IMG/VR virus record: IMGVR_UViG_2757320830_000006
Source: an uncultured virus (IMG/VR IMGVR_UViG_2757320830_000006)
Lineage: Duplodnaviria; Heunggongvirae; Uroviricota; Caudoviricetes
Length of the DNA stretch: 64,000 nucleotides
Strand: one strand, 5' to 3'
The notes below the pieces were generated by a model, which did no database searches, was not told the DNA's origin, and saw only the letters and a program-made list of their open reading frames with translations. A program made the position numbers and the translations under genes. Below, piece by piece: positions 1 through 64,000 of the stretch (its first letter is position 1; the number at the start of each line of letters is the position of its first letter).

Positions 1-861
1 CTAATCAGAATGTTGTTCTGATAAATTAACTCGTTTTAGATGAATGGCCATAAAAAGGATTTCTTCATCGGAAACCTTTTTATGCCAGACATTTTCAGCA
101 TAAGCTGCAACTGTCTCCGCACATTGATAATGTTCTTTGCAGTTACGTGCAATCAGTGACCGAAACTTCTTGTCATACTCTTCTTTGCCGCTGTCCTGTC
201 CGTTTTGGAACAGCCGCTGTGCAAAAAAGCGAAGATGCACTGCCAGACGACTGAATGCCAGTGAAGTATGGTCAAATTTTTTTCCATAATAAGACTCAAT
301 GACTTTTATGCACCCGTCTACAAATCGGGTAATGTCATTCATCACACTCATAGAGGTATTCAGTTCCGCATTGACAATATGCAGTGCAATAAAGCCTGCT
401 TCATCTTCCGGCAGAGAAACTGACAGCTTTTCCTTTATGCGTTTGATGCAATATCTTCCCATTTTAAACTCTTCCGGATAGCATTCCCGGATTGGTTCCA
501 GAAGTGGGTTTTTATAAAGCAGCCCCTGTTTCTGCCGCTTAATGGCAAAGTTGATATGGTCAGCTAATGTAATCAAAAGGCTTTCGTTCAGAGGATAGGA
601 AATTCTTTTGCGAATCTCCCCCACCAGCTCATCTGTTAGGAGAAAATGTTCATATGGAATTTGCTCCAGCAAATCAAGCAGCTTCTGCTGAACGGTAGGG
701 TTGGTCATACGATATGTCTTTTGTACAGAAGCAGAATCGACCTGTTCACCAACCTTGTGCCCAAATCCCAATCCACGACCTGTAACAATCATTTCACTGC
801 CATCCGCGTCGGTCACACACAGGATATTATTATTGATGACCTTTTTAATGCGAAAGCGCAT
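1..861 (-). CDS. BglG/LicT family transcriptional antiterminator (CAT RNA-binding + 2 PRD domains)
   Basis: N-terminal CAT motif 'RIKKVINNN...IVTGRGLGF' and PRD motifs 'LADHINFAI', 'EAGFIALHIVNA', 'FMAIHL'; probable ATG at 861. Confidence 0.93.
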   Translation of the reverse strand: MRFRIKKVINNNILCVTDADGSEMIVTGRGLGFGHKVGEQVDSASVQKTYRMTNPTVQQKLLDLLEQIPYEHFLLTDELVGEIRKRISYPLNESLLITLADHINFAIKRQKQGLLYKNPLLEPIRECYPEEFKMGRYCIKRIKEKLSVSLPEDEAGFIALHIVNAELNTSMSVMNDITRFVDGCIKVIESYYGKKFDHTSLAFSRLAVHLRFFAQRLFQNGQDSGKEEYDKKFRSLIARNCKEHYQCAETVAAYAENVWHKKVSDEEILFMAIHLKRVNLSEQHSD

Positions 862-938
862 AAGCACAGCCTTCCCTGAAAATAGCGCCTGGCGCTGCTG
901 AAAAGTCACTGCGGCGCTCTTGCTCTTTGATTATTTAT

Positions 939-966
939 ATTATCACAGTTTATAGATATATGTCAA
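939..966 (-). promoter_or_regulatory. Putative sigma-A promoter for the antiterminator gene
   Basis: Minus strand TTGACA (966-961), 16 nt, then GATAAT preceded by TG (extended -10). Confidence 0.5.
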
Positions 967-1271
967 TGATTTTTTGATAAAATTGCCAAACCTATGTAAA
1001 AGCGCACCTTCGACCATTTTGTATGCATATAATGTTTTCTCTGTATTTTTCTAAATGCGAATTGTTATTTATAATTTTATCAAAAAAGACTGCAATCTCC
1101 TAATTTGAAGCAAAAAGATACCCGGTTAGTTCGACGTAACAATTAGATTATGAACATCGATGTACTGGCAATTCATTTGATATCCATCATTTTCCCATAT
1201 TTGTTCTCTTTTTAACGTATCTAGCTATACTGTGAGGTAACAATCAGTCAGAGCTATATTAATTCCCTTTT

Positions 1272-1495
1272 TTACTTTTCCACCCGCCAATGCGGGGGCG
1301 TATCCGGACAAGGTTTGTAGCTTTGACCGTCCGCATTTCTACAAAACAGCCGCACAGCCGGCACATGCCATTTGGCAGATTCTAACACCTGCGACAAGCG
1401 TCCAGATACTCATGAACAGTTGCGTACAGTTTCTTTTCCGTTGTCATATCCTCCAGCGGGCATCTCCTGCAAGGCGGACGGTCCAAATTATTCAT
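1272..1495 (-). pseudogene. Degraded Cys-rich small protein (DUF6171-like)
   Basis: Minus strand reads MNNLDRPPCRRCPLEDM...CRRC*NLPNGMCRLCGCFVEMR, then after a frameshift CPDTPPHW; Cys pattern recalled from DUF6171; internal stop and frameshift. Confidence 0.5.
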
Positions 1496-1645
1496 TCTGC
1501 GGGGTCTACCTTTCCTGCCCACAGGCAGTTCTTCTGGGGGAATCATACTATAAAACCGCTGGTTGCGCAAGGCAAAACAAAAGCAGGGCTTTTCCCTGCT
1601 TGAGAGAAAGTGAATTGACCCCAAAAAGTTAGACAATATTTTAAA

Positions 1646-2542
1646 TCAAGCAACCGAAAGGGCTTGTTGCCTATGTAAAGCGGGCGGCAAACCCTTAAGT
1701 TTTGCTTTGATACGGCGGTTGTTGTAGTAATCCAGATAGTTTACGAGTTCGTCCTTGAACTGGTCGATTGAGTCGAATTCCTGCAAATACAGCAGTTCAC
1801 TTTTAAGCAAGCCAAAGAAATTTTCCATTACAGCGTTATCAAGGCAGTTCCCTTTGCGGCTCATGCTTTGTTGAATTCCTTTCTCGGCAAGCACTTTTCG
1901 ATACCGCTTGTGTTGGTACTGCCAGCCTTGATCGGAGTGGAGAATAAGTTGTGTACCATCGGGAATTTTCTCAAATGCTTTGTCCAGCATTTCCGTTACC
2001 ATCGACAAAACCGGCCTGTCCGAAATGGTGTAGCTGACAATATCCCTGCTGCACAAATCCAGAATCGGTGACAAATACACTTTCTGCCCGAACAGGCTAA
2101 ATTCGGTCACATCGGTTACCCATTTCTGATTTGGTGTCGTTGCTTCAAAGTCCCGTTTCAGCAGATTTGGAGCAATTTTACCCACCTCACCCTTGTAAGA
2201 ACGATATTTCTTCATTCTCACTCGGCATACGAGTCCAAGCTGCTTCATTAACCTCTGGACGGTTTTGTGATTGATGCAGTATCCTCTACTGTGCAGAACA
2301 TCTGTGATACGGCGATAACCATAGCGCCCCTTGTTTTCATGGTAGATTTCAGTGATCTGTTCTTTGATTTCGCTGTATTTATCCGGTTGCATTCTACGCT
2401 TGGCATAGTAGTAATAGGTTGATCGCGGCAAACCGGATACTTCAATTAGTAGTGAAATCTTGTGTTTATGCCTTAGTTCCCAGATCACTTGCGCCTTTTG
2501 TCGCGGCGTTCCTCTTCCAAAACCAAGGCATTCAATTTTTTT
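1646..2542 (-). CDS. IS3 transposase OrfB (DDE integrase core), expressed by -1 frameshift
   Basis: 'YGYRRI', 'WVTDVTEF', 'HSDQGWQY', 'GNCLDNAVMENFFGLLKSE'; A7 slippery run at 2536-2542 on the minus strand joins OrfA to the -1 frame. Confidence 0.93.
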   Translation of the reverse strand, partial: KKIECLGFGRGTPRQKAQVIWELRHKHKISLLIEVSGLPRSTYYYYAKRRMQPDKYSEIKEQITEIYHENKGRYGYRRITDVLHSRGYCINHKTVQRLMKQLGLVCRVRMKKYRSYKGEVGKIAPNLLKRDFEATTPNQKWVTDVTEFSLFGQKVYLSPILDLCSRDIVSYTISDRPVLSMVTEMLDKAFEKIPDGTQLILHSDQGWQYQHKRYRKVLAEKGIQQSMSRKGNCLDNAVMENFFGLLKSELLYLQEFDSIDQFKDELVNYLDYYNNRRIKAKLKGLPPALHRQQALSVA

Positions 2543-2850
2543 AAGTAATCTACCTCTGCACGCAACCGTTGGTTTTCTGCAATCAAATCTTCTTCTACCT
2601 TTTTGTTCAGCTTTGGGTTGCGTTCTTTCTGAGTGCCGCTTGCAGCACTGGCTCGACCACGGCGTTCCACATATAGCCCTTCTGGTCCTTCTTCCAGATA
2701 AATTCGTTCCCATTGAGCAACGCTTTTATGGTCAGACACGTGAAACTGCCGCGCTGCTTCACTGTAACTGAGTTTCTCTGTTTGCATAGCTTCTACAACC
2801 TGCTGTTTGAATTCTCCTGTGTATCGTTTCTTTGCTTTACCTTTTGGCAT
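2485..2850 (-). CDS. IS3 transposase OrfA (HTH)
   Basis: 'RYTGEFKQQVV...SYSEAARQF...VAQWER' HTH and 'ENQRLRAEVDYLKKL' zipper. Confidence 0.92.
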   Translation of the reverse strand: MPKGKAKKRYTGEFKQQVVEAMQTEKLSYSEAARQFHVSDHKSVAQWERIYLEEGPEGLYVERRGRASAASGTQKERNPKLNKKVEEDLIAENQRLRAEVDYLKKLNALVLEEERRDKRRK

Positions 2851-2908
2851 AAAAACACCCCATTTGTTTTCAGTATATCATACTGTCTAACAAATGGGGT
2901 GCAGTTCA

Positions 2909-3543
2909 GATTCGGCGGAAGTTCTAATTCCAACAAAGTAGCAATCCTTGAGGAAGGCATGACCTATACGCCAATTTCCATCAGTCCGGAGCAGGCGCAG
3001 TTCCTTGAAACGCGCAAGTTCCAGTTAGACGAAATTGCGAGGATTTTCCGCATCCCGCCGCACATGATCGGCGATTTGGAACATGCAACCTTCTCGAACA
3101 TTGAGCAGCAAAGCTTGGAATTTGTCACTTATACGCTGGAGCCGTGGCTCGTACGCTGGGAACAGTCCATGCAGCGCTCGCTCCTTTCTCCGGAGGAAAA
3201 GAAAAGCTACTTCATCCGCTTTAATGTAGACGGGCTCCTGCGGGGAGACTACCAGAGCCGCATGAACGGTTATTCGACCGGCATTCAGAACGGAATTTTT
3301 TCCGTGAATGATGTGCGGGAACTTGAGAACATGGATCTCCTTTCCGACGAGGAAGGCGGCAATATCCACGTCCTGAACGGAAACGTGGTAAAGCTCGCGG
3401 ATGCCGGATCAGCATACAATCAGAATTCAAACAAGGGGGATACCAATGGAAAAGGCAAACAAGTTCTGGAGATGGGCAAGAAACAAGCTGTCCGATCCAG
3501 CAAATCCCGGACAGGAAACGGAAGAACGGACGCTGTTCCTTGA
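2909..3543 (+). pseudogene. HK97-family portal protein, 3' half only
   Basis: 'FGGSSNSNKVAILEEGMTYTPISISPEQAQFLETRKFQ' nearly identical to the portal at 46371; begins immediately after the IS end. Confidence 0.92.
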
Positions 3544-4309
3544 CGGTACAATCGCGGAAGAGAGCTGGTTTGACGACGACGTCACTCCGGCTCTTTTTAG
3601 ATCGGAATTGGAAAGCAGCTCCGGTAACATCACGGTATGGCTGAACTCTCCGGGCGGCGACTGTTTTGCGGCAGCACAGATTTACAACATGCTCCGCGAC
3701 TACAAGGGCAAGGTCACAATTAAGATTGACGGTCTTGCGGCTTCCGCGGCAAGCGTCATTGCGATGGCTGGCGACAAAGTTCTGATGTCTCCGGTCTCGA
3801 TGCTCATGATCCACAATCCGAGCACAGTCGCTATGGGCAGCACTGACGAAATGCAGAAGGCAATCGAAATGCTGGACGAGGTGAAAAACTCCATCGTCAA
3901 CGCTTACCAGACAAAGACCGGCCTTTCGAGGAATAAACTCAGTAAGCTCATGGATGAAGAGACCTGGATGAATGCTGGGAAAGCAGTCGAGCTGCATTTT
4001 GCGGACGGTGTGATTGAGAGGAGCTCCCTCTATGGTAGAAAACCGGAAACAGAGCCTGACGAAACACCTGCTGAGGATGAACCGGACGAAAGAAGCACAT
4101 CAGAAAAGGAATCCGATGAGGTTGAGCCGAAATCCATGCTCTTCTCCCGTTACAGAGCTGCGGCAGCCATGAACAAGAAGCTCTGCGACTACTGCAGGGA
4201 ACATTCCGAAAAACCGCCTGATAACGAAAAGCAGGCAAAAGTTTACAACACAGGCAGATCGGTCGAAGACCTCGAAAAGCGTCTCGACCTCATGAAACAG
4301 TTCATTTAA
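3446..4309 (+). CDS. Phage prohead maturation protease, ClpP-like
   Basis: 'LNSPGGD', 'IDGLAASAASVIAMAG', 'MIHNP'; lies between portal and capsid. Confidence 0.92.
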   Translation: MEKANKFWRWARNKLSDPANPGQETEERTLFLDGTIAEESWFDDDVTPALFRSELESSSGNITVWLNSPGGDCFAAAQIYNMLRDYKGKVTIKIDGLAASAASVIAMAGDKVLMSPVSMLMIHNPSTVAMGSTDEMQKAIEMLDEVKNSIVNAYQTKTGLSRNKLSKLMDEETWMNAGKAVELHFADGVIERSSLYGRKPETEPDETPAEDEPDERSTSEKESDEVEPKSMLFSRYRAAAAMNKKLCDYCREHSEKPPDNEKQAKVYNTGRSVEDLEKRLDLMKQFI

Positions 4310-4324
4310 TAGGAGGACAACATC

Positions 4325-5521
4325 ATGAATGTACAGGAATTAATTAATAAGAGAGCCAAGGCGTGGGAAACGGCAAAGGCATTTCTCGAATCCCACCGCA
4401 GCAGCGGCGGCATCCTTTCTGAGGAAGACGGAGCCGCCTACGACAAGATGGAAAAGGAAATCACCGGCCTCACAAAGGAAATCGACAGGCTGAACCGCCA
4501 AAAGTCTATCGAGGAACAGATGAGCCAGCCGGTCAATATTCCCCTTACCGGGAAGCCAGGTGCCGGAACAGAGAATAAGCCGGAGAAACACGGCAGAGCA
4601 TCTGACGCCTACGCGAAAGCAATGCTCACAGCCATGCGCAGCGGCTTCCATCAGGTGTCGGACATTCTGCAGGAAGGCACTGACGCGAACGGCGGTTACC
4701 TCGTTCCGGAAGAATGGGACTCCCGCCTTATCGACAAACTCACAGAAGAAAACATCTTCCGCAGCCTTGCAACGACCATCACTACGTCCGGCGAGCACAA
4801 GATCAACATTGCGGGAACGAAACCCGCAGCGGCATGGATTGAGGAAGGCGAAGCGTTGACTTTCGGAGATGCGACGTTCGACCAGATCGTCCTTGATGCA
4901 CACAAGCTCCACGTGGCCATCAAGGTAACCGAGGAACTGCTTTACGACAACGCCTTCAATCTGGAAAACTACATCATTGACCAGTTCGGCAAGGCGCTCG
5001 GCAATGCCGAAGAGGACGCTTTCCTGAACGGCAGCGGAACCGGAAAGCCGACCGGCATCTTTGCGGACAAGGGCGGCGGTGTAACGGCTGTAACCTTAAG
5101 TGGTACAAAGCTCGCGACGGATGATATTCTCACCCTGATTTATGCCTTGAAGCGCCCGTACCGCAAGAACGCCTGCTTTATTCTGAATGACTCCACCCTC
5201 GCGGCAATCCGCAAACTCAAGGACAACAACCAGGCCTACATCTGGCAGCCGTCCTATCAGGCTGGCGAACCGGACAGGCTTTGCGGCTACGCTGTGCGCA
5301 CTTCCGCTTATGCGCCTGCTCTTGAAGCCGGAAAAGCCGCGATCGCCTTCGGTGATTTCAGCTACTACAACATCGGTGACAGAGGAACCAGAAGTTTTCA
5401 GGAACTCCGCGAGCTCTTTGCCGGTAACGGAATGATCGGCTATGTGGCGAAGGAACGTGTCGACGGCAAGCTTGTGCTGCCGGAAGCTGTCCAGATCCTG
5501 AAAGCTGGAGCAAGTGCCTGA
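4325..5521 (+). CDS. HK97-family major capsid protein
   Basis: 'GGYLVPEE', 'AFLNGSGTGKPTGI', 'FGDFSYY'; AGGAGG RBS. Confidence 0.94.
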   Translation: MNVQELINKRAKAWETAKAFLESHRSSGGILSEEDGAAYDKMEKEITGLTKEIDRLNRQKSIEEQMSQPVNIPLTGKPGAGTENKPEKHGRASDAYAKAMLTAMRSGFHQVSDILQEGTDANGGYLVPEEWDSRLIDKLTEENIFRSLATTITTSGEHKINIAGTKPAAAWIEEGEALTFGDATFDQIVLDAHKLHVAIKVTEELLYDNAFNLENYIIDQFGKALGNAEEDAFLNGSGTGKPTGIFADKGGGVTAVTLSGTKLATDDILTLIYALKRPYRKNACFILNDSTLAAIRKLKDNNQAYIWQPSYQAGEPDRLCGYAVRTSAYAPALEAGKAAIAFGDFSYYNIGDRGTRSFQELRELFAGNGMIGYVAKERVDGKLVLPEAVQILKAGASA

Positions 5522-5561
5522 ATCAACTGATTCAAAAGTAGAACAGAGGCGGTGACACATC

Positions 5562-5837
5562 ATGCTGATTACACTGGATGAAGCAAAGCTTTATCTGCAT
5601 ATTGACTCTACAGATGAGGATTCCGTGATAACGGGATTTATAGAAACAGCAGAGAAGCTGTGTATGGACATTGCACGTGTAGACGAAGCAGAACTTCTTG
5701 CTTCAAAAGAAACCGCGCGGATTGCGGAACTTTACGCGGTGGCCTATCTGTACGAAAACCGGGAAAACGCGGATTTTGGAGGACTGACTTCCATGCTCCG
5801 CACTCTCCTTTTTGGTATCCGCAAAGACGCGTTTTAG
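5562..5837 (+). CDS. Head-tail connector (gp6-like)
   Basis: 'ITLDEAKLYLHID...AVAYLYENRE'. Confidence 0.9.
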   Translation: MLITLDEAKLYLHIDSTDEDSVITGFIETAEKLCMDIARVDEAELLASKETARIAELYAVAYLYENRENADFGGLTSMLRTLLFGIRKDAF

Positions 5838-5848
5838 GAGTGTCTGCC

Positions 5849-6208
5849 ATGAGATATAAAATGTATATCAGCGAGCTGCGGACCATAATCCGCATTCAGA
5901 GAAAAGTTGTCACCGGTACAGGTATTCATCAGACAACAAGCTGGATTGACCTTGGCAACACGCTTTCCAGCGATCCGCCCCGCTATCTGCGGTGCAAATG
6001 GTATCCTTTGGGCGGAACCGAAGCGTGGATTGCCCAGTCCGTCCAGGTGATTGACGCGGCGAATGTTGTCTTGAGGTATAATCCGCTGATTACCGCTTCC
6101 TGCAGACTGATCCGCGGCAGTATTGTTTACACAATCATCGACCCGATGGACCCGGACCAGCACCGCGAATGGACAGTTTTTAAAGTCAAGGCTTCTCTGA
6201 ACGGTTAA
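5849..6208 (+). CDS. Probable head closure / head-tail adaptor
   Basis: Position after the connector, about 119 aa, pattern 'LRTIIRIQ...W...LRYNPLITASCRL...YTI'; AGGAG RBS. Confidence 0.65.
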   Translation: MRYKMYISELRTIIRIQRKVVTGTGIHQTTSWIDLGNTLSSDPPRYLRCKWYPLGGTEAWIAQSVQVIDAANVVLRYNPLITASCRLIRGSIVYTIIDPMDPDQHREWTVFKVKASLNG

Positions 6209-6216
6209 TTTCTTTT

Positions 6217-6247
6217 GAGCGGTCGTCCATACAGGCGGCCGCTTTTC
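6217..6247 (+). terminator. Hairpin terminator after the adaptor gene
   Basis: GAGCGGTCGTC-CATACA-GGCGGCCGCTT followed by TT. Confidence 0.55.
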
Positions 6248-6276
6248 ATATGTAAATGTACAAGGAGGCATATCTC

Positions 6277-6690
6277 ATGAAGGAATTCTGGAATTTCATA
6301 CAATTTGTGTTTGCCGCCATCGGCGGGTGGCTCGGCTATTTTCTCGGCGGCTGCGACGGCCTGCTTTATGCGCTGCTCCTCTTCGTCATCTGCGACTACA
6401 TCACCGGCGTCCTGTGTGCAGTTTCGGACAAAAAACTTTCATCCGAGGTCGGTTTCAGGGGAATCTGCCGGAAGGTGCTGATTTTTCTGCTGGTCGGAAT
6501 CGGAAACGTAATTGACGTGCAGGTTCTCGGCCAGCCGGGCGTGCTCCGGACGGCAATCATCTTCTTCTATCTCTCAAACGAAGGGCTGTCTCTGACAGAG
6601 AATGCGGCACACCTGGGACTTCCGATACCGGAAAAGCTCAAGACTGTGCTGGAACAGCTCCATGACCGTGATGAAAAGGAGGACAAGTAA
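6277..6690 (+). CDS. Phage holin (holin_4 family)
   Basis: 'GGWLGYFLGGCDG...DYITGV...NEGLSLTENAAHLGLPIP'; paralog of 61594-62004. Confidence 0.92.
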   Translation: MKEFWNFIQFVFAAIGGWLGYFLGGCDGLLYALLLFVICDYITGVLCAVSDKKLSSEVGFRGICRKVLIFLLVGIGNVIDVQVLGQPGVLRTAIIFFYLSNEGLSLTENAAHLGLPIPEKLKTVLEQLHDRDEKEDK

Positions 6691-6691
6691 C

Positions 6692-6772
6692 ATGACTGGA
6701 ATCAAAGGAATCGACATATCGGTATGGCGGTTCTTTATTGATTCCAACAAGTCGAAAAGCAAATTTCAGTAA
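6692..6772 (+). pseudogene. GH25 endolysin stub
   Basis: MTGIKGIDISVW matches the start of the intact lysin (MAIKGIDVSHW), then diverges and stops after 26 codons. Confidence 0.75.
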
Positions 6773-6796
6773 GATAACATATTGTGCATCCACCCC

Positions 6797-6839
6797 GCCT
6801 GCGAGTGTTCCCTCATCGGAATACCCGCAGGCTTTTTTT
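6797..6839 (+). terminator. Rho-independent terminator
   Basis: GCCTGCGAGTGTTCC-loop-GGAATACCCGCAGGC followed by T7. Confidence 0.75.
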
Positions 6840-6897
6840 ATTTTCTTTCGCTCAAGTCGTTCCTCCATCTCCAGTGAAAAGTGGAGGTGGATAACCG

Positions 6898-7104
6898 ATG
6901 GCAGAAGAAGCAAAAACGAATCATACCGGATTCTTTACACAGAAAAAGCTGCAGGGTGATTTTGATTACTACCGCGCCCAGAAAATTGCAGAAATCATGC
7001 TTACAAACGATCTGATTTCTCAAGCTGAATTCAACAAATTAACGGACATCAACCGCAGAACTTTCTCTCCTCTGTACGTGGAAATCATGCCGGAAATTGC
7101 TTGA
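6898..7104 (+). CDS. Small SHOCT-like protein preceding the recombinase cluster
   Basis: 'DFDYYRAQ...LISQAEFNKL..INRRTFSP'; paralog of 63091-63303. Confidence 0.8.
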   Translation: MAEEAKTNHTGFFTQKKLQGDFDYYRAQKIAEIMLTNDLISQAEFNKLTDINRRTFSPLYVEIMPEIA

Positions 7105-7155
7105 TAGTTCCGGCAATCAGAGTGATAAATAGACGTACCAGAAGGAGGTGAGTGT

Positions 7156-7554
7156 ATGAAAAAGGTCACAAAAATTGGGGAAAACAAAAAGGTCAATTAT
7201 AATGGCAGGAAACTTCGCGCAGCTGCTTACTGCCGTGTTTCGACCGATTCTAATGAACAGGCAGAAAGCCTGAAGGCCCAGAAGGAGCACTATGAAAGTT
7301 ACATCAAGTCGCGCGATGACTGGAAGTTCGCCGGGCTTTATTACGATGAAGGCATCACGGGAACCAAAAAAGAGAAGCGTCCTCAGCTGCGGAAAATGAT
7401 GGCCGACTGCAAAGCTGGAAAGATTGATTTCATCGTAACCAAATCCATCAGCCGTTTCTCCCGGAATACGGCCGACTGTCTGGAACTGACACGAAAGCTT
7501 CTCACGCTGAATATTCCCGTTTACTTTGAAAAGGAGAATATCAAGAACCGCTGA
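7156..7554 (+). pseudogene. Large serine recombinase, N-terminal catalytic fragment
   Basis: 'AAYCRVST...Q...YYDEGITG...RPQL...KSISRFSRN'; similarity to the 63334 paralog ends at FEKENI (about 7544). Confidence 0.9.
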
Positions 7555-7594
7555 AAGCCCATAAATTCAATGGATTTCGGCGGTTCTTTCTTTA

Positions 7595-7616
7595 ATTTGT
7601 CGCTTATTTGTCGCTT
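7595..7616. repeat. Tandem 11-bp direct repeat (ATTTGTCGCTT)x2 next to a 14-bp inverted repeat at 7543-7588
   Basis: Directly visible; resembles tyrosine-integrase arm-type sites. Confidence 0.7.
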
Positions 7617-7664
7617 AATTCTACAATATGAAATTGAATGGTATTGAAAGAGACAATTAAACAT

Positions 7665-8624
7665 TTAAGAATTAGCCACGGTTGCTAATTCAGGGCCATA
7701 TAAATCAAACAAGCTCATTTGTCCGGATTCCTTCATTTTGGGTTCGTATTTGTCCCGAACTTCTTGCATAAATTCTCCAATTGCGTCAGGATGATTTTTC
7801 AAAAACCATTTCACATGATTCTTTATATATTCCTCGCGAATCTGTGGGTCATTAAGATCATTTGGCACACGTTTCATTCTTTCATCAATACTATCAAACC
7901 CATCAAATTTTTCAGAAAGACGTTCTTTTGTCATATCAATATAATCGGGGTTAATGTCTATCCCTATCCCGTTTCTATCTGTTTGTTGGCACACCCTCAA
8001 AGCTGTGCCACTCCCTACAAATGGGTCAAGGACAGTATCTCCGGGATCAGATGATGCTAAAATCATGCGTTCAAATAACCCTTCTGGTTTTTGAGTCGGA
8101 TGTTGTTTCCGATTCTTATTGCAATAATGCATATGAGAAAACTCCCATACATTTCCGGGATTAGCTCCCCGCATATTATTTACGGAACGATAATATTTTT
8201 GTGGAACTCTTACATCGTCCAAATGAAAAACAAATTTTTTAGGGTTTTTTGTGAACATTAAAATATCGTCATGCCGCGGAGAAAAGCCTTTTGTTTTTCC
8301 TATTCCCTGTGTGTAATACCACGTTATCCAAGAATTGAACGTCATTCCCAAATCTTGCTCAAGAATGGTATAAATGTATGAAATATAGCGCATTCCCATA
8401 AATACATACATTGTTCCATCATCTGTAAGAACACGCTTCGCTTCTGTAAGCCATTGACGGGAAAAATCCAAGTATTCATCAAACTTTAATTTATCCTGAT
8501 TGTTTCCGTAATTCTTATTCAAATTATATGGTGGGTCAGTAGCTATAAGACGTATGCTTTTATCGGGTATTTTTTTTAATTCTTCAATAGCATCCCCACA
8601 AATTGTTTTTAATTCTTTATCCAT
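7665..8624 (-). CDS. hpaIM: Type II amino-methyltransferase, M.HpaI-like
   Basis: DPPY precedes 'DPFVGSGT' (beta class); 'WITWYYTQGIGKT', 'ANPGNVWEFSH.HYCNKNRK' recalled from M.HpaI. Confidence 0.88.
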   Translation of the reverse strand: MDKELKTICGDAIEELKKIPDKSIRLIATDPPYNLNKNYGNNQDKLKFDEYLDFSRQWLTEAKRVLTDDGTMYVFMGMRYISYIYTILEQDLGMTFNSWITWYYTQGIGKTKGFSPRHDDILMFTKNPKKFVFHLDDVRVPQKYYRSVNNMRGANPGNVWEFSHMHYCNKNRKQHPTQKPEGLFERMILASSDPGDTVLDPFVGSGTALRVCQQTDRNGIGIDINPDYIDMTKERLSEKFDGFDSIDERMKRVPNDLNDPQIREEYIKNHVKWFLKNHPDAIGEFMQEVRDKYEPKMKESGQMSLFDLYGPELATVANS

Positions 8625-9373
8625 TGATTCTTTTTTGCCTCTCTGTAAAAATCATTAAATGTCCTGCGGGAACTATGCAAATATTTATGGTCAAGAAGCT
8701 GGCACATTTCCCATGTAGTTCTGTATTGATATGTCACATAATGAATATCCTTAATTTGAATCTGTCCTGTTCCAAGGGCGGGGTTATAGTTTATATCTGC
8801 GTCGCTTATAAATTTCAAGTCATAAGCGTTATAATCAACGACTTCCATAATACCGTCAACAAGACCCGTTTTATTGTTTCTTTCAGAATACACACGATGC
8901 TTGATTGAAAGAATAATAAACATAAAATCCGGGTCTTTCACATAAGCCGTTCTGATTCTTGAAAATGAAGTAATATTAGGACCTTTACCACTATTAGGAA
9001 TATCATTTGCTGTGGCTTTTACATCAACATTTCCGGTTAATACAGATTGACCTTTTCTAAATTGAAGGATAATGTCCGCCATTCCCAAACGCTCTTGTGC
9101 TTCAACGTTTATCAAATTGTATTCGTTGTTCTTATCATCTCTAATTCCTGCGAAAACTTCACCCGCCCATGCTTCTATCATCGGTCCGGCAATTTTGTTA
9201 ATATTTTCCAGTGGCAAACCCAATCGTAAATTTGTGTTCATGATAATCTTATTATCATTTGCCGCTTTTCGTTCGTCCAAGATTGCCGTGATTTGCTGAA
9301 TTACAAACGCTGAATCCTCGCGATAGGTAGGCGATTCTTTAGGAATTTTGAAAATCAAATCTTCGTACTGCAT
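8609..9373 (-). CDS. hpaIR: Type II restriction endonuclease, R.HpaI-like (predicted GTTAAC)
   Basis: 254 aa; 'GLPLENINKIAGPMIEAWA', 'GNVDVKAT', 'PNITSFSRIRTAY', 'YNPALGTGQIQIKDIHYV' recalled from R.HpaI; overlaps the MTase. Confidence 0.85.
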   Translation of the reverse strand: MQYEDLIFKIPKESPTYREDSAFVIQQITAILDERKAANDNKIIMNTNLRLGLPLENINKIAGPMIEAWAGEVFAGIRDDKNNEYNLINVEAQERLGMADIILQFRKGQSVLTGNVDVKATANDIPNSGKGPNITSFSRIRTAYVKDPDFMFIILSIKHRVYSERNNKTGLVDGIMEVVDYNAYDLKFISDADINYNPALGTGQIQIKDIHYVTYQYRTTWEMCQLLDHKYLHSSRRTFNDFYREAKKNQWIKN

Positions 9374-9382
9374 TGTATTATG

Positions 9383-9592
9383 TCATCCTTTCTCATTTTG
9401 TATTTCTACAATATCATCAAGCCCGCAGTTTAACGCGGTGCATACTTTCGCAAGGCTTTCCATTGACACCGGTTCACATCGGCCCATTTTGGCAAGAACA
9501 TTCGTGCTGATTCCTGCTTGCTTGCTCATTTCTGTTTTTGTCATGCCTTTATCAATTAGCATTTTCCACAAACGGTTATAATTGTATTTCAT
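9383..9592 (-). CDS. Xre/Cro-C1 HTH regulator upstream of the R-M genes
   Basis: 'YNRLWKMLIDKGMTKTE...GISTNVLAKMG...SLAKVCTALNC'. Confidence 0.88.
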   Translation of the reverse strand: MKYNYNRLWKMLIDKGMTKTEMSKQAGISTNVLAKMGRCEPVSMESLAKVCTALNCGLDDIVEIQNEKG

Positions 9593-9692
9593 GCGCTTGC
9601 CCCTTTGATTGATAAAAGAAATCCATTGAACAGTATAGCATAATCAAGCAGCGAATTAAATAATTTATCACGGTTTCATGATAACCGGGCGG

Positions 9693-9921
9693 TCATTTTT
9701 CCCGCTTGCAATACAGCGTTATATCACCCTTATAGCCTTCAAACACATCGACGCGCGTTATATTGTACAAAATGCCCTTGTATCTTATAACGTGCGCCGT
9801 TGTTATATCATCCCGGTAGCCGATTTGAAACAGTACGTTTTCCGTCACGTTGACGCGGGCAGCAGCAAAGACTTCATCACCGGATAGCTGCCGGAAATAG
9901 GCCCACACGGTAGCAACGGGG
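9693..9921 (-). pseudogene. Phage head-closure/adaptor, 3' fragment from an unrelated element
   Basis: '[16 protein letters not shown]...FQIGYRDDITT...IRYKGILYNITRVD' is a typical SPP1 gp16-like pattern; no proper 5' end. Confidence 0.75.
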
Positions 9922-10545
9922 ACAAGCTGCGACGCACAGGTCAAACACTACACGGAATACATTCAGAAGAATCCGGAATGGGAGTTCGCAGGCATCTACG
10001 CCGACGACGGCATCTCCGGCACGAACACCAAGAAGCGGAATGAATTCAACCGGATGATTGACGACTGCATGGCCGGGAACATCGACATGATTATCACAAA
10101 ATCCATCAGCCGGTTTGCCCGAAACACGCTGGACTGCCTGAAATACATCCGGCAGCTCAAGGGCAAGAACATCCCGGTCTACTTTGAAAAGGAATCCATC
10201 AATACATTGGATGCAAAAGGTGAAGTCTTGCTGACAATCATGGCCAGCCTTGCCCAGCAGGAAAGCCAGAGCCTTTCGCAAAACGTAAAACTCGGCCTGC
10301 AGTACCGCTACCAGCAGGGAAAAGTGCAGGTCAATCACAACCGATTTCTCGGTTATACCAAAGACGAGAACGGCCATCTCATCATTGACCTGGAACAGGC
10401 AGAGATTGTAAAGAGAATTTACCGCGAATACCTTGAAGGCTCCAGCATGGGCAGGATTGCCGCTGGACTTGAAAAAGATGGCATCCTCACCGGAGCCGGA
10501 AATACGAAATGGCACACCAGTACCATCAACAAAATTCTCCGCAAC
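9922..10545 (+). pseudogene. Large serine recombinase, internal fragment
   Basis: '[29 protein letters not shown]...KSISRFARN...[11 protein letters not shown]...[12 protein letters not shown]'; lacks the YxRVST N-terminus and everything after ILRN. Confidence 0.9.
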
Positions 10546-10767
10546 CTAAGCCTCTCGATTTTGATACAATGTAACGATAGCGGATATGTGAAAAAGTCTG
10601 AGAAATACAGCGCTTTCAGCGTTTTTGACAGGTGGCGGCGTTCAGTAGATGTGCTTCTGAACAGCCGCTCTTTTTATGCCCGGAGAGCCAAAAAAGCAAA
10701 ATGCACCCACAATCATACGATAGCCTTTTATCGTGTGATTGTGGGTTTATCGTGTAATGATATGCAA

Positions 10768-10825
10768 CTGAAAAAGCCGGATACCGTCAGCTAATTATTC
10801 AGCATCAGGAACCCGGCTTTTTCAG
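10768..10825 (-). terminator. Terminator downstream of the sigma-like gene
   Basis: CTGAAAAAGCCGG ... CCGGCTTTTTCAG inverted repeat. Confidence 0.65.
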
Positions 10826-10848
10826 CACAGATTATCTCGTATTAAGGA

Positions 10849-11508
10849 TTAACCGAACAGAAACTCCTTCGTCAAACGTTCGGCTTCTTTGAACAGGTCA
10901 TATCCCTGCGTTTTCTGGACACCGATCATCTCGAAGATTTCCGCCTTACTATACCCGGCGTAACCGAGGGTGACGATACGTGCGAGCTTCGGATTCTTTT
11001 TTTCAAGTTCGTTGATCAGGTCTTCCAGAAGCATTTCGACCTTATAATCGTCATCGGCATGGGACTCGGTGCCTGCCGCATATTCCATTTTCTCAAGCTG
11101 ACTCCAATACACCATGCTGCGATCTTCCTTCTCGTAAATGTTACGGAACGGGCAATTCGCACAGCATTCGTGATTATCGCCCTTCTTTTTAGGGCAGGGT
11201 TTCTTGCTGCCGTCAGGCTGTGGTACAAGGCAGCGGCTGTGGCGATTGGAACCGAGCTTTTCATCAAGCAATTCGTTTACTTCGGCGTTGAAGATAGACC
11301 ATGCCTGTTTCTCCTGATTTTTCGGTACCGGAACAAACATCACCAGATAGCGGATTCCACTCTTTTCCCATGTTCTCAGATTCGTCATGTTGGCTCCGAG
11401 ACCTGCTGCGTACTCCTTGTTCACCAGCTGCGGGACGAGAACCTCGTCTGCCTGCAGCGGTGCATCGTTATAAGATTTCCAGTTCTTCTGATTGCCTTTG
11501 ATTGCCAT
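10849..11508 (-). CDS. Sigma-70 region-4-like transcription factor with Cys-rich segment
   Basis: C-terminal HTH-like 'LARIVTLGYAGYSKAEIFEMIGVQKTQGYD'; central 'RC...PCP...CCANCP'; AAGGAG RBS. Confidence 0.65.
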   Translation of the reverse strand: MAIKGNQKNWKSYNDAPLQADEVLVPQLVNKEYAAGLGANMTNLRTWEKSGIRYLVMFVPVPKNQEKQAWSIFNAEVNELLDEKLGSNRHSRCLVPQPDGSKKPCPKKKGDNHECCANCPFRNIYEKEDRSMVYWSQLEKMEYAAGTESHADDDYKVEMLLEDLINELEKKNPKLARIVTLGYAGYSKAEIFEMIGVQKTQGYDLFKEAERLTKEFLFG

Positions 11509-11782
11509 ATAAGCTTTCTCCTTTCGGCTTTCAAACCGAGGCGGAGACCGCTCATATGGCTGCCAGTATTGTTAGACATCGTTGGTCACCTCTTGCGGAT
11601 TGCTCCGCCTCATTTCGGTGACCAGCCGTTCGTAAGCTGGCACTCTATTCACTTGTCTATCCATCACCTGACTACGAACACACCTCGTGGCCACGAAGAA
11701 GGTGAGTCAGATTCTGGAGAACCTTTTAACGTCATGTCCGGGACGTTTACAGGAAATGAATAAACTATTTCATCACTGTAAA
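11509..11782 (-). ncRNA. Candidate structured 5' leader RNA of the sigma-like gene
   Basis: At least seven complementary segment pairs, GNRA-type loops and mutually exclusive pairings (see findings). Confidence 0.5.
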
Positions 11783-11807
11783 ATAATTTGCGATGACAAA
11801 TCTAAGA

Positions 11808-11836
11808 TTGACCATCGTGCTAAACTGTGGTAAAAT
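11808..11836 (+). promoter_or_regulatory. Sigma-A promoter for the defence operon
   Basis: TTGACC-17 nt-TAAAAT with TG extended -10. Confidence 0.7.
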
Positions 11837-11923
11837 TAAATATCATTGGTTTCATGTCGGACGGTTTCTCTCCTTCTTGTATCTTGAGTATACGGGAAAC
11901 GGCATTTTTCACCGCTCCCGAGA

Positions 11924-11953
11924 GTACACGGCTGTACATGACCGTACATGTAC
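11924..11953. repeat. GTACA(C/T)G repeats with 10-bp spacing, putative operator
   Basis: GTACACG-gct-GTACATG-acc-GTACATG-tac. Confidence 0.6.
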
Positions 11954-11974
11954 GCGCGGAAGGAGGTATCTCTG

Positions 11975-13111
11975 TTGGCAGACACTGAATTCAAAATCTT
12001 TGCGAAACTGCTCGCGACAAAGTACCGACGGAACAGAAAAGTCGAGGTTTTTGCCCAAGAGTTATTTGAGAAGATTTACTTGCCGGAATCCGAAGATGAT
12101 CCCGTTGACGAAACCCTGCCTCGAACATACAAGGCCTACTACTACGGTCAAAATGACATAACGGAGCTCGCATCCAAGATTTCCAAGTCTTTGGATCCAG
12201 CAAATTTTGTAGGATATATACAGACGGATTCAGATGACACGATAGAGTATCTCTGCGATTCGTTTAGACCATGGTTCCCGGATATTGATGAGAGCAATTA
12301 CTGCTCTTGCATAGCTACGCGGTTTAAAGACATCATTGACCGTGCGGCAGCTCCAAAAACAAAAGATACTTCCCTTGCGGCTACAAGCGGAGGCGTCCCT
12401 GCCGTTCAGATGGCGACACTGAAAGAAAAATACGGCATAGGCCTTGTCGCCGAAACCGGAAGCGTATGCCCAAATGACGGATGCCAGAAATCTCTGTTTG
12501 GATACAGAGACGGACATACGGAACTCATCTATAACGTTGCAGTCATTAATCCGGATGGCAGTTCAGCCAATGCATCCAATCTGATAGCGCTTTGCCCGGA
12601 ATGTGCGGCCAAGTATGCAGCCCTTAAAACGCCCGACGATATTGCCCGGATGACAAAGATAAAAGAAGCTCTTGTTAATGAGCACGACGATCAGGAGATC
12701 CGAGCGGACCAGCATGTGCAGGAAGGTGTCAGGCGGGTGATAGAAAAGATCCCATTCATCAAGCCGCCAACAGATATTGATCTGAATTACGACCCGGTTC
12801 CAGTCAGACAAAAAATCAGCGATTTCGCGCTGTATCTCCGCATCAAGACAGACGTGAACGTTTACTTCAATGATGCGCATGAGGTGTTTCAGGAAATGGG
12901 CCGTGAAGGAAAGCTGCGATTCAATCCTTTCTGCCAGCAGGTCCGGTACATGTACGTGAGTTTTCGCGATAAGGGATACAGCCAGGATAAGATTTTCTAT
13001 GAAATGACGAAGTGGCTGTACGACGCGACGAATGAAAAATGGCGTGACTGCGAAATCGTCATCGCATATTTCACGCAGAAATGTGAGGCATTTGATGTTA
13101 TTGCCGAATAA
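11975..13111 (+). CDS. ABC-three-component / Lamassu LmuA-like effector (unknown N-domain + degenerate HNH-like domain + CTD)
   Basis: 'CPNDGC...NLIALCPEC' HNH-like Zn motif; C-terminus 'IVIAYFTQKCEAF' typical of ABC-3C CTDs; TTG start after AGGAGG (ATG at 11948 possible). Confidence 0.75.
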   Translation: MADTEFKIFAKLLATKYRRNRKVEVFAQELFEKIYLPESEDDPVDETLPRTYKAYYYGQNDITELASKISKSLDPANFVGYIQTDSDDTIEYLCDSFRPWFPDIDESNYCSCIATRFKDIIDRAAAPKTKDTSLAATSGGVPAVQMATLKEKYGIGLVAETGSVCPNDGCQKSLFGYRDGHTELIYNVAVINPDGSSANASNLIALCPECAAKYAALKTPDDIARMTKIKEALVNEHDDQEIRADQHVQEGVRRVIEKIPFIKPPTDIDLNYDPVPVRQKISDFALYLRIKTDVNVYFNDAHEVFQEMGREGKLRFNPFCQQVRYMYVSFRDKGYSQDKIFYEMTKWLYDATNEKWRDCEIVIAYFTQKCEAFDVIAE

Positions 13112-13322
13112 GCTTTATTCATATAACGAAAGCACGCTTTCCAAATTTCCTGTTGTTCTCCGTGAACTTCGTACGCAGCCGCTGGGCGTGCATGAACTGT
13201 ATCGTCGCGTGATAAAGAAAATGGACGGCGTTAATGAATTTATAGATGTGCTCGACTGCCTGTATGCACTTAGAAAGATTGAGTACGACGAAAATGAGGA
13301 AGTACTGCGCTATGTTGTATGA
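13095..13322 (+). CDS. ABC-three-component middle component (LmuC-like)
   Basis: 75 aa, 'MLLPNKLYSYNES.LSKFP...FIDVLDCLYALRKI'; overlaps both neighbours. Confidence 0.75.
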   Translation: MLLPNKLYSYNESTLSKFPVVLRELRTQPLGVHELYRRVIKKMDGVNEFIDVLDCLYALRKIEYDENEEVLRYVV

Positions 13323-15027
13323 GATAGAATGCGACCAGTTCGCTGAGACAATAAATGGACAGCGTGTCCCGAGAGGAAGAATCAGATTCCGCCCGGGACT
13401 GAATACTGTCCTTGGAGACAGGCAGGGTGAAAACTCCATCGGGAAGTCTACCTTCCTGCTGACTGTTGACTTCTGCTTTGGCGGCAACGATTATCTGGAC
13501 AGCGAGAAAACGAAAAATAACGTGGTCCGCTTCGTTGGCAACCACGTCATTAAATTCGCTTTTAAGTTTGGAGACCGTATCGAGTATTATTCCAGAAATA
13601 CTCTGGACCCTACGCACGTCAGTAAATGTGATGAGAATTATAACGAAATAGGTGATGCGATTTCGCTGGACGATTTCCAGAAGCATCTCTTCACTTCCTA
13701 TCAGATTCAGACGGCACAGTGCAGCTGGCGTAGTCTGGTAGGACGATTTGCAAGAATCTACGGCAGACATAATTACAGCGAGGAGTTTCCGCTGCAGTAT
13801 GGAGGAGAACCTGATGCTGATGCGATTAAGGCGCTGGAGCAAATCTACGGCGTTTATGACCTTGTGAAGGAATATGAAGATTTCTACAAGGCAAAGAACA
13901 AGCGCAAAACCGTCCGAACGAATGCCGCCAACTTGGGAGAAATCGTAACCATCGCAAGGACAAAGAAACAGGTCAAGGCCAACACCAAGGAAGTTGAAGA
14001 ACTCGAGAAGCAGCTTGAGGAACTTCTCAATAAGGAAGACAGATCCCTCGCGGAGAAGGATACCACTCAGCTTGACAAGGCCGCTGAAATCAAAGGACAG
14101 ATTACGGTGCTGAAACGGCGAAGGACAAGGCTTGTGTCGCAGCTGAATGCCGTCAAGGCAAACCTTGAGGAAGGCCTGACGCCAACGTCAGATGATATTC
14201 AGGATCTGCAGGAGTTCTTTCCGAAAGCCAACATAGCCAAACTTGAGACGATTGAGCACTTCCATAAGAAGATGCAGACTATCCTGACGGATGAGATGTC
14301 AGAAGAAGTTCAGCGACTGGAGGCGCTGATTGCGGAATCCACAAAGGAAATGCAGCGCCTCGAAGACGAGCAGCGTCAGCTCGGTGTTCCGACGCATGTA
14401 TCAAAGAAGTTTCTGGATGAGACTGTCCGCCTGCGCAGTCGAATTAACTTCCTAAAGACGCAGAATGAAGGATATGATGAATCACAAAAGCTGGCAGCGG
14501 AAACAAAGGATGCCAAGACTCGTATGGAGGATGTCCGGAAAAATCAGCTCGATAGTGTCCAGGCTATGATCAATCAGGAAATGGTCAGGCTGAATGACTT
14601 TATATACGATGGAAAACAATATGCTCCGGAGATTAAATTCTCTGATGCCAAGAACGGAAACCCGAAATATACATTCGGATGCGACTGGAACTCTGGCACG
14701 GGAGAAAATTACAAGAACCTCATTATTTTTGACCTGAGCGTATTCAAGACCACTGAGCTTCCGTTTATCGTCCATGACTCGCTGATCTTCAAGAACATTG
14801 CGGACCTGCCGATTGATAAGATCATGCAGCTCTATATGAACAGCGGGAAGCAGGTCTTCATATCGTTTGATAAGCACAAGGCATTTACAGATTATACAGC
14901 GAAGACTGTCTACGATACCCGCGTAATTGAGCTTCATGATAACGGAGGAGAACTGTTCGGATGGTCGTGGGCTAAGAAAGCGGAAAACGAATCCGGCGAA
15001 GAGTCGTCAGAAGATGACGAAAAATAA
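13312..15027 (+). CDS. SMC-like ABC ATPase (DUF2326, LmuB-like)
   Basis: Walker A 'NSIGKST', long coiled coil, signature 'SGTGE', Walker B-like 'FIVHDS'. Confidence 0.82.
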   Translation: MLYEIECDQFAETINGQRVPRGRIRFRPGLNTVLGDRQGENSIGKSTFLLTVDFCFGGNDYLDSEKTKNNVVRFVGNHVIKFAFKFGDRIEYYSRNTLDPTHVSKCDENYNEIGDAISLDDFQKHLFTSYQIQTAQCSWRSLVGRFARIYGRHNYSEEFPLQYGGEPDADAIKALEQIYGVYDLVKEYEDFYKAKNKRKTVRTNAANLGEIVTIARTKKQVKANTKEVEELEKQLEELLNKEDRSLAEKDTTQLDKAAEIKGQITVLKRRRTRLVSQLNAVKANLEEGLTPTSDDIQDLQEFFPKANIAKLETIEHFHKKMQTILTDEMSEEVQRLEALIAESTKEMQRLEDEQRQLGVPTHVSKKFLDETVRLRSRINFLKTQNEGYDESQKLAAETKDAKTRMEDVRKNQLDSVQAMINQEMVRLNDFIYDGKQYAPEIKFSDAKNGNPKYTFGCDWNSGTGENYKNLIIFDLSVFKTTELPFIVHDSLIFKNIADLPIDKIMQLYMNSGKQVFISFDKHKAFTDYTAKTVYDTRVIELHDNGGELFGWSWAKKAENESGEESSEDDEK

Positions 15028-15043
15028 ACTGATGGAGAAGCGT

Positions 15044-15337
15044 ATGCATATTAGCTACAGACCCTTATGGGTAATACTTGCAGAACGGGAAATGACAAAA
15101 AAGGATCTGCGTGAATTAAGCGGAATCAGCACAGCTTCCCTTGCGAAGCTGGGCAAAGGCGAAAACCTGACGACCGATGTGCTTCTGAAGATCTGCGAAG
15201 CATTAAACTGCAATATCAATGAGATTGTAGAGACGGTTCCTGATGATGACGACAAGAAGGGAACCAGGAATAAACCGGAGGAAAAGAAGAATGCCGCAAA
15301 GTACAAACAAGGCACTCAAAGAAGCCAGTCCTTATAA
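15044..15337 (+). CDS. Xre/Cro-C1 HTH regulator upstream of BREX
   Basis: 'ISYRPLW...MTKKDL...GISTASLAKLGKGENLTTDVLLKIC'. Confidence 0.88.
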   Translation: MHISYRPLWVILAEREMTKKDLRELSGISTASLAKLGKGENLTTDVLLKICEALNCNINEIVETVPDDDDKKGTRNKPEEKKNAAKYKQGTQRSQSL

Positions 15338-15920
15338 TGCAGCGATAACAAGAGAACAGTTTTTATTTTATGAAATGCGTACCACAGCAAAGCTTGTAAA
15401 CGATGGGCTTGATAAGGATGCTGTGGTTGAACATATTGTGTCAGAGAATCTGTTTCAGTACCCGACGGAGAAATCCGTCCGGAAGATGGCACTTGCCTGC
15501 CTCCGGAGACTGGATGCAATGGAAGACGATACGCTTGTTTCGGCCATCGCGACACAGCCGAGCGATGTGGCAAAGCAGATCTGCCTCTATGCCATGATGC
15601 GGCAGTACCGTCTGGTATGGGACTTCATGCTGACGGTCATCGGCGAGAAATACCAGAAGCTCGACAGCTCCTTTGGCAGAGTGGATCTGAATACATTTTT
15701 CATGCGTCTGCAGGAGCAGGATGACTGGGTGGCAACGTGGAGCGATTCCACCATTACAAAAGTGCGTCAGGTGCTGACGAAAACGCTCGTGGAGAACGAC
15801 TATCTGGACAGCACAAGAGCTGACCACTTGAACCTGGTGCTGATCAGTCCGGTACTTGAAAACGCAATCAGGAACGACGGAATGACGGAGGCGCTGCCTG
15901 CCTTCAACTGCCTGTCGTAG
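15291..15920 (+). CDS. brxA: BREX protein BrxA (DUF1819)
   Basis: 'YNAAITREQFLFYE', 'ENLFQY', 'WSDSTITK'; first gene of the BREX order. Confidence 0.9.
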   Translation: MPQSTNKALKEASPYNAAITREQFLFYEMRTTAKLVNDGLDKDAVVEHIVSENLFQYPTEKSVRKMALACLRRLDAMEDDTLVSAIATQPSDVAKQICLYAMMRQYRLVWDFMLTVIGEKYQKLDSSFGRVDLNTFFMRLQEQDDWVATWSDSTITKVRQVLTKTLVENDYLDSTRADHLNLVLISPVLENAIRNDGMTEALPAFNCLS

Positions 15921-15928
15921 GAGGAACC

Positions 15929-16489
15929 ATGAAAGGAAATATAGACGAGAGGCTGGACAAGGTACGAGAGCTCCTGAAAGACCCGGATTTCTTGGAAGGA
16001 AACGGCCTCAGCAATGAAGTAAATATCCGGATGTTCTGCTATGAAGCAAAAGATGAGATGCGTGTCCGCCACTTTGTGCTGCAGATCCTGACAGACCAGG
16101 CACTGCCGTGTCATCTGAAAGAGAATAATTTATATGAAATCTTTCTTCAGTGCTGTGAAGATAAGCGCATCCTATCCCGTATGGCCGATCAGGAGAAAAA
16201 GCGCGGAAAAGACCAGCTTGAGAAGATGATCGAGAAATCCGTGGGCGTACAGGCATATGTAGATAAGATCTGTGCAGAGCCTCCGGAAAAGGGAGACGTG
16301 CTGCTCCTGACCGGCGTCGGGGATGTGTTCCCGTTTATGCGCATTCATATGCTGCTGGAAGCCCTGCAGCCGAGAGTGGGCGGTGTTCCGATCCTCGTGA
16401 TGTATCCGGGCACCTTCGACGGAAGGCACGTGAAGCTTTTTGACAGACTTAAACCGAACCCTTACTACAGGGCGTTCAATGTGATATAG
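15929..16489 (+). CDS. brxB: BREX protein BrxB (DUF1788)
   Basis: 'GLSNEV', 'LTGVGDVFPFMR.H', 'MYPG.FDG', 'YYRAF'. Confidence 0.92.
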   Translation: MKGNIDERLDKVRELLKDPDFLEGNGLSNEVNIRMFCYEAKDEMRVRHFVLQILTDQALPCHLKENNLYEIFLQCCEDKRILSRMADQEKKRGKDQLEKMIEKSVGVQAYVDKICAEPPEKGDVLLLTGVGDVFPFMRIHMLLEALQPRVGGVPILVMYPGTFDGRHVKLFDRLKPNPYYRAFNVI

Positions 16490-16502
16490 GAGGAACCGCC
16501 AG

Positions 16503-19500
16503 ATGAGAATTCAGGACATGTTTGTCGATGACATCAATCGAAAAATAAACGGTGTCATCAAGGTAGACCAGGAAGATACGACGACCGAGCAGGAGCTCAA
16601 CGAGTACGTCATTACGAGAGAGCTGAAACGGCATTTCATTACGTTTTTCAACTATTATGACGACGCATTCGATGCTCCAACAGCGGATATCGGTGTCTGG
16701 ATTTCCGGCTTCTTTGGAAGTGGTAAATCTCACTTCCTGAAGATGCTCTCCTATATTCTTGAGAACAGAACCATCAACGGCATTCCGACGGTTGAGCGGT
16801 TCCGCAAGAAGTTTGCGGATGATCCTGCGACTTTCATGCTGATTGACAAGGCTGCGAAGGCTCCGACGGAGACGATCCTTTTCAATATCGACATTGAGGG
16901 CTTCAGCAATAAGGACAATACCGCCGTGCTGAAGGTTTTTGCGAAGATGTTCTATAACCATCTCGGCTTCCTTGGCGAAGATTTGAAGGTGGCAAAGCTG
17001 GAGCAGTTCGTCGCGAAACAGGGCAAGACCGAGGAGTTCCGCCGTGTGTTTGAAGAAAAGAACGGCGCTCCGTGGGTGGAGACACGTGAGTCCTTTGGCT
17101 TCTTCGAGGACGATGTTGTAGAGACGCTCGAGGAAGTGCTCGGTATGAGCGAGACAGCTGCCCGCAACTGGTTCAATGGAACGGAAACAGCTGAGATCAG
17201 CATCGCTCAGCTTGTATCAGAGATAAAGGACTATGTGAACAGCAAGCCGAAGAACTTCAGGCTTCTCTTTATGGTTGATGAGGTCGGCCAGTATGTCGGC
17301 ACGGATACAAACCTGCTCCTGAATCTTCAGTCTCTCGTGGAGAAGGTTGGAAGCGAGTGCGGCGGCAAGGTCTGGATTGTCTGCACTGGTCAGGAAGCCA
17401 TCGACGAGATCATCAAAGTCCGCATGGATGAGTTTTCCCGCATTCAGGCAAGATTCAAGACAAGGCTTTCCCTGTCCTCCTCTGCTGTAGATGAAGTCAT
17501 CCAGAAAAGACTCCTCACCAAGAAGCCGGAAGCAAGGACTGTCTTGACAGACCTGTATGAGCGCAACGACTACGTGCTGAAGAACCTGTTCAGCTTCACT
17601 GATTCTGTGCTCGATATTAAAGGGTACAGCGGTCCGGAAGAATTCGTTGTGAACTATCCGTTTGTGCCGTATCAGTTCATTCTGATTCAGAAGATTTTCT
17701 CGGAAATCCGCAAGCACGGCGCAGCCGGAAAACACTACTCCGGGGCAGAGCGCTCGATGCTGGACGGCTTCCAGATCGTGGCGAAATCCATCGAAGACAA
17801 GAACGAGCATGCCATCGCTCCGCTTTATCCTTTCTATGACAGCGTGCATTCCTTCCTCGACGGCTCTATCCGCCGCGTGATCGAGCGCTGCCAGAAGGCC
17901 GCGGATAATCATGACGGCATTGAAGACTATGACGTCAAGGTATTAAAGCTCCTCTACCTCATTCGCTACATCGATGACGTAAAGGCAAACCTTGATAACA
18001 TCGTCATTCTGATGTCGGATGATATCCGGACGGATAAGATCGAGCTCCGGCAGACGGTGCAGAAGTCGCTCGACCGCCTGAAGAGCCAGAACTATATTGA
18101 CCGCCGCGGCGATGCCTATATCTTCCTCACCGATGAGGAGCAGGATATTGCGCGAGACATCGCGAATACATCTGTAGATACCGCCAAGATCGTTGAGCGT
18201 ATCGGGCAGATGATCTTCGGCGATATCTATACACAGAAGAAATACCGGTATGGGAAATACGACTTCCCGTTTGATGAGATGGTGGATTCCACTTCCATCG
18301 GTGCGGTGACTGGTGGCATGACGCTCCGCTTCCTAACAGTAGCTGCGGACGTGACGGACAAGCAGGAACTGCGTCTGATGACGGAATCCAAGGGAGCCGC
18401 CATTGTCGTGCTCGCAGATACGCCATACTACGAGTCTCTGGAAAACGCCATGAAGATTCGCAAGTATGTGAAGCAGCGCAATGTGAATCAGCTGGCGAAA
18501 TCCGTGCAGGACATCATTCGCGACCAGCAGGACGAGGCCGGAAAGTATGAAACCTCCGCCAAGGAAGAACTTGAGAAAGCCATCGCCGGTGCGGAGTTCT
18601 ATGTAGACGGCGAGCATATCGAAATCAAGAGCGGAACGCCGGTTTCCAAGATTGATCAAGCTCTCGAATATCTTGTGGCGCACGTCTACAGCGAGCTCGA
18701 CCTGATTACAAAGAATGCGGAAACGGATGCAGATATCATCGAGATTCTGCGCGGAACCAATCCGGAAATGGCCGGTATGGAGAACAACCGCGATGCTGCT
18801 GCCAAGGTCGAGGAGTACCTCGAAATGCAGTCCATGAAGAAGCTTCCGACCTCGATGGACGACATCCAGACGCGCTATCAGAAGATTCCGTACGGCTGGA
18901 AGGAAATCGACATCGCCGCGGTTGTGGCACTTCTGATTTATCAGCAGAAGGTTACGATTAAATACGGCGGCGCACAGATTCGCCCGGACAATCCGAAGCT
19001 TCCGGATATGCTCCGCAAAAAGACAGAGCGCGGCAAGGCCATGATTTCCATGAAGCAGTCTGCCTCCGCGCAGAAAATGAAAGCCGCAAAAGAGATCATG
19101 CGGGAGTACTTCGACATCATGGACGTGCCAGATGATCAGGATGCTCTCGTTAAGCTGATTCTGGACAAGTTCAAAGATCAGAAGCAGCATTACGAGGAAC
19201 TGAACAGCCGGTATGCGGGCCACAAATACCCGGATCACGACAAGGTAACAGCAGCCATCAAGCTGATGGACGACGTGCTCTCGCAGGAGAAGGACGACAT
19301 CGCGCTGATTGACCGTCTGGTAGCAGACGAAACGAAGCTGTTTGACAGCAAGGACGACATGCAGCCGGTCGAAGCGTTCTTTAAGAACCAGGTTACGGTG
19401 TTTGATTCTGCAGTGAAGATGGAAGCCGATCTCCGGAACGACCTGCCGTATATTCAGAAGGATGAGGAAACCAATGAAGCGCTGAACCAGATCCGGAAGA

Positions 19501-20018
19501 TCACACTGGTAAACGGCAGCAATCCGGCTGTCTACAGACAGATTCCGGAGCTCAATGGACTGATGGATAAAGTCCGTGCCGGGCATAATAAGCTGCTCGA
19601 GGAAAAGCGTGCAGATCTTCTGGAGATTGTGCGCCAGTGCCTCGCTGAGATTCATCAGGCGGCAGGCGAAGGCGGCGAATTCAGAAATGTCATAGAGAAG
19701 GCGGACAACTACTTCACGCAGATGAAGAGTCAGATCGCCACCACCAGAACTATTGTCCTGCTCGACGGCATGACCACACAGATGTGGAACTACAAGGACG
19801 ACACCGTTGCGGCGATTGAATCCGCAAAGAAGCCGAAGAAACCGGTAAAGCCTGTGCAGCCGGATCAGCCGAAGAAGCATATCAAGAACTGCTATCGTCA
19901 GGCGATTTTCAAGCAGGCAACGCTGGAAAGTGAAGACGATGTAAATGACTATGTGGAGCGGATGCGCTCCTACCTGAATGCGCTTCTGAAGGACTGCGAC
20001 GGAATTAAACTTAACTGA
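16503..20018 (+). CDS. brxC: BREX P-loop ATPase BrxC
   Basis: 'DINRKINGVIKV', 'WISGFFGSGKSHFLK', 'VDEVGQY'. Confidence 0.96.
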   Translation: MRIQDMFVDDINRKINGVIKVDQEDTTTEQELNEYVITRELKRHFITFFNYYDDAFDAPTADIGVWISGFFGSGKSHFLKMLSYILENRTINGIPTVERFRKKFADDPATFMLIDKAAKAPTETILFNIDIEGFSNKDNTAVLKVFAKMFYNHLGFLGEDLKVAKLEQFVAKQGKTEEFRRVFEEKNGAPWVETRESFGFFEDDVVETLEEVLGMSETAARNWFNGTETAEISIAQLVSEIKDYVNSKPKNFRLLFMVDEVGQYVGTDTNLLLNLQSLVEKVGSECGGKVWIVCTGQEAIDEIIKVRMDEFSRIQARFKTRLSLSSSAVDEVIQKRLLTKKPEARTVLTDLYERNDYVLKNLFSFTDSVLDIKGYSGPEEFVVNYPFVPYQFILIQKIFSEIRKHGAAGKHYSGAERSMLDGFQIVAKSIEDKNEHAIAPLYPFYDSVHSFLDGSIRRVIERCQKAADNHDGIEDYDVKVLKLLYLIRYIDDVKANLDNIVILMSDDIRTDKIELRQTVQKSLDRLKSQNYIDRRGDAYIFLTDEEQDIARDIANTSVDTAKIVERIGQMIFGDIYTQKKYRYGKYDFPFDEMVDSTSIGAVTGGMTLRFLTVAADVTDKQELRLMTESKGAAIVVLADTPYYESLENAMKIRKYVKQRNVNQLAKSVQDIIRDQQDEAGKYETSAKEELEKAIAGAEFYVDGEHIEIKSGTPVSKIDQALEYLVAHVYSELDLITKNAETDADIIEILRGTNPEMAGMENNRDAAAKVEEYLEMQSMKKLPTSMDDIQTRYQKIPYGWKEIDIAAVVALLIYQQKVTIKYGGAQIRPDNPKLPDMLRKKTERGKAMISMKQSASAQKMKAAKEIMREYFDIMDVPDDQDALVKLILDKFKDQKQHYEELNSRYAGHKYPDHDKVTAAIKLMDDVLSQEKDDIALIDRLVADETKLFDSKDDMQPVEAFFKNQVTVFDSAVKMEADLRNDLPYIQKDEETNEALNQIRKITLVNGSNPAVYRQIPELNGLMDKVRAGHNKLLEEKRADLLEIVRQCLAEIHQAAGEGGEFRNVIEKADNYFTQMKSQIATTRTIVLLDGMTTQMWNYKDDTVAAIESAKKPKKPVKPVQPDQPKKHIKNCYRQAIFKQATLESEDDVNDYVERMRSYLNALLKDCDGIKLN

Positions 20019-20082
20019 TGCCCCAAATCTTTGATTTGGCTGGCAGAAGTTATACAGAGTAGAACTAAGAGAGGAATCTTTC

Positions 20083-23000
20083 ATGGATAAGAATGCAATA
20101 AAGAAATACGCAGTCTGGGCACGAAATGAACTCATCGAGCGCGTTTCACAGAAAGCGGATCAATATGAGATCAGCGCGGATGCTGATCCGACTGCGGACT
20201 CTGCACATGGAGTTCTTCTGACAGCGGATGAGAAGAAGCAGCGTGCGGCTCTGATCGCGCAGGTAAAAGAAAAAGGACAGGATCAGGTGATGGAGGAGGT
20301 TGCCTACACCTGGTTCAACCGCTTCTCTGCCCTGCGTTTTATGGAGGTCAATAACTATCTTCCTTCCCGCGTCCGTGTTTTTACGGATGAAAATGGGGCT
20401 TTCAAGCCGGAAATTCTTTCTGATGCGATCCATCTGGAGCTGGACGGTCTCGATATGGAGAAGGTCTATGCGCTGAAGGATGCCAATGACGATGACGCGC
20501 TGTTCAAGTATCTCATCATCACGCAGTGCAATGCGCTCTCGAACGTTCTGCCGGGAATGTTCCAGAAGATCGCAGACTACACCGAGTTGCTCTTCCCGGA
20601 CAATCTGCTCCGGGAAGGAAGCGTTGTGGAACGAATGATTACTGATATTCCGGAGAAAGACTGGAATGTAGAAGAGGGCGGGCAAATTGAAATTATTGGA
20701 TGGCTTTACCAGTATTACATGTCGGAAAAACATGAAAAGGTAGTAAATGCTATTGGAAAGAAAACTGTAGAGAAAGAAGATATTCCAGCTGCGACGGAGC
20801 TATTTACACCTGATTGGGTAGTTCGCTATATCATTGATAATTCTGTCGGAAGATACTGGATTGAACGGAATTCAAACAGCAATCTGAAAAATGTATTGGA
20901 GTATTTTGTCGCGCCGAAGGATGGCAATATTTCGATTGTGAATGAAAAGATAACTCCAGAACAGCTCACCGTATTCGATCCTTGTATGGGCAGTGCTCAC
21001 TTTGGGGTCTATGCCTTTGATGTGCTCGAAAAGATTTACACAGAGTACGGTTATACAGAGCGTGAAGCGGCGGCGTTAATCGTGCAGAATAATTTGTTCG
21101 GACTCGATATTGATGAGCGTGCTGCACAGCTTGCCAGTTTTGCCATCACTATGAAGGCGATTCAGTACGACAAACGATTCCTGAAGCGTGGTATTCAGCC
21201 ACACTTCTATGAGATAAAGGAAAGCAATCATGTAGATCCTTTTACGGTAGATTACTTTGCAAACGGAAATGCAAGCCTTAAAAGAGACATCCAGTCAATC
21301 ATCAATGATACAAAAGACGCGAAAGAGTATGGCTCTATTATTCAGATAAAGCCGGTTGATTTTAATGCACTTTTTGAGCGGTTTGATGAAATTAAAGATG
21401 ACATTAGTCTGAGCCAGATTGATGCGCTGAATACCTTACTTCCGCTGGTGCGGGAAGCAAAGATTTTGTCGGATAAATATGCCGTTGTGGCGACGAACCC
21501 GCCATATTTAAACAAACTGGATGCCCGCTTGAAATCATATATAACCGAGAACTACAAAGATTACTCCAGTGATCTTTTTAGCGTGTTCATGTATAGGAAT
21601 TTTTCTTTTTGCAAATATGCTGGATATTCTGGTTTTATGACACCTAATGTGTGGATGTTTATTTCTTCATATAAAAAACTGAGGGAGTACATTATCAACT
21701 CAAAGTCAATGGCTGTATGTGTTCAGCTTGCAAAGGGAGCATTTTTTAAGGAGGCCACAGTAGACATATGCATGTTTGTTTTACAAAATTCTTCAGATAG
21801 AGATGGTTTATACATCCGCCTTGAAAAATTTAACGGTGGCATGGACTTACAAAATGAAAAGCTCCTTGATGCAATAAATGGTGACTGTAGTTATACGTAT
21901 ATTAGGAAATTGCATGATTTTACTCGAATTGATGGGATGCCTTTTGCTTATTGGATAAGTAGTAAGTTTGCCTACATATTTGAGACGGCAAAGCCACTTT
22001 CAAAAGTAGCTCCACCTAAGCAAGGATTAGCGACAGCTGATAACAATCGATTCTTGAGGTTGTGGCATGAGTTGCGATTTTCGAGCATAGGTTTTGGAAT
22101 GAAGGATTGCGATGAAGCTGAAAAAAGCGGTATGAAATGGTTCCCTTATAATAAGGGAGGAGCTTTTAGAAGATGGTATGGTAATAGGGACTATGTCGTA
22201 AATTGGGAGAATGATGGATACGAAATAAGGAATTTTAAAGATGATAAGGGAAAGGTGAGATCGAGACCTCAAAACACAAATTATTATTTTAAACCTTCTA
22301 TTACATGGTCTGATCTTACGAGTGCGAGTTTTTCTGGACGATATTGTGAAGGCGGATTTATTTTTGACATAAAAGGATCAAGTGGGTTCCCTTCAAAAGA
22401 TAATCATCTATATTTACTTGGCCTGCTTAATTCAAAAATATCTCAGGAGTGTATTTCTGTACTTAATCCAACAATAAGTACACAAGTTGGAGACATGTCA
22501 CGGATACCAGTTTTTATTGACAATGACAAAAAAGAGGCAGTTAACAGTCTTGTTGAAGAATGCGTAAACATCAGTAAGAATGATTGGGATTCTTTTGAAA
22601 CATCATGGGATTTTAAGAAACATCCATTTATTGGTAATTATTCTAAGATAAGCGAAGCCTTTTCCTCTTGGACAGAGACTTGTGAGGGACGATTTAAAAG
22701 GCTGCTTACCAATGAAGAGTCTATAAATAGCCTTTTTATAGATATCTACGGACTAGCAGGAGAACTATCTCCAGAAGTTGATAAAGATAATATTACTGTT
22801 AGTTTAGCCGATAAAAAGCAAGGAGTGAAAAGTTTTATTTCCTATGCTGTTGGTTGTATGATGGGGCGTTATTCATTGGATGAAGATGGCCTTGCATATG
22901 CAGGCGGAGATTGGAATGCTTCAAAGTACAAGACATTTCTCCCAGATAAGGATGCTATTATTCCGATTACGGATGATGAATATTTCACGGACGATATTGT

Positions 23001-23526
23001 TGGACGCTTCGTAGAGTTCATTCGTACAGCATATGGGACAAATACCGTAGAGGAAAATTTGCAGTTTATTGCGGATGCACTTGACGGGAAGGGAGCAACA
23101 TCGCGAGAAATAATTCGAAATTATTTTTTAAATGATTTTTATGCAGATCATTGCAAGATCTACCAGAAACGTCCGATCTACTGGCTCTTTGACTCCGGTA
23201 AGAAGAACGGTTTCAAGTGCCTTGTCTACATGCACCGCTACCAGCCGGACACCATTGCCCGTATCCGCACAGACTATGTTCATGAACAGCAGGCGCGTTA
23301 CCGTACGGCGATTTCCGGTCTGGAACGCCAGATAAATGGAGCGCCGACATCCGAGCGTGTTCGCTTGAATAAGCTGATGACAAAACTCAAGGATCAGGCT
23401 GAGGAAACACGTCTCTATGAAGAGAAGATTCATCACCTTGCAGATCAGATGATAGAGATCGATCTCGATGACGGAGTGAAGCATAATTATGCGATATTCC
23501 AGGATGTTCTGGCGAAGATAAAGTAA
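20083..23526 (+). CDS. pglX: BREX-1 adenine methyltransferase PglX/BrxX
   Basis: 'EEVAYTWFNR', 'FTPDWVV', 'DPCMGS', 'NPPY', 'YQKRPIYW', 'IDLDDGVK.NY'. Confidence 0.96.
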   Translation: MDKNAIKKYAVWARNELIERVSQKADQYEISADADPTADSAHGVLLTADEKKQRAALIAQVKEKGQDQVMEEVAYTWFNRFSALRFMEVNNYLPSRVRVFTDENGAFKPEILSDAIHLELDGLDMEKVYALKDANDDDALFKYLIITQCNALSNVLPGMFQKIADYTELLFPDNLLREGSVVERMITDIPEKDWNVEEGGQIEIIGWLYQYYMSEKHEKVVNAIGKKTVEKEDIPAATELFTPDWVVRYIIDNSVGRYWIERNSNSNLKNVLEYFVAPKDGNISIVNEKITPEQLTVFDPCMGSAHFGVYAFDVLEKIYTEYGYTEREAAALIVQNNLFGLDIDERAAQLASFAITMKAIQYDKRFLKRGIQPHFYEIKESNHVDPFTVDYFANGNASLKRDIQSIINDTKDAKEYGSIIQIKPVDFNALFERFDEIKDDISLSQIDALNTLLPLVREAKILSDKYAVVATNPPYLNKLDARLKSYITENYKDYSSDLFSVFMYRNFSFCKYAGYSGFMTPNVWMFISSYKKLREYIINSKSMAVCVQLAKGAFFKEATVDICMFVLQNSSDRDGLYIRLEKFNGGMDLQNEKLLDAINGDCSYTYIRKLHDFTRIDGMPFAYWISSKFAYIFETAKPLSKVAPPKQGLATADNNRFLRLWHELRFSSIGFGMKDCDEAEKSGMKWFPYNKGGAFRRWYGNRDYVVNWENDGYEIRNFKDDKGKVRSRPQNTNYYFKPSITWSDLTSASFSGRYCEGGFIFDIKGSSGFPSKDNHLYLLGLLNSKISQECISVLNPTISTQVGDMSRIPVFIDNDKKEAVNSLVEECVNISKNDWDSFETSWDFKKHPFIGNYSKISEAFSSWTETCEGRFKRLLTNEESINSLFIDIYGLAGELSPEVDKDNITVSLADKKQGVKSFISYAVGCMMGRYSLDEDGLAYAGGDWNASKYKTFLPDKDAIIPITDDEYFTDDIVGRFVEFIRTAYGTNTVEENLQFIADALDGKGATSREIIRNYFLNDFYADHCKIYQKRPIYWLFDSGKKNGFKCLVYMHRYQPDTIARIRTDYVHEQQARYRTAISGLERQINGAPTSERVRLNKLMTKLKDQAEETRLYEEKIHHLADQMIEIDLDDGVKHNYAIFQDVLAKIK

Positions 23527-23540
23527 AGGAGGCGAGGTTT

Positions 23541-26150
23541 ATGGCTCTGCCTGATTCAGATAAAGTAATACAGGAATTAAACCGCCGGTTTGCCGTCCCA
23601 CTCCCGGAGTTCTATGCCCGTCGGATCATTTTCTGGTACGATGATGATCGGGATTTCGAGGAGAAGGTTCAGATTGGAGAAATTGAACTGGCGGACGCAA
23701 AGCTCATCGCGCTCGATGAGACGAATAATTTTGAAATAAAGAAGCTTCTCACTCATGACGACAAGACGAGCAATTTCTGCGTCTATTGCCCGGTCACTTA
23801 TCCGGATGAGAAAAACTGGCTTCTGCCAGTGCAACTTTACAGCGAGGAGTTCCGTGCGGATCTTGTATCCATCTGGCTTGAGGAGATGGGCATCGAGAAC
23901 ACTGCAAACCTTCGGAAAACGGTCAAGGATTACCGTTCGTTCTTCAAAACTAAAGCGCATCGTACAAAGGTGGCAAATCTCAATCAGAAGGTCACCGCGC
24001 CCGTGCAGCTTCATAAGGCAGTGATTGCGGTTCTTTGCGGCGTGAAGGATACCGGGCCGAATCTCCTTATTCGGACGGTGCTCCGTGCCGGAACTGATCA
24101 GGAGCAGAACAGCATATACCAGTCTCTCGTAAAATATGGAGCATACTCTGTTTTCTGGCAGATGGTGGCTCAGGTCACCGGTTATCGTGAGGAAACGCCT
24201 GATCTCGGCAGGCTCTCCTGCCATATCCTGATGACGGCGGCAACACGTACTATGCGCATGGATAATCTGATCGGTCTGGATGGGTTTATTTCTATCCCGC
24301 ATCAGAGCTATTGCTACGATTTCATGTCGGAGTGGATGCATTCGGATGAGACGCGGGAGCTTTATAGCATTGCAAGACAGACCGAAGATGAACTACGCCT
24401 TCCGGCAAGATTCAGTCAGCTGCCGATTGAAGAGCTTACCCAGACAGAAATCTTTCCGTGCATCGATGAGTGCATTCTGAAAAAACTGATGACGGACATC
24501 ATCGATCATACGATTAATGTGGATGTCATCGAACAGACCGCGGAGCAGCGCCGGACGATGCTTTGGTATGAGCGAGTGCAGAACTTTTATGAGGGAGTTC
24601 TGGAGGTCGCGCACATGCAGAAGTTCTATCTGGACCATGCCGCCGGATTTCATACCGTGGAGCCGCATAAGGTCTGGAAGGAATACACTACTGATTACTA
24701 TAAGATGGATACCTGCTACAGGCTTTTCCATGTGGCGTTCGGGAAATCTCTGAATTCATCCAATCCGCTGCTCGACGACCTGTTTAAGCATGTGGCGGAC
24801 AATGTGGAAGGACTGTACGCAAACTGGTATCTGGATAATCTTGGCACCAACTGGGCAACTGCCGCATCGGACAACCTGAAGGAATACGGCAGGATTATGG
24901 AGGTGCCGCAGCAGCGGGATTTCTATCGCACCCACGTGCAGAATGCCGATACTCGCGTGTTTGTGATTATTTCCGATGCCATGCGCTATGAAGTAGCGGC
25001 AACACTATCTGAAGAGCTGCGCCGGGAAACGCAGGCAGAGGTTAAGCTGTCATCCTGCGAGGGCATTTTCCCAACTGTGACGAAGTTCGGCATGACAGCA
25101 CTCCTTCCGCACAAAGAGCTCTCCGTAGAACCAAAGCCAAATGGCGTTCTCGGCGTGCTGGCGGATGGAAAGCCTACAGATGCTCCCTATCGTGACGGGA
25201 TTCTGAAAGCGGCGAATCCTGCCAGTGTGGCGCTTAAGTATAAAGATCTCATCAAAATGAAACGCGCTGAACGCAGTGCGCTGGTCAAGGGCATGGAGGT
25301 TGTGTATATCTACCATGACAGGATTGACGAAACCAGCCATACTGATGAACTTGAAGTCTTCAATTCGTGCGATGATGCAATCAGTGAAATTAAGAACATG
25401 GTGCGGATCATTGTGAATGAGTTCAGTGGAACGAGGATCTTTATTACTTCTGATCACGGCTTCATTTATACCTACAAGCCGCTGACAGAGGATGCCAAGG
25501 TGGATAAAACGACATCTTCTGCCGATGATATTGAAGTAGACCGGCGTTACCTGATCACGAAAAAAGGTGCAAAAGCTGAATATATGCTGCCGGTGAAATT
25601 CCTTGACGGCACTCAGTATGATGCTTTTGCGCCGATTGGAAACACACGCATTAAGAAAAAAGGCGGCGGCATGTATTTCGTCCACGGCGGGATCAGCCTG
25701 CAGGAAATGGTCGTGCCTGTCATCGACTACCATTACATGAGGACTGACAGCGCTGGATACCAGCGGAACAAAAAGAAATACAACACGAAGCCTGTAACAC
25801 TGAATCTGCTCTCGGCAAGCCGTAAGATCAGCAATATGATCTTCTCGCTGAACTTCTACCAGAAGGAAGCTGTCGGAGCTAATCGGGAAGCAACTACATA
25901 TCTGCTGTATTTTGTGGATGCGGAAGGCACGCAGGTTAGCGATACGCAACGGATTATTGCGGACAAGACAAGCGATAATAATCAGGACAGGACGTTCCGC
26001 GTGAGCTTCAACCTGAAATCAATGAAATACAGTAACAAAGAAAGCTACTGTCTGGTAATTACGGACGAAAGTGGTCTGCAGCTGCCTCAGCGCGAAGAAT
26101 TCTCCATAGACATTGCCTTTGCTGTGGATGACTTCAATTTCTTCAGCTAA
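23541..26150 (+). CDS. pglZ: BREX-1 phosphatase-fold protein PglZ
   Basis: 'RRIIFWYD', 'IISDAMRYE', 'ITSDHGF', 'FVHGG.SLQE'. Confidence 0.96.
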   Translation: MALPDSDKVIQELNRRFAVPLPEFYARRIIFWYDDDRDFEEKVQIGEIELADAKLIALDETNNFEIKKLLTHDDKTSNFCVYCPVTYPDEKNWLLPVQLYSEEFRADLVSIWLEEMGIENTANLRKTVKDYRSFFKTKAHRTKVANLNQKVTAPVQLHKAVIAVLCGVKDTGPNLLIRTVLRAGTDQEQNSIYQSLVKYGAYSVFWQMVAQVTGYREETPDLGRLSCHILMTAATRTMRMDNLIGLDGFISIPHQSYCYDFMSEWMHSDETRELYSIARQTEDELRLPARFSQLPIEELTQTEIFPCIDECILKKLMTDIIDHTINVDVIEQTAEQRRTMLWYERVQNFYEGVLEVAHMQKFYLDHAAGFHTVEPHKVWKEYTTDYYKMDTCYRLFHVAFGKSLNSSNPLLDDLFKHVADNVEGLYANWYLDNLGTNWATAASDNLKEYGRIMEVPQQRDFYRTHVQNADTRVFVIISDAMRYEVAATLSEELRRETQAEVKLSSCEGIFPTVTKFGMTALLPHKELSVEPKPNGVLGVLADGKPTDAPYRDGILKAANPASVALKYKDLIKMKRAERSALVKGMEVVYIYHDRIDETSHTDELEVFNSCDDAISEIKNMVRIIVNEFSGTRIFITSDHGFIYTYKPLTEDAKVDKTTSSADDIEVDRRYLITKKGAKAEYMLPVKFLDGTQYDAFAPIGNTRIKKKGGGMYFVHGGISLQEMVVPVIDYHYMRTDSAGYQRNKKKYNTKPVTLNLLSASRKISNMIFSLNFYQKEAVGANREATTYLLYFVDAEGTQVSDTQRIIADKTSDNNQDRTFRVSFNLKSMKYSNKESYCLVITDESGLQLPQREEFSIDIAFAVDDFNFFS

Positions 26151-26155
26151 AGGAT

Positions 26156-28285
26156 GTGATACGAATGGATGATATTTCTACCGGGGAAAAGAGTTCCCGT
26201 GAAATCATAAAAGAAAAGCTTCGTCAGAACTTTGACGGAAAGATCGTGCGAAAAGATCTGACCAAGAAGATCAAGGAAGGTGCAAACGTACCGGTTTATG
26301 TCCTTGAGTTTTTGCTTGGACAGTACTGCAGCTCAGACGATGAAGAGGTCATCGAACAGGGCATAGAAAATGTAAAGCGGATTCTGGCGGACAATTTTGT
26401 TCGTCCGGATGAAGCGCAGAAAGTCCTCTCCAAGCTCCGTCAGCGCGGAAGTCATACCATCATTGATATGGTGACGGTGAATCTGAATCTACGCTATGAC
26501 GAGTATGAAGCAAGCTTCTCAAACCTGGGCCTTGCTGGAATTCCGATCAGTGAGGATTATCCGGAAAAGTATGACCGCCTGCTCTGTGGCGGTATCTGGT
26601 GCATTGTGCAGCTGGAGTATGATTCCGGCGAGGATGCTGTGCCGGATATTATTTCTACGTCCGGCGAAAGAATTCAGTCAAAGCGGAAAAAGCAGAAGGA
26701 CCTGACACCAATTAGCATACGGAAACTGACTCCGATCCAGCTGCCAAGCGTAGATATGGACGGTCTCAAGGAAGGCCGGAAAGAATTCACGAAGGATGAA
26801 TGGCTTGATATTCTGATGCGCTCCATCGGGATGGAGCCGGATGAGCTGACGTACAGGGAGAAGTGGCTGCTTCTCACCCGGATGATTCCGCTTGTAGAGA
26901 ACAATTTCAATCTCTGCGAATTAGGACCACGTTCAACAGGTAAATCCTATCTGTATAAGGAAGTATCGCCGAATAGCATTCTTGTTTCCGGCGGGCAGAC
27001 GACTGTCGCGAATCTCTTCTACAACATGGGCCGGAAGACCATCGGACTTGTCGGCTTATGGGACTGTGTAGCCTTTGATGAAGTCGCGGGAATCAAATTC
27101 AAGGATAATGACGGCATCCAGATCATGAAGGATTACATGGCATCCGGTTCCTTTGCCCGTGGCAAGGAAGAAAAGGCCGCTTCCGCGTCAATGGTTTTTG
27201 TCGGCAACATCAATCAGAGCGTGGATGTACTTCTGAAGACATCGAGCCTGTTTGATCCTTTCCCGCCGGAGATGGGAACCGATACCGCATTCCTTGACCG
27301 CATTCACTGCTATCTGCCGGGCTGGGAAGTGCCAAAGTTCCGACCGGAGCATTTTACGGATGACTATGGATTCATTACGGATTATCTGGCCGGATGGATT
27401 CGCGAGATGCGGAAGGAGCAGCTCGGCGATGCGCTGGATCATTATTTTCATCTCGGAAAGAACCTGAATCAGCGCGACGTAATTGCTGTCCGCAGAATGG
27501 TTGACGGCTACCTGAAGCTGCTATATCCGAACGGAGAATTCACAAAAGAAGACGTCGAGGAAGTTCTGCAGATTTCTCTTGAAATGCGCCGCCGTGTGAA
27601 AGAGCAGCTCAAGAAGCTCGGTGGAATGGAATTTTATGATGTGAATTTCAGCTATATCGATAACGAGACATTTGAAGAGAAATATGTCTCCGTCCCGGAG
27701 CAGGGCGGTGGGAAGCTGATTCCGGAGGGTATCTGTAATCCCGGACAAGTTTACACGGTATCCCGCGGCAAGACGGGAATGCTCGGTGTCTTCCGGCTGG
27801 AATCTCAGATGCTGCCGGGAACTGGAAAACTTGTCTGCACCGGCCTTGGAAGTGATCGCGGCGCGAAGGAAGCAACGAACACAGCGTTCAATTTCCTGAA
27901 GGCAAACGCCAAGAGAATCAGCGGTTCCATCAGCATGACTTCGAAGGACTATAACATCAATTATCAGGATCTGCAGGGAATCGGCATGACAGACAAGCTG
28001 GCGCTTCCAACAGTGATATCCATCTGCTCGATTGCGCTGAACCGTCCTACGCAGAGTTCGCTGGCCGTTCTTGGAGAAATTAGTATTGCCGGATCGATGA
28101 TCAAAGTAGACGAGCTCGCGAATGCGCTGCAGGTCTGCCTCGACAGCGGCGCAAAGAAAATCCTACTTCCGATTACGTCAGCCGCAGACATGGGAACCGT
28201 TCCCCCAGAGCTGATGGGAAGCTTTCAGATCATCTTTTATCAAAGCGCCGAGGACGCGGTGTTCAAGGCGTTGGGAGTGGAATAG
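26156..28285 (+). CDS. brxL: BREX Lon-like ATPase BrxL
   Basis: 'VRKDL', 'NVPVYVLEFLLG', 'ELGPRSTGKS', Lon-like C-terminus. Confidence 0.96.
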   Translation: MIRMDDISTGEKSSREIIKEKLRQNFDGKIVRKDLTKKIKEGANVPVYVLEFLLGQYCSSDDEEVIEQGIENVKRILADNFVRPDEAQKVLSKLRQRGSHTIIDMVTVNLNLRYDEYEASFSNLGLAGIPISEDYPEKYDRLLCGGIWCIVQLEYDSGEDAVPDIISTSGERIQSKRKKQKDLTPISIRKLTPIQLPSVDMDGLKEGRKEFTKDEWLDILMRSIGMEPDELTYREKWLLLTRMIPLVENNFNLCELGPRSTGKSYLYKEVSPNSILVSGGQTTVANLFYNMGRKTIGLVGLWDCVAFDEVAGIKFKDNDGIQIMKDYMASGSFARGKEEKAASASMVFVGNINQSVDVLLKTSSLFDPFPPEMGTDTAFLDRIHCYLPGWEVPKFRPEHFTDDYGFITDYLAGWIREMRKEQLGDALDHYFHLGKNLNQRDVIAVRRMVDGYLKLLYPNGEFTKEDVEEVLQISLEMRRRVKEQLKKLGGMEFYDVNFSYIDNETFEEKYVSVPEQGGGKLIPEGICNPGQVYTVSRGKTGMLGVFRLESQMLPGTGKLVCTGLGSDRGAKEATNTAFNFLKANAKRISGSISMTSKDYNINYQDLQGIGMTDKLALPTVISICSIALNRPTQSSLAVLGEISIAGSMIKVDELANALQVCLDSGAKKILLPITSAADMGTVPPELMGSFQIIFYQSAEDAVFKALGVE

Positions 28286-28299
28286 GAGGACAATGTTTA

Positions 28300-29349
28300 T
28301 TGAAATATTATGTGCCTAATATGGAGCTTGTAGGGGCTCTTAAATTTGTAAAACAATTGGATGAGACTTCAGTAGAAACTTCAGTAGAAGATGAAACTGA
28401 GGTCACCTTTGATTTTTCACACATGAGCAACTTTGATCCTCTTCCCATGTTGATAATGGGTTCTGCGATGAAGAACTATCGTCACCGTTACCCCGATATT
28501 CCTTTTTATATTTCTGGTACTGATTCAGCAGGAAAAGGATATGCCGGCACAATGGGGTTTTTCAAATACATATCCAAATCGTTAGGAATAGGCAAAATGC
28601 CTGGCGAAGCAACTGGAAGTTCAAATTACATTCCTATCACGCCGATTGTGATTAACGAACTTCAGCAAGAAGAATTTCAACAAGGAAACTATTTGGCACT
28701 TGGCGACATTATAGAAAAAGAATCAGGAAGGCTGGCAAGAATAGTAGATAGAGGGAACCCTGAACTGCATAAATTGTTGACATACCTGATTCGGGAAATA
28801 ATCAGGAATACCCCCGAACATGCAAAAACTGATACTGTGTGGGTTTGTGGACAGTATTGGCCATCATATGAATTAGCAGAAATAGCAATCGCAGATGAAG
28901 GCATAGGAATATACAACAGTATCATTCAAAACCCGGCACATAGGAGCTATATAACGGACAATGTACTATCGCTAAAATGGGCGTTGAAAGCGGGTATTTC
29001 CGAAGCATTCCGGCCATCCGCAAAGCAGCGTAGTAATGACGAATGGGCGAATTCCGGGTTTGGATTGTATATGGTTAGTGAGATATGCAGGCACTTGAAC
29101 GGGAGTTTCTGCATCATCAGTTACGGAAATTATATTTTAATTGATAATCACGGCGTTAGTGAAGGCGAGACAGCATATAAAGGTACAGCTATTAGAATGC
29201 GGGTTCCTTCGAAGAGGATATCCAGTGCTCAAGAAATAATAAATCGTATAGCTTCTCAAGGAGAAAATGAGGCAAGAACGATAAGAAATGCATTTATAAA
29301 AGCTTCTACTCCATCAAAGGGGCTAATGACTGAATTAAACATCGACTAA
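28300..29349 (+). CDS. STAS-like + GHKL (HATPase_c) protein, unknown function
   Basis: N-box 'EIIRNTPEHA', G1 'DEGIGI', G2 'SGFGL'; N-terminal 'VTFDFSHMSNFDP' STAS-like; AT-rich; TTG start. Confidence 0.7.
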   Translation: MKYYVPNMELVGALKFVKQLDETSVETSVEDETEVTFDFSHMSNFDPLPMLIMGSAMKNYRHRYPDIPFYISGTDSAGKGYAGTMGFFKYISKSLGIGKMPGEATGSSNYIPITPIVINELQQEEFQQGNYLALGDIIEKESGRLARIVDRGNPELHKLLTYLIREIIRNTPEHAKTDTVWVCGQYWPSYELAEIAIADEGIGIYNSIIQNPAHRSYITDNVLSLKWALKAGISEAFRPSAKQRSNDEWANSGFGLYMVSEICRHLNGSFCIISYGNYILIDNHGVSEGETAYKGTAIRMRVPSKRISSAQEIINRIASQGENEARTIRNAFIKASTPSKGLMTELNID

Positions 29350-29353
29350 GTAT

Positions 29354-29392
29354 AAGAGGCAGCAGGCAAATGAATCACCCGCTGCCTCTTTT
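29354..29392. terminator. Terminator between convergent genes
   Basis: AAGAGGCAGC ... GCTGCCTCTTTT. Confidence 0.75.
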
Positions 29393-31380
29393 CAAATTTT
29401 CATATAAAACCGGCACACATACCCATCCGCGTTCAGCTTGAGCCCCGGCACCCACGGCGGCGTCCTGCCCATCTGCTCGCAGACAACTTCGAGCGAAACC
29501 CTCGGATCGCACTCAATGATAAGCTCATCGTGGACATGACCGACAATGTCACAGCAACGGAGCGTTTTCATAGCGTAGGCGAGAATATCGCGGCTGATCG
29601 CCTGCACGATGTTTTCCACGAATTTCGGACCGTAGCTTTCGATGCGTTCCCATTTCTTATTCTGCCCGACGCCCTCATAGGTGACGGATTCCGAACCGAA
29701 GCGGTTGAGTCCCATCCTCGGCTTCACATAGGCAAGCCGCCTACCGGACGGCAGCGTGATGAACATCATGCCTGACTTATAGGAAAAGACGATGCCGTGT
29801 GTCTCCGTGCGGATATGTTTCCTGACAGTTTCGGTCACACAGCGGTCGACATCCCACCAGAAGCTGACGATGTTCGGATTGGCTGTGCGCCACGAGGATA
29901 CCAGCGGATAAAGCTCGTCTTCGGTGAGTCCCATCTCCAATGCGCCCATCGCTTTGAGTGCGCCGACCGAGCCACCGTAGCCGAGAGCCAGTTCCGCAAT
30001 TTTGCCCTTCTGCCGGAGGTGACCGTTCACGCCGTGCTTCTCGACCGGGACGCCGAACATGGCGGATGCTGAAGCACAGTATATATCACCATTCTTGCTG
30101 AACACATCCATGCGCCATTTTTCTTTTGCGAGATATGACAGCACCCTTGCCTCTATGGCTGAGAAGTCGCTGACAATAAATTTATATCCCGGTTTGGGAA
30201 TAAAAGCAGTGCGTATTAGCTGTGAGAGCGTGTCCGGCACGTCGCCGTACAGCATTGACACCATCTCGTAGTCGCCTTCCTTTACAAGCTCCCGCGCCTG
30301 TTCCAGATCATCCATGTGATTCTGGGGCAGGTTTTGCAATTGAATGATGCGCCCAGCCCATCTGCCACTGCGGTTGGCTCCGTAAAACTGAAACATCCCG
30401 TGAGCCCGGCCGTCCTCGCAGGCGGCCGTTTTCATTGCCTGGTATTTCTTGACTGAGGATTTCGCAAGCTGCTGGCGGAGAGCAAGGATATCCGCAAGCT
30501 CCGGCGACGCAGTCTTGATGGCAGCGGCCACTTCCTTCTTGCCAAGGCTCTCCATTTCCATCCCGTTTTCGGCAAGCCACTGTTTCATCTGCTGGACGCT
30601 CCCCGGATTGTCAAGGTGCGTCAGCTCCTTCATTTTATACGATAGCTCCTCCTTTGAGCGGTCGTCCATTGCAATTGCATTCTTGACAAGCGGCATGTCA
30701 ACCAGAATGCCACGGTCGTTTATTTCCTGATCAATATGATACTCATCCCACACGAAGTCCGGCACGGGGAATCCCTGCAGCCGAGCTTTTATCTGTATCT
30801 CAACCTCTACATCGCGCTTATTGTAAGCCTTGAAGACTTCCCACTTCTCGGAATCATCAGACGGCAGATTTCTCGTTCGCTCACTATTTGTTTTTGTCGG
30901 CTTGCACGGGACACAGAAATATTTGATCATGGCTTTCCCTTCCGACATTTTCCGCTGCTCCAGTTTCAGTACAGAGCCGATCTTATCGAGCGACAGCGGG
31001 AGCCCCAGATATGCTCCCCAGATCATGGAACAGCGCCAGCTTTCCGGGTTCAGATAATGGGCGTGTTTCGTTGAGAGCGGATGATTGTCATAAAACGGAT
31101 CAAGGCTGATACCACGGTCACGCAGGTACCGGGACAGGCAGATTCTCTCGAACTGACTGTTGTGTGCCCACTTTATTACATTGTCGTCCGTCAGAGCGTT
31201 TATGATCTCATCCGGAATTGTCTCGCCGGACGCAAGGTCGATAACCTTCACCTCGCCGCCGTCAACGGAATAGCCGAACAGCAGTATCTCGAAGTCGTCC
31301 GCTTCGGCGTACTTGTACACGCCGCATTTCGACAGATCGTTGCTGCTGAAAGTCTCCAGATCTATATCTAACTCATGCAT
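29392..31380 (-). CDS. Phage family A DNA polymerase
   Basis: Exonuclease 'IDLET', 'AHNSQFER'; polymerase 'DFSAIEAR', 'RQKGKIAELALGYGG', 'HVHDE'. Confidence 0.95.
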   Translation of the reverse strand: MHELDIDLETFSSNDLSKCGVYKYAEADDFEILLFGYSVDGGEVKVIDLASGETIPDEIINALTDDNVIKWAHNSQFERICLSRYLRDRGISLDPFYDNHPLSTKHAHYLNPESWRCSMIWGAYLGLPLSLDKIGSVLKLEQRKMSEGKAMIKYFCVPCKPTKTNSERTRNLPSDDSEKWEVFKAYNKRDVEVEIQIKARLQGFPVPDFVWDEYHIDQEINDRGILVDMPLVKNAIAMDDRSKEELSYKMKELTHLDNPGSVQQMKQWLAENGMEMESLGKKEVAAAIKTASPELADILALRQQLAKSSVKKYQAMKTAACEDGRAHGMFQFYGANRSGRWAGRIIQLQNLPQNHMDDLEQARELVKEGDYEMVSMLYGDVPDTLSQLIRTAFIPKPGYKFIVSDFSAIEARVLSYLAKEKWRMDVFSKNGDIYCASASAMFGVPVEKHGVNGHLRQKGKIAELALGYGGSVGALKAMGALEMGLTEDELYPLVSSWRTANPNIVSFWWDVDRCVTETVRKHIRTETHGIVFSYKSGMMFITLPSGRRLAYVKPRMGLNRFGSESVTYEGVGQNKKWERIESYGPKFVENIVQAISRDILAYAMKTLRCCDIVGHVHDELIIECDPRVSLEVVCEQMGRTPPWVPGLKLNADGYVCRFYMKI

Positions 31381-31447
31381 ACATTTCCTCCAAAGTCGGC
31401 AAAGGCGGCAGAGAAACCTCCGCCGCCCGCCGTTCCAATTGTCCGAT

Positions 31448-31624
31448 TCAGTTTTTCATGCGCTTCTCATGGTACTCCCTGTCACGTTTGTCGGCTTCCT
31501 CTTTGCGGCGTTCCTCCTTGCGGTCGTTCAGGAGATTCTGGACGACCGTGATCAGGAACACCACGCTGATGACAAGCCAGATTGCGAGAAGAATGACAAG
31601 AAACGCTGTCTGTAATGTCGTCAT
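31448..31624 (-). CDS. 58-aa membrane-anchored phage protein (not in the ORF track)
   Basis: MTTLQTAFLVILLAIWLVISVVFLITVVQ...KRDREYHEKRMKN; AAGGAGG RBS. Confidence 0.75.
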   Translation of the reverse strand: MTTLQTAFLVILLAIWLVISVVFLITVVQNLLNDRKEERRKEEADKRDREYHEKRMKN

Positions 31625-31637
31625 GGTGTGCCCTCCT

Positions 31638-32201
31638 TTAGCTTAGAAAATCATCATCCTCATCCGCCGCAAAGTCGTCTTCGGCGCGGCTTCTGCTGCC
31701 AAGCGGCTCACCGTCACGGATCTTCTGGAGATTGTTCAGACCGCAGGCGATTCCCTTGTTGCCATTTGTATTGAAGGAATACATGCTGATGGACGCACGT
31801 CCGTACACGCCAGAGTAGACTTCACTTCTCTCAAGGATGGGCTGGCGGTCAGCGTCAACAATGCCGGGAGCAGTGGTGCTGTTGGCATTGATGAAATAGC
31901 TGTTCGCATAAGCCGGATCGTCCGGGCGTTCCACGTCACCGTCACGCATAGGCGTCTTGATGGCCGCAAGCGGAGGCACGCTCTTGGAATTGCCCTTCAG
32001 CTTGCTCTCACCTTCCTCATACGCCGCCTGGATCGCGGCCTTGATCTTGTTCACCGTGACGGTGTCCTTCTTCGGAATGATCAGGCTCACGGAAAACTTC
32101 GGCGTTCCGCCGTTGATGCTCTTCGCGTCCCAGACGTTCGCGTAACTCCAGCGGGTGTCGGGACCGGTGATAACCTTCGTAGGATTTATAAACTTTGACA
32201 T
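31638..32201 (-). CDS. DUF2815 phage ssDNA-binding protein
   Basis: 'TRWSYANVW', 'YSGVYGRASI', 'GIACGLNNLQK', acidic tail. Confidence 0.92.
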   Translation of the reverse strand: MSKFINPTKVITGPDTRWSYANVWDAKSINGGTPKFSVSLIIPKKDTVTVNKIKAAIQAAYEEGESKLKGNSKSVPPLAAIKTPMRDGDVERPDDPAYANSYFINANSTTAPGIVDADRQPILERSEVYSGVYGRASISMYSFNTNGNKGIACGLNNLQKIRDGEPLGSRSRAEDDFAADEDDDFLS

Positions 32202-32214
32202 AATATTGTCCTCC

Positions 32215-33330
32215 TTATTCAAAATCTGTTTTTGCTGTATCTAACGCCGGACGCTTGTCCGACTTTGGTACCAGGGTCGGTTTCCCCGGCGGCTTGTATG
32301 TAAGTCCGCCGAGAACCTCGTCAAACTGCTTCTTTCCAAGAAGCGATCTCATTGCCGTGATGCCGAGAATCTTGCGCTCATATGGTTCGTAGCCAAGCTC
32401 CGATACCGCCTCCGCTACGGCGTTCTCATCGGTGTACTTCGTGACGGAGCGTCCCGCGACCACTTTGAAGTCAGGGTATTCCGTGCCGGAGAGCGCCTGC
32501 CGCAAGGCATATTCCTTGATGTCGTTCGCCCAGGATACGAGCTCGTCCGCCTTGAGAAGCACCATGTCAATCTCCTCATCTGACAGGTCTGGCGGCATTT
32601 GAAAGTCGTACTTCGCGAGCTCCAGATTGTACTCTGCTCGTTTCCGGCAGGTAGCCTTTACGGCGCAGAACTGGCAGTGGTCGCCAGCCTTGTATTCGCC
32701 CTCACCCTTGTAGGCAAGCTTTGCAGCGGGAGCGAGAATCTCGTCTGCCCATTTGAGAAGATCTGCTTTGGAAATCTCGAAGGTGCTGATATTGTCCCGC
32801 CTCGGCTGGAAGATTGTCATGCGGATGGTTTCGATATCGTAGATGCCGTCAAACATCTCAACCGCTCCGAGCGCGTAGCACATCATCTGCGGATTCATCT
32901 CGGCATTCACAATGACGCCAAGTCCATGTTTATAATCGATAATCTGCAGCAGGTCATCCGCGACGATTACACAGTCGCCGGTTCCGAAGCCTTCCGGCAC
33001 CCAGCGAGAGAAATCCAGTCGCTGCTCAACAAATACCGCCGGGTCGCTGCAGTGCTTCTTTGCTTCCTCAACCTGCTCCATTACGAAGGAGCAGTACTGG
33101 TCGGAGCACCTGTCCATCTCCTCATCGGAATAATCAAGATCTTCAGTCGGATCTCTGACATTTCTCCCGAGAGTGTGTTCAACCTTGTACTGGCAGAGCT
33201 CATGCGCGGCGGTTCCCTGTCTTGCGTACTCGCTTGACTGGTCAGGAACGCTGGCGCATCTCTTGGCGCTCGGCGGACACTGTAGCCATCGGTGGCACGA
33301 TGACGCGGAGAGAAGTGCATGCTTGCTCAT
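32215..33330 (-). CDS. DUF2800 PD-(D/E)XK nuclease
   Basis: 'HALLSASS..RW..CPPS', 'GFGTGD', 'IDYKHG', 'HCQFC...C'. Confidence 0.92.
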   Translation of the reverse strand: MSKHALLSASSCHRWLQCPPSAKRCASVPDQSSEYARQGTAAHELCQYKVEHTLGRNVRDPTEDLDYSDEEMDRCSDQYCSFVMEQVEEAKKHCSDPAVFVEQRLDFSRWVPEGFGTGDCVIVADDLLQIIDYKHGLGVIVNAEMNPQMMCYALGAVEMFDGIYDIETIRMTIFQPRRDNISTFEISKADLLKWADEILAPAAKLAYKGEGEYKAGDHCQFCAVKATCRKRAEYNLELAKYDFQMPPDLSDEEIDMVLLKADELVSWANDIKEYALRQALSGTEYPDFKVVAGRSVTKYTDENAVAEAVSELGYEPYERKILGITAMRSLLGKKQFDEVLGGLTYKPPGKPTLVPKSDKRPALDTAKTDFE

Positions 33331-33689
33331 TTCAGCGCCTCCGCTTCTTTTACGAGGTCGGGGTACTTTGCCGGATCAACGTCTGTCAGACTTCCTCCGC
33401 CGTATTTCTTCACCAGAGCTTTTGCCTGTTCCCGGAAGCCTGCCACTGACTTCTCCGCAAGGAGCTTTCTCACTTCCTCTTTGGTATAGGTTTTCTCAGG
33501 CTCTTTCTCCGGCGTGGCGGCAGCTTCTGCCTGTGCCGGAGCGGCCTGTTCTGGTACTGGTGCGGTTTCTGAGAAGGCAGCTCTGATTTCATTTGCTGTC
33601 TTAATCAGCTCTTCACCGCATTCTGTTAACTTCTGTCCTGCGTCGATCAGCGCGTCAAGCGTCATCGACAGCTCGCTCATTTTGCCCAT
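33327..33689 (-). CDS. Conserved phage replication-module protein
   Basis: 'MGKMSEL...YTKEEVRKLLA...LVKKYG..L..VDP..Y'; typical position before DUF2800. Confidence 0.75.
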   Translation of the reverse strand: MGKMSELSMTLDALIDAGQKLTECGEELIKTANEIRAAFSETAPVPEQAAPAQAEAAATPEKEPEKTYTKEEVRKLLAEKSVAGFREQAKALVKKYGGGSLTDVDPAKYPDLVKEAEALK

Positions 33690-33819
33690 GCTTGTCCTCC
33701 TTTAACATCTGCATTTCGAGTTTTCTCGCCAGCCGTCTTGACACAACGCTGATGGCGATCAGCGTATCGATCAGCTCACGCTTTTCGGCCGGTGATTTCA
33801 TTTCTTTTGTTTCCTGCAT
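33655..33819 (-). CDS. Small phage hypothetical protein
   Basis: 'ELIDTLIAISVVSRRLARKL'; AAGGAGG RBS. Confidence 0.65.
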   Translation of the reverse strand: MQETKEMKSPAEKRELIDTLIAISVVSRRLARKLEMQMLKEDKHGQNERAVDDA

Positions 33820-33841
33820 GGCTGTCTGTCCTCCTTTCACC

Positions 33842-34001
33842 GGCTATGTAGCCAAATGCCCGGATTTTCCGGTCAAATCCAAAAAAATTTTTAAGACCTG
33901 CATTTCTTCCTTAATTCATAGGAAGCGATGCAGGTCTTTTTGCGTGTTCTGAAATTTTTCTCCACCACGACCGGAAAAATGACCGGTTTGGCTACATAGC
34001 C
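33842..34001. promoter_or_regulatory. Divergent pair of identical promoter-like motifs
   Basis: GACCGGAAAA-N8-TTTGGCTACATAGCC on minus (33874-33842) and plus (33969-34001), each followed by a GGAGG RBS. Confidence 0.7.
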
Positions 34002-34053
34002 ATCGGGAGGGATGGAAAAGCCCTTCACAAATACACGAAAGGAGTTAGTGACG

Positions 34054-34404
34054 ATGGCTAACACAAATCAGAAGAAGCAGTACCGTCCGCTCGTTTATGT
34101 TTGCTCGCCGTATTCCGGCGATACAGATAAGAACACTCAGGATGCGAGAAGGTACAGCCGCTTCGCAGTAGACAGGGGAACAATCCCGCTCACGCCGCAC
34201 CTGATGCTGCCGCAGTACATGAAGGAGGACAGCGAACGCGAGCTCGCGCTCTTTATGGATCTGATCTTCCTCGGGAAGTGCGATGAGCTGTGGGTGTTCG
34301 GCAGCCGGGTATCCTCCGGCATGAAAACGGAAATCGACAGAGCCAAGCTGCGCCGGATGACAATCCGTTATTTCACAGAAGAGTGCGAGGAGGTGCAGGC
34401 ATGA
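34054..34404 (+). CDS. DUF4406-like (nucleoside deoxyribosyltransferase-like) phage protein
   Basis: 'VYVCSPYSG', 'PHL', 'CDELWVFG...SSGM..EI'. Confidence 0.8.
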   Translation: MANTNQKKQYRPLVYVCSPYSGDTDKNTQDARRYSRFAVDRGTIPLTPHLMLPQYMKEDSERELALFMDLIFLGKCDELWVFGSRVSSGMKTEIDRAKLRRMTIRYFTEECEEVQA

Positions 34405-35159
34405 CAGAAAGCGGCGAGAAAATCCGCACAAACTGGATTGCTGTTACAGAATCGCAACTTCAATCTTTGGCAGACCTGGGATTGCAGCTCAAGGATTCTG
34501 AGCGGCAGAGGCTTCTCGATAATCCGGCGTTGGAGAAATTCTTGCTGGAGTGCAGAGATGACAAGGGCCATTGTGAGCTGATTTTTGAGGAATGCATCGA
34601 TCCGGAGAAGGTTCCTGAACCCGCGCTGAACGGAAGAAAGGTTTATTCTTCCCGTGCCTTTGCAGGCATCTGCTTCACGACGCTCGGCAGAAGAGCGTTG
34701 TTTTTCATGGAAACCTATGAATGGGTTGGAGCCAGCGGCATGGTGGAAGGCGCAAGAGCAGTCATGCCGGAGTATCTTGCGGCACACGGAGATAAAGAGC
34801 TCTCTGAGCATGAAGACTGCGTTTATCTTTCGTTCTTTGCGATTCAGTATCTGCTTCACTTTAGACCGATAGAGCTGAATGAGCGAAAGGAATACAGAAA
34901 AGGCATCAAAAGTAATCTGCCGCTTGCCGCCCCGTTCACGAAACCGGGAAAGGTCCGTGTCTCACACTTCAAAGGCGATATTTCTAAGGTTCAGGTCAGC
35001 CACAGAAATTTTACCGAGTGGCATTGTCCGGCATGGGGCGTTCGAGGTCATTACCGCCATTACAGAGATGGCCGCATTTCATATGTGAAGCCATATATCA
35101 AAGGAAAGCTGAAAGAAGAATATCAGGGACGGGAGTACGTCCTGTTCAGGGAGGATTAA
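34401..35159 (+). CDS. Hypothetical phage protein
   Basis: Translationally coupled; C-terminal 'VRGHYRHY..G...VKPYIKG'. Confidence 0.7.
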   Translation: MTESGEKIRTNWIAVTESQLQSLADLGLQLKDSERQRLLDNPALEKFLLECRDDKGHCELIFEECIDPEKVPEPALNGRKVYSSRAFAGICFTTLGRRALFFMETYEWVGASGMVEGARAVMPEYLAAHGDKELSEHEDCVYLSFFAIQYLLHFRPIELNERKEYRKGIKSNLPLAAPFTKPGKVRVSHFKGDISKVQVSHRNFTEWHCPAWGVRGHYRHYRDGRISYVKPYIKGKLKEEYQGREYVLFRED

Positions 35160-35163
35160 CTAT

Positions 35164-37455
35164 ATGGAAGTGATTTTATACACCGCAGATGTCCGGGAGG
35201 ACGCGAATAACTGCATTTATCCGCATAAGCAGGTCATAACAGATGCCGTAGGTATTGCCGAAGCGGCAAGGTTTGATCAGGTGTTTGCCAAATACAAGAA
35301 TGATTACCGGCTGGTCGAGAACTTTGAAGAGTCATTTTGCATTCCGCAGGACTGCGATAATGACCATTCCGAGAATCCGGATGAATGGATGACGGCGGAG
35401 AAGCTGCATGAGGAATTGAAAGATGTAGACCATGTGATTTTGCCGAGCCGCAACAACATGAAATGGAAAGGCAGGAAGTCTCCAAGGCCGAGACTCCATA
35501 TTCTGTTCCCGGTGAGAAAGTACACCGACGCTGAAACGTATAACAGCGTTAAAACGGCTATCCAGAACAAGTATCCGTTCCTGGACAGAAAGGCGCTCAA
35601 TGCAGCTCGTTTCTTTTTCGGCTCCGATGTAAGGCCGGAGGATGTTATCTGGAACGAAGGCACCTGTCAGATCGATGAAATTCTGGAGGTTTCGGATTTT
35701 GACGATGATACCTCGTCAATCGCTCCGCCAATGTACACCGGAGGCTCTATCCCGGAGGGCAGCCGCAACAATACGATGTCTCACTTTGCAAGCCGCGTCC
35801 TGAAGCGGTTCGGCGATACAGATAAGGCGCATGAAGCATTTCTGGAACGCGCGGCGAAATGCGATCCGCCACTGCCGGACAAGGAACTCCGCACCATCTG
35901 GCGAAGTGCACTGAAATTCTTCAAAAGCAAGATCGAGACCAGCGAAGGATATGTGCCGCCTGATGAATATGAGGATTCTTTTGGCAGCAGCTTCCTGAAG
36001 CCAGACGACTATTCTGATATCGGCGAAGCCAAGGTCATCGCGTCACATTGCGAAGACAAGCTGCGGTTCACAAGTGCCACAGACTTTATCGCTTTCGGTG
36101 GCGACCGCTGGTACGAGGACAAGCAGAAGTCACTCGGCATTGTCGAGAATTTCATGGATGACCAGCTGACGGATGCAGAGGAAGCTATCCGCATTGCGGA
36201 GGAGAACCTTATCGCCATCGGAATCCCGGAAGCGGATGTAAAGGCGAGGAGCAAGAAGCTCATGAACCAGGTGCCGGAGAAAAAGCTGAGCCTGCTGTAC
36301 GCACTGATCGGCGCGGATACCTATAAGAAGTTCGTCATGAAATACCGCAATTACCGCTACATCGTAAACGCTCAGAATGCGGCAAAGCCAATGCTCGCGC
36401 TGGACGTGTCGGAGCTTGATTATGATCCGGAGCTTCTCAACACGCCGGATGCCACCTACGACCTGACCAAGGGCCTGAACGGCAGCCACCCGCACGATCC
36501 GGATGATCTTATTACGAAGATTACTGCCTGCTCTCCGGGTGACAAGGGCATGAAGCTTTGGCTGGAGAATCTTGACTTGTTCTTCTGCAAGGATCAGGAG
36601 CTTATCAGCTATGTGCAGCAGATTGTCGGAATGGCAGCAGTCGGACGAGTCTATGCAGAACAGATGATCATCGCCTATGGCGGCGGTGCGAACGGCAAGT
36701 CTACCTTCTGGAACACCATCGCGAGAGTTCTCGGAAATTACTCTGGGAAAATATCAGCAGAGGCTCTGACCATGAACTGCAAGCGGAATGTGAAACCGGA
36801 AATGGCAGAACTCAAAGGCAAGCGTCTGATTATTGCATCGGAGCTTGAAGAGGGCCAGCGGCTCAACACCGGCATGGTAAAGCAGCTCTGCAGCATTGAT
36901 CCCATCGAAGCAGAAAAGAAGTACAAGGACCCGTTTCATTTTGATCCTTCGCACACGCTTGTCCTGTATACCAACTATCTGCCGAAGGTGTCCGCCAATG
37001 ACGACGGTACGTGGAGAAGGCTGATTGTCATTCCGTTTAACGCCAAGATCAGCGGCAAGAGCGATATCAAGAACTACTCTGATTACCTTTTTGAGAACGC
37101 CGGGCCTGCCATCATGAAATGGATCATCGAGGGCGCGGGCATCGCAATCAGGAAGGGGTTCAAAATTCCGGAGCCGAAGGCCGTCCGTGACGCTGTTGAG
37201 AAGTACCGCGAGGACAATGACTGGCTGGGAAAGTTCATTGAGGAGCACTGCGATGTTGATCCGTCATACACAGAGAAGTCAGGTGATCTGTATCAGCAGT
37301 ACCGCAGCGTCTGCATGCAGACGGGAGAGTTTACCAGAAGCACTTCTGACTTCTATGGCAATCTGGAGAAGGCCGGATTCCAGCGCAGGAAGACGAAAAA
37401 AGGACATTTTGTCTACGGCCTGAAGCTGAAGGAAGCACAGGATTTTCTTGAATAA
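35164..37455 (+). CDS. P4-family primase / SF3 helicase
   Basis: 'DCDNDHS', PriCT 'EGSRNNTMS', Walker A 'GGGANGKST'. Confidence 0.93.
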   Translation: MEVILYTADVREDANNCIYPHKQVITDAVGIAEAARFDQVFAKYKNDYRLVENFEESFCIPQDCDNDHSENPDEWMTAEKLHEELKDVDHVILPSRNNMKWKGRKSPRPRLHILFPVRKYTDAETYNSVKTAIQNKYPFLDRKALNAARFFFGSDVRPEDVIWNEGTCQIDEILEVSDFDDDTSSIAPPMYTGGSIPEGSRNNTMSHFASRVLKRFGDTDKAHEAFLERAAKCDPPLPDKELRTIWRSALKFFKSKIETSEGYVPPDEYEDSFGSSFLKPDDYSDIGEAKVIASHCEDKLRFTSATDFIAFGGDRWYEDKQKSLGIVENFMDDQLTDAEEAIRIAEENLIAIGIPEADVKARSKKLMNQVPEKKLSLLYALIGADTYKKFVMKYRNYRYIVNAQNAAKPMLALDVSELDYDPELLNTPDATYDLTKGLNGSHPHDPDDLITKITACSPGDKGMKLWLENLDLFFCKDQELISYVQQIVGMAAVGRVYAEQMIIAYGGGANGKSTFWNTIARVLGNYSGKISAEALTMNCKRNVKPEMAELKGKRLIIASELEEGQRLNTGMVKQLCSIDPIEAEKKYKDPFHFDPSHTLVLYTNYLPKVSANDDGTWRRLIVIPFNAKISGKSDIKNYSDYLFENAGPAIMKWIIEGAGIAIRKGFKIPEPKAVRDAVEKYREDNDWLGKFIEEHCDVDPSYTEKSGDLYQQYRSVCMQTGEFTRSTSDFYGNLEKAGFQRRKTKKGHFVYGLKLKEAQDFLE

Positions 37456-37461
37456 TGGCTA

Positions 37462-37565
37462 AGGGTGACAGTCGGTGTACCTCTCTATATAAAAGTCCTA
37501 TAAGGGATAAAAAATAATTATCTATATAGGGGTTTTAAGGGAAGACCCTCACCGACCGTCACCCT
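37462..37565. other. Candidate phage replication origin
   Basis: 16-bp inverted repeat AGGGTGACAGTCGGTG / CACCGACCGTCACCCT flanking an AT-rich core, directly after the primase gene. Confidence 0.55.
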
Positions 37566-37588
37566 CAGATTTATGACGGAGGTTTGCA

Positions 37589-37870
37589 GTGAGGGAAAAA
37601 TACATAGAAGCAAAATTTGTATCCGAGGTGAAAAGCTGCGGCGGCATCGCGCCGAAGTTCGTCTCGCCCGGATTTGACGGAATGCCGGACAGGCTGGTTC
37701 TTTTCCCTGATGGGAGGATGGCCTTTGCCGAGATAAAAGCGCCGGGCAAGAAGCCGAGACCGCTGCAGGTTTCAAGGCATGAGCTGCTTCGGCGGCTTGG
37801 GTATCGGGTTTACGTTATCGACAGCACAGAGCAGATCGGAGGTGTTATTGATGAAATACTCTCCACATGA
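37589..37870 (+). CDS. VRR-NUC nuclease
   Basis: 'GMPDRLV', 'FAEIKAPG', 'RPLQ'. Confidence 0.92.
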   Translation: MREKYIEAKFVSEVKSCGGIAPKFVSPGFDGMPDRLVLFPDGRMAFAEIKAPGKKPRPLQVSRHELLRRLGYRVYVIDSTEQIGGVIDEILST

Positions 37871-39209
37871 TTATCAGAAATATGCCGCCGATTTTATCGT
37901 GAAGAATCCCATCTCCGCCATTCTGCTTGACATGGGCATGGGCAAGAGCGTAATCACGCTGACGGCTATTTATGAACTGATGTATGAGCTGTTCGAGGTG
38001 CAGAAGGTGCTTATAATCGCGCCGCTTCGGGTTGCGAAGAACACATGGTCTGCGGAAATCGAAAAGTGGGATCATCTGAAAGGACTGACCTATTCCGTCG
38101 CGGTCGGGACGCCTGCTGAGAGGATGGCGGCGCTGAAAGCAGAAGCGGATATTACGATCATTAACCGTGAGAATGTTTCATGGCTGATTGACGAGAGCGG
38201 AGTGCCGTGGAGCTGGGATATGGTCGTGATTGATGAGCTTTCATCCTTCAAGAACCACAAAGCGAAGCGGTTCAGGTCGCTGATGAAGGCAAGGCCAAAG
38301 GTAAAACGAATCGTCGGGCTGACAGGCACGCCGAGCAGTAACGGTCTTATGGATTTATTCGCCGAGTTCAAGGTTCTCGACATGGGAAAACGGCTGGGCA
38401 GATTTATCGGGCAGTACCGTGACACCTACTTTACGCCGGACAGGATGAATGGTCCGATTGTTTATTCCTATGCGCTTCTTCCCCGAGCGGAGGACGAGAT
38501 TTACCGGAAAATATCCGACATCACGATTTCCATGAAATGTACCGATCATCTGAAGATGCCGAAGAAGATAATCACGCAGGCAGAAGCCGTGATGTCGGAT
38601 GCCGAAACGGCGAGATACGAAAAGATGAAGAAGGAACTGGTGCTGCAGCTGGACGGTGAAGAGATTACAGCCGCAAACGCCGCATCGCTTTCCGGGAAGC
38701 TCTGCCAGATGGCAAATGGTGCGGTCTATTCCGATGACGGAAAGATTACCCGCATCCATGACAGGAAGCTCGACGTACTGGAGGACATTATCGAAGCGGC
38801 AAACGGCAAACCGCTGCTGGTGGCGTACTGGTTCCGGCATGATTTCGAGAGAATCGCGGAACGGCTGCATGAGCGAAAGATCCCGTTTGAAAAGCTTGAT
38901 TCTGACGACAGCATTCGCAGGTGGAACCGAAAGGAAATACCAGTCGGTCTGATCCATCCGGCAAGCGCCGGTCATGGCCTGAATCTTCAGGACGGCGGCA
39001 GCACGATTGTATGGTTCGGACTGACATGGTCGTTGGAGCTTTATCAGCAGACAAACGCAAGACTCTGGCGGCAGGGGCAGCAGGCGGATACGGTGGTGAT
39101 TCAGCACATCGTTACAAAAGGCACGATTGACGGGCAGATATTAAAAGCTCTTTCTGAAAAGAACGATACCCAGTCCGCACTGATCGATGCCGTAAAGGCG
39201 GTGGTGTGA
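37851..39209 (+). CDS. SNF2-family phage helicase
   Basis: 'DMGMGKS', 'VIDELS', 'LTGTP', 'QTNARLWRQGQ'. Confidence 0.93.
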   Translation: MKYSPHDYQKYAADFIVKNPISAILLDMGMGKSVITLTAIYELMYELFEVQKVLIIAPLRVAKNTWSAEIEKWDHLKGLTYSVAVGTPAERMAALKAEADITIINRENVSWLIDESGVPWSWDMVVIDELSSFKNHKAKRFRSLMKARPKVKRIVGLTGTPSSNGLMDLFAEFKVLDMGKRLGRFIGQYRDTYFTPDRMNGPIVYSYALLPRAEDEIYRKISDITISMKCTDHLKMPKKIITQAEAVMSDAETARYEKMKKELVLQLDGEEITAANAASLSGKLCQMANGAVYSDDGKITRIHDRKLDVLEDIIEAANGKPLLVAYWFRHDFERIAERLHERKIPFEKLDSDDSIRRWNRKEIPVGLIHPASAGHGLNLQDGGSTIVWFGLTWSLELYQQTNARLWRQGQQADTVVIQHIVTKGTIDGQILKALSEKNDTQSALIDAVKAVV

Positions 39210-39433
39210 TGGGAGATCCGTATGAGAACCTGGCCATAGCTATTATCAAATCTGCCTCGAGAGATTATTTGGCGGCACTCCGGAAACTCAAGAAAAATCC
39301 GCGCAGCAAGTCAGCAATGCAGGACGCGCTGGCTCTTGAGCGGTTCTTCCATTCGCAGTGGTATCAGTGCTTAACATCGGTCGACGGCGACTACCTTATC
39401 GACCGTCTTCGTGAGGAGGTGAAGAATAAATGA
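39206..39433 (+). CDS. Conserved phage hypothetical protein
   Basis: 'PYENLAIAII...ERFFHSQWY..LT.VDG'. Confidence 0.75.
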   Translation: MMGDPYENLAIAIIKSASRDYLAALRKLKKNPRSKSAMQDALALERFFHSQWYQCLTSVDGDYLIDRLREEVKNK

Positions 39434-39858
39434 ACGCGAAGGAATATTTACGGCAGTCCTACAGGCTTGACCAGAGAATCGCCTCCGACATTGAAGAAGC
39501 AAAGTATCTGCGCGAGATGGCGGGCAGTGTTTCATCTATTCGTTATGACCGTGAGCGTGTTCAGGGAACTCGCAATACGGATGCGCCATTCATGAAGTCA
39601 CTGGAAAAGCTGTGGGAGCTTGAGAATAAGATATCCAAGGAACTCGAAATGCTGTCTTCACTGAAGGAACAGATCCGTGATGTTATTGGAACTGTCGAGG
39701 ACATGGATGAGCGGATGGTTCTGAAGTACCGTTACATTCATAACATGACGTGGGAGCAGATAGGATGCGAGCTGAACGCTGACGCGAGGACAATCCGCAG
39801 ATGGCACGGCAACGCTCTGCAGCATGTGCGAGTGCCGGAAAATCCAATCATTATATGA
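39430..39858 (+). CDS. RinA/ArpU-like late transcription activator
   Basis: 'MNAKEYL...VLKYRYI...WEQI...H..AL'; last gene before the packaging module. Confidence 0.8.
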   Translation: MNAKEYLRQSYRLDQRIASDIEEAKYLREMAGSVSSIRYDRERVQGTRNTDAPFMKSLEKLWELENKISKELEMLSSLKEQIRDVIGTVEDMDERMVLKYRYIHNMTWEQIGCELNADARTIRRWHGNALQHVRVPENPIII

Positions 39859-39922
39859 AATGCGCCCGAAATGTCCTGCTTTGTCCTAACATGCCCACTC
39901 TGCATTTATGTTAGTATATAAT
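39858..39922 (+). promoter_or_regulatory. Putative late promoter with phased TG(T/C)CC repeats
   Basis: AATGTCC / TTTGTCC / CATGCCC about 10 bp apart, upstream of TATAAT (39917-39922). Confidence 0.5.
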
Positions 39923-40025
39923 CAGCGAAACAGAATAAAGAACAGCCGCATGGACGGCTGAACACAAGCCTTGCGAGCACCACGCCCGCAGGGCTTTTCT
40001 AATGCCCGAAGGGAGGCGGCAAGCT

Positions 40026-40397
40026 ATGCCAATGAAACCGAAGCGGCCCTGCCGCTATCCCGGATGCCCGAACCTCTGCGAGGACGGCGAACAGTACTGC
40101 CCGGAGCACAAGGCTCTGATGGAGAAGCACTACGAGACGTTCACGCGCGGCTACTCGACCGGCAAACGATACGGCAGGTCTTGGCAGCGCGTCCGCACGC
40201 GCTACGTCCACAAGCATCCGCTCTGCGAGATGTGCTTGAAGCAGGGACGCTACGTTGCGGTCGAGGAAGTCCACCACATCGTTCCCTTGTCGGAAGGCGG
40301 GACGAACGACGAGAGCAACCTCATGAGCCTCTGCAGGAGCTGCCATGAGAAGATCCACCGCGAGCGCGGAGACAGAGGCACACGACACGACCGGTAG
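40026..40397 (+). CDS. Terminase-associated HNH endonuclease
   Basis: 'PLCEMC', 'VHHIVPL..GG', 'NLMSLCRSCH'. Confidence 0.93.
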   Translation: MPMKPKRPCRYPGCPNLCEDGEQYCPEHKALMEKHYETFTRGYSTGKRYGRSWQRVRTRYVHKHPLCEMCLKQGRYVAVEEVHHIVPLSEGGTNDESNLMSLCRSCHEKIHRERGDRGTRHDR

Positions 40398-40478
40398 GGG
40401 CGGTCGGAATCTCTACGAGGCGGCCTCCCGGAAAACGGCGCGGGGTCTTCTGTGCGAAAAAAGCGAAATCAAACGGGT
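40391..40478. other. Candidate cos / packaging region
   Basis: GC-rich intergenic segment between HNH and terS, the usual cos position in HK97-like phages. Confidence 0.4.
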
Positions 40479-40534
40479 AATAACCCAGTCCTTATATCTA
40501 TTACGCGCGTGTGCGTATGAAAGGCGGTGACGAA

Positions 40535-41086
40535 ATGCCGACAAAATCGAATAACACAGGCGGTCGCGGCGGCAGACGTCCCGGCGCTGGCCGGAAGAAA
40601 ACCGCCGTCAAGGAGAAGTTTGAAGCCGGGAATCCGGGCGGCAGAAAGCTCGAAGTCCTGGACATTCCGGACACCGAGGGCGAGGACATGCCGGAACCGC
40701 ACGAGTTCCTATCGGCGCGTCAGCATGACGGCTCCACTCTGGAGGCCGCTGACATCTACCGCGAGACCTGGGAATGGCTCGACAAGCTCGGCGTCGCGAA
40801 AGCCGTATCGCCGCAGCTCTTGGAGCGCTATGCGATGTGTTCGGCGCGATGGATTCAGTGCGAGGAAATGACGACCAGGCTCGGCTACCTCAGCAAGCAT
40901 CCGACGACCGGCAAGCCGATCCCGTCGCCGTTCATCAATATCGGAATCAACTACATGAATCAGGCGAACCGCCTGTGGGACGAGATCTTCCAGATCGTAA
41001 AGGAGAACTGCTCCGCCGAGTACGGTGGCGCGAATCCGCAGGACGACGTGATGGAACGCCTTCTCCGCGCCAGAAAGGGAATGTAA
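40535..41086 (+). CDS. Terminase small subunit (P27 family)
   Basis: 'RGGRRPGAGRKK', 'GNPG', 'KHPTTG..I.SPF'. Confidence 0.88.
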   Translation: MPTKSNNTGGRGGRRPGAGRKKTAVKEKFEAGNPGGRKLEVLDIPDTEGEDMPEPHEFLSARQHDGSTLEAADIYRETWEWLDKLGVAKAVSPQLLERYAMCSARWIQCEEMTTRLGYLSKHPTTGKPIPSPFINIGINYMNQANRLWDEIFQIVKENCSAEYGGANPQDDVMERLLRARKGM

Positions 41087-42346
41087 ATGAACACACAAAG
41101 ACTTGAACAGGTGCCGATCGACAAGCTGGTGCCCTACGCCCGGAACGCCCGGACGCATTCAAAAGAACAGATCGCGCAGCTCCGCTCCTCCCTCCGGGAG
41201 TTCGGATTCGTATCGCCCGCGGTTATCGATCAGGATTACAACATCCTCGTCGGCCACGGCAGGATTCAGGCTGCCCGTGAGGAAGGATACAAGACCGTCC
41301 CGTGCGTCTTCGCCGAAGATCTGACCGACACGCAGAAACGCGCCTACATTCTCGCGGACAACCAACTCGCACTCAACGCCGGATGGGATGAGGAGATGCT
41401 GTCTGTCGAACTGGCCGATCTGCAGGAGAACGCCTTTGACCTCTCCCTGCTCGGCTTTGACGACAAGGAGCTGGAGAAGCTGCTGAACGGAGAATCCGAC
41501 AAAGACATCGAGGATGACGACTTCGACCTGTCCGCGGCACTCGAGAAAGCATCCTTCGTGGAGCGCGGCGACATCTGGACAGTCGGACGGCACAAGCTTA
41601 TGTGCGGCGACGCCACCAGCGTCGAAGATGTAGATGCACTCATGGACGGCAAGCGCGCGAACCTCGTGCTGACGGACCCGCCCTACGGCGTCTCCTTCAA
41701 GGCCTCCGATGGCCTGACGATCCAGAACGACAGCCTCAAGGGCGAGGAATTCTACAACTTCCTGCTCTCCGCATTCAAGAACATGGCGGACCATCTGGAG
41801 AAAGGCGGAGCGGCCTACTGCTTCCATGCCGACACCGAGGGCCTGACCTTCCGGCGGGCATTCGTCGATGCGGGATTCCATCTCGCGGGCGTGTGCATCT
41901 GGGTGAAGAACTCCCTCGTGCTCGGACGTTCCGACTACCAGTGGCAGCATGAGCCCGTGCTCTACGGATTCCTCCAGAACGGCAAGCATCCATGGTACGC
42001 AGGACGCGCAGAAACCACCATATGGAACTTCGACAAGCCGAAGCGCAACAAGGATCATCCGACCAGCAAGCCGCTTGACCTGCTCGGCTATCCGATCCAG
42101 AACTCCACGCAGGAGAACGCCGTCGTCCTCGATACGTTCGGCGGCTCCGGCTCCACGCTCATGGCCTGCGAGCAGCTCAACCGCACCTGCATGATGATGG
42201 AGCTCGATCCGAAATACGCCTCCGTCATCCTCCGCCGCTATGTGGAGGACACCGGCGATTCCGAAAATGTGTATGTCATCCGGGACGGCAAGAAGCTCAT
42301 GTACTCCGACCTCGTTAAAGAAGTCGAGCTGCCGGACGGCGAGTGA
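41087..42346 (+). CDS. ParB-N + N6/N4 DNA methyltransferase
   Basis: 'LVPYARNARTH', 'VGHGR', 'TDPPY', 'HPTSKP', 'DTFGGSGST'. Confidence 0.93.
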   Translation: MNTQRLEQVPIDKLVPYARNARTHSKEQIAQLRSSLREFGFVSPAVIDQDYNILVGHGRIQAAREEGYKTVPCVFAEDLTDTQKRAYILADNQLALNAGWDEEMLSVELADLQENAFDLSLLGFDDKELEKLLNGESDKDIEDDDFDLSAALEKASFVERGDIWTVGRHKLMCGDATSVEDVDALMDGKRANLVLTDPPYGVSFKASDGLTIQNDSLKGEEFYNFLLSAFKNMADHLEKGGAAYCFHADTEGLTFRRAFVDAGFHLAGVCIWVKNSLVLGRSDYQWQHEPVLYGFLQNGKHPWYAGRAETTIWNFDKPKRNKDHPTSKPLDLLGYPIQNSTQENAVVLDTFGGSGSTLMACEQLNRTCMMMELDPKYASVILRRYVEDTGDSENVYVIRDGKKLMYSDLVKEVELPDGE

Positions 42347-42509
42347 TTCCTTTGTGTACTAAGCACAGTTTCAGGGTCGGATAATCGGCTTATTTTCTAC
42401 CGGAGAAGTATCGCGGATTCGCTTGCTATTACAGGCCTTCAGAGTGATGTATAGACATGCCGAAAGGCACATGGCCTTCGGACAGACGCATACCAAGGAG
42501 GTTAACACA

Positions 42510-43253
42510 ATGCGAATCAACTACAACGTAACCGGAGCACAGAGAAAAGAACTGGTCAAGATCATCTCCGACACCACCGGAGCCAGGGCAGAATACAAAT
42601 TCATGCCGACCTGCAACTACGAGATCGGCTTCTTCACCGTCACCAAGGACGGCGCGCTCGAGTTCGACGACATGGCGGACAGCGAGGAGGTCGAGAAGGT
42701 TCTCGAAGCCATCGCAGCCGCAGGATTCGAGCCCGAGCCGCAGGAACCCACGGAACCGGAAGCCGCAGCCGAGTCGGAGGAAGACGCCGAGGAAGCGCCG
42801 GAAACCGAGGAGATGGGCCTGACAGTTGAGCTTCCGCTCGACAAGGTCGCGGTCGGAACGCTGACCAACATCCTCGAAGCCAAGGGAACGCTCATCAAGA
42901 AGGCGCTCGGCATCGACGACCTGCGGTTCGAGACCAGAGACGACAAGATCTCCTTCCCCTGGTTCCCGGAACTGCCCACACCGGAGGAAACCAGAGCCTA
43001 CACGATGTTCATCGCCCAGCTCTGCAAGCTCTCCAAGGATCTGAAAAGAGCAAGCTCAACCGAGACACCGGTCACCAACGAGAAGTACGCATTCCGCTGC
43101 TTCCTTCTGAGACTGGGATTCATCGGCGCGGATTACAAGCAGGAACGCAAAATCCTGCTCCGGAATCTTGAAGGCAACTCAAGCTGGAAGAACGGCACTC
43201 CCAAGAAGGAAGCCACCGAAGAAGCTGCAGATACCGAGGAGGTGCAGGCATGA
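42510..43253 (+). CDS. Phage accessory ('virulence-related') protein
   Basis: 'NEKYAFRCFLLRLGFIG..YK..RKILL.NL.G'. Confidence 0.8.
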   Translation: MRINYNVTGAQRKELVKIISDTTGARAEYKFMPTCNYEIGFFTVTKDGALEFDDMADSEEVEKVLEAIAAAGFEPEPQEPTEPEAAAESEEDAEEAPETEEMGLTVELPLDKVAVGTLTNILEAKGTLIKKALGIDDLRFETRDDKISFPWFPELPTPEETRAYTMFIAQLCKLSKDLKRASSTETPVTNEKYAFRCFLLRLGFIGADYKQERKILLRNLEGNSSWKNGTPKKEATEEAADTEEVQA

Positions 43254-43474
43254 GGATAATCAGACCAGAACAGCTTGAACAGCTGAAGAAAGCCTACCCG
43301 AACGGCACGCGCGTGGAGCTGATCAAGATGGACGACGTGCAGGCACCACCTGCCGGAACCCGCGGCACGGTTTACGGCGTCGATGATACCGGAAGCCTGC
43401 TGGTCCACTGGGACAACGGCGGCGGGCTCAACGTGATCTACGGCGAAGACATCGTGCGGAAGGTGGTGGACTGA
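43250..43474 (+). CDS. DUF4314 family protein
   Basis: 'YP.GTRVELIKMDD...GTRGTV..VDD.G...V.WDNG'. Confidence 0.88.
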   Translation: MRIIRPEQLEQLKKAYPNGTRVELIKMDDVQAPPAGTRGTVYGVDDTGSLLVHWDNGGGLNVIYGEDIVRKVVD

Positions 43475-43475
43475 C

Positions 43476-43661
43476 ATGGACGAGAAAGTCAAAGAGCAGA
43501 TCCTCGTGATCCGCGACACCGGGCTGGCGAACATGTTCGACCTACCCTACGTGCAGCGCCTCGCCTTCGACCGGAACTACTACGAGCTGGTGATATTCAT
43601 CGAGGAGCACAAGAAGGAATACGTGCATTTCATCATGACCGGCGAAACGCAGGAATCCTGA
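43476..43661 (+). CDS. DUF5049 family protein
   Basis: 'QIL.IRDTGL.NMFD...VQ'. Confidence 0.85.
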   Translation: MDEKVKEQILVIRDTGLANMFDLPYVQRLAFDRNYYELVIFIEEHKKEYVHFIMTGETQES

Positions 43662-43793
43662 TTTTCAGACACAGAAAGTTATCAATTAATCTGGCCGAAT
43701 TGACTTGCTATATACCCTCGAAAGAGTGATGTATATACATGCCGAAAGACACAGAAAGCCAAGCAAACAAGCGAAAATTGGGAGGAACACACA

Positions 43794-44261
43794 ATGGAAA
43801 AGAACACATACTTTGAAGCAATGAGAGACACGGCGATCGCCTACAACGAGGCGCAGGCCATCCGCGAAAAGGAACGCGACGCCATGATCGCCGCGGACAA
43901 CTGGGACGGCGTAAAAGCCTTCGACAAGCGCGAAAAGGAGGAATTCCCGTCCCCCTTCACCGCCGGTCAGAACAAGGCGCTGGTCCTTTACGACCGGAGC
44001 CTTAGGAACGGCGCGGATGCCTTCGAGGTCGACGATCTGCCTTGGGACCACGAGATGGCCGACTTCGTTGACACTCTCCGCAAGGCAGGCATCACCGCGA
44101 TTGTGGTGACTGACCAGAGCACCGGCCTGATGGACGGCATCTACGAACTGACGGCGCTCGGCTACCAGATGCGCGGGCTCAAGACCGTCACCAGAGCCGA
44201 CGACCACCGCTTCGGCAGCAAGGAGCCAGAACGCAAGAACGGCATTGAATTCCAGCTGTAA
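43794..44261 (+). CDS. Phage accessory hypothetical protein
   Basis: GGAGG RBS, own upstream motif; 'LRKAGI...VTDQSTGLM'. Confidence 0.75.
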   Translation: MEKNTYFEAMRDTAIAYNEAQAIREKERDAMIAADNWDGVKAFDKREKEEFPSPFTAGQNKALVLYDRSLRNGADAFEVDDLPWDHEMADFVDTLRKAGITAIVVTDQSTGLMDGIYELTALGYQMRGLKTVTRADDHRFGSKEPERKNGIEFQL

Positions 44262-44398
44262 ACCACACAATTTTCCCCGCGGAAATTGCCCTGAAGATTG
44301 TCACATATATTCTCCGGAAACGACTTGCTATTACAGGCGTCCGGAGTGATATATGTACACACCGAAAGAGAAAAGCACAGCAAACGGAGGGTACGACT

Positions 44399-44626
44399 AT
44401 GTGGGACGAAGGAACACTTCTGATCGACGGAACAAACGTGAAATACTGGGTGAAGCACTACGCGGAGCCTTCCGAGGAATACGGGATCGACGGAGGCCGC
44501 ATCTCGAAGATGGAGCTCCGGGTCGGCGGCAGAACCACCCTGAACTACGACCGCGGCTGGGACATCGAACCCGAGGACGAGGCAAGCCAGCTTGCCTGCA
44601 CGGTACTCATGAAGCAGTACAACTAA
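44399..44626 (+). CDS. Phage accessory hypothetical protein
   Basis: 'YGIDGGRISK', 'YDRGWDIEP'; GGAGG RBS. Confidence 0.8.
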   Translation: MWDEGTLLIDGTNVKYWVKHYAEPSEEYGIDGGRISKMELRVGGRTTLNYDRGWDIEPEDEASQLACTVLMKQYN

Positions 44627-44742
44627 GCATTAACCTGAATTTGAATATTCCGAAAGCAGAGCCGTTCAAGGCTCCTGCTCTCGTACTGATAGAAGCCGCA
44701 GCGATGCGGTTATTTTTATGCCATGAAGGGAGTGATTTTCCA

Positions 44743-46350
44743 TTGGCAGTACGGAAACTGAAGAAATACAAGGTCACACGGTTCATGGAGAAGACCTCCC
44801 ACTACGACGAGAACCTCGCCGACTACGCCTGCCTGTTCATCGAGCAGCTCTGCCATACCAAAGGCACCTGGGCCGGAAAGCCCTTCGAGCTCATCGACTG
44901 GCAGGAGCAGATCGTCCGCGACCTGTTCGGCGTGATCAAGGAGAACGGCTACCGGCAGTTCAACACCGCCTACGTGGAGATACCCAAGAAGCAAGGTAAA
45001 TCGGAGCTTGCCGCGGCGATCGCGCTGCTCCTGACCTGCGGGGACAATGAAGAGCGCGCCGAGGTGTATGGCTGCGCCGCCGACCGGAACCAGGCCAAGA
45101 TCGTGTTCGACGTCGCGGTCGACATGGTCCGCTTCTGCCCCGCTCTTTCAAAGCGCGTGAAGATCCTCGAATCGCAGAAGCGGCTCGAATACCTGCCGAC
45201 GCACAGCTTCTACCAGGTGCTGTCCGCGGATGTCGCGAACAAGCACGGGTTCAACACGCACGGCGTCATCTTCGACGAGCTTCACACGCAGCCGAACCGC
45301 AAGCTCTTCGACGTCATGACCAAAGGATCCGGCGACGCGAGGATGCAGCCCTTGTTCTTCCTCATCACCACCGCCGGGAACGACACGCACTCCATCTGCT
45401 ACGAGCAGCATGAGAAGGCACTCGACATCATGAACGGCAGGAAGCACGATCCGACCTTCTACCCGGTCATCTTCGGAGCGGACGAGTCCGAGGACTGGAC
45501 GGACCCGAAGGTCTGGAAGAAAGCGAACCCGAGCCTCGGCATCACGGTCGGCATCGACAAGGTCAAGGCGGCCTGCGAGAGCGCGAAGCAAAACCCCGGC
45601 GAGGAGAACGCCTTCCGGCAGCTCCGCCTCAACCAGTGGGTGAAGCAGTCCGTCCGCTGGATGCCGATGGACAAATGGGACGCCTGCGACTTCCCGGTGA
45701 ACGAGGACGACCTTGAGGGCCGCGTCTGCTACGGAGGGCTCGACCTTTCCAGCACGACCGACATCACCGCCTTCGTCCTCGTGTTCCCTCCGCAGGACGA
45801 TGACGACAGGTATGCGATCCTCCCGTACTTCTGGGTTCCCGAGGACACGCTCGACCTCCGGGTCCGCCGCGACCACGTCCCCTACGACCTCTGGGAGAAA
45901 CAGGGCGTCATCCAGACCACGGAGGGAAACGTCATCCACTACGGCTATATCGAGAAGTTCATCGAACGCCTCGGCGAGCGGTTCAACATCCGCGAGATCG
46001 CCTTCGACCGATGGGGAGCCGTCCAGATGGTGCAGAACCTCGAAGGCATGGGCTTCACCGTCGTCCCGTTCGGACAGGGCTTCAAGGACATGAGCCCGCC
46101 CACCAAGGAGCTCATGAAGCTCGTCCTTGAGAAGCGCATCGCGCACGGCGGGCATCCGGTCCTCCGCTGGATGATGGACAACATCTACATCCGCACCGAC
46201 CCCGCCGGGAACATCAAGGCCGACAAGGAGAAATCCACGGAGAAGATCGACGGCGCGATCGCCACCATCATGGCCCTCGACCGCGCGATCCGCATGGGTA
46301 ACGACAATGCCGAGTCCGTCTATGACAGCCGCGGCATTCTTTTTATCTGA
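44743..46350 (+). CDS. Terminase large subunit
   Basis: Walker A 'PKKQGKSE', 'IFDELH', 'GGLDLS', 'KIDG'; TTG start at 44743. Confidence 0.95.
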   Translation: MAVRKLKKYKVTRFMEKTSHYDENLADYACLFIEQLCHTKGTWAGKPFELIDWQEQIVRDLFGVIKENGYRQFNTAYVEIPKKQGKSELAAAIALLLTCGDNEERAEVYGCAADRNQAKIVFDVAVDMVRFCPALSKRVKILESQKRLEYLPTHSFYQVLSADVANKHGFNTHGVIFDELHTQPNRKLFDVMTKGSGDARMQPLFFLITTAGNDTHSICYEQHEKALDIMNGRKHDPTFYPVIFGADESEDWTDPKVWKKANPSLGITVGIDKVKAACESAKQNPGEENAFRQLRLNQWVKQSVRWMPMDKWDACDFPVNEDDLEGRVCYGGLDLSSTTDITAFVLVFPPQDDDDRYAILPYFWVPEDTLDLRVRRDHVPYDLWEKQGVIQTTEGNVIHYGYIEKFIERLGERFNIREIAFDRWGAVQMVQNLEGMGFTVVPFGQGFKDMSPPTKELMKLVLEKRIAHGGHPVLRWMMDNIYIRTDPAGNIKADKEKSTEKIDGAIATIMALDRAIRMGNDNAESVYDSRGILFI

Positions 46351-46370
46351 AACACACGGAGGACAAGCCT

Positions 46371-47711
46371 ATGAGCATATTCAAGGGAATATTCAAAAGC
46401 CGCGACAAGCCAAAGGACTCCACCGCCGGAAGCAGCTACCGCTTCTTCTTCGGAGGCACCACCTCCGGCAAGACGGTGACGGAACGCTCCGCCATGCAGA
46501 TGACAGCGGTCTACTCCTGCGTCCGGATCCTGTCCGAGGCGATCGCGGGACTCCCGCTGCACCTGTACCGCTACACGGAAAACGGCAGCAAGGAGAAAGC
46601 CATCGACCACCCGCTCTACGAGCTTTTGCATGACGAGCCGAACCCCGAGATGACGAGCTTCGTCTTGCGGGAAACGCTCATGACGCACCTGCTCCTGTGG
46701 GGCAATGCCTACGCGCAGATCATCCGAAACGGCAAGGGCGAGGTCGTCGCGCTCTACCCGCTCATGCCAAACCGCATGACCGTCGACCGGGACGAGAACG
46801 GGCACCTCTACTACGAATACCAGACCTCGCAGGACGAGGCTCACACGATGAACGGGAGCCTCGTCAGGCTCTCACCTTACGACGTGCTCCACATCCCCGG
46901 TCTCGGCTTCGACGGGCTCGTCGGCTACTCGCCCATCGCGATGGCCAAAAACTCGATCGGCATGTCGATTGCCTGCGAGGAGTACGGCGCGAAGTTCTTC
47001 GCAAACGGCGCGACGCCCGGCGGAATCCTCGAACACCCCGGCGTGGTGAAGGACCCGGAAAGGGTCCGGGAAAGCTGGAACACGGCCTTCGGCGGCTCCG
47101 CCAACTCCAACAAAGTGGCGGTCCTCGAGGAAGGCATGAAATACACACCGATCAGCATCAGCCCGGAGCAGGCACAGTTCCTCGAGACACGGAAATTCCA
47201 GATCGACGAGATCGCGAGGATCTTCCGCATCCCGCCCCACATGATCGGCGACCTTGAGAAAAGCTCGTTCAGCAACATCGAGCAGCAGTCCCTGGAATTC
47301 GTGAAATACACGCTCGACCCGTGGGTCTCCCGCTGGGAGCAGTCCATGCGTAGAGCGCTCCTCCGCCCCGAGGAGAAGAAGGAATACTTCTTCAAATTCA
47401 ACGTGGACGGGCTTCTCAGAGGCGACTACCAGAGCCGCATGAACGGATACGCGACTGCACGCCAGAACGGATGGATGTCTGCGAACGACATCCGCGAGCT
47501 CGAAAACCTCGACCGCATCCCCGCCGAGGAAGGCGGGGACCTGTACCTCATCAACGGCAACATGACCAAGCTCGAGGACGCCGGGATCTTCGCCGCCACG
47601 GCACCGCAGGAAACTGAGGAACCCGACAGAACACAGGAAGAACAGACAGAAGAACCACAGGAACAATCGGAGTCCGATAACCGGCTCCGGGGAAGGAGGA
47701 AAACCCTATGA
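46371..47711 (+). CDS. HK97-family portal protein
   Basis: 'AVYSCVRILSE', 'LLWGNAY', 'IARIFRIPP'. Confidence 0.96.
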   Translation: MSIFKGIFKSRDKPKDSTAGSSYRFFFGGTTSGKTVTERSAMQMTAVYSCVRILSEAIAGLPLHLYRYTENGSKEKAIDHPLYELLHDEPNPEMTSFVLRETLMTHLLLWGNAYAQIIRNGKGEVVALYPLMPNRMTVDRDENGHLYYEYQTSQDEAHTMNGSLVRLSPYDVLHIPGLGFDGLVGYSPIAMAKNSIGMSIACEEYGAKFFANGATPGGILEHPGVVKDPERVRESWNTAFGGSANSNKVAVLEEGMKYTPISISPEQAQFLETRKFQIDEIARIFRIPPHMIGDLEKSSFSNIEQQSLEFVKYTLDPWVSRWEQSMRRALLRPEEKKEYFFKFNVDGLLRGDYQSRMNGYATARQNGWMSANDIRELENLDRIPAEEGGDLYLINGNMTKLEDAGIFAATAPQETEEPDRTQEEQTEEPQEQSESDNRLRGRRKTL

Positions 47712-48442
47712 CAAGAAAATTCTGGCGATGGGCGCGAAACGAGACCCCGGACGGCTTCGGATCCGACCGCACGCTCTACCTCGAAGGGGAGATCTCCGAT
47801 GAGACCTGGTACGGCGACGAGATCACCCCACGGGCCTTCAAGGACGAGCTCAACTCCGGCAAGGGCGACATCACCCTCTGGATCAACTCGCCCGGCGGGG
47901 ACGTCTTCGCAGCCGCGCAGATCTACAACATGCTCATGGACTACCCGTACGACGTGACCGTCAAGATCGACGCGCTCGCGGCATCCGCGGCATCCGTCAT
48001 CGCGATGGCCGGTACAAGGGTCTGCATGAGCCCCGTCGCGATGCTCATGGTGCACAACCCCGCGACCATCGCGATCGGCGACAGCGAGGAGATGCAGAAA
48101 GCCATCGACATGCTTTCCGAGGTCAAGGAAAGCATCATGAACGCCTACGAGCTCAAGTCCGGGCTGTCCCGGAACAAGATCTCGAAGCTCATGGACGCCG
48201 AGACCTGGATGAACGCCAGGGAAGCGAAGAAGCTCGGATTCGCGGACGAGATCCTCTTCTCGGACGGCACCGAGCCAGCCGAGGAGGACGGCACGGAGAT
48301 CGAGATGCTCTTCTCACGGAAGGCCGTCACCGACTCGCTTCTCTCCAGGCTCATCCCGAAACGCGCACCCGCGCAGAAAGATACGAAACCGGCCGTCAAG
48401 GCCGCCGACCTCAGGAAGCGCCTGTCGCTTCTCAGCCACTGA
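47708..48442 (+). CDS. Prohead protease, ClpP-like
   Basis: 'INSPGGDV', 'AASAASVIAMAG'. Confidence 0.94.
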   Translation: MTRKFWRWARNETPDGFGSDRTLYLEGEISDETWYGDEITPRAFKDELNSGKGDITLWINSPGGDVFAAAQIYNMLMDYPYDVTVKIDALAASAASVIAMAGTRVCMSPVAMLMVHNPATIAIGDSEEMQKAIDMLSEVKESIMNAYELKSGLSRNKISKLMDAETWMNAREAKKLGFADEILFSDGTEPAEEDGTEIEMLFSRKAVTDSLLSRLIPKRAPAQKDTKPAVKAADLRKRLSLLSH

Positions 48443-48463
48443 AACGAAATGGAGGAATCCGAA

Positions 48464-49669
48464 ATGACCAAGATCATGGACCTTATGGAAAAAAGAGCCA
48501 AGGCGTGGGACGCCGCGAAGAACTTCCTCGACACCCACTCCACGGGCGGCGGCAACGTGTCCGCGGAGGACGCCGCCACCTATGACAGGATGGAGAAGGA
48601 GGTCACCGACCTCACGCACGACATCGAGCGCCTGCAGCGTCAGGAGCAGATCGACAAGATGCTCTCCCAGCCGACCTCTGCGCCGCTTACCGGGAAACCG
48701 GGCGCAAAGGCCGAGCCGGACGACAAGCCGGGCATCGCGTCCAAGGCGTACAAGACCGCGTTCTGGGACAGCATCCGCAAGCGCAACTGGTACGACGTCA
48801 AGAACGTCCTCGAGGCCGGGACCGACGCGAACGGCGGCTACCTCGTCCCGGACGAGTACGAGAGGCAGCTCGTGCAGGCGCTGACCGACGAGAACTTCTT
48901 CCGCTCCCTCGCCCACGTCATCCAGACCGACAGCGGGACGCACACCATCCCGATCGTCGCATCCCACGGGACGGCAAGCTGGATGGAGGAGAACGGCCTG
49001 TACCCGGAATCCGACGAGACCTTCGACCAGATCACGCTCTCCGCGTACAAGCTCGGCACCGCCATCAAGGTTTCCGAGGAGCTGATGAACGACTCCGTCT
49101 TCGACCTAGAGAGCTACATCTCCACCGAGTTCGCACGGCGCATCGGTGCCGCCGAGGAGGAGGCGTTCCTCGTCGGCGACGGCCAGAAGAAGCCTGAGGG
49201 CGTCTTCACCAAGGTCAAGGCGACCGATGGCGCGACCACGGAGATCGCGAACACGAACCTCACCTTCGACCAGATCATGGACGTGTTCCACTCCCTGAGA
49301 AGCGTGTACCGCAACCGCGCGGTCTGGATCCTGAACGACTCAACCGTCAAGGCGCTGCGCAAGATCAAGGACGGCAACGGGAACTACATCTGGCAGCCGA
49401 GCGTGGTCGCAGGCCAGCCGGACACCATCCTCAACCGCCCGTACAGGACGAGCATCTACGCGCCGGAACTGGCGGCCGGGAACGTGCCGATCCTGTTCGG
49501 CGACTTCTCCTACTACTGGATCGCCGACCGCCAGGGACGCTCCTTCAAGCGCCTGTCCGAACTGTACGCGGCGAACGGGCAGATCGGCTTCCTCGCCTCC
49601 GAAAGGGTCGACGGCAAGCTCATCCTGCCTGAGGCCGTGCGCGGCCTTTCCGTCAAGGCATCCGCCTGA
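48464..49669 (+). CDS. HK97-family major capsid protein
   Basis: 'GGYLVPDE', 'FGDFSYY', 'ERVDGKL'. Confidence 0.96.
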   Translation: MTKIMDLMEKRAKAWDAAKNFLDTHSTGGGNVSAEDAATYDRMEKEVTDLTHDIERLQRQEQIDKMLSQPTSAPLTGKPGAKAEPDDKPGIASKAYKTAFWDSIRKRNWYDVKNVLEAGTDANGGYLVPDEYERQLVQALTDENFFRSLAHVIQTDSGTHTIPIVASHGTASWMEENGLYPESDETFDQITLSAYKLGTAIKVSEELMNDSVFDLESYISTEFARRIGAAEEEAFLVGDGQKKPEGVFTKVKATDGATTEIANTNLTFDQIMDVFHSLRSVYRNRAVWILNDSTVKALRKIKDGNGNYIWQPSVVAGQPDTILNRPYRTSIYAPELAAGNVPILFGDFSYYWIADRQGRSFKRLSELYAANGQIGFLASERVDGKLILPEAVRGLSVKASA

Positions 49670-49738
49670 TCCGCGCATTGAACACACGGGCATCCCCGGT
49701 TCTCCCGGAGGTGCCCTTCCCCTTTATGGAGGTGCCTT

Positions 49739-50026
49739 ATGGAAGTGACGCTTGACGAAGCGAAAACCTATCTCAGGGTCAGTTCCTCCGACGAGGACGA
49801 GCTGATCAAGAGCCTCATCACGACCGCGACGGAGATGGTGCAGGACATCGCCCGTTTCTCCGACGAGGAACGGGAGGCGAGCGAGGAAAGGATCCTCATC
49901 CGCATGCGCATCGCCATCCTCTACACCGTGGCGTACCTCTACGAGCACCGGGAGGAGGCGGACCACAACCAGCTGAACCTCACGCTCCGCGCGCTGCTCT
50001 TCGGCGTCAGGAAGGAGGGCTTCTGA
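49739..50026 (+). CDS. Head-tail connector (gp6-like)
   Basis: 'TLDEAKTYLRV', 'YLYEHRE'. Confidence 0.92.
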   Translation: MEVTLDEAKTYLRVSSSDEDELIKSLITTATEMVQDIARFSDEEREASEERILIRMRIAILYTVAYLYEHREEADHNQLNLTLRALLFGVRKEGF

Positions 50027-50358
50027 TGAACATCGCCGCGCTCCGCGTCCCCGTGACCTTCCAGAAGAACGCGGTCACGGTCGACAAGTACGGGAACCAC
50101 ATCTCGGCATGGACGGACTACTTCACGTGCCATGCCACCATCGGCACGCAGACCGGCACCGAGTCGAGCGGCGAGATCATCAGCCCCGAGGAGTCCCTCG
50201 ACTTCACCTGCCGCTGGTGCTCCGAGCTCGCCGTGGTCGAATCCACGAAATACCGGATCCTCGCGGAAGGCAAGACCTACAACATCACCTACGTGAACCC
50301 GATGGGATACAAACGCAACTCGATCAAATTCAACTGCAGGCTGGAGAAAGGCACATGA
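50026..50358 (+). CDS. Head closure / head-tail adaptor
   Basis: 'DKYGN....W', 'YRI....YNI'; synteny. Confidence 0.88.
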   Translation: MNIAALRVPVTFQKNAVTVDKYGNHISAWTDYFTCHATIGTQTGTESSGEIISPEESLDFTCRWCSELAVVESTKYRILAEGKTYNITYVNPMGYKRNSIKFNCRLEKGT

Positions 50359-50735
50359 GCAGGAACACGTCGATCGACGACATGGACTCCGCCATCATGA
50401 CGGAGCTTGAGAAATACGCGGACCTCGCGGCGGACGACCTGAAGGACGCCGTGAAGGAAACGGCGAAATCCGTCCGCAAGGACATCCAAGACAACGCCCC
50501 GGTGGACACGGGGAAATACAAGAAATCGTGGTCCGTGAAGAACGTCCACGAGGACTCCGAATCCATCGACCTCGTCGTGCACTCGAGGAACCGCTACCAG
50601 ATCGCCCACCTGCTCGAACACGGGCACGCCAAGCGCGGCGGCGGAAGGGTCGCCGCACGGCCCCACATCGCAAGCGCCGAGCAGCGCGGCAGCGAGAAGC
50701 TCGTCGAGGCCATCGAAAGCAAGCTGAAAGGATGA
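50355..50735 (+). CDS. HK97 gp10-like tail completion protein
   Basis: 'APVDTGKY.KSW', 'HLLEHGHA', 'RPHI'. Confidence 0.9.
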   Translation: MSRNTSIDDMDSAIMTELEKYADLAADDLKDAVKETAKSVRKDIQDNAPVDTGKYKKSWSVKNVHEDSESIDLVVHSRNRYQIAHLLEHGHAKRGGGRVAARPHIASAEQRGSEKLVEAIESKLKG

Positions 50736-50741
50736 CATCCC

Positions 50742-51068
50742 ATGACATTCGAGGAAACGAAATCGATGATCGAGGAGACCGGGCTCCCCGTCGCCTACGA
50801 CCACTTCGCGGAAGGCGAGTCCCCGGACCCGCCCTTCATCTGCTTCCTTTTCCCGGGAAGCGACAACCTGTTTGCGGACAACACGGTCTTCCAGAAGATC
50901 GACGAACTCAATGTCGAGCTCTACACGGACAGGAAGGATCCTGATATGGAAACCCGGATCGAGGACATCCTCAACTCGCATGAGCTCCCCTTCGAAAAAT
51001 CGGAGGTGTGGATCGCGGAGGAACGGATGAACGAGGTCCTGTACCAGACACAGATCATAGGAGGTTAA
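50742..51068 (+). CDS. Probable tail terminator
   Basis: 'AYDHF...PPF...ADN...VELYT'; synteny. Confidence 0.75.
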   Translation: MTFEETKSMIEETGLPVAYDHFAEGESPDPPFICFLFPGSDNLFADNTVFQKIDELNVELYTDRKDPDMETRIEDILNSHELPFEKSEVWIAEERMNEVLYQTQIIGG

Positions 51069-51073
51069 CAGAT

Positions 51074-51679
51074 ATGGCTAACAAGAAAAACAAGGTCAAG
51101 TTCGGCCTCAAGAACTGCCACTACGCGATCGCGACGCTCGCCGAGGACGGCACGGTCACGTTCGGCACACCCGTCGCCATGCCCGGCGCGGTATCGCTCT
51201 CCCTTGACGCGGAGGGCGACAATGACCCGTTCTACGCGGATGACTCCGTGTATTACATGGTCTCGAACAACAACGGATACTCCGGCGACTTCGAGCTTGC
51301 CCTCATCCCGGAGAGCTTCCTCACGGACGTGATGCACGAGACGGAGGACGCAAACGGTGTCATCGCCGAGAACAAGGACGTGGAGCCGGAGCATTTCGCG
51401 CTCCTTTTCGAGTTCTCCGGCGACCAGCGGAAGATCCGCCACTGCATGTACTACTGCTCGGCGATCCGCCCGTCTGTGTCCAGCTCCACGAAGGAGGACT
51501 CCACGGAGGTGCAGACGGAGACCCTCTCCCTCACCGTGTCCCCGCTTCCGTCCGGGCTCGTGAAGGTCAAGACCGGCACGAACACTACCGACGCGGTGTA
51601 CAACGCATGGTACGACAAGGTCTACGAGCCTTCGGCAAGTGCAACGGCATCCTCGTCCACGAGCGGCGCAAGTGAGTGA
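51074..51679 (+). CDS. Major tail protein (phi13 family)
   Basis: 'NKVKFGLKN.HYA', 'FYADD', 'NNGYSG'. Confidence 0.92.
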   Translation: MANKKNKVKFGLKNCHYAIATLAEDGTVTFGTPVAMPGAVSLSLDAEGDNDPFYADDSVYYMVSNNNGYSGDFELALIPESFLTDVMHETEDANGVIAENKDVEPEHFALLFEFSGDQRKIRHCMYYCSAIRPSVSSSTKEDSTEVQTETLSLTVSPLPSGLVKVKTGTNTTDAVYNAWYDKVYEPSASATASSSTSGASE

Positions 51680-51690
51680 GGTGAACGGTT

Positions 51691-52068
51691 ATGGCAGTGA
51701 CAAAGACCATCGACCTTGACGGCAGACAGGTGACGTTCCGCGCGTCCGCCGCGATCCCGAGACTCTACAGGAACAAGTTCCATCGGGACATCTACCGTGA
51801 CCTGAACGAACTGCAGAAAGGCATCGACGAAAACGACGCTGAGAACTCCAGCCTCGACACGTTCAGTCTCGAACTGTTCGAGAACATCGCGTGGCTCATG
51901 GCTAAGCACGCGGACAAGACCGTGCCGGACACCCCGGAGGAATGGCTGGACGAATTTAATACATTCTCGATCTACGAGATTCTCCCGCAGATCATCGAGC
52001 TGTGGGGACTCAATACCGAGCAGCAGGTGCCCGTTAAAAAAAACAGCATGCGACAGAGCGGGAAATGA
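51691..52068 (+). CDS. Tail assembly chaperone (gpG-like)
   Basis: Between the major tail protein and tape measure genes; ends ...VKKN at an A8 run. Confidence 0.85.
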   Translation: MAVTKTIDLDGRQVTFRASAAIPRLYRNKFHRDIYRDLNELQKGIDENDAENSSLDTFSLELFENIAWLMAKHADKTVPDTPEEWLDEFNTFSIYEILPQIIELWGLNTEQQVPVKKNSMRQSGK

Positions 52069-52229
52069 CGACCCCGCTCTTCCTGCTCCGCTGCGTGCAG
52101 ATCGGGCTTTCCATCTCGGAACTCGACCTTCTGACGATCGGAACCGTCAACGACATGTATGCCGAGATGAGCAACGACGACTATGACTATGCCGAGATCG
52201 CAACGCAGGAGCAGATGGACAGATTCTAA
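52038..52229 (+). CDS. gpGT-like -1 frameshift extension of the tail chaperone
   Basis: Slippery A AAA AAC at 52038-52044; -1 frame open to TAA 52227-52229 (...MTTPLFLLRCVQIGLSISELDLL...ATQEQMDRF). Confidence 0.8.
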   Translation, partial: KKQHATEREMTTPLFLLRCVQIGLSISELDLLTIGTVNDMYAEMSNDDYDYAEIATQEQMDRF

Positions 52230-52244
52230 GGAAGGAGGCAGCGT

Positions 52245-54962
52245 ATGGCTGACAGAATCAAAGGCATCACAGTCGAGATCGGCGGCGATACGACCGGCCT
52301 CTCGAAGGCGCTGTCCGGTGTCAACAAGGAAATCCGAAGCACACAGTCGCAGCTCAAGGACGTGAACAAGCTCCTCAAGCTCGACCCGACCAACTCCGAG
52401 CTCATCGCCCAGAAGCAGAAACTCCTCTCACAGGCGGTGATGGAGACCAAGGACAAGCTCACACAGCTCAAGTCCGTGCAGGACCAGATGGACGAGGGCC
52501 TCAAAAGCGGCAGCGTCACACAGGAGCAGTACGACGCATGGCAGCGTGAGATCATCGCGACCGAACAGGAACTCAAGAACCTCGAAAAGGAAGCGAAGAA
52601 CACCGACTCCTCCATCTCCGCCACCCTGAAGGAGACCGGCTCCACGATGCAGGAGGTCGGAGGCAGGATCAGCGGAGTCGGAGAATCCCTCTCCAAGGGT
52701 GTGACCGCGCCCATCGCCGCCATAGGAGCTGCCTCCCTTGCCGCGTTCAGCGAGGTGGATTCCGGCCTTGATATCGTGACGCAGAAGACCGGCGCGTCCG
52801 GTCAGGCGCTCGAAGAGATGCAGCAGAGCGTCAAGAACCTCGCGACGCGGATTCCTACGGATTTTGAAACTGCGGGCGCTGCCGTCGGCGAGGTCAACAC
52901 GAGGTTCGGGCTGACCGGGCAGGCGCTGGAGGATCTGTCCGGCAAGTTCATCAAGTTCGCGCAGCTCAACGACACGGACGTGTCCACCTCCGTCGGCAAC
53001 GTCTCCTCCGTCCTGAACGCCTTCGGGCAGTCCACGGACGACGCGGGCGATCTCCTTGACGCGCTCAACGCCACCGGGCAGGCGACCGGGATCTCCATGG
53101 ACACGCTGGCGAACGACCTGTCCCAGAACGCCGCGCAGTTCAAGGAGATGGGCCTTACCGCCCAGCAGGCCGCAGGATTCATGGGCATGGTCGAGATGTC
53201 CGGCCTTGACACTTCCACCGCGATGGCCGGTCTCAAGAAGGCCATGAAGAACGCTGCGGACGACGGCATGACCCTCGACGACGCGCTCAAGGGCTTCTCC
53301 GACACGATGAGCTCCAACAAATCGGACACCGAGAAGCTGCAGGCAGCCTACGACCTGTTCGGAAGCAAGGCAGGCGCAGCCTTCTACAACGCCGTGCAAA
53401 GCGGGAAACTCAACCTCGGCGACCTGTCCGGCACGCTCGGCGACTTCTCCGGCAGCGTGGAGAACACCTTCAGCGAGACGCTAGACCCGATCGACCAGTT
53501 CCAGATGACCCTGAACTCCCTGAAGGAAGTCGGGGCCGACATTGGGAACAGCCTCGCGACCGTCCTCCAGCCCGTCCTGCAGGACATGTCCGCCGCGCTC
53601 CAGAAGTTCGCGGACGTCTGGAACTCCATCCCCGGGCCCGTGCAGGAGACCATCGTTAAGATCGCCCTCATCGCCGCAGCCGTGGGGCCCGTGCTCATCG
53701 TCATCGGAAAGCTGATCACATCGGTGGGGACGATCCTCACCGTCATCCCGAAGGTCACGACGGCGATCACCGCGATGAAAACCGTCATGACGGGACTCAA
53801 TGCGACCATGGCCGCGAACCCGATCGGGCTTATCATCACAGCCATCGGTCTTCTCGTCGCAGCGTTCCTCTACCTGTGGAATAACTGCGAGAGCTTCCGG
53901 GACTTCTGGACCGGCCTCTGGGACAACATCAAGCAGGTCGCTGTCACGGTGTTCACCGCGATCAGGGACTTCTTCACGACGATCTGGACGGCGATCGCGG
54001 GCGTTTTCACCACCGCCGTGAACGGAATCAGCACGTTCCTCTCCGGTGCGTGGAACGGCATCAGGACCGTCGTCGAAACCGTCATGAACGATATCAGCAC
54101 CGTGATCCAGACCATCTGGAACGGCATCACGTCGTTCTTCACGACCATCTTCACGGCGATCCAGACCGTGGTGACGACCTACTTCAACATCTACAAGACC
54201 GTCATCACCACCGTTCTCACCGCCATCCAGACCGTGGTCAGCACCATCTGGAACGCGATCAAAACCGTGATCACCACAGTCGTGACAGCGATCGGCACAG
54301 CCGTATCCACCGCATGGAACGCCATAAAAACCACGACCAGCACGATATTCAACGGCGTGAAATCCGTCGTGACGTCGATCTGGAACGGAATCAAGTCTGC
54401 TGTGATGACGGTCGTGAACGCCATGAAGAGCGGCATCACCGGCGCGTTCAACGCGATCAAGAGCACGATCTCCGGAATCCTGAACGGCATCAAGGGGACG
54501 TTCTCCTCTGTGTTCAACGGCATCTGGAGCTTCGTTTCCGGGATCGTCGGGAAACTCAAGAGCGTCTTCAACTTCAAATGGAGCCTGCCGAAGATCAAGC
54601 TCCCGCACTTCTCCATAACCGGCAGCTTCAGCCTGAACCCGCCGAGCATCCCGCACTTCTCCGTCTCCTGGTACAAGAAGGCGATGGAAGGCGGCATGAT
54701 CCTGAAGGACGCGACGATCTTCGGACAGTCGAATGGCACGCTCCTTGGCGGAGGCGAGGCCGGGGACGAGGCCGTCGTCGGCACAGGATCGCTTCGCTCC
54801 ATGATCCGCGACGCCGTAAGCGACGTCTCCACCGGAAACAACGGCCCGCTCATCAACATCGAGACGATGAGCGTCAGGAACGACGACGACATACGCAGAA
54901 TCTCCCAGCAGCTCAACACGCTGCTCGTGGGAAGCCGCCGCGCGAAAGGAACGGTGATCTAA
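52245..54962 (+). CDS. Tape measure protein
   Basis: 905 aa, 'IKGITVEIGGDTT', 'ANPIG', periodic 'WN.I' repeats. Confidence 0.95.
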   Translation: MADRIKGITVEIGGDTTGLSKALSGVNKEIRSTQSQLKDVNKLLKLDPTNSELIAQKQKLLSQAVMETKDKLTQLKSVQDQMDEGLKSGSVTQEQYDAWQREIIATEQELKNLEKEAKNTDSSISATLKETGSTMQEVGGRISGVGESLSKGVTAPIAAIGAASLAAFSEVDSGLDIVTQKTGASGQALEEMQQSVKNLATRIPTDFETAGAAVGEVNTRFGLTGQALEDLSGKFIKFAQLNDTDVSTSVGNVSSVLNAFGQSTDDAGDLLDALNATGQATGISMDTLANDLSQNAAQFKEMGLTAQQAAGFMGMVEMSGLDTSTAMAGLKKAMKNAADDGMTLDDALKGFSDTMSSNKSDTEKLQAAYDLFGSKAGAAFYNAVQSGKLNLGDLSGTLGDFSGSVENTFSETLDPIDQFQMTLNSLKEVGADIGNSLATVLQPVLQDMSAALQKFADVWNSIPGPVQETIVKIALIAAAVGPVLIVIGKLITSVGTILTVIPKVTTAITAMKTVMTGLNATMAANPIGLIITAIGLLVAAFLYLWNNCESFRDFWTGLWDNIKQVAVTVFTAIRDFFTTIWTAIAGVFTTAVNGISTFLSGAWNGIRTVVETVMNDISTVIQTIWNGITSFFTTIFTAIQTVVTTYFNIYKTVITTVLTAIQTVVSTIWNAIKTVITTVVTAIGTAVSTAWNAIKTTTSTIFNGVKSVVTSIWNGIKSAVMTVVNAMKSGITGAFNAIKSTISGILNGIKGTFSSVFNGIWSFVSGIVGKLKSVFNFKWSLPKIKLPHFSITGSFSLNPPSIPHFSVSWYKKAMEGGMILKDATIFGQSNGTLLGGGEAGDEAVVGTGSLRSMIRDAVSDVSTGNNGPLINIETMSVRNDDDIRRISQQLNTLLVGSRRAKGTVI

Positions 54963-56867
54963 ATGGGATTCAGATTCAACGGACGGACATCCCAGAGCTT
55001 CGGCCTCGCCACACGGCAGACGAAGGAAAACAGGATGCCGGACTTCACCAACAACACGGTCACCGTCCCGGGACGCGAGGGCGTGTTCGACTTCGGCGAG
55101 ACCATCGGCGAACGCAAGATCGAGATCTCCTGCTTCATCCCGCCGGGGAAAACGGACGAGGAGTTCCTCGCCCGGAAGGACGAGATCATCGCCTGGCTGA
55201 ACCCGGACAACGGCCTCAAGGACCTCATCCTCGACAAGGAGCCCGGACGCGTGTACCGGGCGAGGCTCGAAGGCGGCTTCTCCTTCGACAAGGCCGTGCG
55301 GAACTCCTGCACCTTCGACCTCACGTTCCTGTGCCCCGACCCGTACGCCTACGCCGAGGCGGACGAGACCTACGAGTTCACCGAGCCCGGCACCTTCACG
55401 GTGAGCCGGAGCCTCGGGAACGCGGACTCCCTCCCGGTCTACTCCCTCACGGCGGAGCTCACGAAGGAAACGAAAGCCGTCATCACCACCAACGGCAACG
55501 CGCTCGAAATAAGCGGAAGGCTCGCGAAGGACGAGATCCTCGTGATCGACTCCTCGCTCATGACGGCAATGGTTACAGACCAGGATGGCAACACGCTCCG
55601 AAACGGCCTGCCGCTCGTCAACAGCCTGGACTTCCCGGAGTTAAAGGCCGGGGAGAACACGCTCGTGATCGACGCGGACATCAGCACGACAAAGGCCGTG
55701 AAGAAGCTCAGCACGCAGGACGCGTTCACCGGGCAGGTGCCATCCTCATGGGGAGCGGACGGCCTGTGGCGGTTCAACGAATCCGAACCGGACTCATCCA
55801 CGAGCCTCACGGACTCATCCGGCAAGGGACGCAGCGCCGTGATCAGCGGCTGGAGCGGGACGACCGCAAGCCTTCCGACCGGGCGCCTAGGACGGTCCTT
55901 CCGTATGAACATCAACGACCCGCCGACCGAGAAGACCTACCTCAAGGTGACGAACGACGGCACGATCTTCCAGACGTTCGGCGAGACGATCGCCGTCGGC
56001 GGATGGTTCATGCCGACCACCTACTCGGTCGGGAACACGTTCTGCCCGCTTTTCAACACGCGCTACGGCCCGGGCCAGCCGATCCTGTACCTGTCGCTCC
56101 TGTCCGGGAAACCGAGGATCATGCTCTACGATTCGACCGGCACGCTGATCCTCGACAAGTCCGTGACGCCGTCCTTCACGTTGGAGAACGCCGCCTGGTA
56201 TTTCATCGCCTGCCTCATCAAGCCGGTTGCCAAGACCGCACAGTACATCCTCGGCAGCCGGAGCACCGGCGCGGTCTGGGAATCCGACGTCCTCGGCTTC
56301 ACCGGGACGCTCAACGCGTCCTGCACGGCGGACCTCGTCTGGGGCATGCACGCCGACTCCTACTGGTACGCGGGGAACTTCGACGACTGGTTCCTCGACT
56401 GCGACTCCGACCTCACCGTGGACGATATCTCCCTGTGGTTCAGGGAATCCCTGTCCGCGAACGCCGCCGACTCCGACGCCATCGTGGACGGGCTCACGAC
56501 AGAAGACGCCGTGACCCTGAAAGCCACGAGCGGCGCGTACCCATCGTCCGGGACGCTCACCACGGCGGCCGTCACCTACGGGATCGAAGGCACCTGCCTT
56601 GTCTCCGTGGACGCGGACCTGCCGGACGGGACCGGGATCGGCGTCGAGACCTCGACATCGGACGACCTCATGGCGTGGAGCGACTGGGCGGCGACCGGGG
56701 ATGACGGAAGCGTCAAGTCCGCGGCGGGACAGTACATCCGCTTCCGGCTCACGCTCGCGACGACCGACACATCCACGACGCCGACCCTCAGAAGCATCAG
56801 CCTCTCCGTGCCGGGGGAATCGGCGTTCAGGAAACTCGTCATCAACGCGCACAGCAGATGGAGGTGA
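54963..56867 (+). CDS. Distal tail protein (Dit) with inserted LamG/ConA-like domain
   Basis: Dit N-terminus 'VPGREG', 'F.CPDPYAY'; LamG-like 'LWRFNE...DSSG...WYFIA...GNFDD'. Confidence 0.82.
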   Translation: MGFRFNGRTSQSFGLATRQTKENRMPDFTNNTVTVPGREGVFDFGETIGERKIEISCFIPPGKTDEEFLARKDEIIAWLNPDNGLKDLILDKEPGRVYRARLEGGFSFDKAVRNSCTFDLTFLCPDPYAYAEADETYEFTEPGTFTVSRSLGNADSLPVYSLTAELTKETKAVITTNGNALEISGRLAKDEILVIDSSLMTAMVTDQDGNTLRNGLPLVNSLDFPELKAGENTLVIDADISTTKAVKKLSTQDAFTGQVPSSWGADGLWRFNESEPDSSTSLTDSSGKGRSAVISGWSGTTASLPTGRLGRSFRMNINDPPTEKTYLKVTNDGTIFQTFGETIAVGGWFMPTTYSVGNTFCPLFNTRYGPGQPILYLSLLSGKPRIMLYDSTGTLILDKSVTPSFTLENAAWYFIACLIKPVAKTAQYILGSRSTGAVWESDVLGFTGTLNASCTADLVWGMHADSYWYAGNFDDWFLDCDSDLTVDDISLWFRESLSANAADSDAIVDGLTTEDAVTLKATSGAYPSSGTLTTAAVTYGIEGTCLVSVDADLPDGTGIGVETSTSDDLMAWSDWAATGDDGSVKSAAGQYIRFRLTLATTDTSTTPTLRSISLSVPGESAFRKLVINAHSRWR

Positions 56868-56872
56868 CAGGA

Positions 56873-58246
56873 ATGTCAGACCAGACAAGCCTTGTCGTCA
56901 TGGACAAGGACGACAACCCGGAGGCCGTGCTCGAAAACGCCTACGACATCATCGCCACCGGCGAGATCAACGGCATCGACACGCTCGAATTCAACCTCCC
57001 GTTCCGCGACGGCAAACGGCGGCATCTCGAAAACGAAAAACAGATCTCCGTCGGCGGCGACACCTACCGCATCCGCACGATCACGGACGAGAAGAACGAG
57101 CAGGGTACCGCCATCACCTCCGTGTACGCCGAGGCCACGTTCTACGACCTCGGGTTCTCCGTCAAGAAAACGGAGCAGACCTTCAACGCGGACACGGCGG
57201 ACGTCCCGATGGCCTACGCGCTGCAGGACACCGGCTGGGCGCTCGGGACCGTCAACATCCGCACGAAGCGCACCTGGACATCCACGGAGAAAAACGCCCT
57301 CGCGATCCTCCGGAAGGTGCAGGACCTCCACGGAGGCGACCTCATCTTCGACAACAAAAACAGGACCGTGAGCCTTCTGACCTTCAGCGGCACGGACTCC
57401 GGCGCGCTCTTCTGCTACAGGAAGAACATGAAGTCCATCAAGCGCGTCATCGACACGCAGAGCCTCATCACACGGCTCTACGCCTACGGCAAGGACGGCA
57501 TGACCTTCGCGTCCATCAACGACGGCAAGGAGTACGTCGAGGACACCACGTACACGGACGAGATCCGCATATCCACGCTCGACTGCTCGAACTTCACGAA
57601 CCCGTACCAGATGCTGGAGTACGCCAACATGCGCCTCGCCGACTACGCAAGCCCGCGCATCTCCTACGTCCTGAACGCGATGGACCTCTCCGTCCTCACC
57701 GGCTACGGGCACGAGACATGGAAGCTCGGCGACATCGTGACCGTGAAGGACGACGAGCTGGACCTTTCCATCAAGACAAGGATCGTGCGCCGCGAATACA
57801 ACCTCCGCGAACCGTGGAACACCGTCCTCGAACTGTCGACCACCCTCCGGGAGCTCGGCGACTCCTCCTCACAGTGGGATGCCGCCGCCGACACGCTAGC
57901 CGGTGCGAACCTCGTCGACAGCCAGGAGATGAAGGACCTTGTCCCGTTCAACCATCTGAGAAACTCAAGAGCCGACTCAGGATTTTCTTACTGGGAGAAT
58001 TCCGGATTCGAGGTGGATACGGAAAACGGCGTCTCCGGAACCGCATCCTTCAAATGCGAAGGAGCCCTCGTCACCACGAAAAGCCTGACGCAGACCGTGA
58101 TCCCGGCAAACCGGGACAGTTACACCTTCTCCTGCCAGATCGCGTCGGACGACCTCACGATGGGCGACAATGGGCAGGTCGGCGTGGAGGTCACCTTTGA
58201 ATACGAGGACGGGACGACGGAGACACGGTTCATCGACCTGATGTAA
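56873..58246 (+). CDS. Tail hub / Tal-like protein with partial C-terminal CBM-like domain
   Basis: 'ITRLYAYGKDG', 'LGDIVTV.D', 'RIV.REY'; 'NHLRNS' CBM-like start. Confidence 0.85.
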   Translation: MSDQTSLVVMDKDDNPEAVLENAYDIIATGEINGIDTLEFNLPFRDGKRRHLENEKQISVGGDTYRIRTITDEKNEQGTAITSVYAEATFYDLGFSVKKTEQTFNADTADVPMAYALQDTGWALGTVNIRTKRTWTSTEKNALAILRKVQDLHGGDLIFDNKNRTVSLLTFSGTDSGALFCYRKNMKSIKRVIDTQSLITRLYAYGKDGMTFASINDGKEYVEDTTYTDEIRISTLDCSNFTNPYQMLEYANMRLADYASPRISYVLNAMDLSVLTGYGHETWKLGDIVTVKDDELDLSIKTRIVRREYNLREPWNTVLELSTTLRELGDSSSQWDAAADTLAGANLVDSQEMKDLVPFNHLRNSRADSGFSYWENSGFEVDTENGVSGTASFKCEGALVTTKSLTQTVIPANRDSYTFSCQIASDDLTMGDNGQVGVEVTFEYEDGTTETRFIDLM

Positions 58247-58259
58247 AGGAGGAACCCAT

Positions 58260-58454
58260 ATGGCTTCGTTTTCACATGTGGCGCAGGCGGTCTCCCCGCA
58301 GAACGGGCGCGTCAGCAAAATGCGGATCCGCATCTGCGTGACCGACTGCACCGGAACCATTCACATCACGGACATGCTCCTTCAGGGCGGCTCCATCGCG
58401 ACCGGCTGGGTCGGGCACGTCAGTGAGATCAAATGGACTGAGGACGGTGAGTGA
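58260..58454 (+). CDS. Small tail-tip protein (64 aa)
   Basis: AAGGAGG RBS; 'DCTGTIHITDMLLQGGSIATGW'. Confidence 0.75.
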   Translation: MASFSHVAQAVSPQNGRVSKMRIRICVTDCTGTIHITDMLLQGGSIATGWVGHVSEIKWTEDGE

Positions 58455-59038
58455 TCATGCCGGTATTCACAAGGTTCACGGAAACCATCCGGAAAAAGGA
58501 AAAGAAACGCATCGTCAGCGTAACCCTGAAACCGCAGGTGAAGGACTGCACGGGAACGGTCTGGTTCACGGACCTCATACTGCAGGAAGGAGACCGCCTC
58601 TCCGGATACGTCATCAACACCGAAACGCTCCAGAAGACATACGCGACCGGGGACGAATACGCGGTCTCCGGGAAACGTTTCTACAACGGCATCGTCCGCG
58701 GAAGCATGACCTGCGTCATCTTCAACCTCGGCAAGACCACCGTCGGGCTCGACTGGAAGATTACGCCCAATCAAAACATGAAGGCCGGAAGCATCTCCCT
58801 CGCACTCGGGGCGGGCGCGCACAAGGCTACCTTCACCCATGCTGCCAGCGCAGGTAACGAACTGTCCCTGCTTGCGTCGACAAGGGAGTGCCTGAAAAAC
58901 GGCTCGCCCACCCCGAAGGACGGGTTCTTCCAGTATTCCGCCGCCGGGGACAGCAAACACCCTGTGACGGTCGGGGACAAGAAGTCAGCGCGGCTCTACG
59001 TGGAGTTCCGGGAAATGGAGGACGGTGATCTGATATGA
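58451..59038 (+). CDS. Tail-tip hypothetical protein
   Basis: Coupled ORF; N-terminus paralogous to the preceding 64-aa protein. Confidence 0.75.
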   Translation: MIMPVFTRFTETIRKKEKKRIVSVTLKPQVKDCTGTVWFTDLILQEGDRLSGYVINTETLQKTYATGDEYAVSGKRFYNGIVRGSMTCVIFNLGKTTVGLDWKITPNQNMKAGSISLALGAGAHKATFTHAASAGNELSLLASTRECLKNGSPTPKDGFFQYSAAGDSKHPVTVGDKKSARLYVEFREMEDGDLI

Positions 59039-61509
59039 GTCTGGATATTCTCAAAGGCCGCAAATGCATGGTCTGGACGTTCATGGGAAACGCGAGGATG
59101 TACACCGCCCTCAAAAAATACGGGGATCGCCTGTCACAGGTCGGTCTCTTCTCCTTCAAGGTGGGCGCCACCGGGACGATCACGGAATCCGGCGTGGCAA
59201 TCAGCGACATGCTCACCTACGTGAACAAGTACCCGCACATCACATGGCTCCTGACCGTCCGGAACGACGGAACATCCAGCGTGTTCACCGCACTCCGGGA
59301 AAACACGGACGGCGCGCAGGACACGTTCCTGACGGAACTCGTGCGAATCATGGAGAAATACCCGTGGTGCGCGGGCGTCGACATCGACCTCGAGCGGGGC
59401 GGCGACTATTCCACGCACACCAAGTCCACTGCCCTGTTCCGGAACATCTGGAACACTGTCAAAGCCTATGACAGCAAGAAGAAGGTCAACATCTGCCTTC
59501 CCGGCATGAACTCGGTGAACGGATCGGTCGGCGGCGAGAACTGGTGCGTCTATGCGGATCTGGACCCGTACTGCGACACGGCGGCCATCATGAGCTACGG
59601 CATGGCGTGGGCAGGCTCCGCTCCCGGTCCCGTGTCCCCGAAGGACTGGCTGGACGGAATCTACGACTACGCCTCCCGCGTCATGACACCGGCCAAAGTG
59701 TTCATGGGGCTTCCCGCCTACGGATGGAACTGGCAGATCTACGACACGCCGGAGAACCTCGGCGAAACCTACCGGGGCGTCTCCAACACCTACTATGCGG
59801 CGAAGAACTGGATGACCGGCAAGTACAACTTCACGGACGACAATGCCCCTCAGCCATTCATCCCGATCCTCGCGTACTGGGACGACTACAACAAGGTGCC
59901 CTACGCCTTCCCGCAGGTCTACGACTTCATGGAAGGCCGCGACGCCGCGAGCTATGAGTACCCGCAGCTGAACGGCACCTACAACCGGCATCATTACCTG
60001 ACCGCTTTCAGCAAGCAGCAGAAAGCCACGTTCGGCACGATCTATGTGGACCGCGACGGGACACCGGACAGCTACTCCGGCATCGTATCCAGTGAAAACG
60101 GCATCGCCGTCATGGGCGACGACGGGAGCGCGACCTACCGTTTCACCATCCCGTCCCCCGGTACCTACGACATTGCCGTAAAACTCTGCTATCCCTTCTG
60201 GGACAAGAACGGCATCTACGTGTCAATTGACGGATCGCAGAGTCATTTCACGGAGTTCCGTCTGTGGTGGCCGTACTGGAGAAGCACCTTCTGGGCGAGG
60301 CTCGCGGACGGGATGACGCTTTCCGCCGGGTCGCACACCATCACGGTGTCGGTTGACGTGAAGGGCGTGCAGTTCTACGGGTTCCGCGTCTGCTCGACGT
60401 TTTCCGAAGCGCCGTCCGCGGGCTCCGCATCCTTCACGCTCTCTCCCCGGAAGTTCATCGACGTGGACGGGAACGAATGCCAGCCGGACAAGGGCTTCAA
60501 GCTCACGACCGAGGTGCTCCGCAGGAAACCCGACTCCGCGCTCATCTGGTACGCGGACTTCGAGGACTACGGCATGCTCGACACCGGCTACTGGCAGACA
60601 CTGTCCGGCTCGTGGAAGATCTGGCGGGAGGACGAATACTCCGAGGAGCGCGTCTACTCGCAGCTTGACGGAAGCGGTAAATTCGCATGGAACTACGACG
60701 GCTTCCGCGACATCCACCTGCGGGCGCGTCTCGCGTTCCCCTCCGGGAGCACCGGGCGCGCCGGCGTCTTCTGCGGGAGTCTGTTCTGCTGCCTGAACCA
60801 CGACACGCAGGCCGTGGAGCTCTGGAACGGAAGCACAAAACTCGGAAGCTACAGCCAGAGCATCAGCCCGACAAGAACAACCGACCTTCGGGCCGATCCC
60901 ACGATGTACACCATCGAGATGCGGATCCGGGGAAGCACGGTGCGCGTCTATTCCGGCGCGTCCTACACGCTCCGCTTCACCGCGAGCGTCAGTGGATTCA
61001 CCGGCGGCGAGGCGGGATACCAGAGCGACAACCGGACCGTGTGTGAGCTTCTCCGCATGGGCGATGCATGGACCTACGAGCCATACGAGCGCTTTGATGT
61101 CACGTTCCCTGACGGCACCGTCACGCAGTACGGCAGGATCAGCCGCACGGACTGCACATGGGACGATGAGTTCCAGGTGTTCACGCTGACCTCCGACGTG
61201 GAGGAGCCCGACACGAGAAGCGAATCCATCTCGATGGACTACGAGTTCTACCATTCGGCGCAGCTCAGCCTCGAATGCGGAAACGACTACACGGTTACCA
61301 TCACGCCGCTGGACATCAACATCTGGCTGTCGCGCCTGTTCCTCGGAGACGCGGACGGGTTTTCGATCCTCTACTACCAGGACGTGGACTCGCTCGTCTA
61401 CTGGGCGAATCAGGCGGCCTACCGGTGGGGACTTCGCGGGATCGCGATCTGGTCCCTCGGACAGGAGGATCTCAGGCTCTGGGAGGCGCTCCCAAGGCAA
61501 ACCGGATAA
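59035..61509 (+). CDS. GH18 glycoside hydrolase with inserted beta-rich domains
   Basis: Catalytic 'GVDIDLE', 'IMSY', 'MGLPAYGWNW', C-terminal 'GLRGIAIWSLGQED'. Confidence 0.88.
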   Translation: MSLDILKGRKCMVWTFMGNARMYTALKKYGDRLSQVGLFSFKVGATGTITESGVAISDMLTYVNKYPHITWLLTVRNDGTSSVFTALRENTDGAQDTFLTELVRIMEKYPWCAGVDIDLERGGDYSTHTKSTALFRNIWNTVKAYDSKKKVNICLPGMNSVNGSVGGENWCVYADLDPYCDTAAIMSYGMAWAGSAPGPVSPKDWLDGIYDYASRVMTPAKVFMGLPAYGWNWQIYDTPENLGETYRGVSNTYYAAKNWMTGKYNFTDDNAPQPFIPILAYWDDYNKVPYAFPQVYDFMEGRDAASYEYPQLNGTYNRHHYLTAFSKQQKATFGTIYVDRDGTPDSYSGIVSSENGIAVMGDDGSATYRFTIPSPGTYDIAVKLCYPFWDKNGIYVSIDGSQSHFTEFRLWWPYWRSTFWARLADGMTLSAGSHTITVSVDVKGVQFYGFRVCSTFSEAPSAGSASFTLSPRKFIDVDGNECQPDKGFKLTTEVLRRKPDSALIWYADFEDYGMLDTGYWQTLSGSWKIWREDEYSEERVYSQLDGSGKFAWNYDGFRDIHLRARLAFPSGSTGRAGVFCGSLFCCLNHDTQAVELWNGSTKLGSYSQSISPTRTTDLRADPTMYTIEMRIRGSTVRVYSGASYTLRFTASVSGFTGGEAGYQSDNRTVCELLRMGDAWTYEPYERFDVTFPDGTVTQYGRISRTDCTWDDEFQVFTLTSDVEEPDTRSESISMDYEFYHSAQLSLECGNDYTVTITPLDINIWLSRLFLGDADGFSILYYQDVDSLVYWANQAAYRWGLRGIAIWSLGQEDLRLWEALPRQTG

Positions 61510-61593
61510 CAGAATACGTATACCTGCGCACATGGCTGCCCGCGATCACGCGGACGGCCTTTATTTATGCCAATTTTCAAAGGAGGTCTACAC

Positions 61594-62004
61594 ATGAAGG
61601 AATTCTGGTCAATCATCCAGCTCATCTTCGCTGGAGTCGGCGGATGGCTCGGCTACTTTCTCGGAGGCTGCGACGGGCTCCTGGTCGCTCTCATCATCTT
61701 CGTGGCCTGCGACTACATCACCGGCGTCCTGTGCGCCATCTCCGACAGGAAGCTCTCGAGCGCGGTCGGATTCAAAGGGATCTGCCGCAAGATGCTGATC
61801 TTCATTCTGGTCGGCATCGCCAACATCCTCGACATCCACGTGCTCGGCCACGAAGGAGTCCTGAGGACGGCGATCATCTTCTTCTACATCTCGAACGAAG
61901 GGCTATCCCTCACCGAGAATGCCGCTCACCTCGGTCTCCCGGTGCCGGAGAAGCTCAAGAACGTACTGGAACAACTGCATGACAGAAACAAGGAGGAACA
62001 ATAA
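61594..62004 (+). CDS. Holin (holin_4 family)
   Basis: 'DYITGV', 'NEGLSLTENA'. Confidence 0.93.
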   Translation: MKEFWSIIQLIFAGVGGWLGYFLGGCDGLLVALIIFVACDYITGVLCAISDRKLSSAVGFKGICRKMLIFILVGIANILDIHVLGHEGVLRTAIIFFYISNEGLSLTENAAHLGLPVPEKLKNVLEQLHDRNKEEQ

Positions 62005-62005
62005 C

Positions 62006-62968
62006 ATGGCAATCAAGGGAATTGACGTAAGCCACTGGCAGGGGAACATCGACTGGAGCAAGGTAAAAGCTGCCGGAATCCAGTTTGCCATCATCAAGGC
62101 AGGAGGCTCGGATGACGGCTTCTACACAGACAGCAAGTGGGAAGCCAATTACAAGGGCGCGAAAGCGAACGGCATCGCAGTCGGAGCCTACTACTTCGTC
62201 GGGCCGAAATGCGTGAACGCCGCAGCCGGGAAAGCGGACGCCGAAAGGTTCATCCAGCTCCTCAAAGGCAAGCAGCTCGAATACCCGGTCTTCATGGACA
62301 ACGAGGCACAGCCCGCCTCCGCAAAAGCCGGGATCACGGAGGCGACGATCGCCTTCTGCGAGACGATGGAAGCCGCCGGATACTTCGTCGGGATCTACGG
62401 CTCCACGGATTCCGGATTCCACGAGAGGATGGACGACTCCAGGCTCACCGCATACACCCATTGGGTCGCGCAGTACGCTTCGAAATGCACCTACTCCGGA
62501 TCCTACGGCATCTGGCAGCATTCCTCCTCGGGACGAGTAAACGGAATCAGCGGAAACGTCGACATGGACCTGTCCTACGTGGACTACCCGTCCGCAATCA
62601 AGAACGGTGGCTTCAACGGATACGCGAAAGGCACGGCAACCGGCAACACCCCGGCAGCGCCCGCGAAGAAGTCCGTGGACGAGATCGCCTCCGAGGTAAT
62701 CGCCGGAAAATGGGGAAACGGCGACGACCGCAGGAACAGGCTCACCACCGCCGGATACAACTACAGCGCCGTGCAGTCGAAGGTCAACGAGAAGCTCGGG
62801 GCAACGGCAGAACAATCCGCCGTCTATTACACAGTGAAACGCGGCGACACGCTCTCGGCCATCGCAAGCAAGTACGGCACGAGCGTCTCCGCCATCCAGA
62901 AGCTGAACAGCTCACTTATCAAGAACGTGAACCTCATCCAGGTCGGATGGCGGATTCGCGTGAAATAA
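62006..62968 (+). CDS. Endolysin: GH25 muramidase + CW_7 + LysM
   Basis: 'GIDVSHWQG', 'D.E', 'IASEVIAGKWGNG..R', 'YTVKRGDTLSAIA'. Confidence 0.95.
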   Translation: MAIKGIDVSHWQGNIDWSKVKAAGIQFAIIKAGGSDDGFYTDSKWEANYKGAKANGIAVGAYYFVGPKCVNAAAGKADAERFIQLLKGKQLEYPVFMDNEAQPASAKAGITEATIAFCETMEAAGYFVGIYGSTDSGFHERMDDSRLTAYTHWVAQYASKCTYSGSYGIWQHSSSGRVNGISGNVDMDLSYVDYPSAIKNGGFNGYAKGTATGNTPAAPAKKSVDEIASEVIAGKWGNGDDRRNRLTTAGYNYSAVQSKVNEKLGATAEQSAVYYTVKRGDTLSAIASKYGTSVSAIQKLNSSLIKNVNLIQVGWRIRVK

Positions 62969-62984
62969 CCACATCACCTTCTTT

Positions 62985-63030
62985 GGCCCACTGGCTTTCC
63001 TTTATCTGGGATTGCCGGTGGGTCTTTTTT
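62985..63030 (+). terminator. Terminator after the lysis module
   Basis: GGCCCACTGGC ... GCCGGTGGGTC followed by T6. Confidence 0.7.
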
Positions 63031-63090
63031 CATTTCCGCTTCGTCAAAACGGGCCTCCAGCCTCCAGTGGAAAGCAGGAGGCGAAACATC

Positions 63091-63303
63091 ATGACGGAGG
63101 AAAACAACTACTACACGGATGAGCGCATCCGCAACGATCTCGACTACCAACGGGCGCAGAGGACTGCCAGATGCATGCTTGATACAGGCCTTATTTCCGA
63201 TGACGAATTCAACAAATTATGCGACATCAACCGCAAAACATTCTCACCCCTGTTTGCGGAAATATATCCGAAAACTGCTTGCTATGTGTCCGAAAAAGAG
63301 TGA
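63091..63303 (+). CDS. Small SHOCT-like protein
   Basis: 'DLDYQRAQ...GLISDDEFNKL...FSP'. Confidence 0.8.
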   Translation: MTEENNYYTDERIRNDLDYQRAQRTARCMLDTGLISDDEFNKLCDINRKTFSPLFAEIYPKTACYVSEKE

Positions 63304-63333
63304 TTGATAGACACTAACAAGGAGGCAGGCCAA

Positions 63334-64000
63334 TTGAAGAAAATCACAAGAATCGAACAGGCAAGCAAGGGAAAAACAGAGCCAAAGAAGCTGCGTGTTG
63401 CCGCCTACTGCCGCGTCTCCACAGACTCGGACGAGCAGCTCGAAAGTCTTGAAACACAGAAGGCGCACTATGAAAGCTACATCACATCCCGCGACGACTG
63501 GCAGTTCGCCGGAATCTACTACGACGAGGGCATCAGCGGCACCGGCAAATCCCGGCGTCCGGAGCTTGAACGGCTCATGCAGGACTGCAAGGCCGGGAAG
63601 ATCGACATGGTCATCACCAAGAGCATCAGCCGATTTTCACGCAACACCACCGACTGTCTTGAACTCGTCAGAAAGCTCCTCGCGCAGAATATCCCCATAT
63701 GGTTCGAGAAGGAAAACATCAACACCGGTTCGATGGAGAGTGAGCTGTTCCTCTCCATCCTCTCCAGCATGGCTGCGGACGAATCCCTTTCCATCAGTCT
63801 GAACAGCAAATGGAGCATCAAGAAACGGTTTGAGAACGGTACGTTCAAGATAAGCTACCCACCATACGGGTACGACTGGGACGGCGAGACGATGGCCATC
63901 AATCCAGAGCAGGCACAGATTGTCCGCCGCATCTTCTCAGAGACGCTTGCCGGGAAGGGAACCGCAGCCATTGCCACTGAACTCAACCGGGAGCAGATCC
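63334..64000 (+). CDS. Large serine recombinase (runs off the window)
   Basis: TTG start after AAGGAGG; 'LRVAAYCRVSTDSDEQ', 'KSISRFSRN', 'PYGY'. Confidence 0.93.
   Translation, partial: MKKITRIEQASKGKTEPKKLRVAAYCRVSTDSDEQLESLETQKAHYESYITSRDDWQFAGIYYDEGISGTGKSRRPELERLMQDCKAGKIDMVITKSISRFSRNTTDCLELVRKLLAQNIPIWFEKENINTGSMESELFLSILSSMAADESLSISLNSKWSIKKRFENGTFKISYPPYGYDWDGETMAINPEQAQIVRRIFSETLAGKGTAAIATELNREQI

Follow-up and report, generated by a model that had tools for sequence, protein, structure and literature searches.

Comparative analysis links a direct-repeat array in the leader of a phage-borne Lamassu-like defence cassette to the N-terminal domain of the first cassette protein

Between a leftward gene for a sigma-region-4-like protein and a rightward lmuA-like gene, the viral DNA analysed here (a stretch of 64,000 nucleotides, hereafter the window) holds a cluster of short direct repeats, and the question it raises is what these repeats control. 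The preliminary description read the junction as a lysogeny switch, in which the N-terminal domain of the LmuA-like protein would bind the repeats and tie Lamassu-type sensing of foreign or broken DNA to prophage gene control. We compared the junction with related loci (designated below by L numbers) and find that it comprises the first gene of a phage-borne, mobile defence cassette together with the region controlling it; the cassette occupies a cargo slot standing back to back with a phage early operon (Table 1).

Table 1. Features of the locus and its surroundings, in positions of the window
Feature	Position	Strand	Remarks
Second Cro/C1-type HTH_26 gene	9383-9592		paralogue of the cassette's HTH_26; adjoins a type II RM system of the window (7665-9592)
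Sigma-region-4-like protein	10849-11508	-	219 aa; beta/alpha N-terminal domain, 4-Cys cluster, C-terminal region-4-type HTH
Putative divergent DUF2800 RNA motif (RF02960)	11556-11717	-	structured leader of the sigma-like gene; sub-threshold
Operator-like element TTTGCGATGACAAA	11787-11800	.	shortly before the -35; one arm, the right, of an imperfect inverted repeat
Rightward promoter, TTGACC-17 nt-TG-n-TAAAAT	11808-11836	+	extended -10; drives the lmuA-like operon
Conserved leader block CTTGTATCTTGAGTATAC	11868-11893	.	contains minus-strand TATACT (11887-11892)
Direct-repeat array	11924-11957	+	three GTACAYG units, 10-nt period, and a degenerate fourth, GTACGCG
lmuA-like gene	11975-13111	+	378 aa; effector component of the cassette
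N-terminal head domain	aa 1-130 = 11975-12364	+
Basic linker	between the N-terminal head and HNH fold of the LmuA-like protein	+
HNH fold without catalytic His residues	aa 142-243 = 12398-12703	+
CTD11	aa 245-378 of the LmuA-like protein	+	Pfam
MC7 of ABC-3C (LmuC position)	13095-13322	+	75 aa; Pfam PF20292, E 3.5e-23; phrog_6259
SMC-like ABC ATPase (LmuB position)	13312-15027	+	DUF2326 C-terminus; Pfam PF10088, E 1.4e-26
HTH_26 regulator, small, Cro/C1-type	15032-15337	+	Pfam PF13443, E 3.7e-20; fourth cassette gene
Type 1 BREX (BrxA, BrxB, BrxC/PglY, PglX, PglZ, BrxL)	15243-28285	+	all six matched by Pfam and PADLOC

By its genes, the four-gene operon (lmuA-like gene, MC7, SMC-like ABC ATPase, HTH_26) belongs to the type II Lamassu / ABC-3C systems, with an LmuB-type ATPase, a small MC and an effector carrying an ABC-3C C-terminal domain (Pfam CTD11, E 1.3e-27; PADLOC LmuA, 2.9e-10). 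An N-terminal enzymatic effector domain of the Cap4, Sir2 or hydrolase type was not found in the LmuA-like protein. The closest PADLOC models for the cassette are the candidate systems PDC-M68A/B; the ATPase matches PDC-M68B (5.7e-15), LmuB (8.2e-8) and, from residue 23, phrog_5467 (E 1.2e-132), and its match to the NCBIfam TrlF-family ATPase (4.1e-10) lies under that model's cut-off. Compared with known type II Lamassu / ABC-3C systems (LmuA-LmuC-LmuB; DdmABC in Vibrio cholerae), the form in the window lacks a recognisable active effector, has an acidic, all-helical head without a clear fold match, and keeps a fourth gene, HTH_26, a long leader with an array, and a restriction-type module downstream. 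In each of the 35 loci whose sequence extends that far, an MC comes after the lmuA-like gene, and brxA follows the cassette trio in L002, L003, L005-L008, L010 and L011; across loci the downstream module varies between BREX, RM of type I, II, III or IIG, a UvrD-nuclease with Dcm, and HhH-GPD. The surveyed loci are not near-identical copies (LmuA identity 23-51%). The cassette and its leader also occur outside a phage context, as in L011, where they adjoin MatE and PAP2.

The head of the LmuA-like protein was described beforehand as some 130 residues in want of an explanation, which is a fair account: residues 1-130 have no Pfam model, and their predicted structure is all-helical with pLDDT above 90. 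An HTH fold there had been named as a point that would support binding, but neither an HTH fold nor any clear fold match was found; the profile of the domain found nothing at E <0.01 among PDB sequences and no RptR chain among its 6 weak matches, a comparison of sequence and not of fold. The domain is strongly acidic: across 21 sequences the net charge over 120 residues ranges from -1 to -14, and across 33 the median for residues 1-125 is -10. Behind it, no aligned LmuA-like member has a His in the HNH motif segment. Relatives of the N-domain number 207 at E ≤ 0.001 in a library that keeps one representative for each 50%-identity cluster, and in 30 length-diverse relatives sampled from 150 among the matches listed it is always N-terminal, fused to NACHT (11), CTD11 (2), CTD6 (2), TPR (2) or WD40 (1); the other 12 comprise 10 with no Pfam match, one DUF87 and one PKD.

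Translation of the LmuA-like protein likely starts at TTG 11975, behind the Shine-Dalgarno sequence GGAAGGAGG, and not at ATG 11948, and therefore the GTACAYG repeats lie in the leader, outside the open reading frame. The repeats and their 10-nt spacing are as originally described: one GTACACG unit, beginning at 11924, and two GTACATG units, beginning at 11934 and 11944, form the sole such cluster in 64 kb. The three exact units lie 51-25 nt before the start codon, the array finishes 2 nt ahead of the Shine-Dalgarno, and the whole stands about 80-110 nt downstream of the predicted rightward start site (near 11843) in a leader of about 130 nt between promoter and start codon. Pairing of the array with the coding region was considered and rejected, as the first 1.2 kb of the window's reading frame holds no complementary words; across loci, reverse-complement words are absent from the first 1.2 kb of coding sequence in 8 of 10 and occur as isolated matches in the other 2. 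Structure in the leader RNA was likewise rejected, since RNAalifold on 9 leaders yielded only a 5-pair hairpin inside the palindromic repeats (-0.84 kcal/mol). The sole match of the leader in an Rfam search was manA, at E 0.29.

Arrays of this kind recur. Among 27 related leaders (with near-duplicate rows L005/L006, L014-L016 and L029-L031), 24 have 3-6 direct repeats immediately 5' of the ribosome site, and an array score of at least 5 was reached by 24/27 leaders against 2/26 control windows taken 300-210 nt upstream; for 21 of the 27, the score was matched by no more than 5% of shuffles. The best three-copy tandem in this first set has a period of 10 in 24/27. Further arrays were found in L018, L019, L021 and L036, and in 9 genome loci, which include proteins with the N-domain and CTD6 and no HNH (L107, L108, L117) and N-domain proteins whose C-termini have no assignment (L106, L110). 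The position of the array is constant whatever follows the N-domain, be it a dead HNH with CTD11, CTD6 alone, an unassigned C-terminus or NACHT. Its words differ by lineage, with GTACA, CGGACT, GATACA, GGATCA, TGGTACG, AGTTGG and GGGGCG all found at this one position, and its period goes with the N-terminal family: 10 for this N-domain, 11 for NACHT group B (remotely homologous to the N-domain by hhalign, 94.9%; score ≥5 in 8/9) and 9 for NACHT group D (no hhalign relation to the N-domain; score ≥5 in 12/14). NACHT paralogues with other N-termini have arrays in 0/11. The sole NACHT locus seen with the exact N-domain, L060, has a weak array with a score of 4.

Which cassette product, then, might read the array? 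Its presence does not track the sigma-like protein, HTH_26, the dead HNH, the CTD, MC or the ATPase, and only the N-domain fits as a component that is constant in presence yet variable in sequence. Two other candidates were examined. The sigma-like protein was rejected, because the window and L001 agree fully over its residues 172-218 and yet have different arrays (L001 has TTGTCGG, other cargo and no GTACAYG cluster); HTH_26 is an unlikely reader, since its HTH region is conserved across loci with differing arrays. A link between the array and the LmuA N-domain is thus supported by comparison of sequences. The earlier claim that this domain reads the repeats may accordingly be right as to the partner, in that arrays co-vary with the N-domain lineage and their period with the family; the HTH fold imagined for it did not appear, and its acidity counts against it.

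Upstream of the array, the strong promoter proposed previously for the rightward unit was recovered with 10 of 12 consensus matches and an upstream TG, as the sole plus-strand site in 10700-12200 in a consensus scan, a type of scan that over-calls. It is conserved in leader alignment A4, and 23 of 30 related loci have an extended -10 at 105-190 nt before the start codon. The TTTGCGATGACAAA block next to it is conserved across 9 aligned leaders, and about half of 30 loci have a TGCGTTCGCA palindrome or TTGCG half-sites near -175 to -199, against a background of 0.31 half-sites per 260 nt. We infer that TTTGCGATGACAAA is a candidate site for the conserved HTH_26 protein, an orthologue of which stands directly after the cassette in every N-domain locus with downstream sequence and is retained for the CTD6, helicase-linked, stand-alone and NACHT forms of the cassette (identity 40-77%, HTH region conserved). 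Contigs of four metatranscriptome runs span 10813-16500 and show no loose ends; one run has a join at 11852/11853 that looks like an assembly break and a contig of another study begins at 11856, and these contigs show neither strand nor transcript ends and may include carried-over DNA.

The reported lack of a CI/Cro pair is correct for 10849-13111 and does not extend to Cro/C1-type genes in the window at large, which has the two HTH_26 genes of Table 1, one of them the cassette's own regulator, overlooked in the preliminary description. No HTH repressor pair flanks 11508-11975, and inspection by eye of the ORFs of 45 aa or more in 33200-40100 showed no HTH protein. L002 lies in a 162-kb provirus record whose sole S24 peptidase is about 100 kb away, which is uninformative for the question.

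We think it somewhat probable that the array is an operator for the defence cassette's own product, that is, an element of autogenous control. The likeliest reader would be the LmuA-like protein through its N-terminal head, perhaps with the basic linker contributing. If the array acts as DNA, the bound reader would be a roadblock on the way from promoter to ribosome site; if it acts in the mRNA, the bound reader would occlude the ribosome site. Either way a potentially harmful operon would be held under autogenous control, with HTH_26 at the promoter as a second conserved layer. Several observations go against autogenous control by the head: acidity of the N-domain is unusual in a nucleic-acid binder, arrays also precede the unrelated family D, the sole NACHT locus seen with the exact N-domain has a weak array, the N-domain stands where an effector usually does, a place downstream of the predicted start site is unusual for a repressor, and periods of 9 and 11 nt are off the DNA helical repeat.

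To our knowledge the regulation of defence islands is little understood, with RptR, BrxR/CapW and the C proteins of RM systems among its few worked examples. RptR, a free protein of 79 aa, represses an RM/DarTG defence island by way of three direct repeats of 9 bp that lie 58-31 bp ahead of the rptR start codon; its TAGCTA site is conserved and overlaps the -10, and infection relieves the repression (PMC12255303). The arrangement in the window is alike in having three short direct repeats just upstream of the island's first gene and a restriction system downstream, and in that the repeats of the RptR island are read by an island product, a reader that in the window is only a candidate (PMC12255303). 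It differs from the RptR island in that the reader, still a candidate, is part of a Lamassu/NACHT protein as a fused domain, the motif varies by lineage, and the array lies within the transcribed leader. The putative logic of such two-layered control would resemble that of RptR and of C proteins, and like the latter HTH_26 is a small Cro/C1-type HTH gene just before a restriction-type module, with a palindromic element at the promoter; unlike them, it is the last gene of a Lamassu-like operon and stays while the downstream module changes.

A competing explanation, which we rate as rather unlikely, is that the N-domain is an ordinary effector or adaptor head, and that a host factor, an unseen small gene or the mRNA itself uses the array, in the last case as a standby or spacer element. 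Leader and first domain would then be exchanged as one recombination module, hence their co-variation. The N-domain occupies the usual effector position of Lamassu and NACHT proteins and therefore may be a mere effector or adaptor, in keeping with its acidity and with its varied fusions, always as the N-terminal part; 41 of 42 viral NACHT relatives bear other N-termini on the same body. As arrays also precede the unrelated family D, they may belong to the leader or slot and not to one fold, and because L060 shares with the window both the N-domain and a block similar to CTTGTATCTTGAGTATAC, joint transfer is suggested. However, a host factor would not account for such divergent array words at one position, the fixed period of each N-terminal family points to a matched reader, and no other cassette component shows the same combination of constancy and variability. 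For use of the mRNA itself, neither a conserved structure nor a pairing partner in the reading frame emerged.

The switch originally proposed requires a look at the leftward unit, where the Cys-rich, region-4-like factor divergent from the LmuA-like gene proved to be real. The protein has 53 homologues of about 220 aa; in 28 sequences C93 is invariant and C105, C116 and C119 are present in at least 90%. In the AF2 model the N-terminal half is a beta sheet with a long helix and the Cys cluster, and residues 151-218 (pLDDT 87-93) form a helical bundle that superposes on sigma region 4: Foldseek places it on SigL region 4 (3hug, prob 0.97-0.99; for 3hug_K, TMt 0.66, rmsd 2.3, prob 0.99), on BldN (6dxo_A, rmsd 1.8 over 60 columns) and on SigH. 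No Pfam family scored above cut-off, no Sigma70_r2 match for sigma region 2 was found in Pfam or NCBIfam, and the remaining matches were phrog_2513 (3.2e-12) and a weak ECF match (E 0.003). The protein is Zn-binding, with region 4 as its only sigma region. In relatives the gene opens an early replication operon, being followed by p108, DUF2800, Enc34-type SSB and PolA. Of 399 genomes of the class only 2 have a match to the family, which does not suffice for a census of neighbours, and a metagenome scan gave 15 loci, mostly short.

Ahead of the sigma-like gene lies a putative, divergent copy of the DUF2800 RNA motif, on which a literature-library search found no paper. The full model (1-158) aligns with E 3e-4 in the 351 nt searched, but its 32.8 bits fall short of the 60.2 bits set as gathering score, and no RF02960 match at gathering level occurs anywhere in the window. 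Similar sub-threshold copies (31.5-33.3 bits) immediately precede the sigma-like gene in L049, L050 and L053, and a fourth, cut at a contig end, lies further 5' in L052; across 5 sequences, 14 of 40 predicted pairs show compensatory change. The window's copy shares position and strand relative to the early gene with above-threshold relatives, and differs from the named motif in that here, as in these loci generally, it precedes a region-4-like gene and not a DUF2800 gene. The replication genes of the window (29392-33689) have their own upstream region, and no second copy of the RNA was found before them in 33300-34400 at E ≤1.

That the array activates a leftward promoter without a -35, facing the rightward one, is an improbable account of this arrangement. 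Taking TATACT (11892-11887) as the -10 would put the array at about -44 to -73; when the sensor fires, the LmuA-like protein would be released, oligomerise on the array, shut its own operon and turn on the early unit of DUF2800 RNA and sigma-like gene, so that the prophage answers foreign or broken DNA. Several precedents count for it. In solved Lamassu complexes an LmuA monomer is held, then released, and oligomerises; phages 186 and P2 use face-to-face promoters as switches; and activators of the SARP and CII types work with direct repeats beside weak -35 regions. It is further favoured by the lack of a recognisable catalytic effector domain in the LmuA-like protein, and by the neighbourhood: the divergent gene immediately upstream of the lmuA-like gene matches Pfam Sigma70_r4 or r4_2 in L012, L014, L017, L023, L025 and L028, the window's own sigma-like family holds the divergent position in 4 more loci (L005, L008, L021, L032), and in 7 loci the divergent gene is followed by DUF2800 and/or Enc34-type SSB. 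Bona fide, above-threshold DUF2800 RNAs lie between both units in L017, L023, L025 and L029, and also upstream of the NACHT cassette in L062. Many related prophages keep a region-4-like early gene divergent from the cassette, so the placement is non-random. The minus-strand TATACT was confirmed, as was its want of a consensus -35; the conserved CTTGTATCTTGAGTATAC block makes, by eye, a better -10 on the minus strand, reading TATACT or TATAAT in many loci.

However, the consensus scan called no leftward promoter, and the protein that would have to bind the array is acidic in its N-domain. Against the supposed coupling of Lamassu sensing to prophage control speak L003 and L011, where promoter, block and array are retained without a sigma-like or phage neighbour (the block is also kept without a sigma-like neighbour in L009 and L010). 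Conversely, the sigma-like gene adjoins other cargo in L001, L041 and L047, in L001 with an identical HTH and another array; its relatives have RM, holin or LexA-like neighbours, a LexA/S24-type repressor standing beside it in L046; and in the window it stands apart from the replication genes. The window has a single copy of the array, and a conventional HTH regulator lies within the cassette operon itself, both of which tell against a lysogeny switch. A lambda-type CI/Cro switch, with rexAB beside cI, likewise places a defence operon against the early lytic operon in a temperate phage, the two facing away from each other. It differs from the junction in the window, which has no CI/Cro pair, a region-4-only leftward gene behind a structured RNA, and an operator-like array of direct, not inverted, repeats that is part of the cargo. 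We saw no evidence for an element deciding lysogeny, and RptR-like autoregulation of the defence cassette is more likely than a lysogeny switch because the array is unique in the window and moves with the cassette outside phages.

Slightly more doubtful still is a broader proposal, in which swappable heads on Lamassu and NACHT proteins read lineage-private arrays in a sequence-specific way, each head family with a repeat period of its own, oligomerise on sensing and thereby switch face-to-face promoters, tune the BREX or restriction module and fire the prophage early operon. If this were true, these would be immune sensors with a transcriptional or translational output in place of an enzymatic one, their trigger would be foreign DNA ends or a phage protein, and a resident phage could react to superinfection through the operon of DUF2800 RNA and sigma-like gene. 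That repeats and promoter-like words are functionless chance in an intergenic region of mixed AT and GC content is very improbable: within the window alone the paired GTACAYG pattern (3 matches, 0.52 expected) was equalled in 4/100 shuffles, and promoter scans over-call as noted, but position, copy number and period are conserved in 24/27 leaders while the motif changes, and neither the control windows nor the 11 NACHT loci with other N-termini have such arrays.

A whole class of phage-borne Lamassu and NACHT cassettes shares a design, namely a conserved promoter with an HTH_26 partner, a long leader, and a direct-repeat array whose word and period track the head of the protein. If the head does read the array, the cassette would offer a testable case of an immune sensor that governs its own expression and possibly that of the BREX or restriction module behind it, and a role could be assigned to an uncharacterised domain with its many relatives. 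On the other side of the junction, the orphan DUF2800 RNA motif finds its place as the leader of a region-4-only regulator that opens an early operon, and the phages whose early operon is led by this RNA are a widespread PolA/SSB/DUF2800 temperate family.

The interval is, on balance, probably best read as an autoregulated defence cassette. A consensus scan returned a single plus-strand promoter, the TTGACC-17-TAAAAT with TG that the preliminary description had placed at 11808-11836. The lmuA-like gene behind it more likely begins at TTG 11975, 7 nt behind GGAAGGAGG, than at the listed ATG 11948, since its homologues begin there. The resulting protein has 378 aa in four parts: an all-helical, confidently modelled head (residues 1-130; pLDDT 83-96), a Lys/Arg-rich linker, an HNH-like domain and CTD11. 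On what we take to be the right placing of its positions on the canonical HNH motif, the motif segment lacks histidine in 32 of the 33 aligned family members, that is, in all that cover the segment, and the domain is likely a non-catalytic Zn module. MC7 and then an SMC-like ABC ATPase follow. Given that all three genes have a full-length PHROG family, and given these components and the histidine-free HNH, they make up a system of the type II Lamassu / ABC-3C kind in which no active effector can be recognised.

The GTACAYG repeats described earlier, which lie in the lmuA-like leader, are real: three units, GTACACG, GTACATG and GTACATG, begin at 11924, 11934 and 11944, and no second cluster occurs in the 64-kb window. 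Window-only statistics for the array are modest, and it is the comparison across loci that is decisive. For the best three-copy tandem in the 90 nt 5' of the start codon in 27 leaders, a set that includes some near-duplicate loci, the period was 10 in 24 leaders, the score was at least 5 in 24 (versus 2 of 26 control windows), and in 21 no more than 5% of shuffles reached that score. The repeat word differs by lineage (GTACAYG, GATACA, CGGACT in 4-5 copies, GGGACAA, TGGWTCAA, GGATCA, TGGTACG, AGTTGG, GGGGCG and TGCCTACA). In 23 of 30 loci an extended -10 is found 105-190 nt upstream, which places the array within a long leader; its end falls only a few nucleotides short of the ribosome site.

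That N-terminus and array are matched is hinted at most strongly by the period, which on one NACHT body is constant within each N-terminal family. Among 42 viral NACHT-form relatives our head occurs only in locus L060; the others sort by N-terminus, and their arrays sort likewise. Group B, whose N-terminus hhalign relates remotely to the head (94.9%), has period 11, with 8 of 9 scoring at least 5; group D, with an unrelated N-terminus, has period 9 (12 of 14 at least 5); NACHT group C gave 3 of 7, and NACHT proteins with other N-termini 0 of 11. The head itself has 207 relatives at E ≤0.001 in a library of representatives and is always N-terminal. In a sample of 30 length-diverse relatives it is paired with NACHT (11), CTD11, CTD6 and TPR (2 each) or WD40 (1), the remaining 12 having DUF87 (1), PKD (1) or nothing known (10). 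Arrays also precede N-domain proteins with CTD6 (L107, L108, L117) or other C-termini (L106, L110); the arrays thus track neither the HNH-like domain nor CTD11, MC7 and the ATPase, nor do they track HTH_26, the conserved product of the cassette's fourth gene. They do not track the divergently encoded sigma-like protein either: residues 172-218 of the one in locus L001 are identical to the window's, beside other cargo with a TTGTCGG array, and in the leaders of L003 and L011 the promoter, the block and the array are all retained without a sigma-like neighbour.

Binding of the array by the head would be the most economical reading of these comparisons, making the head a candidate reader. It is, however, acidic (median net charge -10, n = 33 sequences), offset only by the basic linker and by a short stretch of basic residues around positions 11-22, and no fold match to it stood out from noise, where a helix-turn-helix had been named as the supporting outcome. 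Moreover, the arrays of group D mean that arrays are not bound to one fold. Alternatively, leader and first domain could be exchanged jointly as one unit, and L060 does share the leader block besides the head. The nearest of the genomes searched, G001 (a 4.8-Mb assembly with 10% contamination), has nine matches to the head domain (contigs C510, C313, C160, C225, C221, C169, C57 and C439), among them forms with CTD11 and a TGGTACG array, one with CTD6 (C439) and one of 313 aa whose neighbours are HTH_26, an HhH-GPD protein and an SF1 helicase.

Autoregulation of the cassette would also involve its fourth gene, a Cro/C1-type HTH_26 gene next after the ATPase, which the preliminary description, largely confirmed in its observations, had overlooked. 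Wherever an N-domain locus has sequence downstream, an orthologue stands directly behind the cassette, as in L118 (CTD6 form with MC2 and another ABC ATPase), L119 (with SF1 helicase), L120 (N-domain protein alone) and L060 (NACHT protein). Orthologues share 40-77% identity with the window's, the HTH region being nearly invariant, while the module behind them varies (BREX, type I/II/III/IIG RM, UvrD-nuclease with Dcm, HhH-GPD protein). A TTTGCG-type palindrome or half-site lies just 5' of the -35 in about half of 30 loci, several with an extra half-site in the promoter spacer, and is a natural candidate for the HTH_26 operator.

The divergent sigma-like ORF matched no Pfam family. It has 53 homologues of about 220 aa and four conserved cysteines, and the C-terminal bundle, confident in the AF2 model, is superposed by Foldseek on the region-4 structures of SigL and BldN (prob 0.97-0.99), which bears out the earlier description of a Cys-rich, region-4-like factor. 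Because no part resembles sigma region 2, it is a region-4-only protein rather than a sigma factor. In the stretch from its start codon to the middle of the intergenic region, the minus strand aligns in cmscan with the DUF2800 RNA model over the full length of the model, at 32.8 bits against a gathering score of 60.2. We accept this as a putative divergent member, since sub-threshold siblings lie about 55 nt 5' of the sigma-like gene start in L049, L050 and L053 (a fourth, in L052, is cut by the contig end), above-threshold matches (72-134 bits) hold the same position in L017, L023, L025 and L029, and 14 of 40 pairs show compensatory changes (n = 5 sequences).

At many lmuA-like loci the immediate upstream gene is divergent and encodes a protein of 175-300 aa, with Sigma70_r4 in 6 loci, the window's sigma-like family in 4 (25-28% identity) and otherwise another HTH. 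As it is often trailed by p108, DUF2800, SSB and PolA, the cassette's position is not random: it sits in a slot adjoining, and divergent from, the early operon that a widespread family of phages carries, a placement similar to that of rexAB beside cI in phage lambda. The preliminary description had read the divergent pair, with its face-to-face promoters, as a lysogeny switch. Its interpretation is supported in part: N-terminus and array co-vary and the placement is not random, while the switch as stated gains no support. A leftward promoter facing the rightward one is conceivable; the TATACT block is kept among loci and, by eye, makes a better match on the minus strand. However, the block persists in loci with nothing at left, the slot beside sigma-like relatives elsewhere holds LlaJI-type RM, a holin or an AAA_13 system, the L046 relative adjoins a LexA/S24 repressor, and in the window the sigma-like gene is parted from the replication genes. 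RNA-library contigs span both units and carry neither strand nor ends. We therefore regard the switch as a live but rather improbable minority reading, and keep to the autoregulated cassette.

Other features of related loci were noted in passing. The cargo adjoining the 90%-identical sigma-like gene of L001 (1528-3831 and 4104-5688) consists of a 306-aa protein whose N-terminus belongs to the 'LCGGTFF' family, a 219-aa protein, an AAA_13 ATPase and, after these, HsdM; it is possibly a further ATPase system of three components, which has a TTGTCGG array of its own. Two viral loci, L001 (6826-8564; 289+295 aa) and L002 (6844-8130; 289+137 aa), have a tandem pair of serine recombinase genes of which the first is interrupted near residue 289, by a frameshift that is conserved or as a pseudogene that both share. 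A pemK RNA motif (64.5 bits, above the Rfam threshold) lies 5' of a PemK/MazF-like toxin gene at L001 10394-11112. In L005, L008, L018 and L032, upstream of the sigma-like gene, the element lies just 3' of a TRAM/uracil-5 RNA methyltransferase (RumA/RlmD-like) gene, so that these loci may have an integration site in common; L005 and L018 have two ORFs in between, one SymE-toxin-like and one conserved, of 94 aa.

The interval sits within a mosaic of mobile DNA (see table). The left remnant comprises portal, ClpP-like protease, capsid, connector and holin, without tail genes; at 1646-2713 and 2713-3543 an IS3-family transposase adjoins its portal gene, for which the Pfam match is confined to model positions 185-321, at the C-terminal end. 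The type II RM cassette consists of an N6/N4 methylase, an ORF of 254 aa that has no family, and an HTH_26 gene whose identity to the defence cassette's regulator is 39%. It is flanked on both sides by the two overlapping recombinase fragments, with a head-completion gene fragment at 9693-9944, an arrangement that suggests the element was rearranged, or received an insertion, at its recombinase end. A 349-aa HATPase_c protein (28300-29349), with no other family match, lies directly 3' of brxL at the BREX operon end. Structural genes past the plus-strand block have about 60% GC.

Features of the interval and its surroundings in the window
Feature	Position	Strand	Remark
Phage head and holin remnant			left of finding
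Serine recombinase gene fragments, two	7156-7554, 10054-10794		left of finding
Type II RM cassette with own HTH_26 gene	7665-9592		left of finding
Sigma-like ORF	10849-11508	-	divergent from lmuA-like gene
DUF2800-type RNA	11556-11717	-	cmscan, below gathering score; putative
TTTGCG(T/A)TCGCAAA-type palindrome	11787-11800		just upstream of -35; equivalents in L010, L012, L014, L017, L033, L120
HNH fold	12398-12703		LmuA-like residues 142-243; two CxxC-type Cys pairs and Asn kept
HTH_26 gene	15032-15337	+	fourth gene of cassette
Type 1 BREX, complete	15243-28285		right of finding
Phage replication genes PolA, Enc34-type SSB, DUF2800, 120-aa protein	29392-33689	-	beyond BREX
Nucleoside deoxyribosyltransferase-like, primase, SNF2, DUF1492 sigma-like late regulator, HNH, terminase		+	after replication genes

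The kinds of component are already known: type II Lamassu, BREX, C-protein-like HTH regulators and DUF2800 RNA. For the repeat array, the closest worked regulatory precedent is RptR (PMC12255303), which uses three direct repeats of 9 bp ahead of an RM island's first gene. Our literature searches, in which matches were mostly judged by search entry, found no description of the present combination. What is new is the joining of a Lamassu/NACHT head without assigned role to a lineage-private array whose period is set by the head family, together with a constant HTH_26 partner ahead of a changing restriction module, in a fixed slot beside an early gene led by a DUF2800 RNA.
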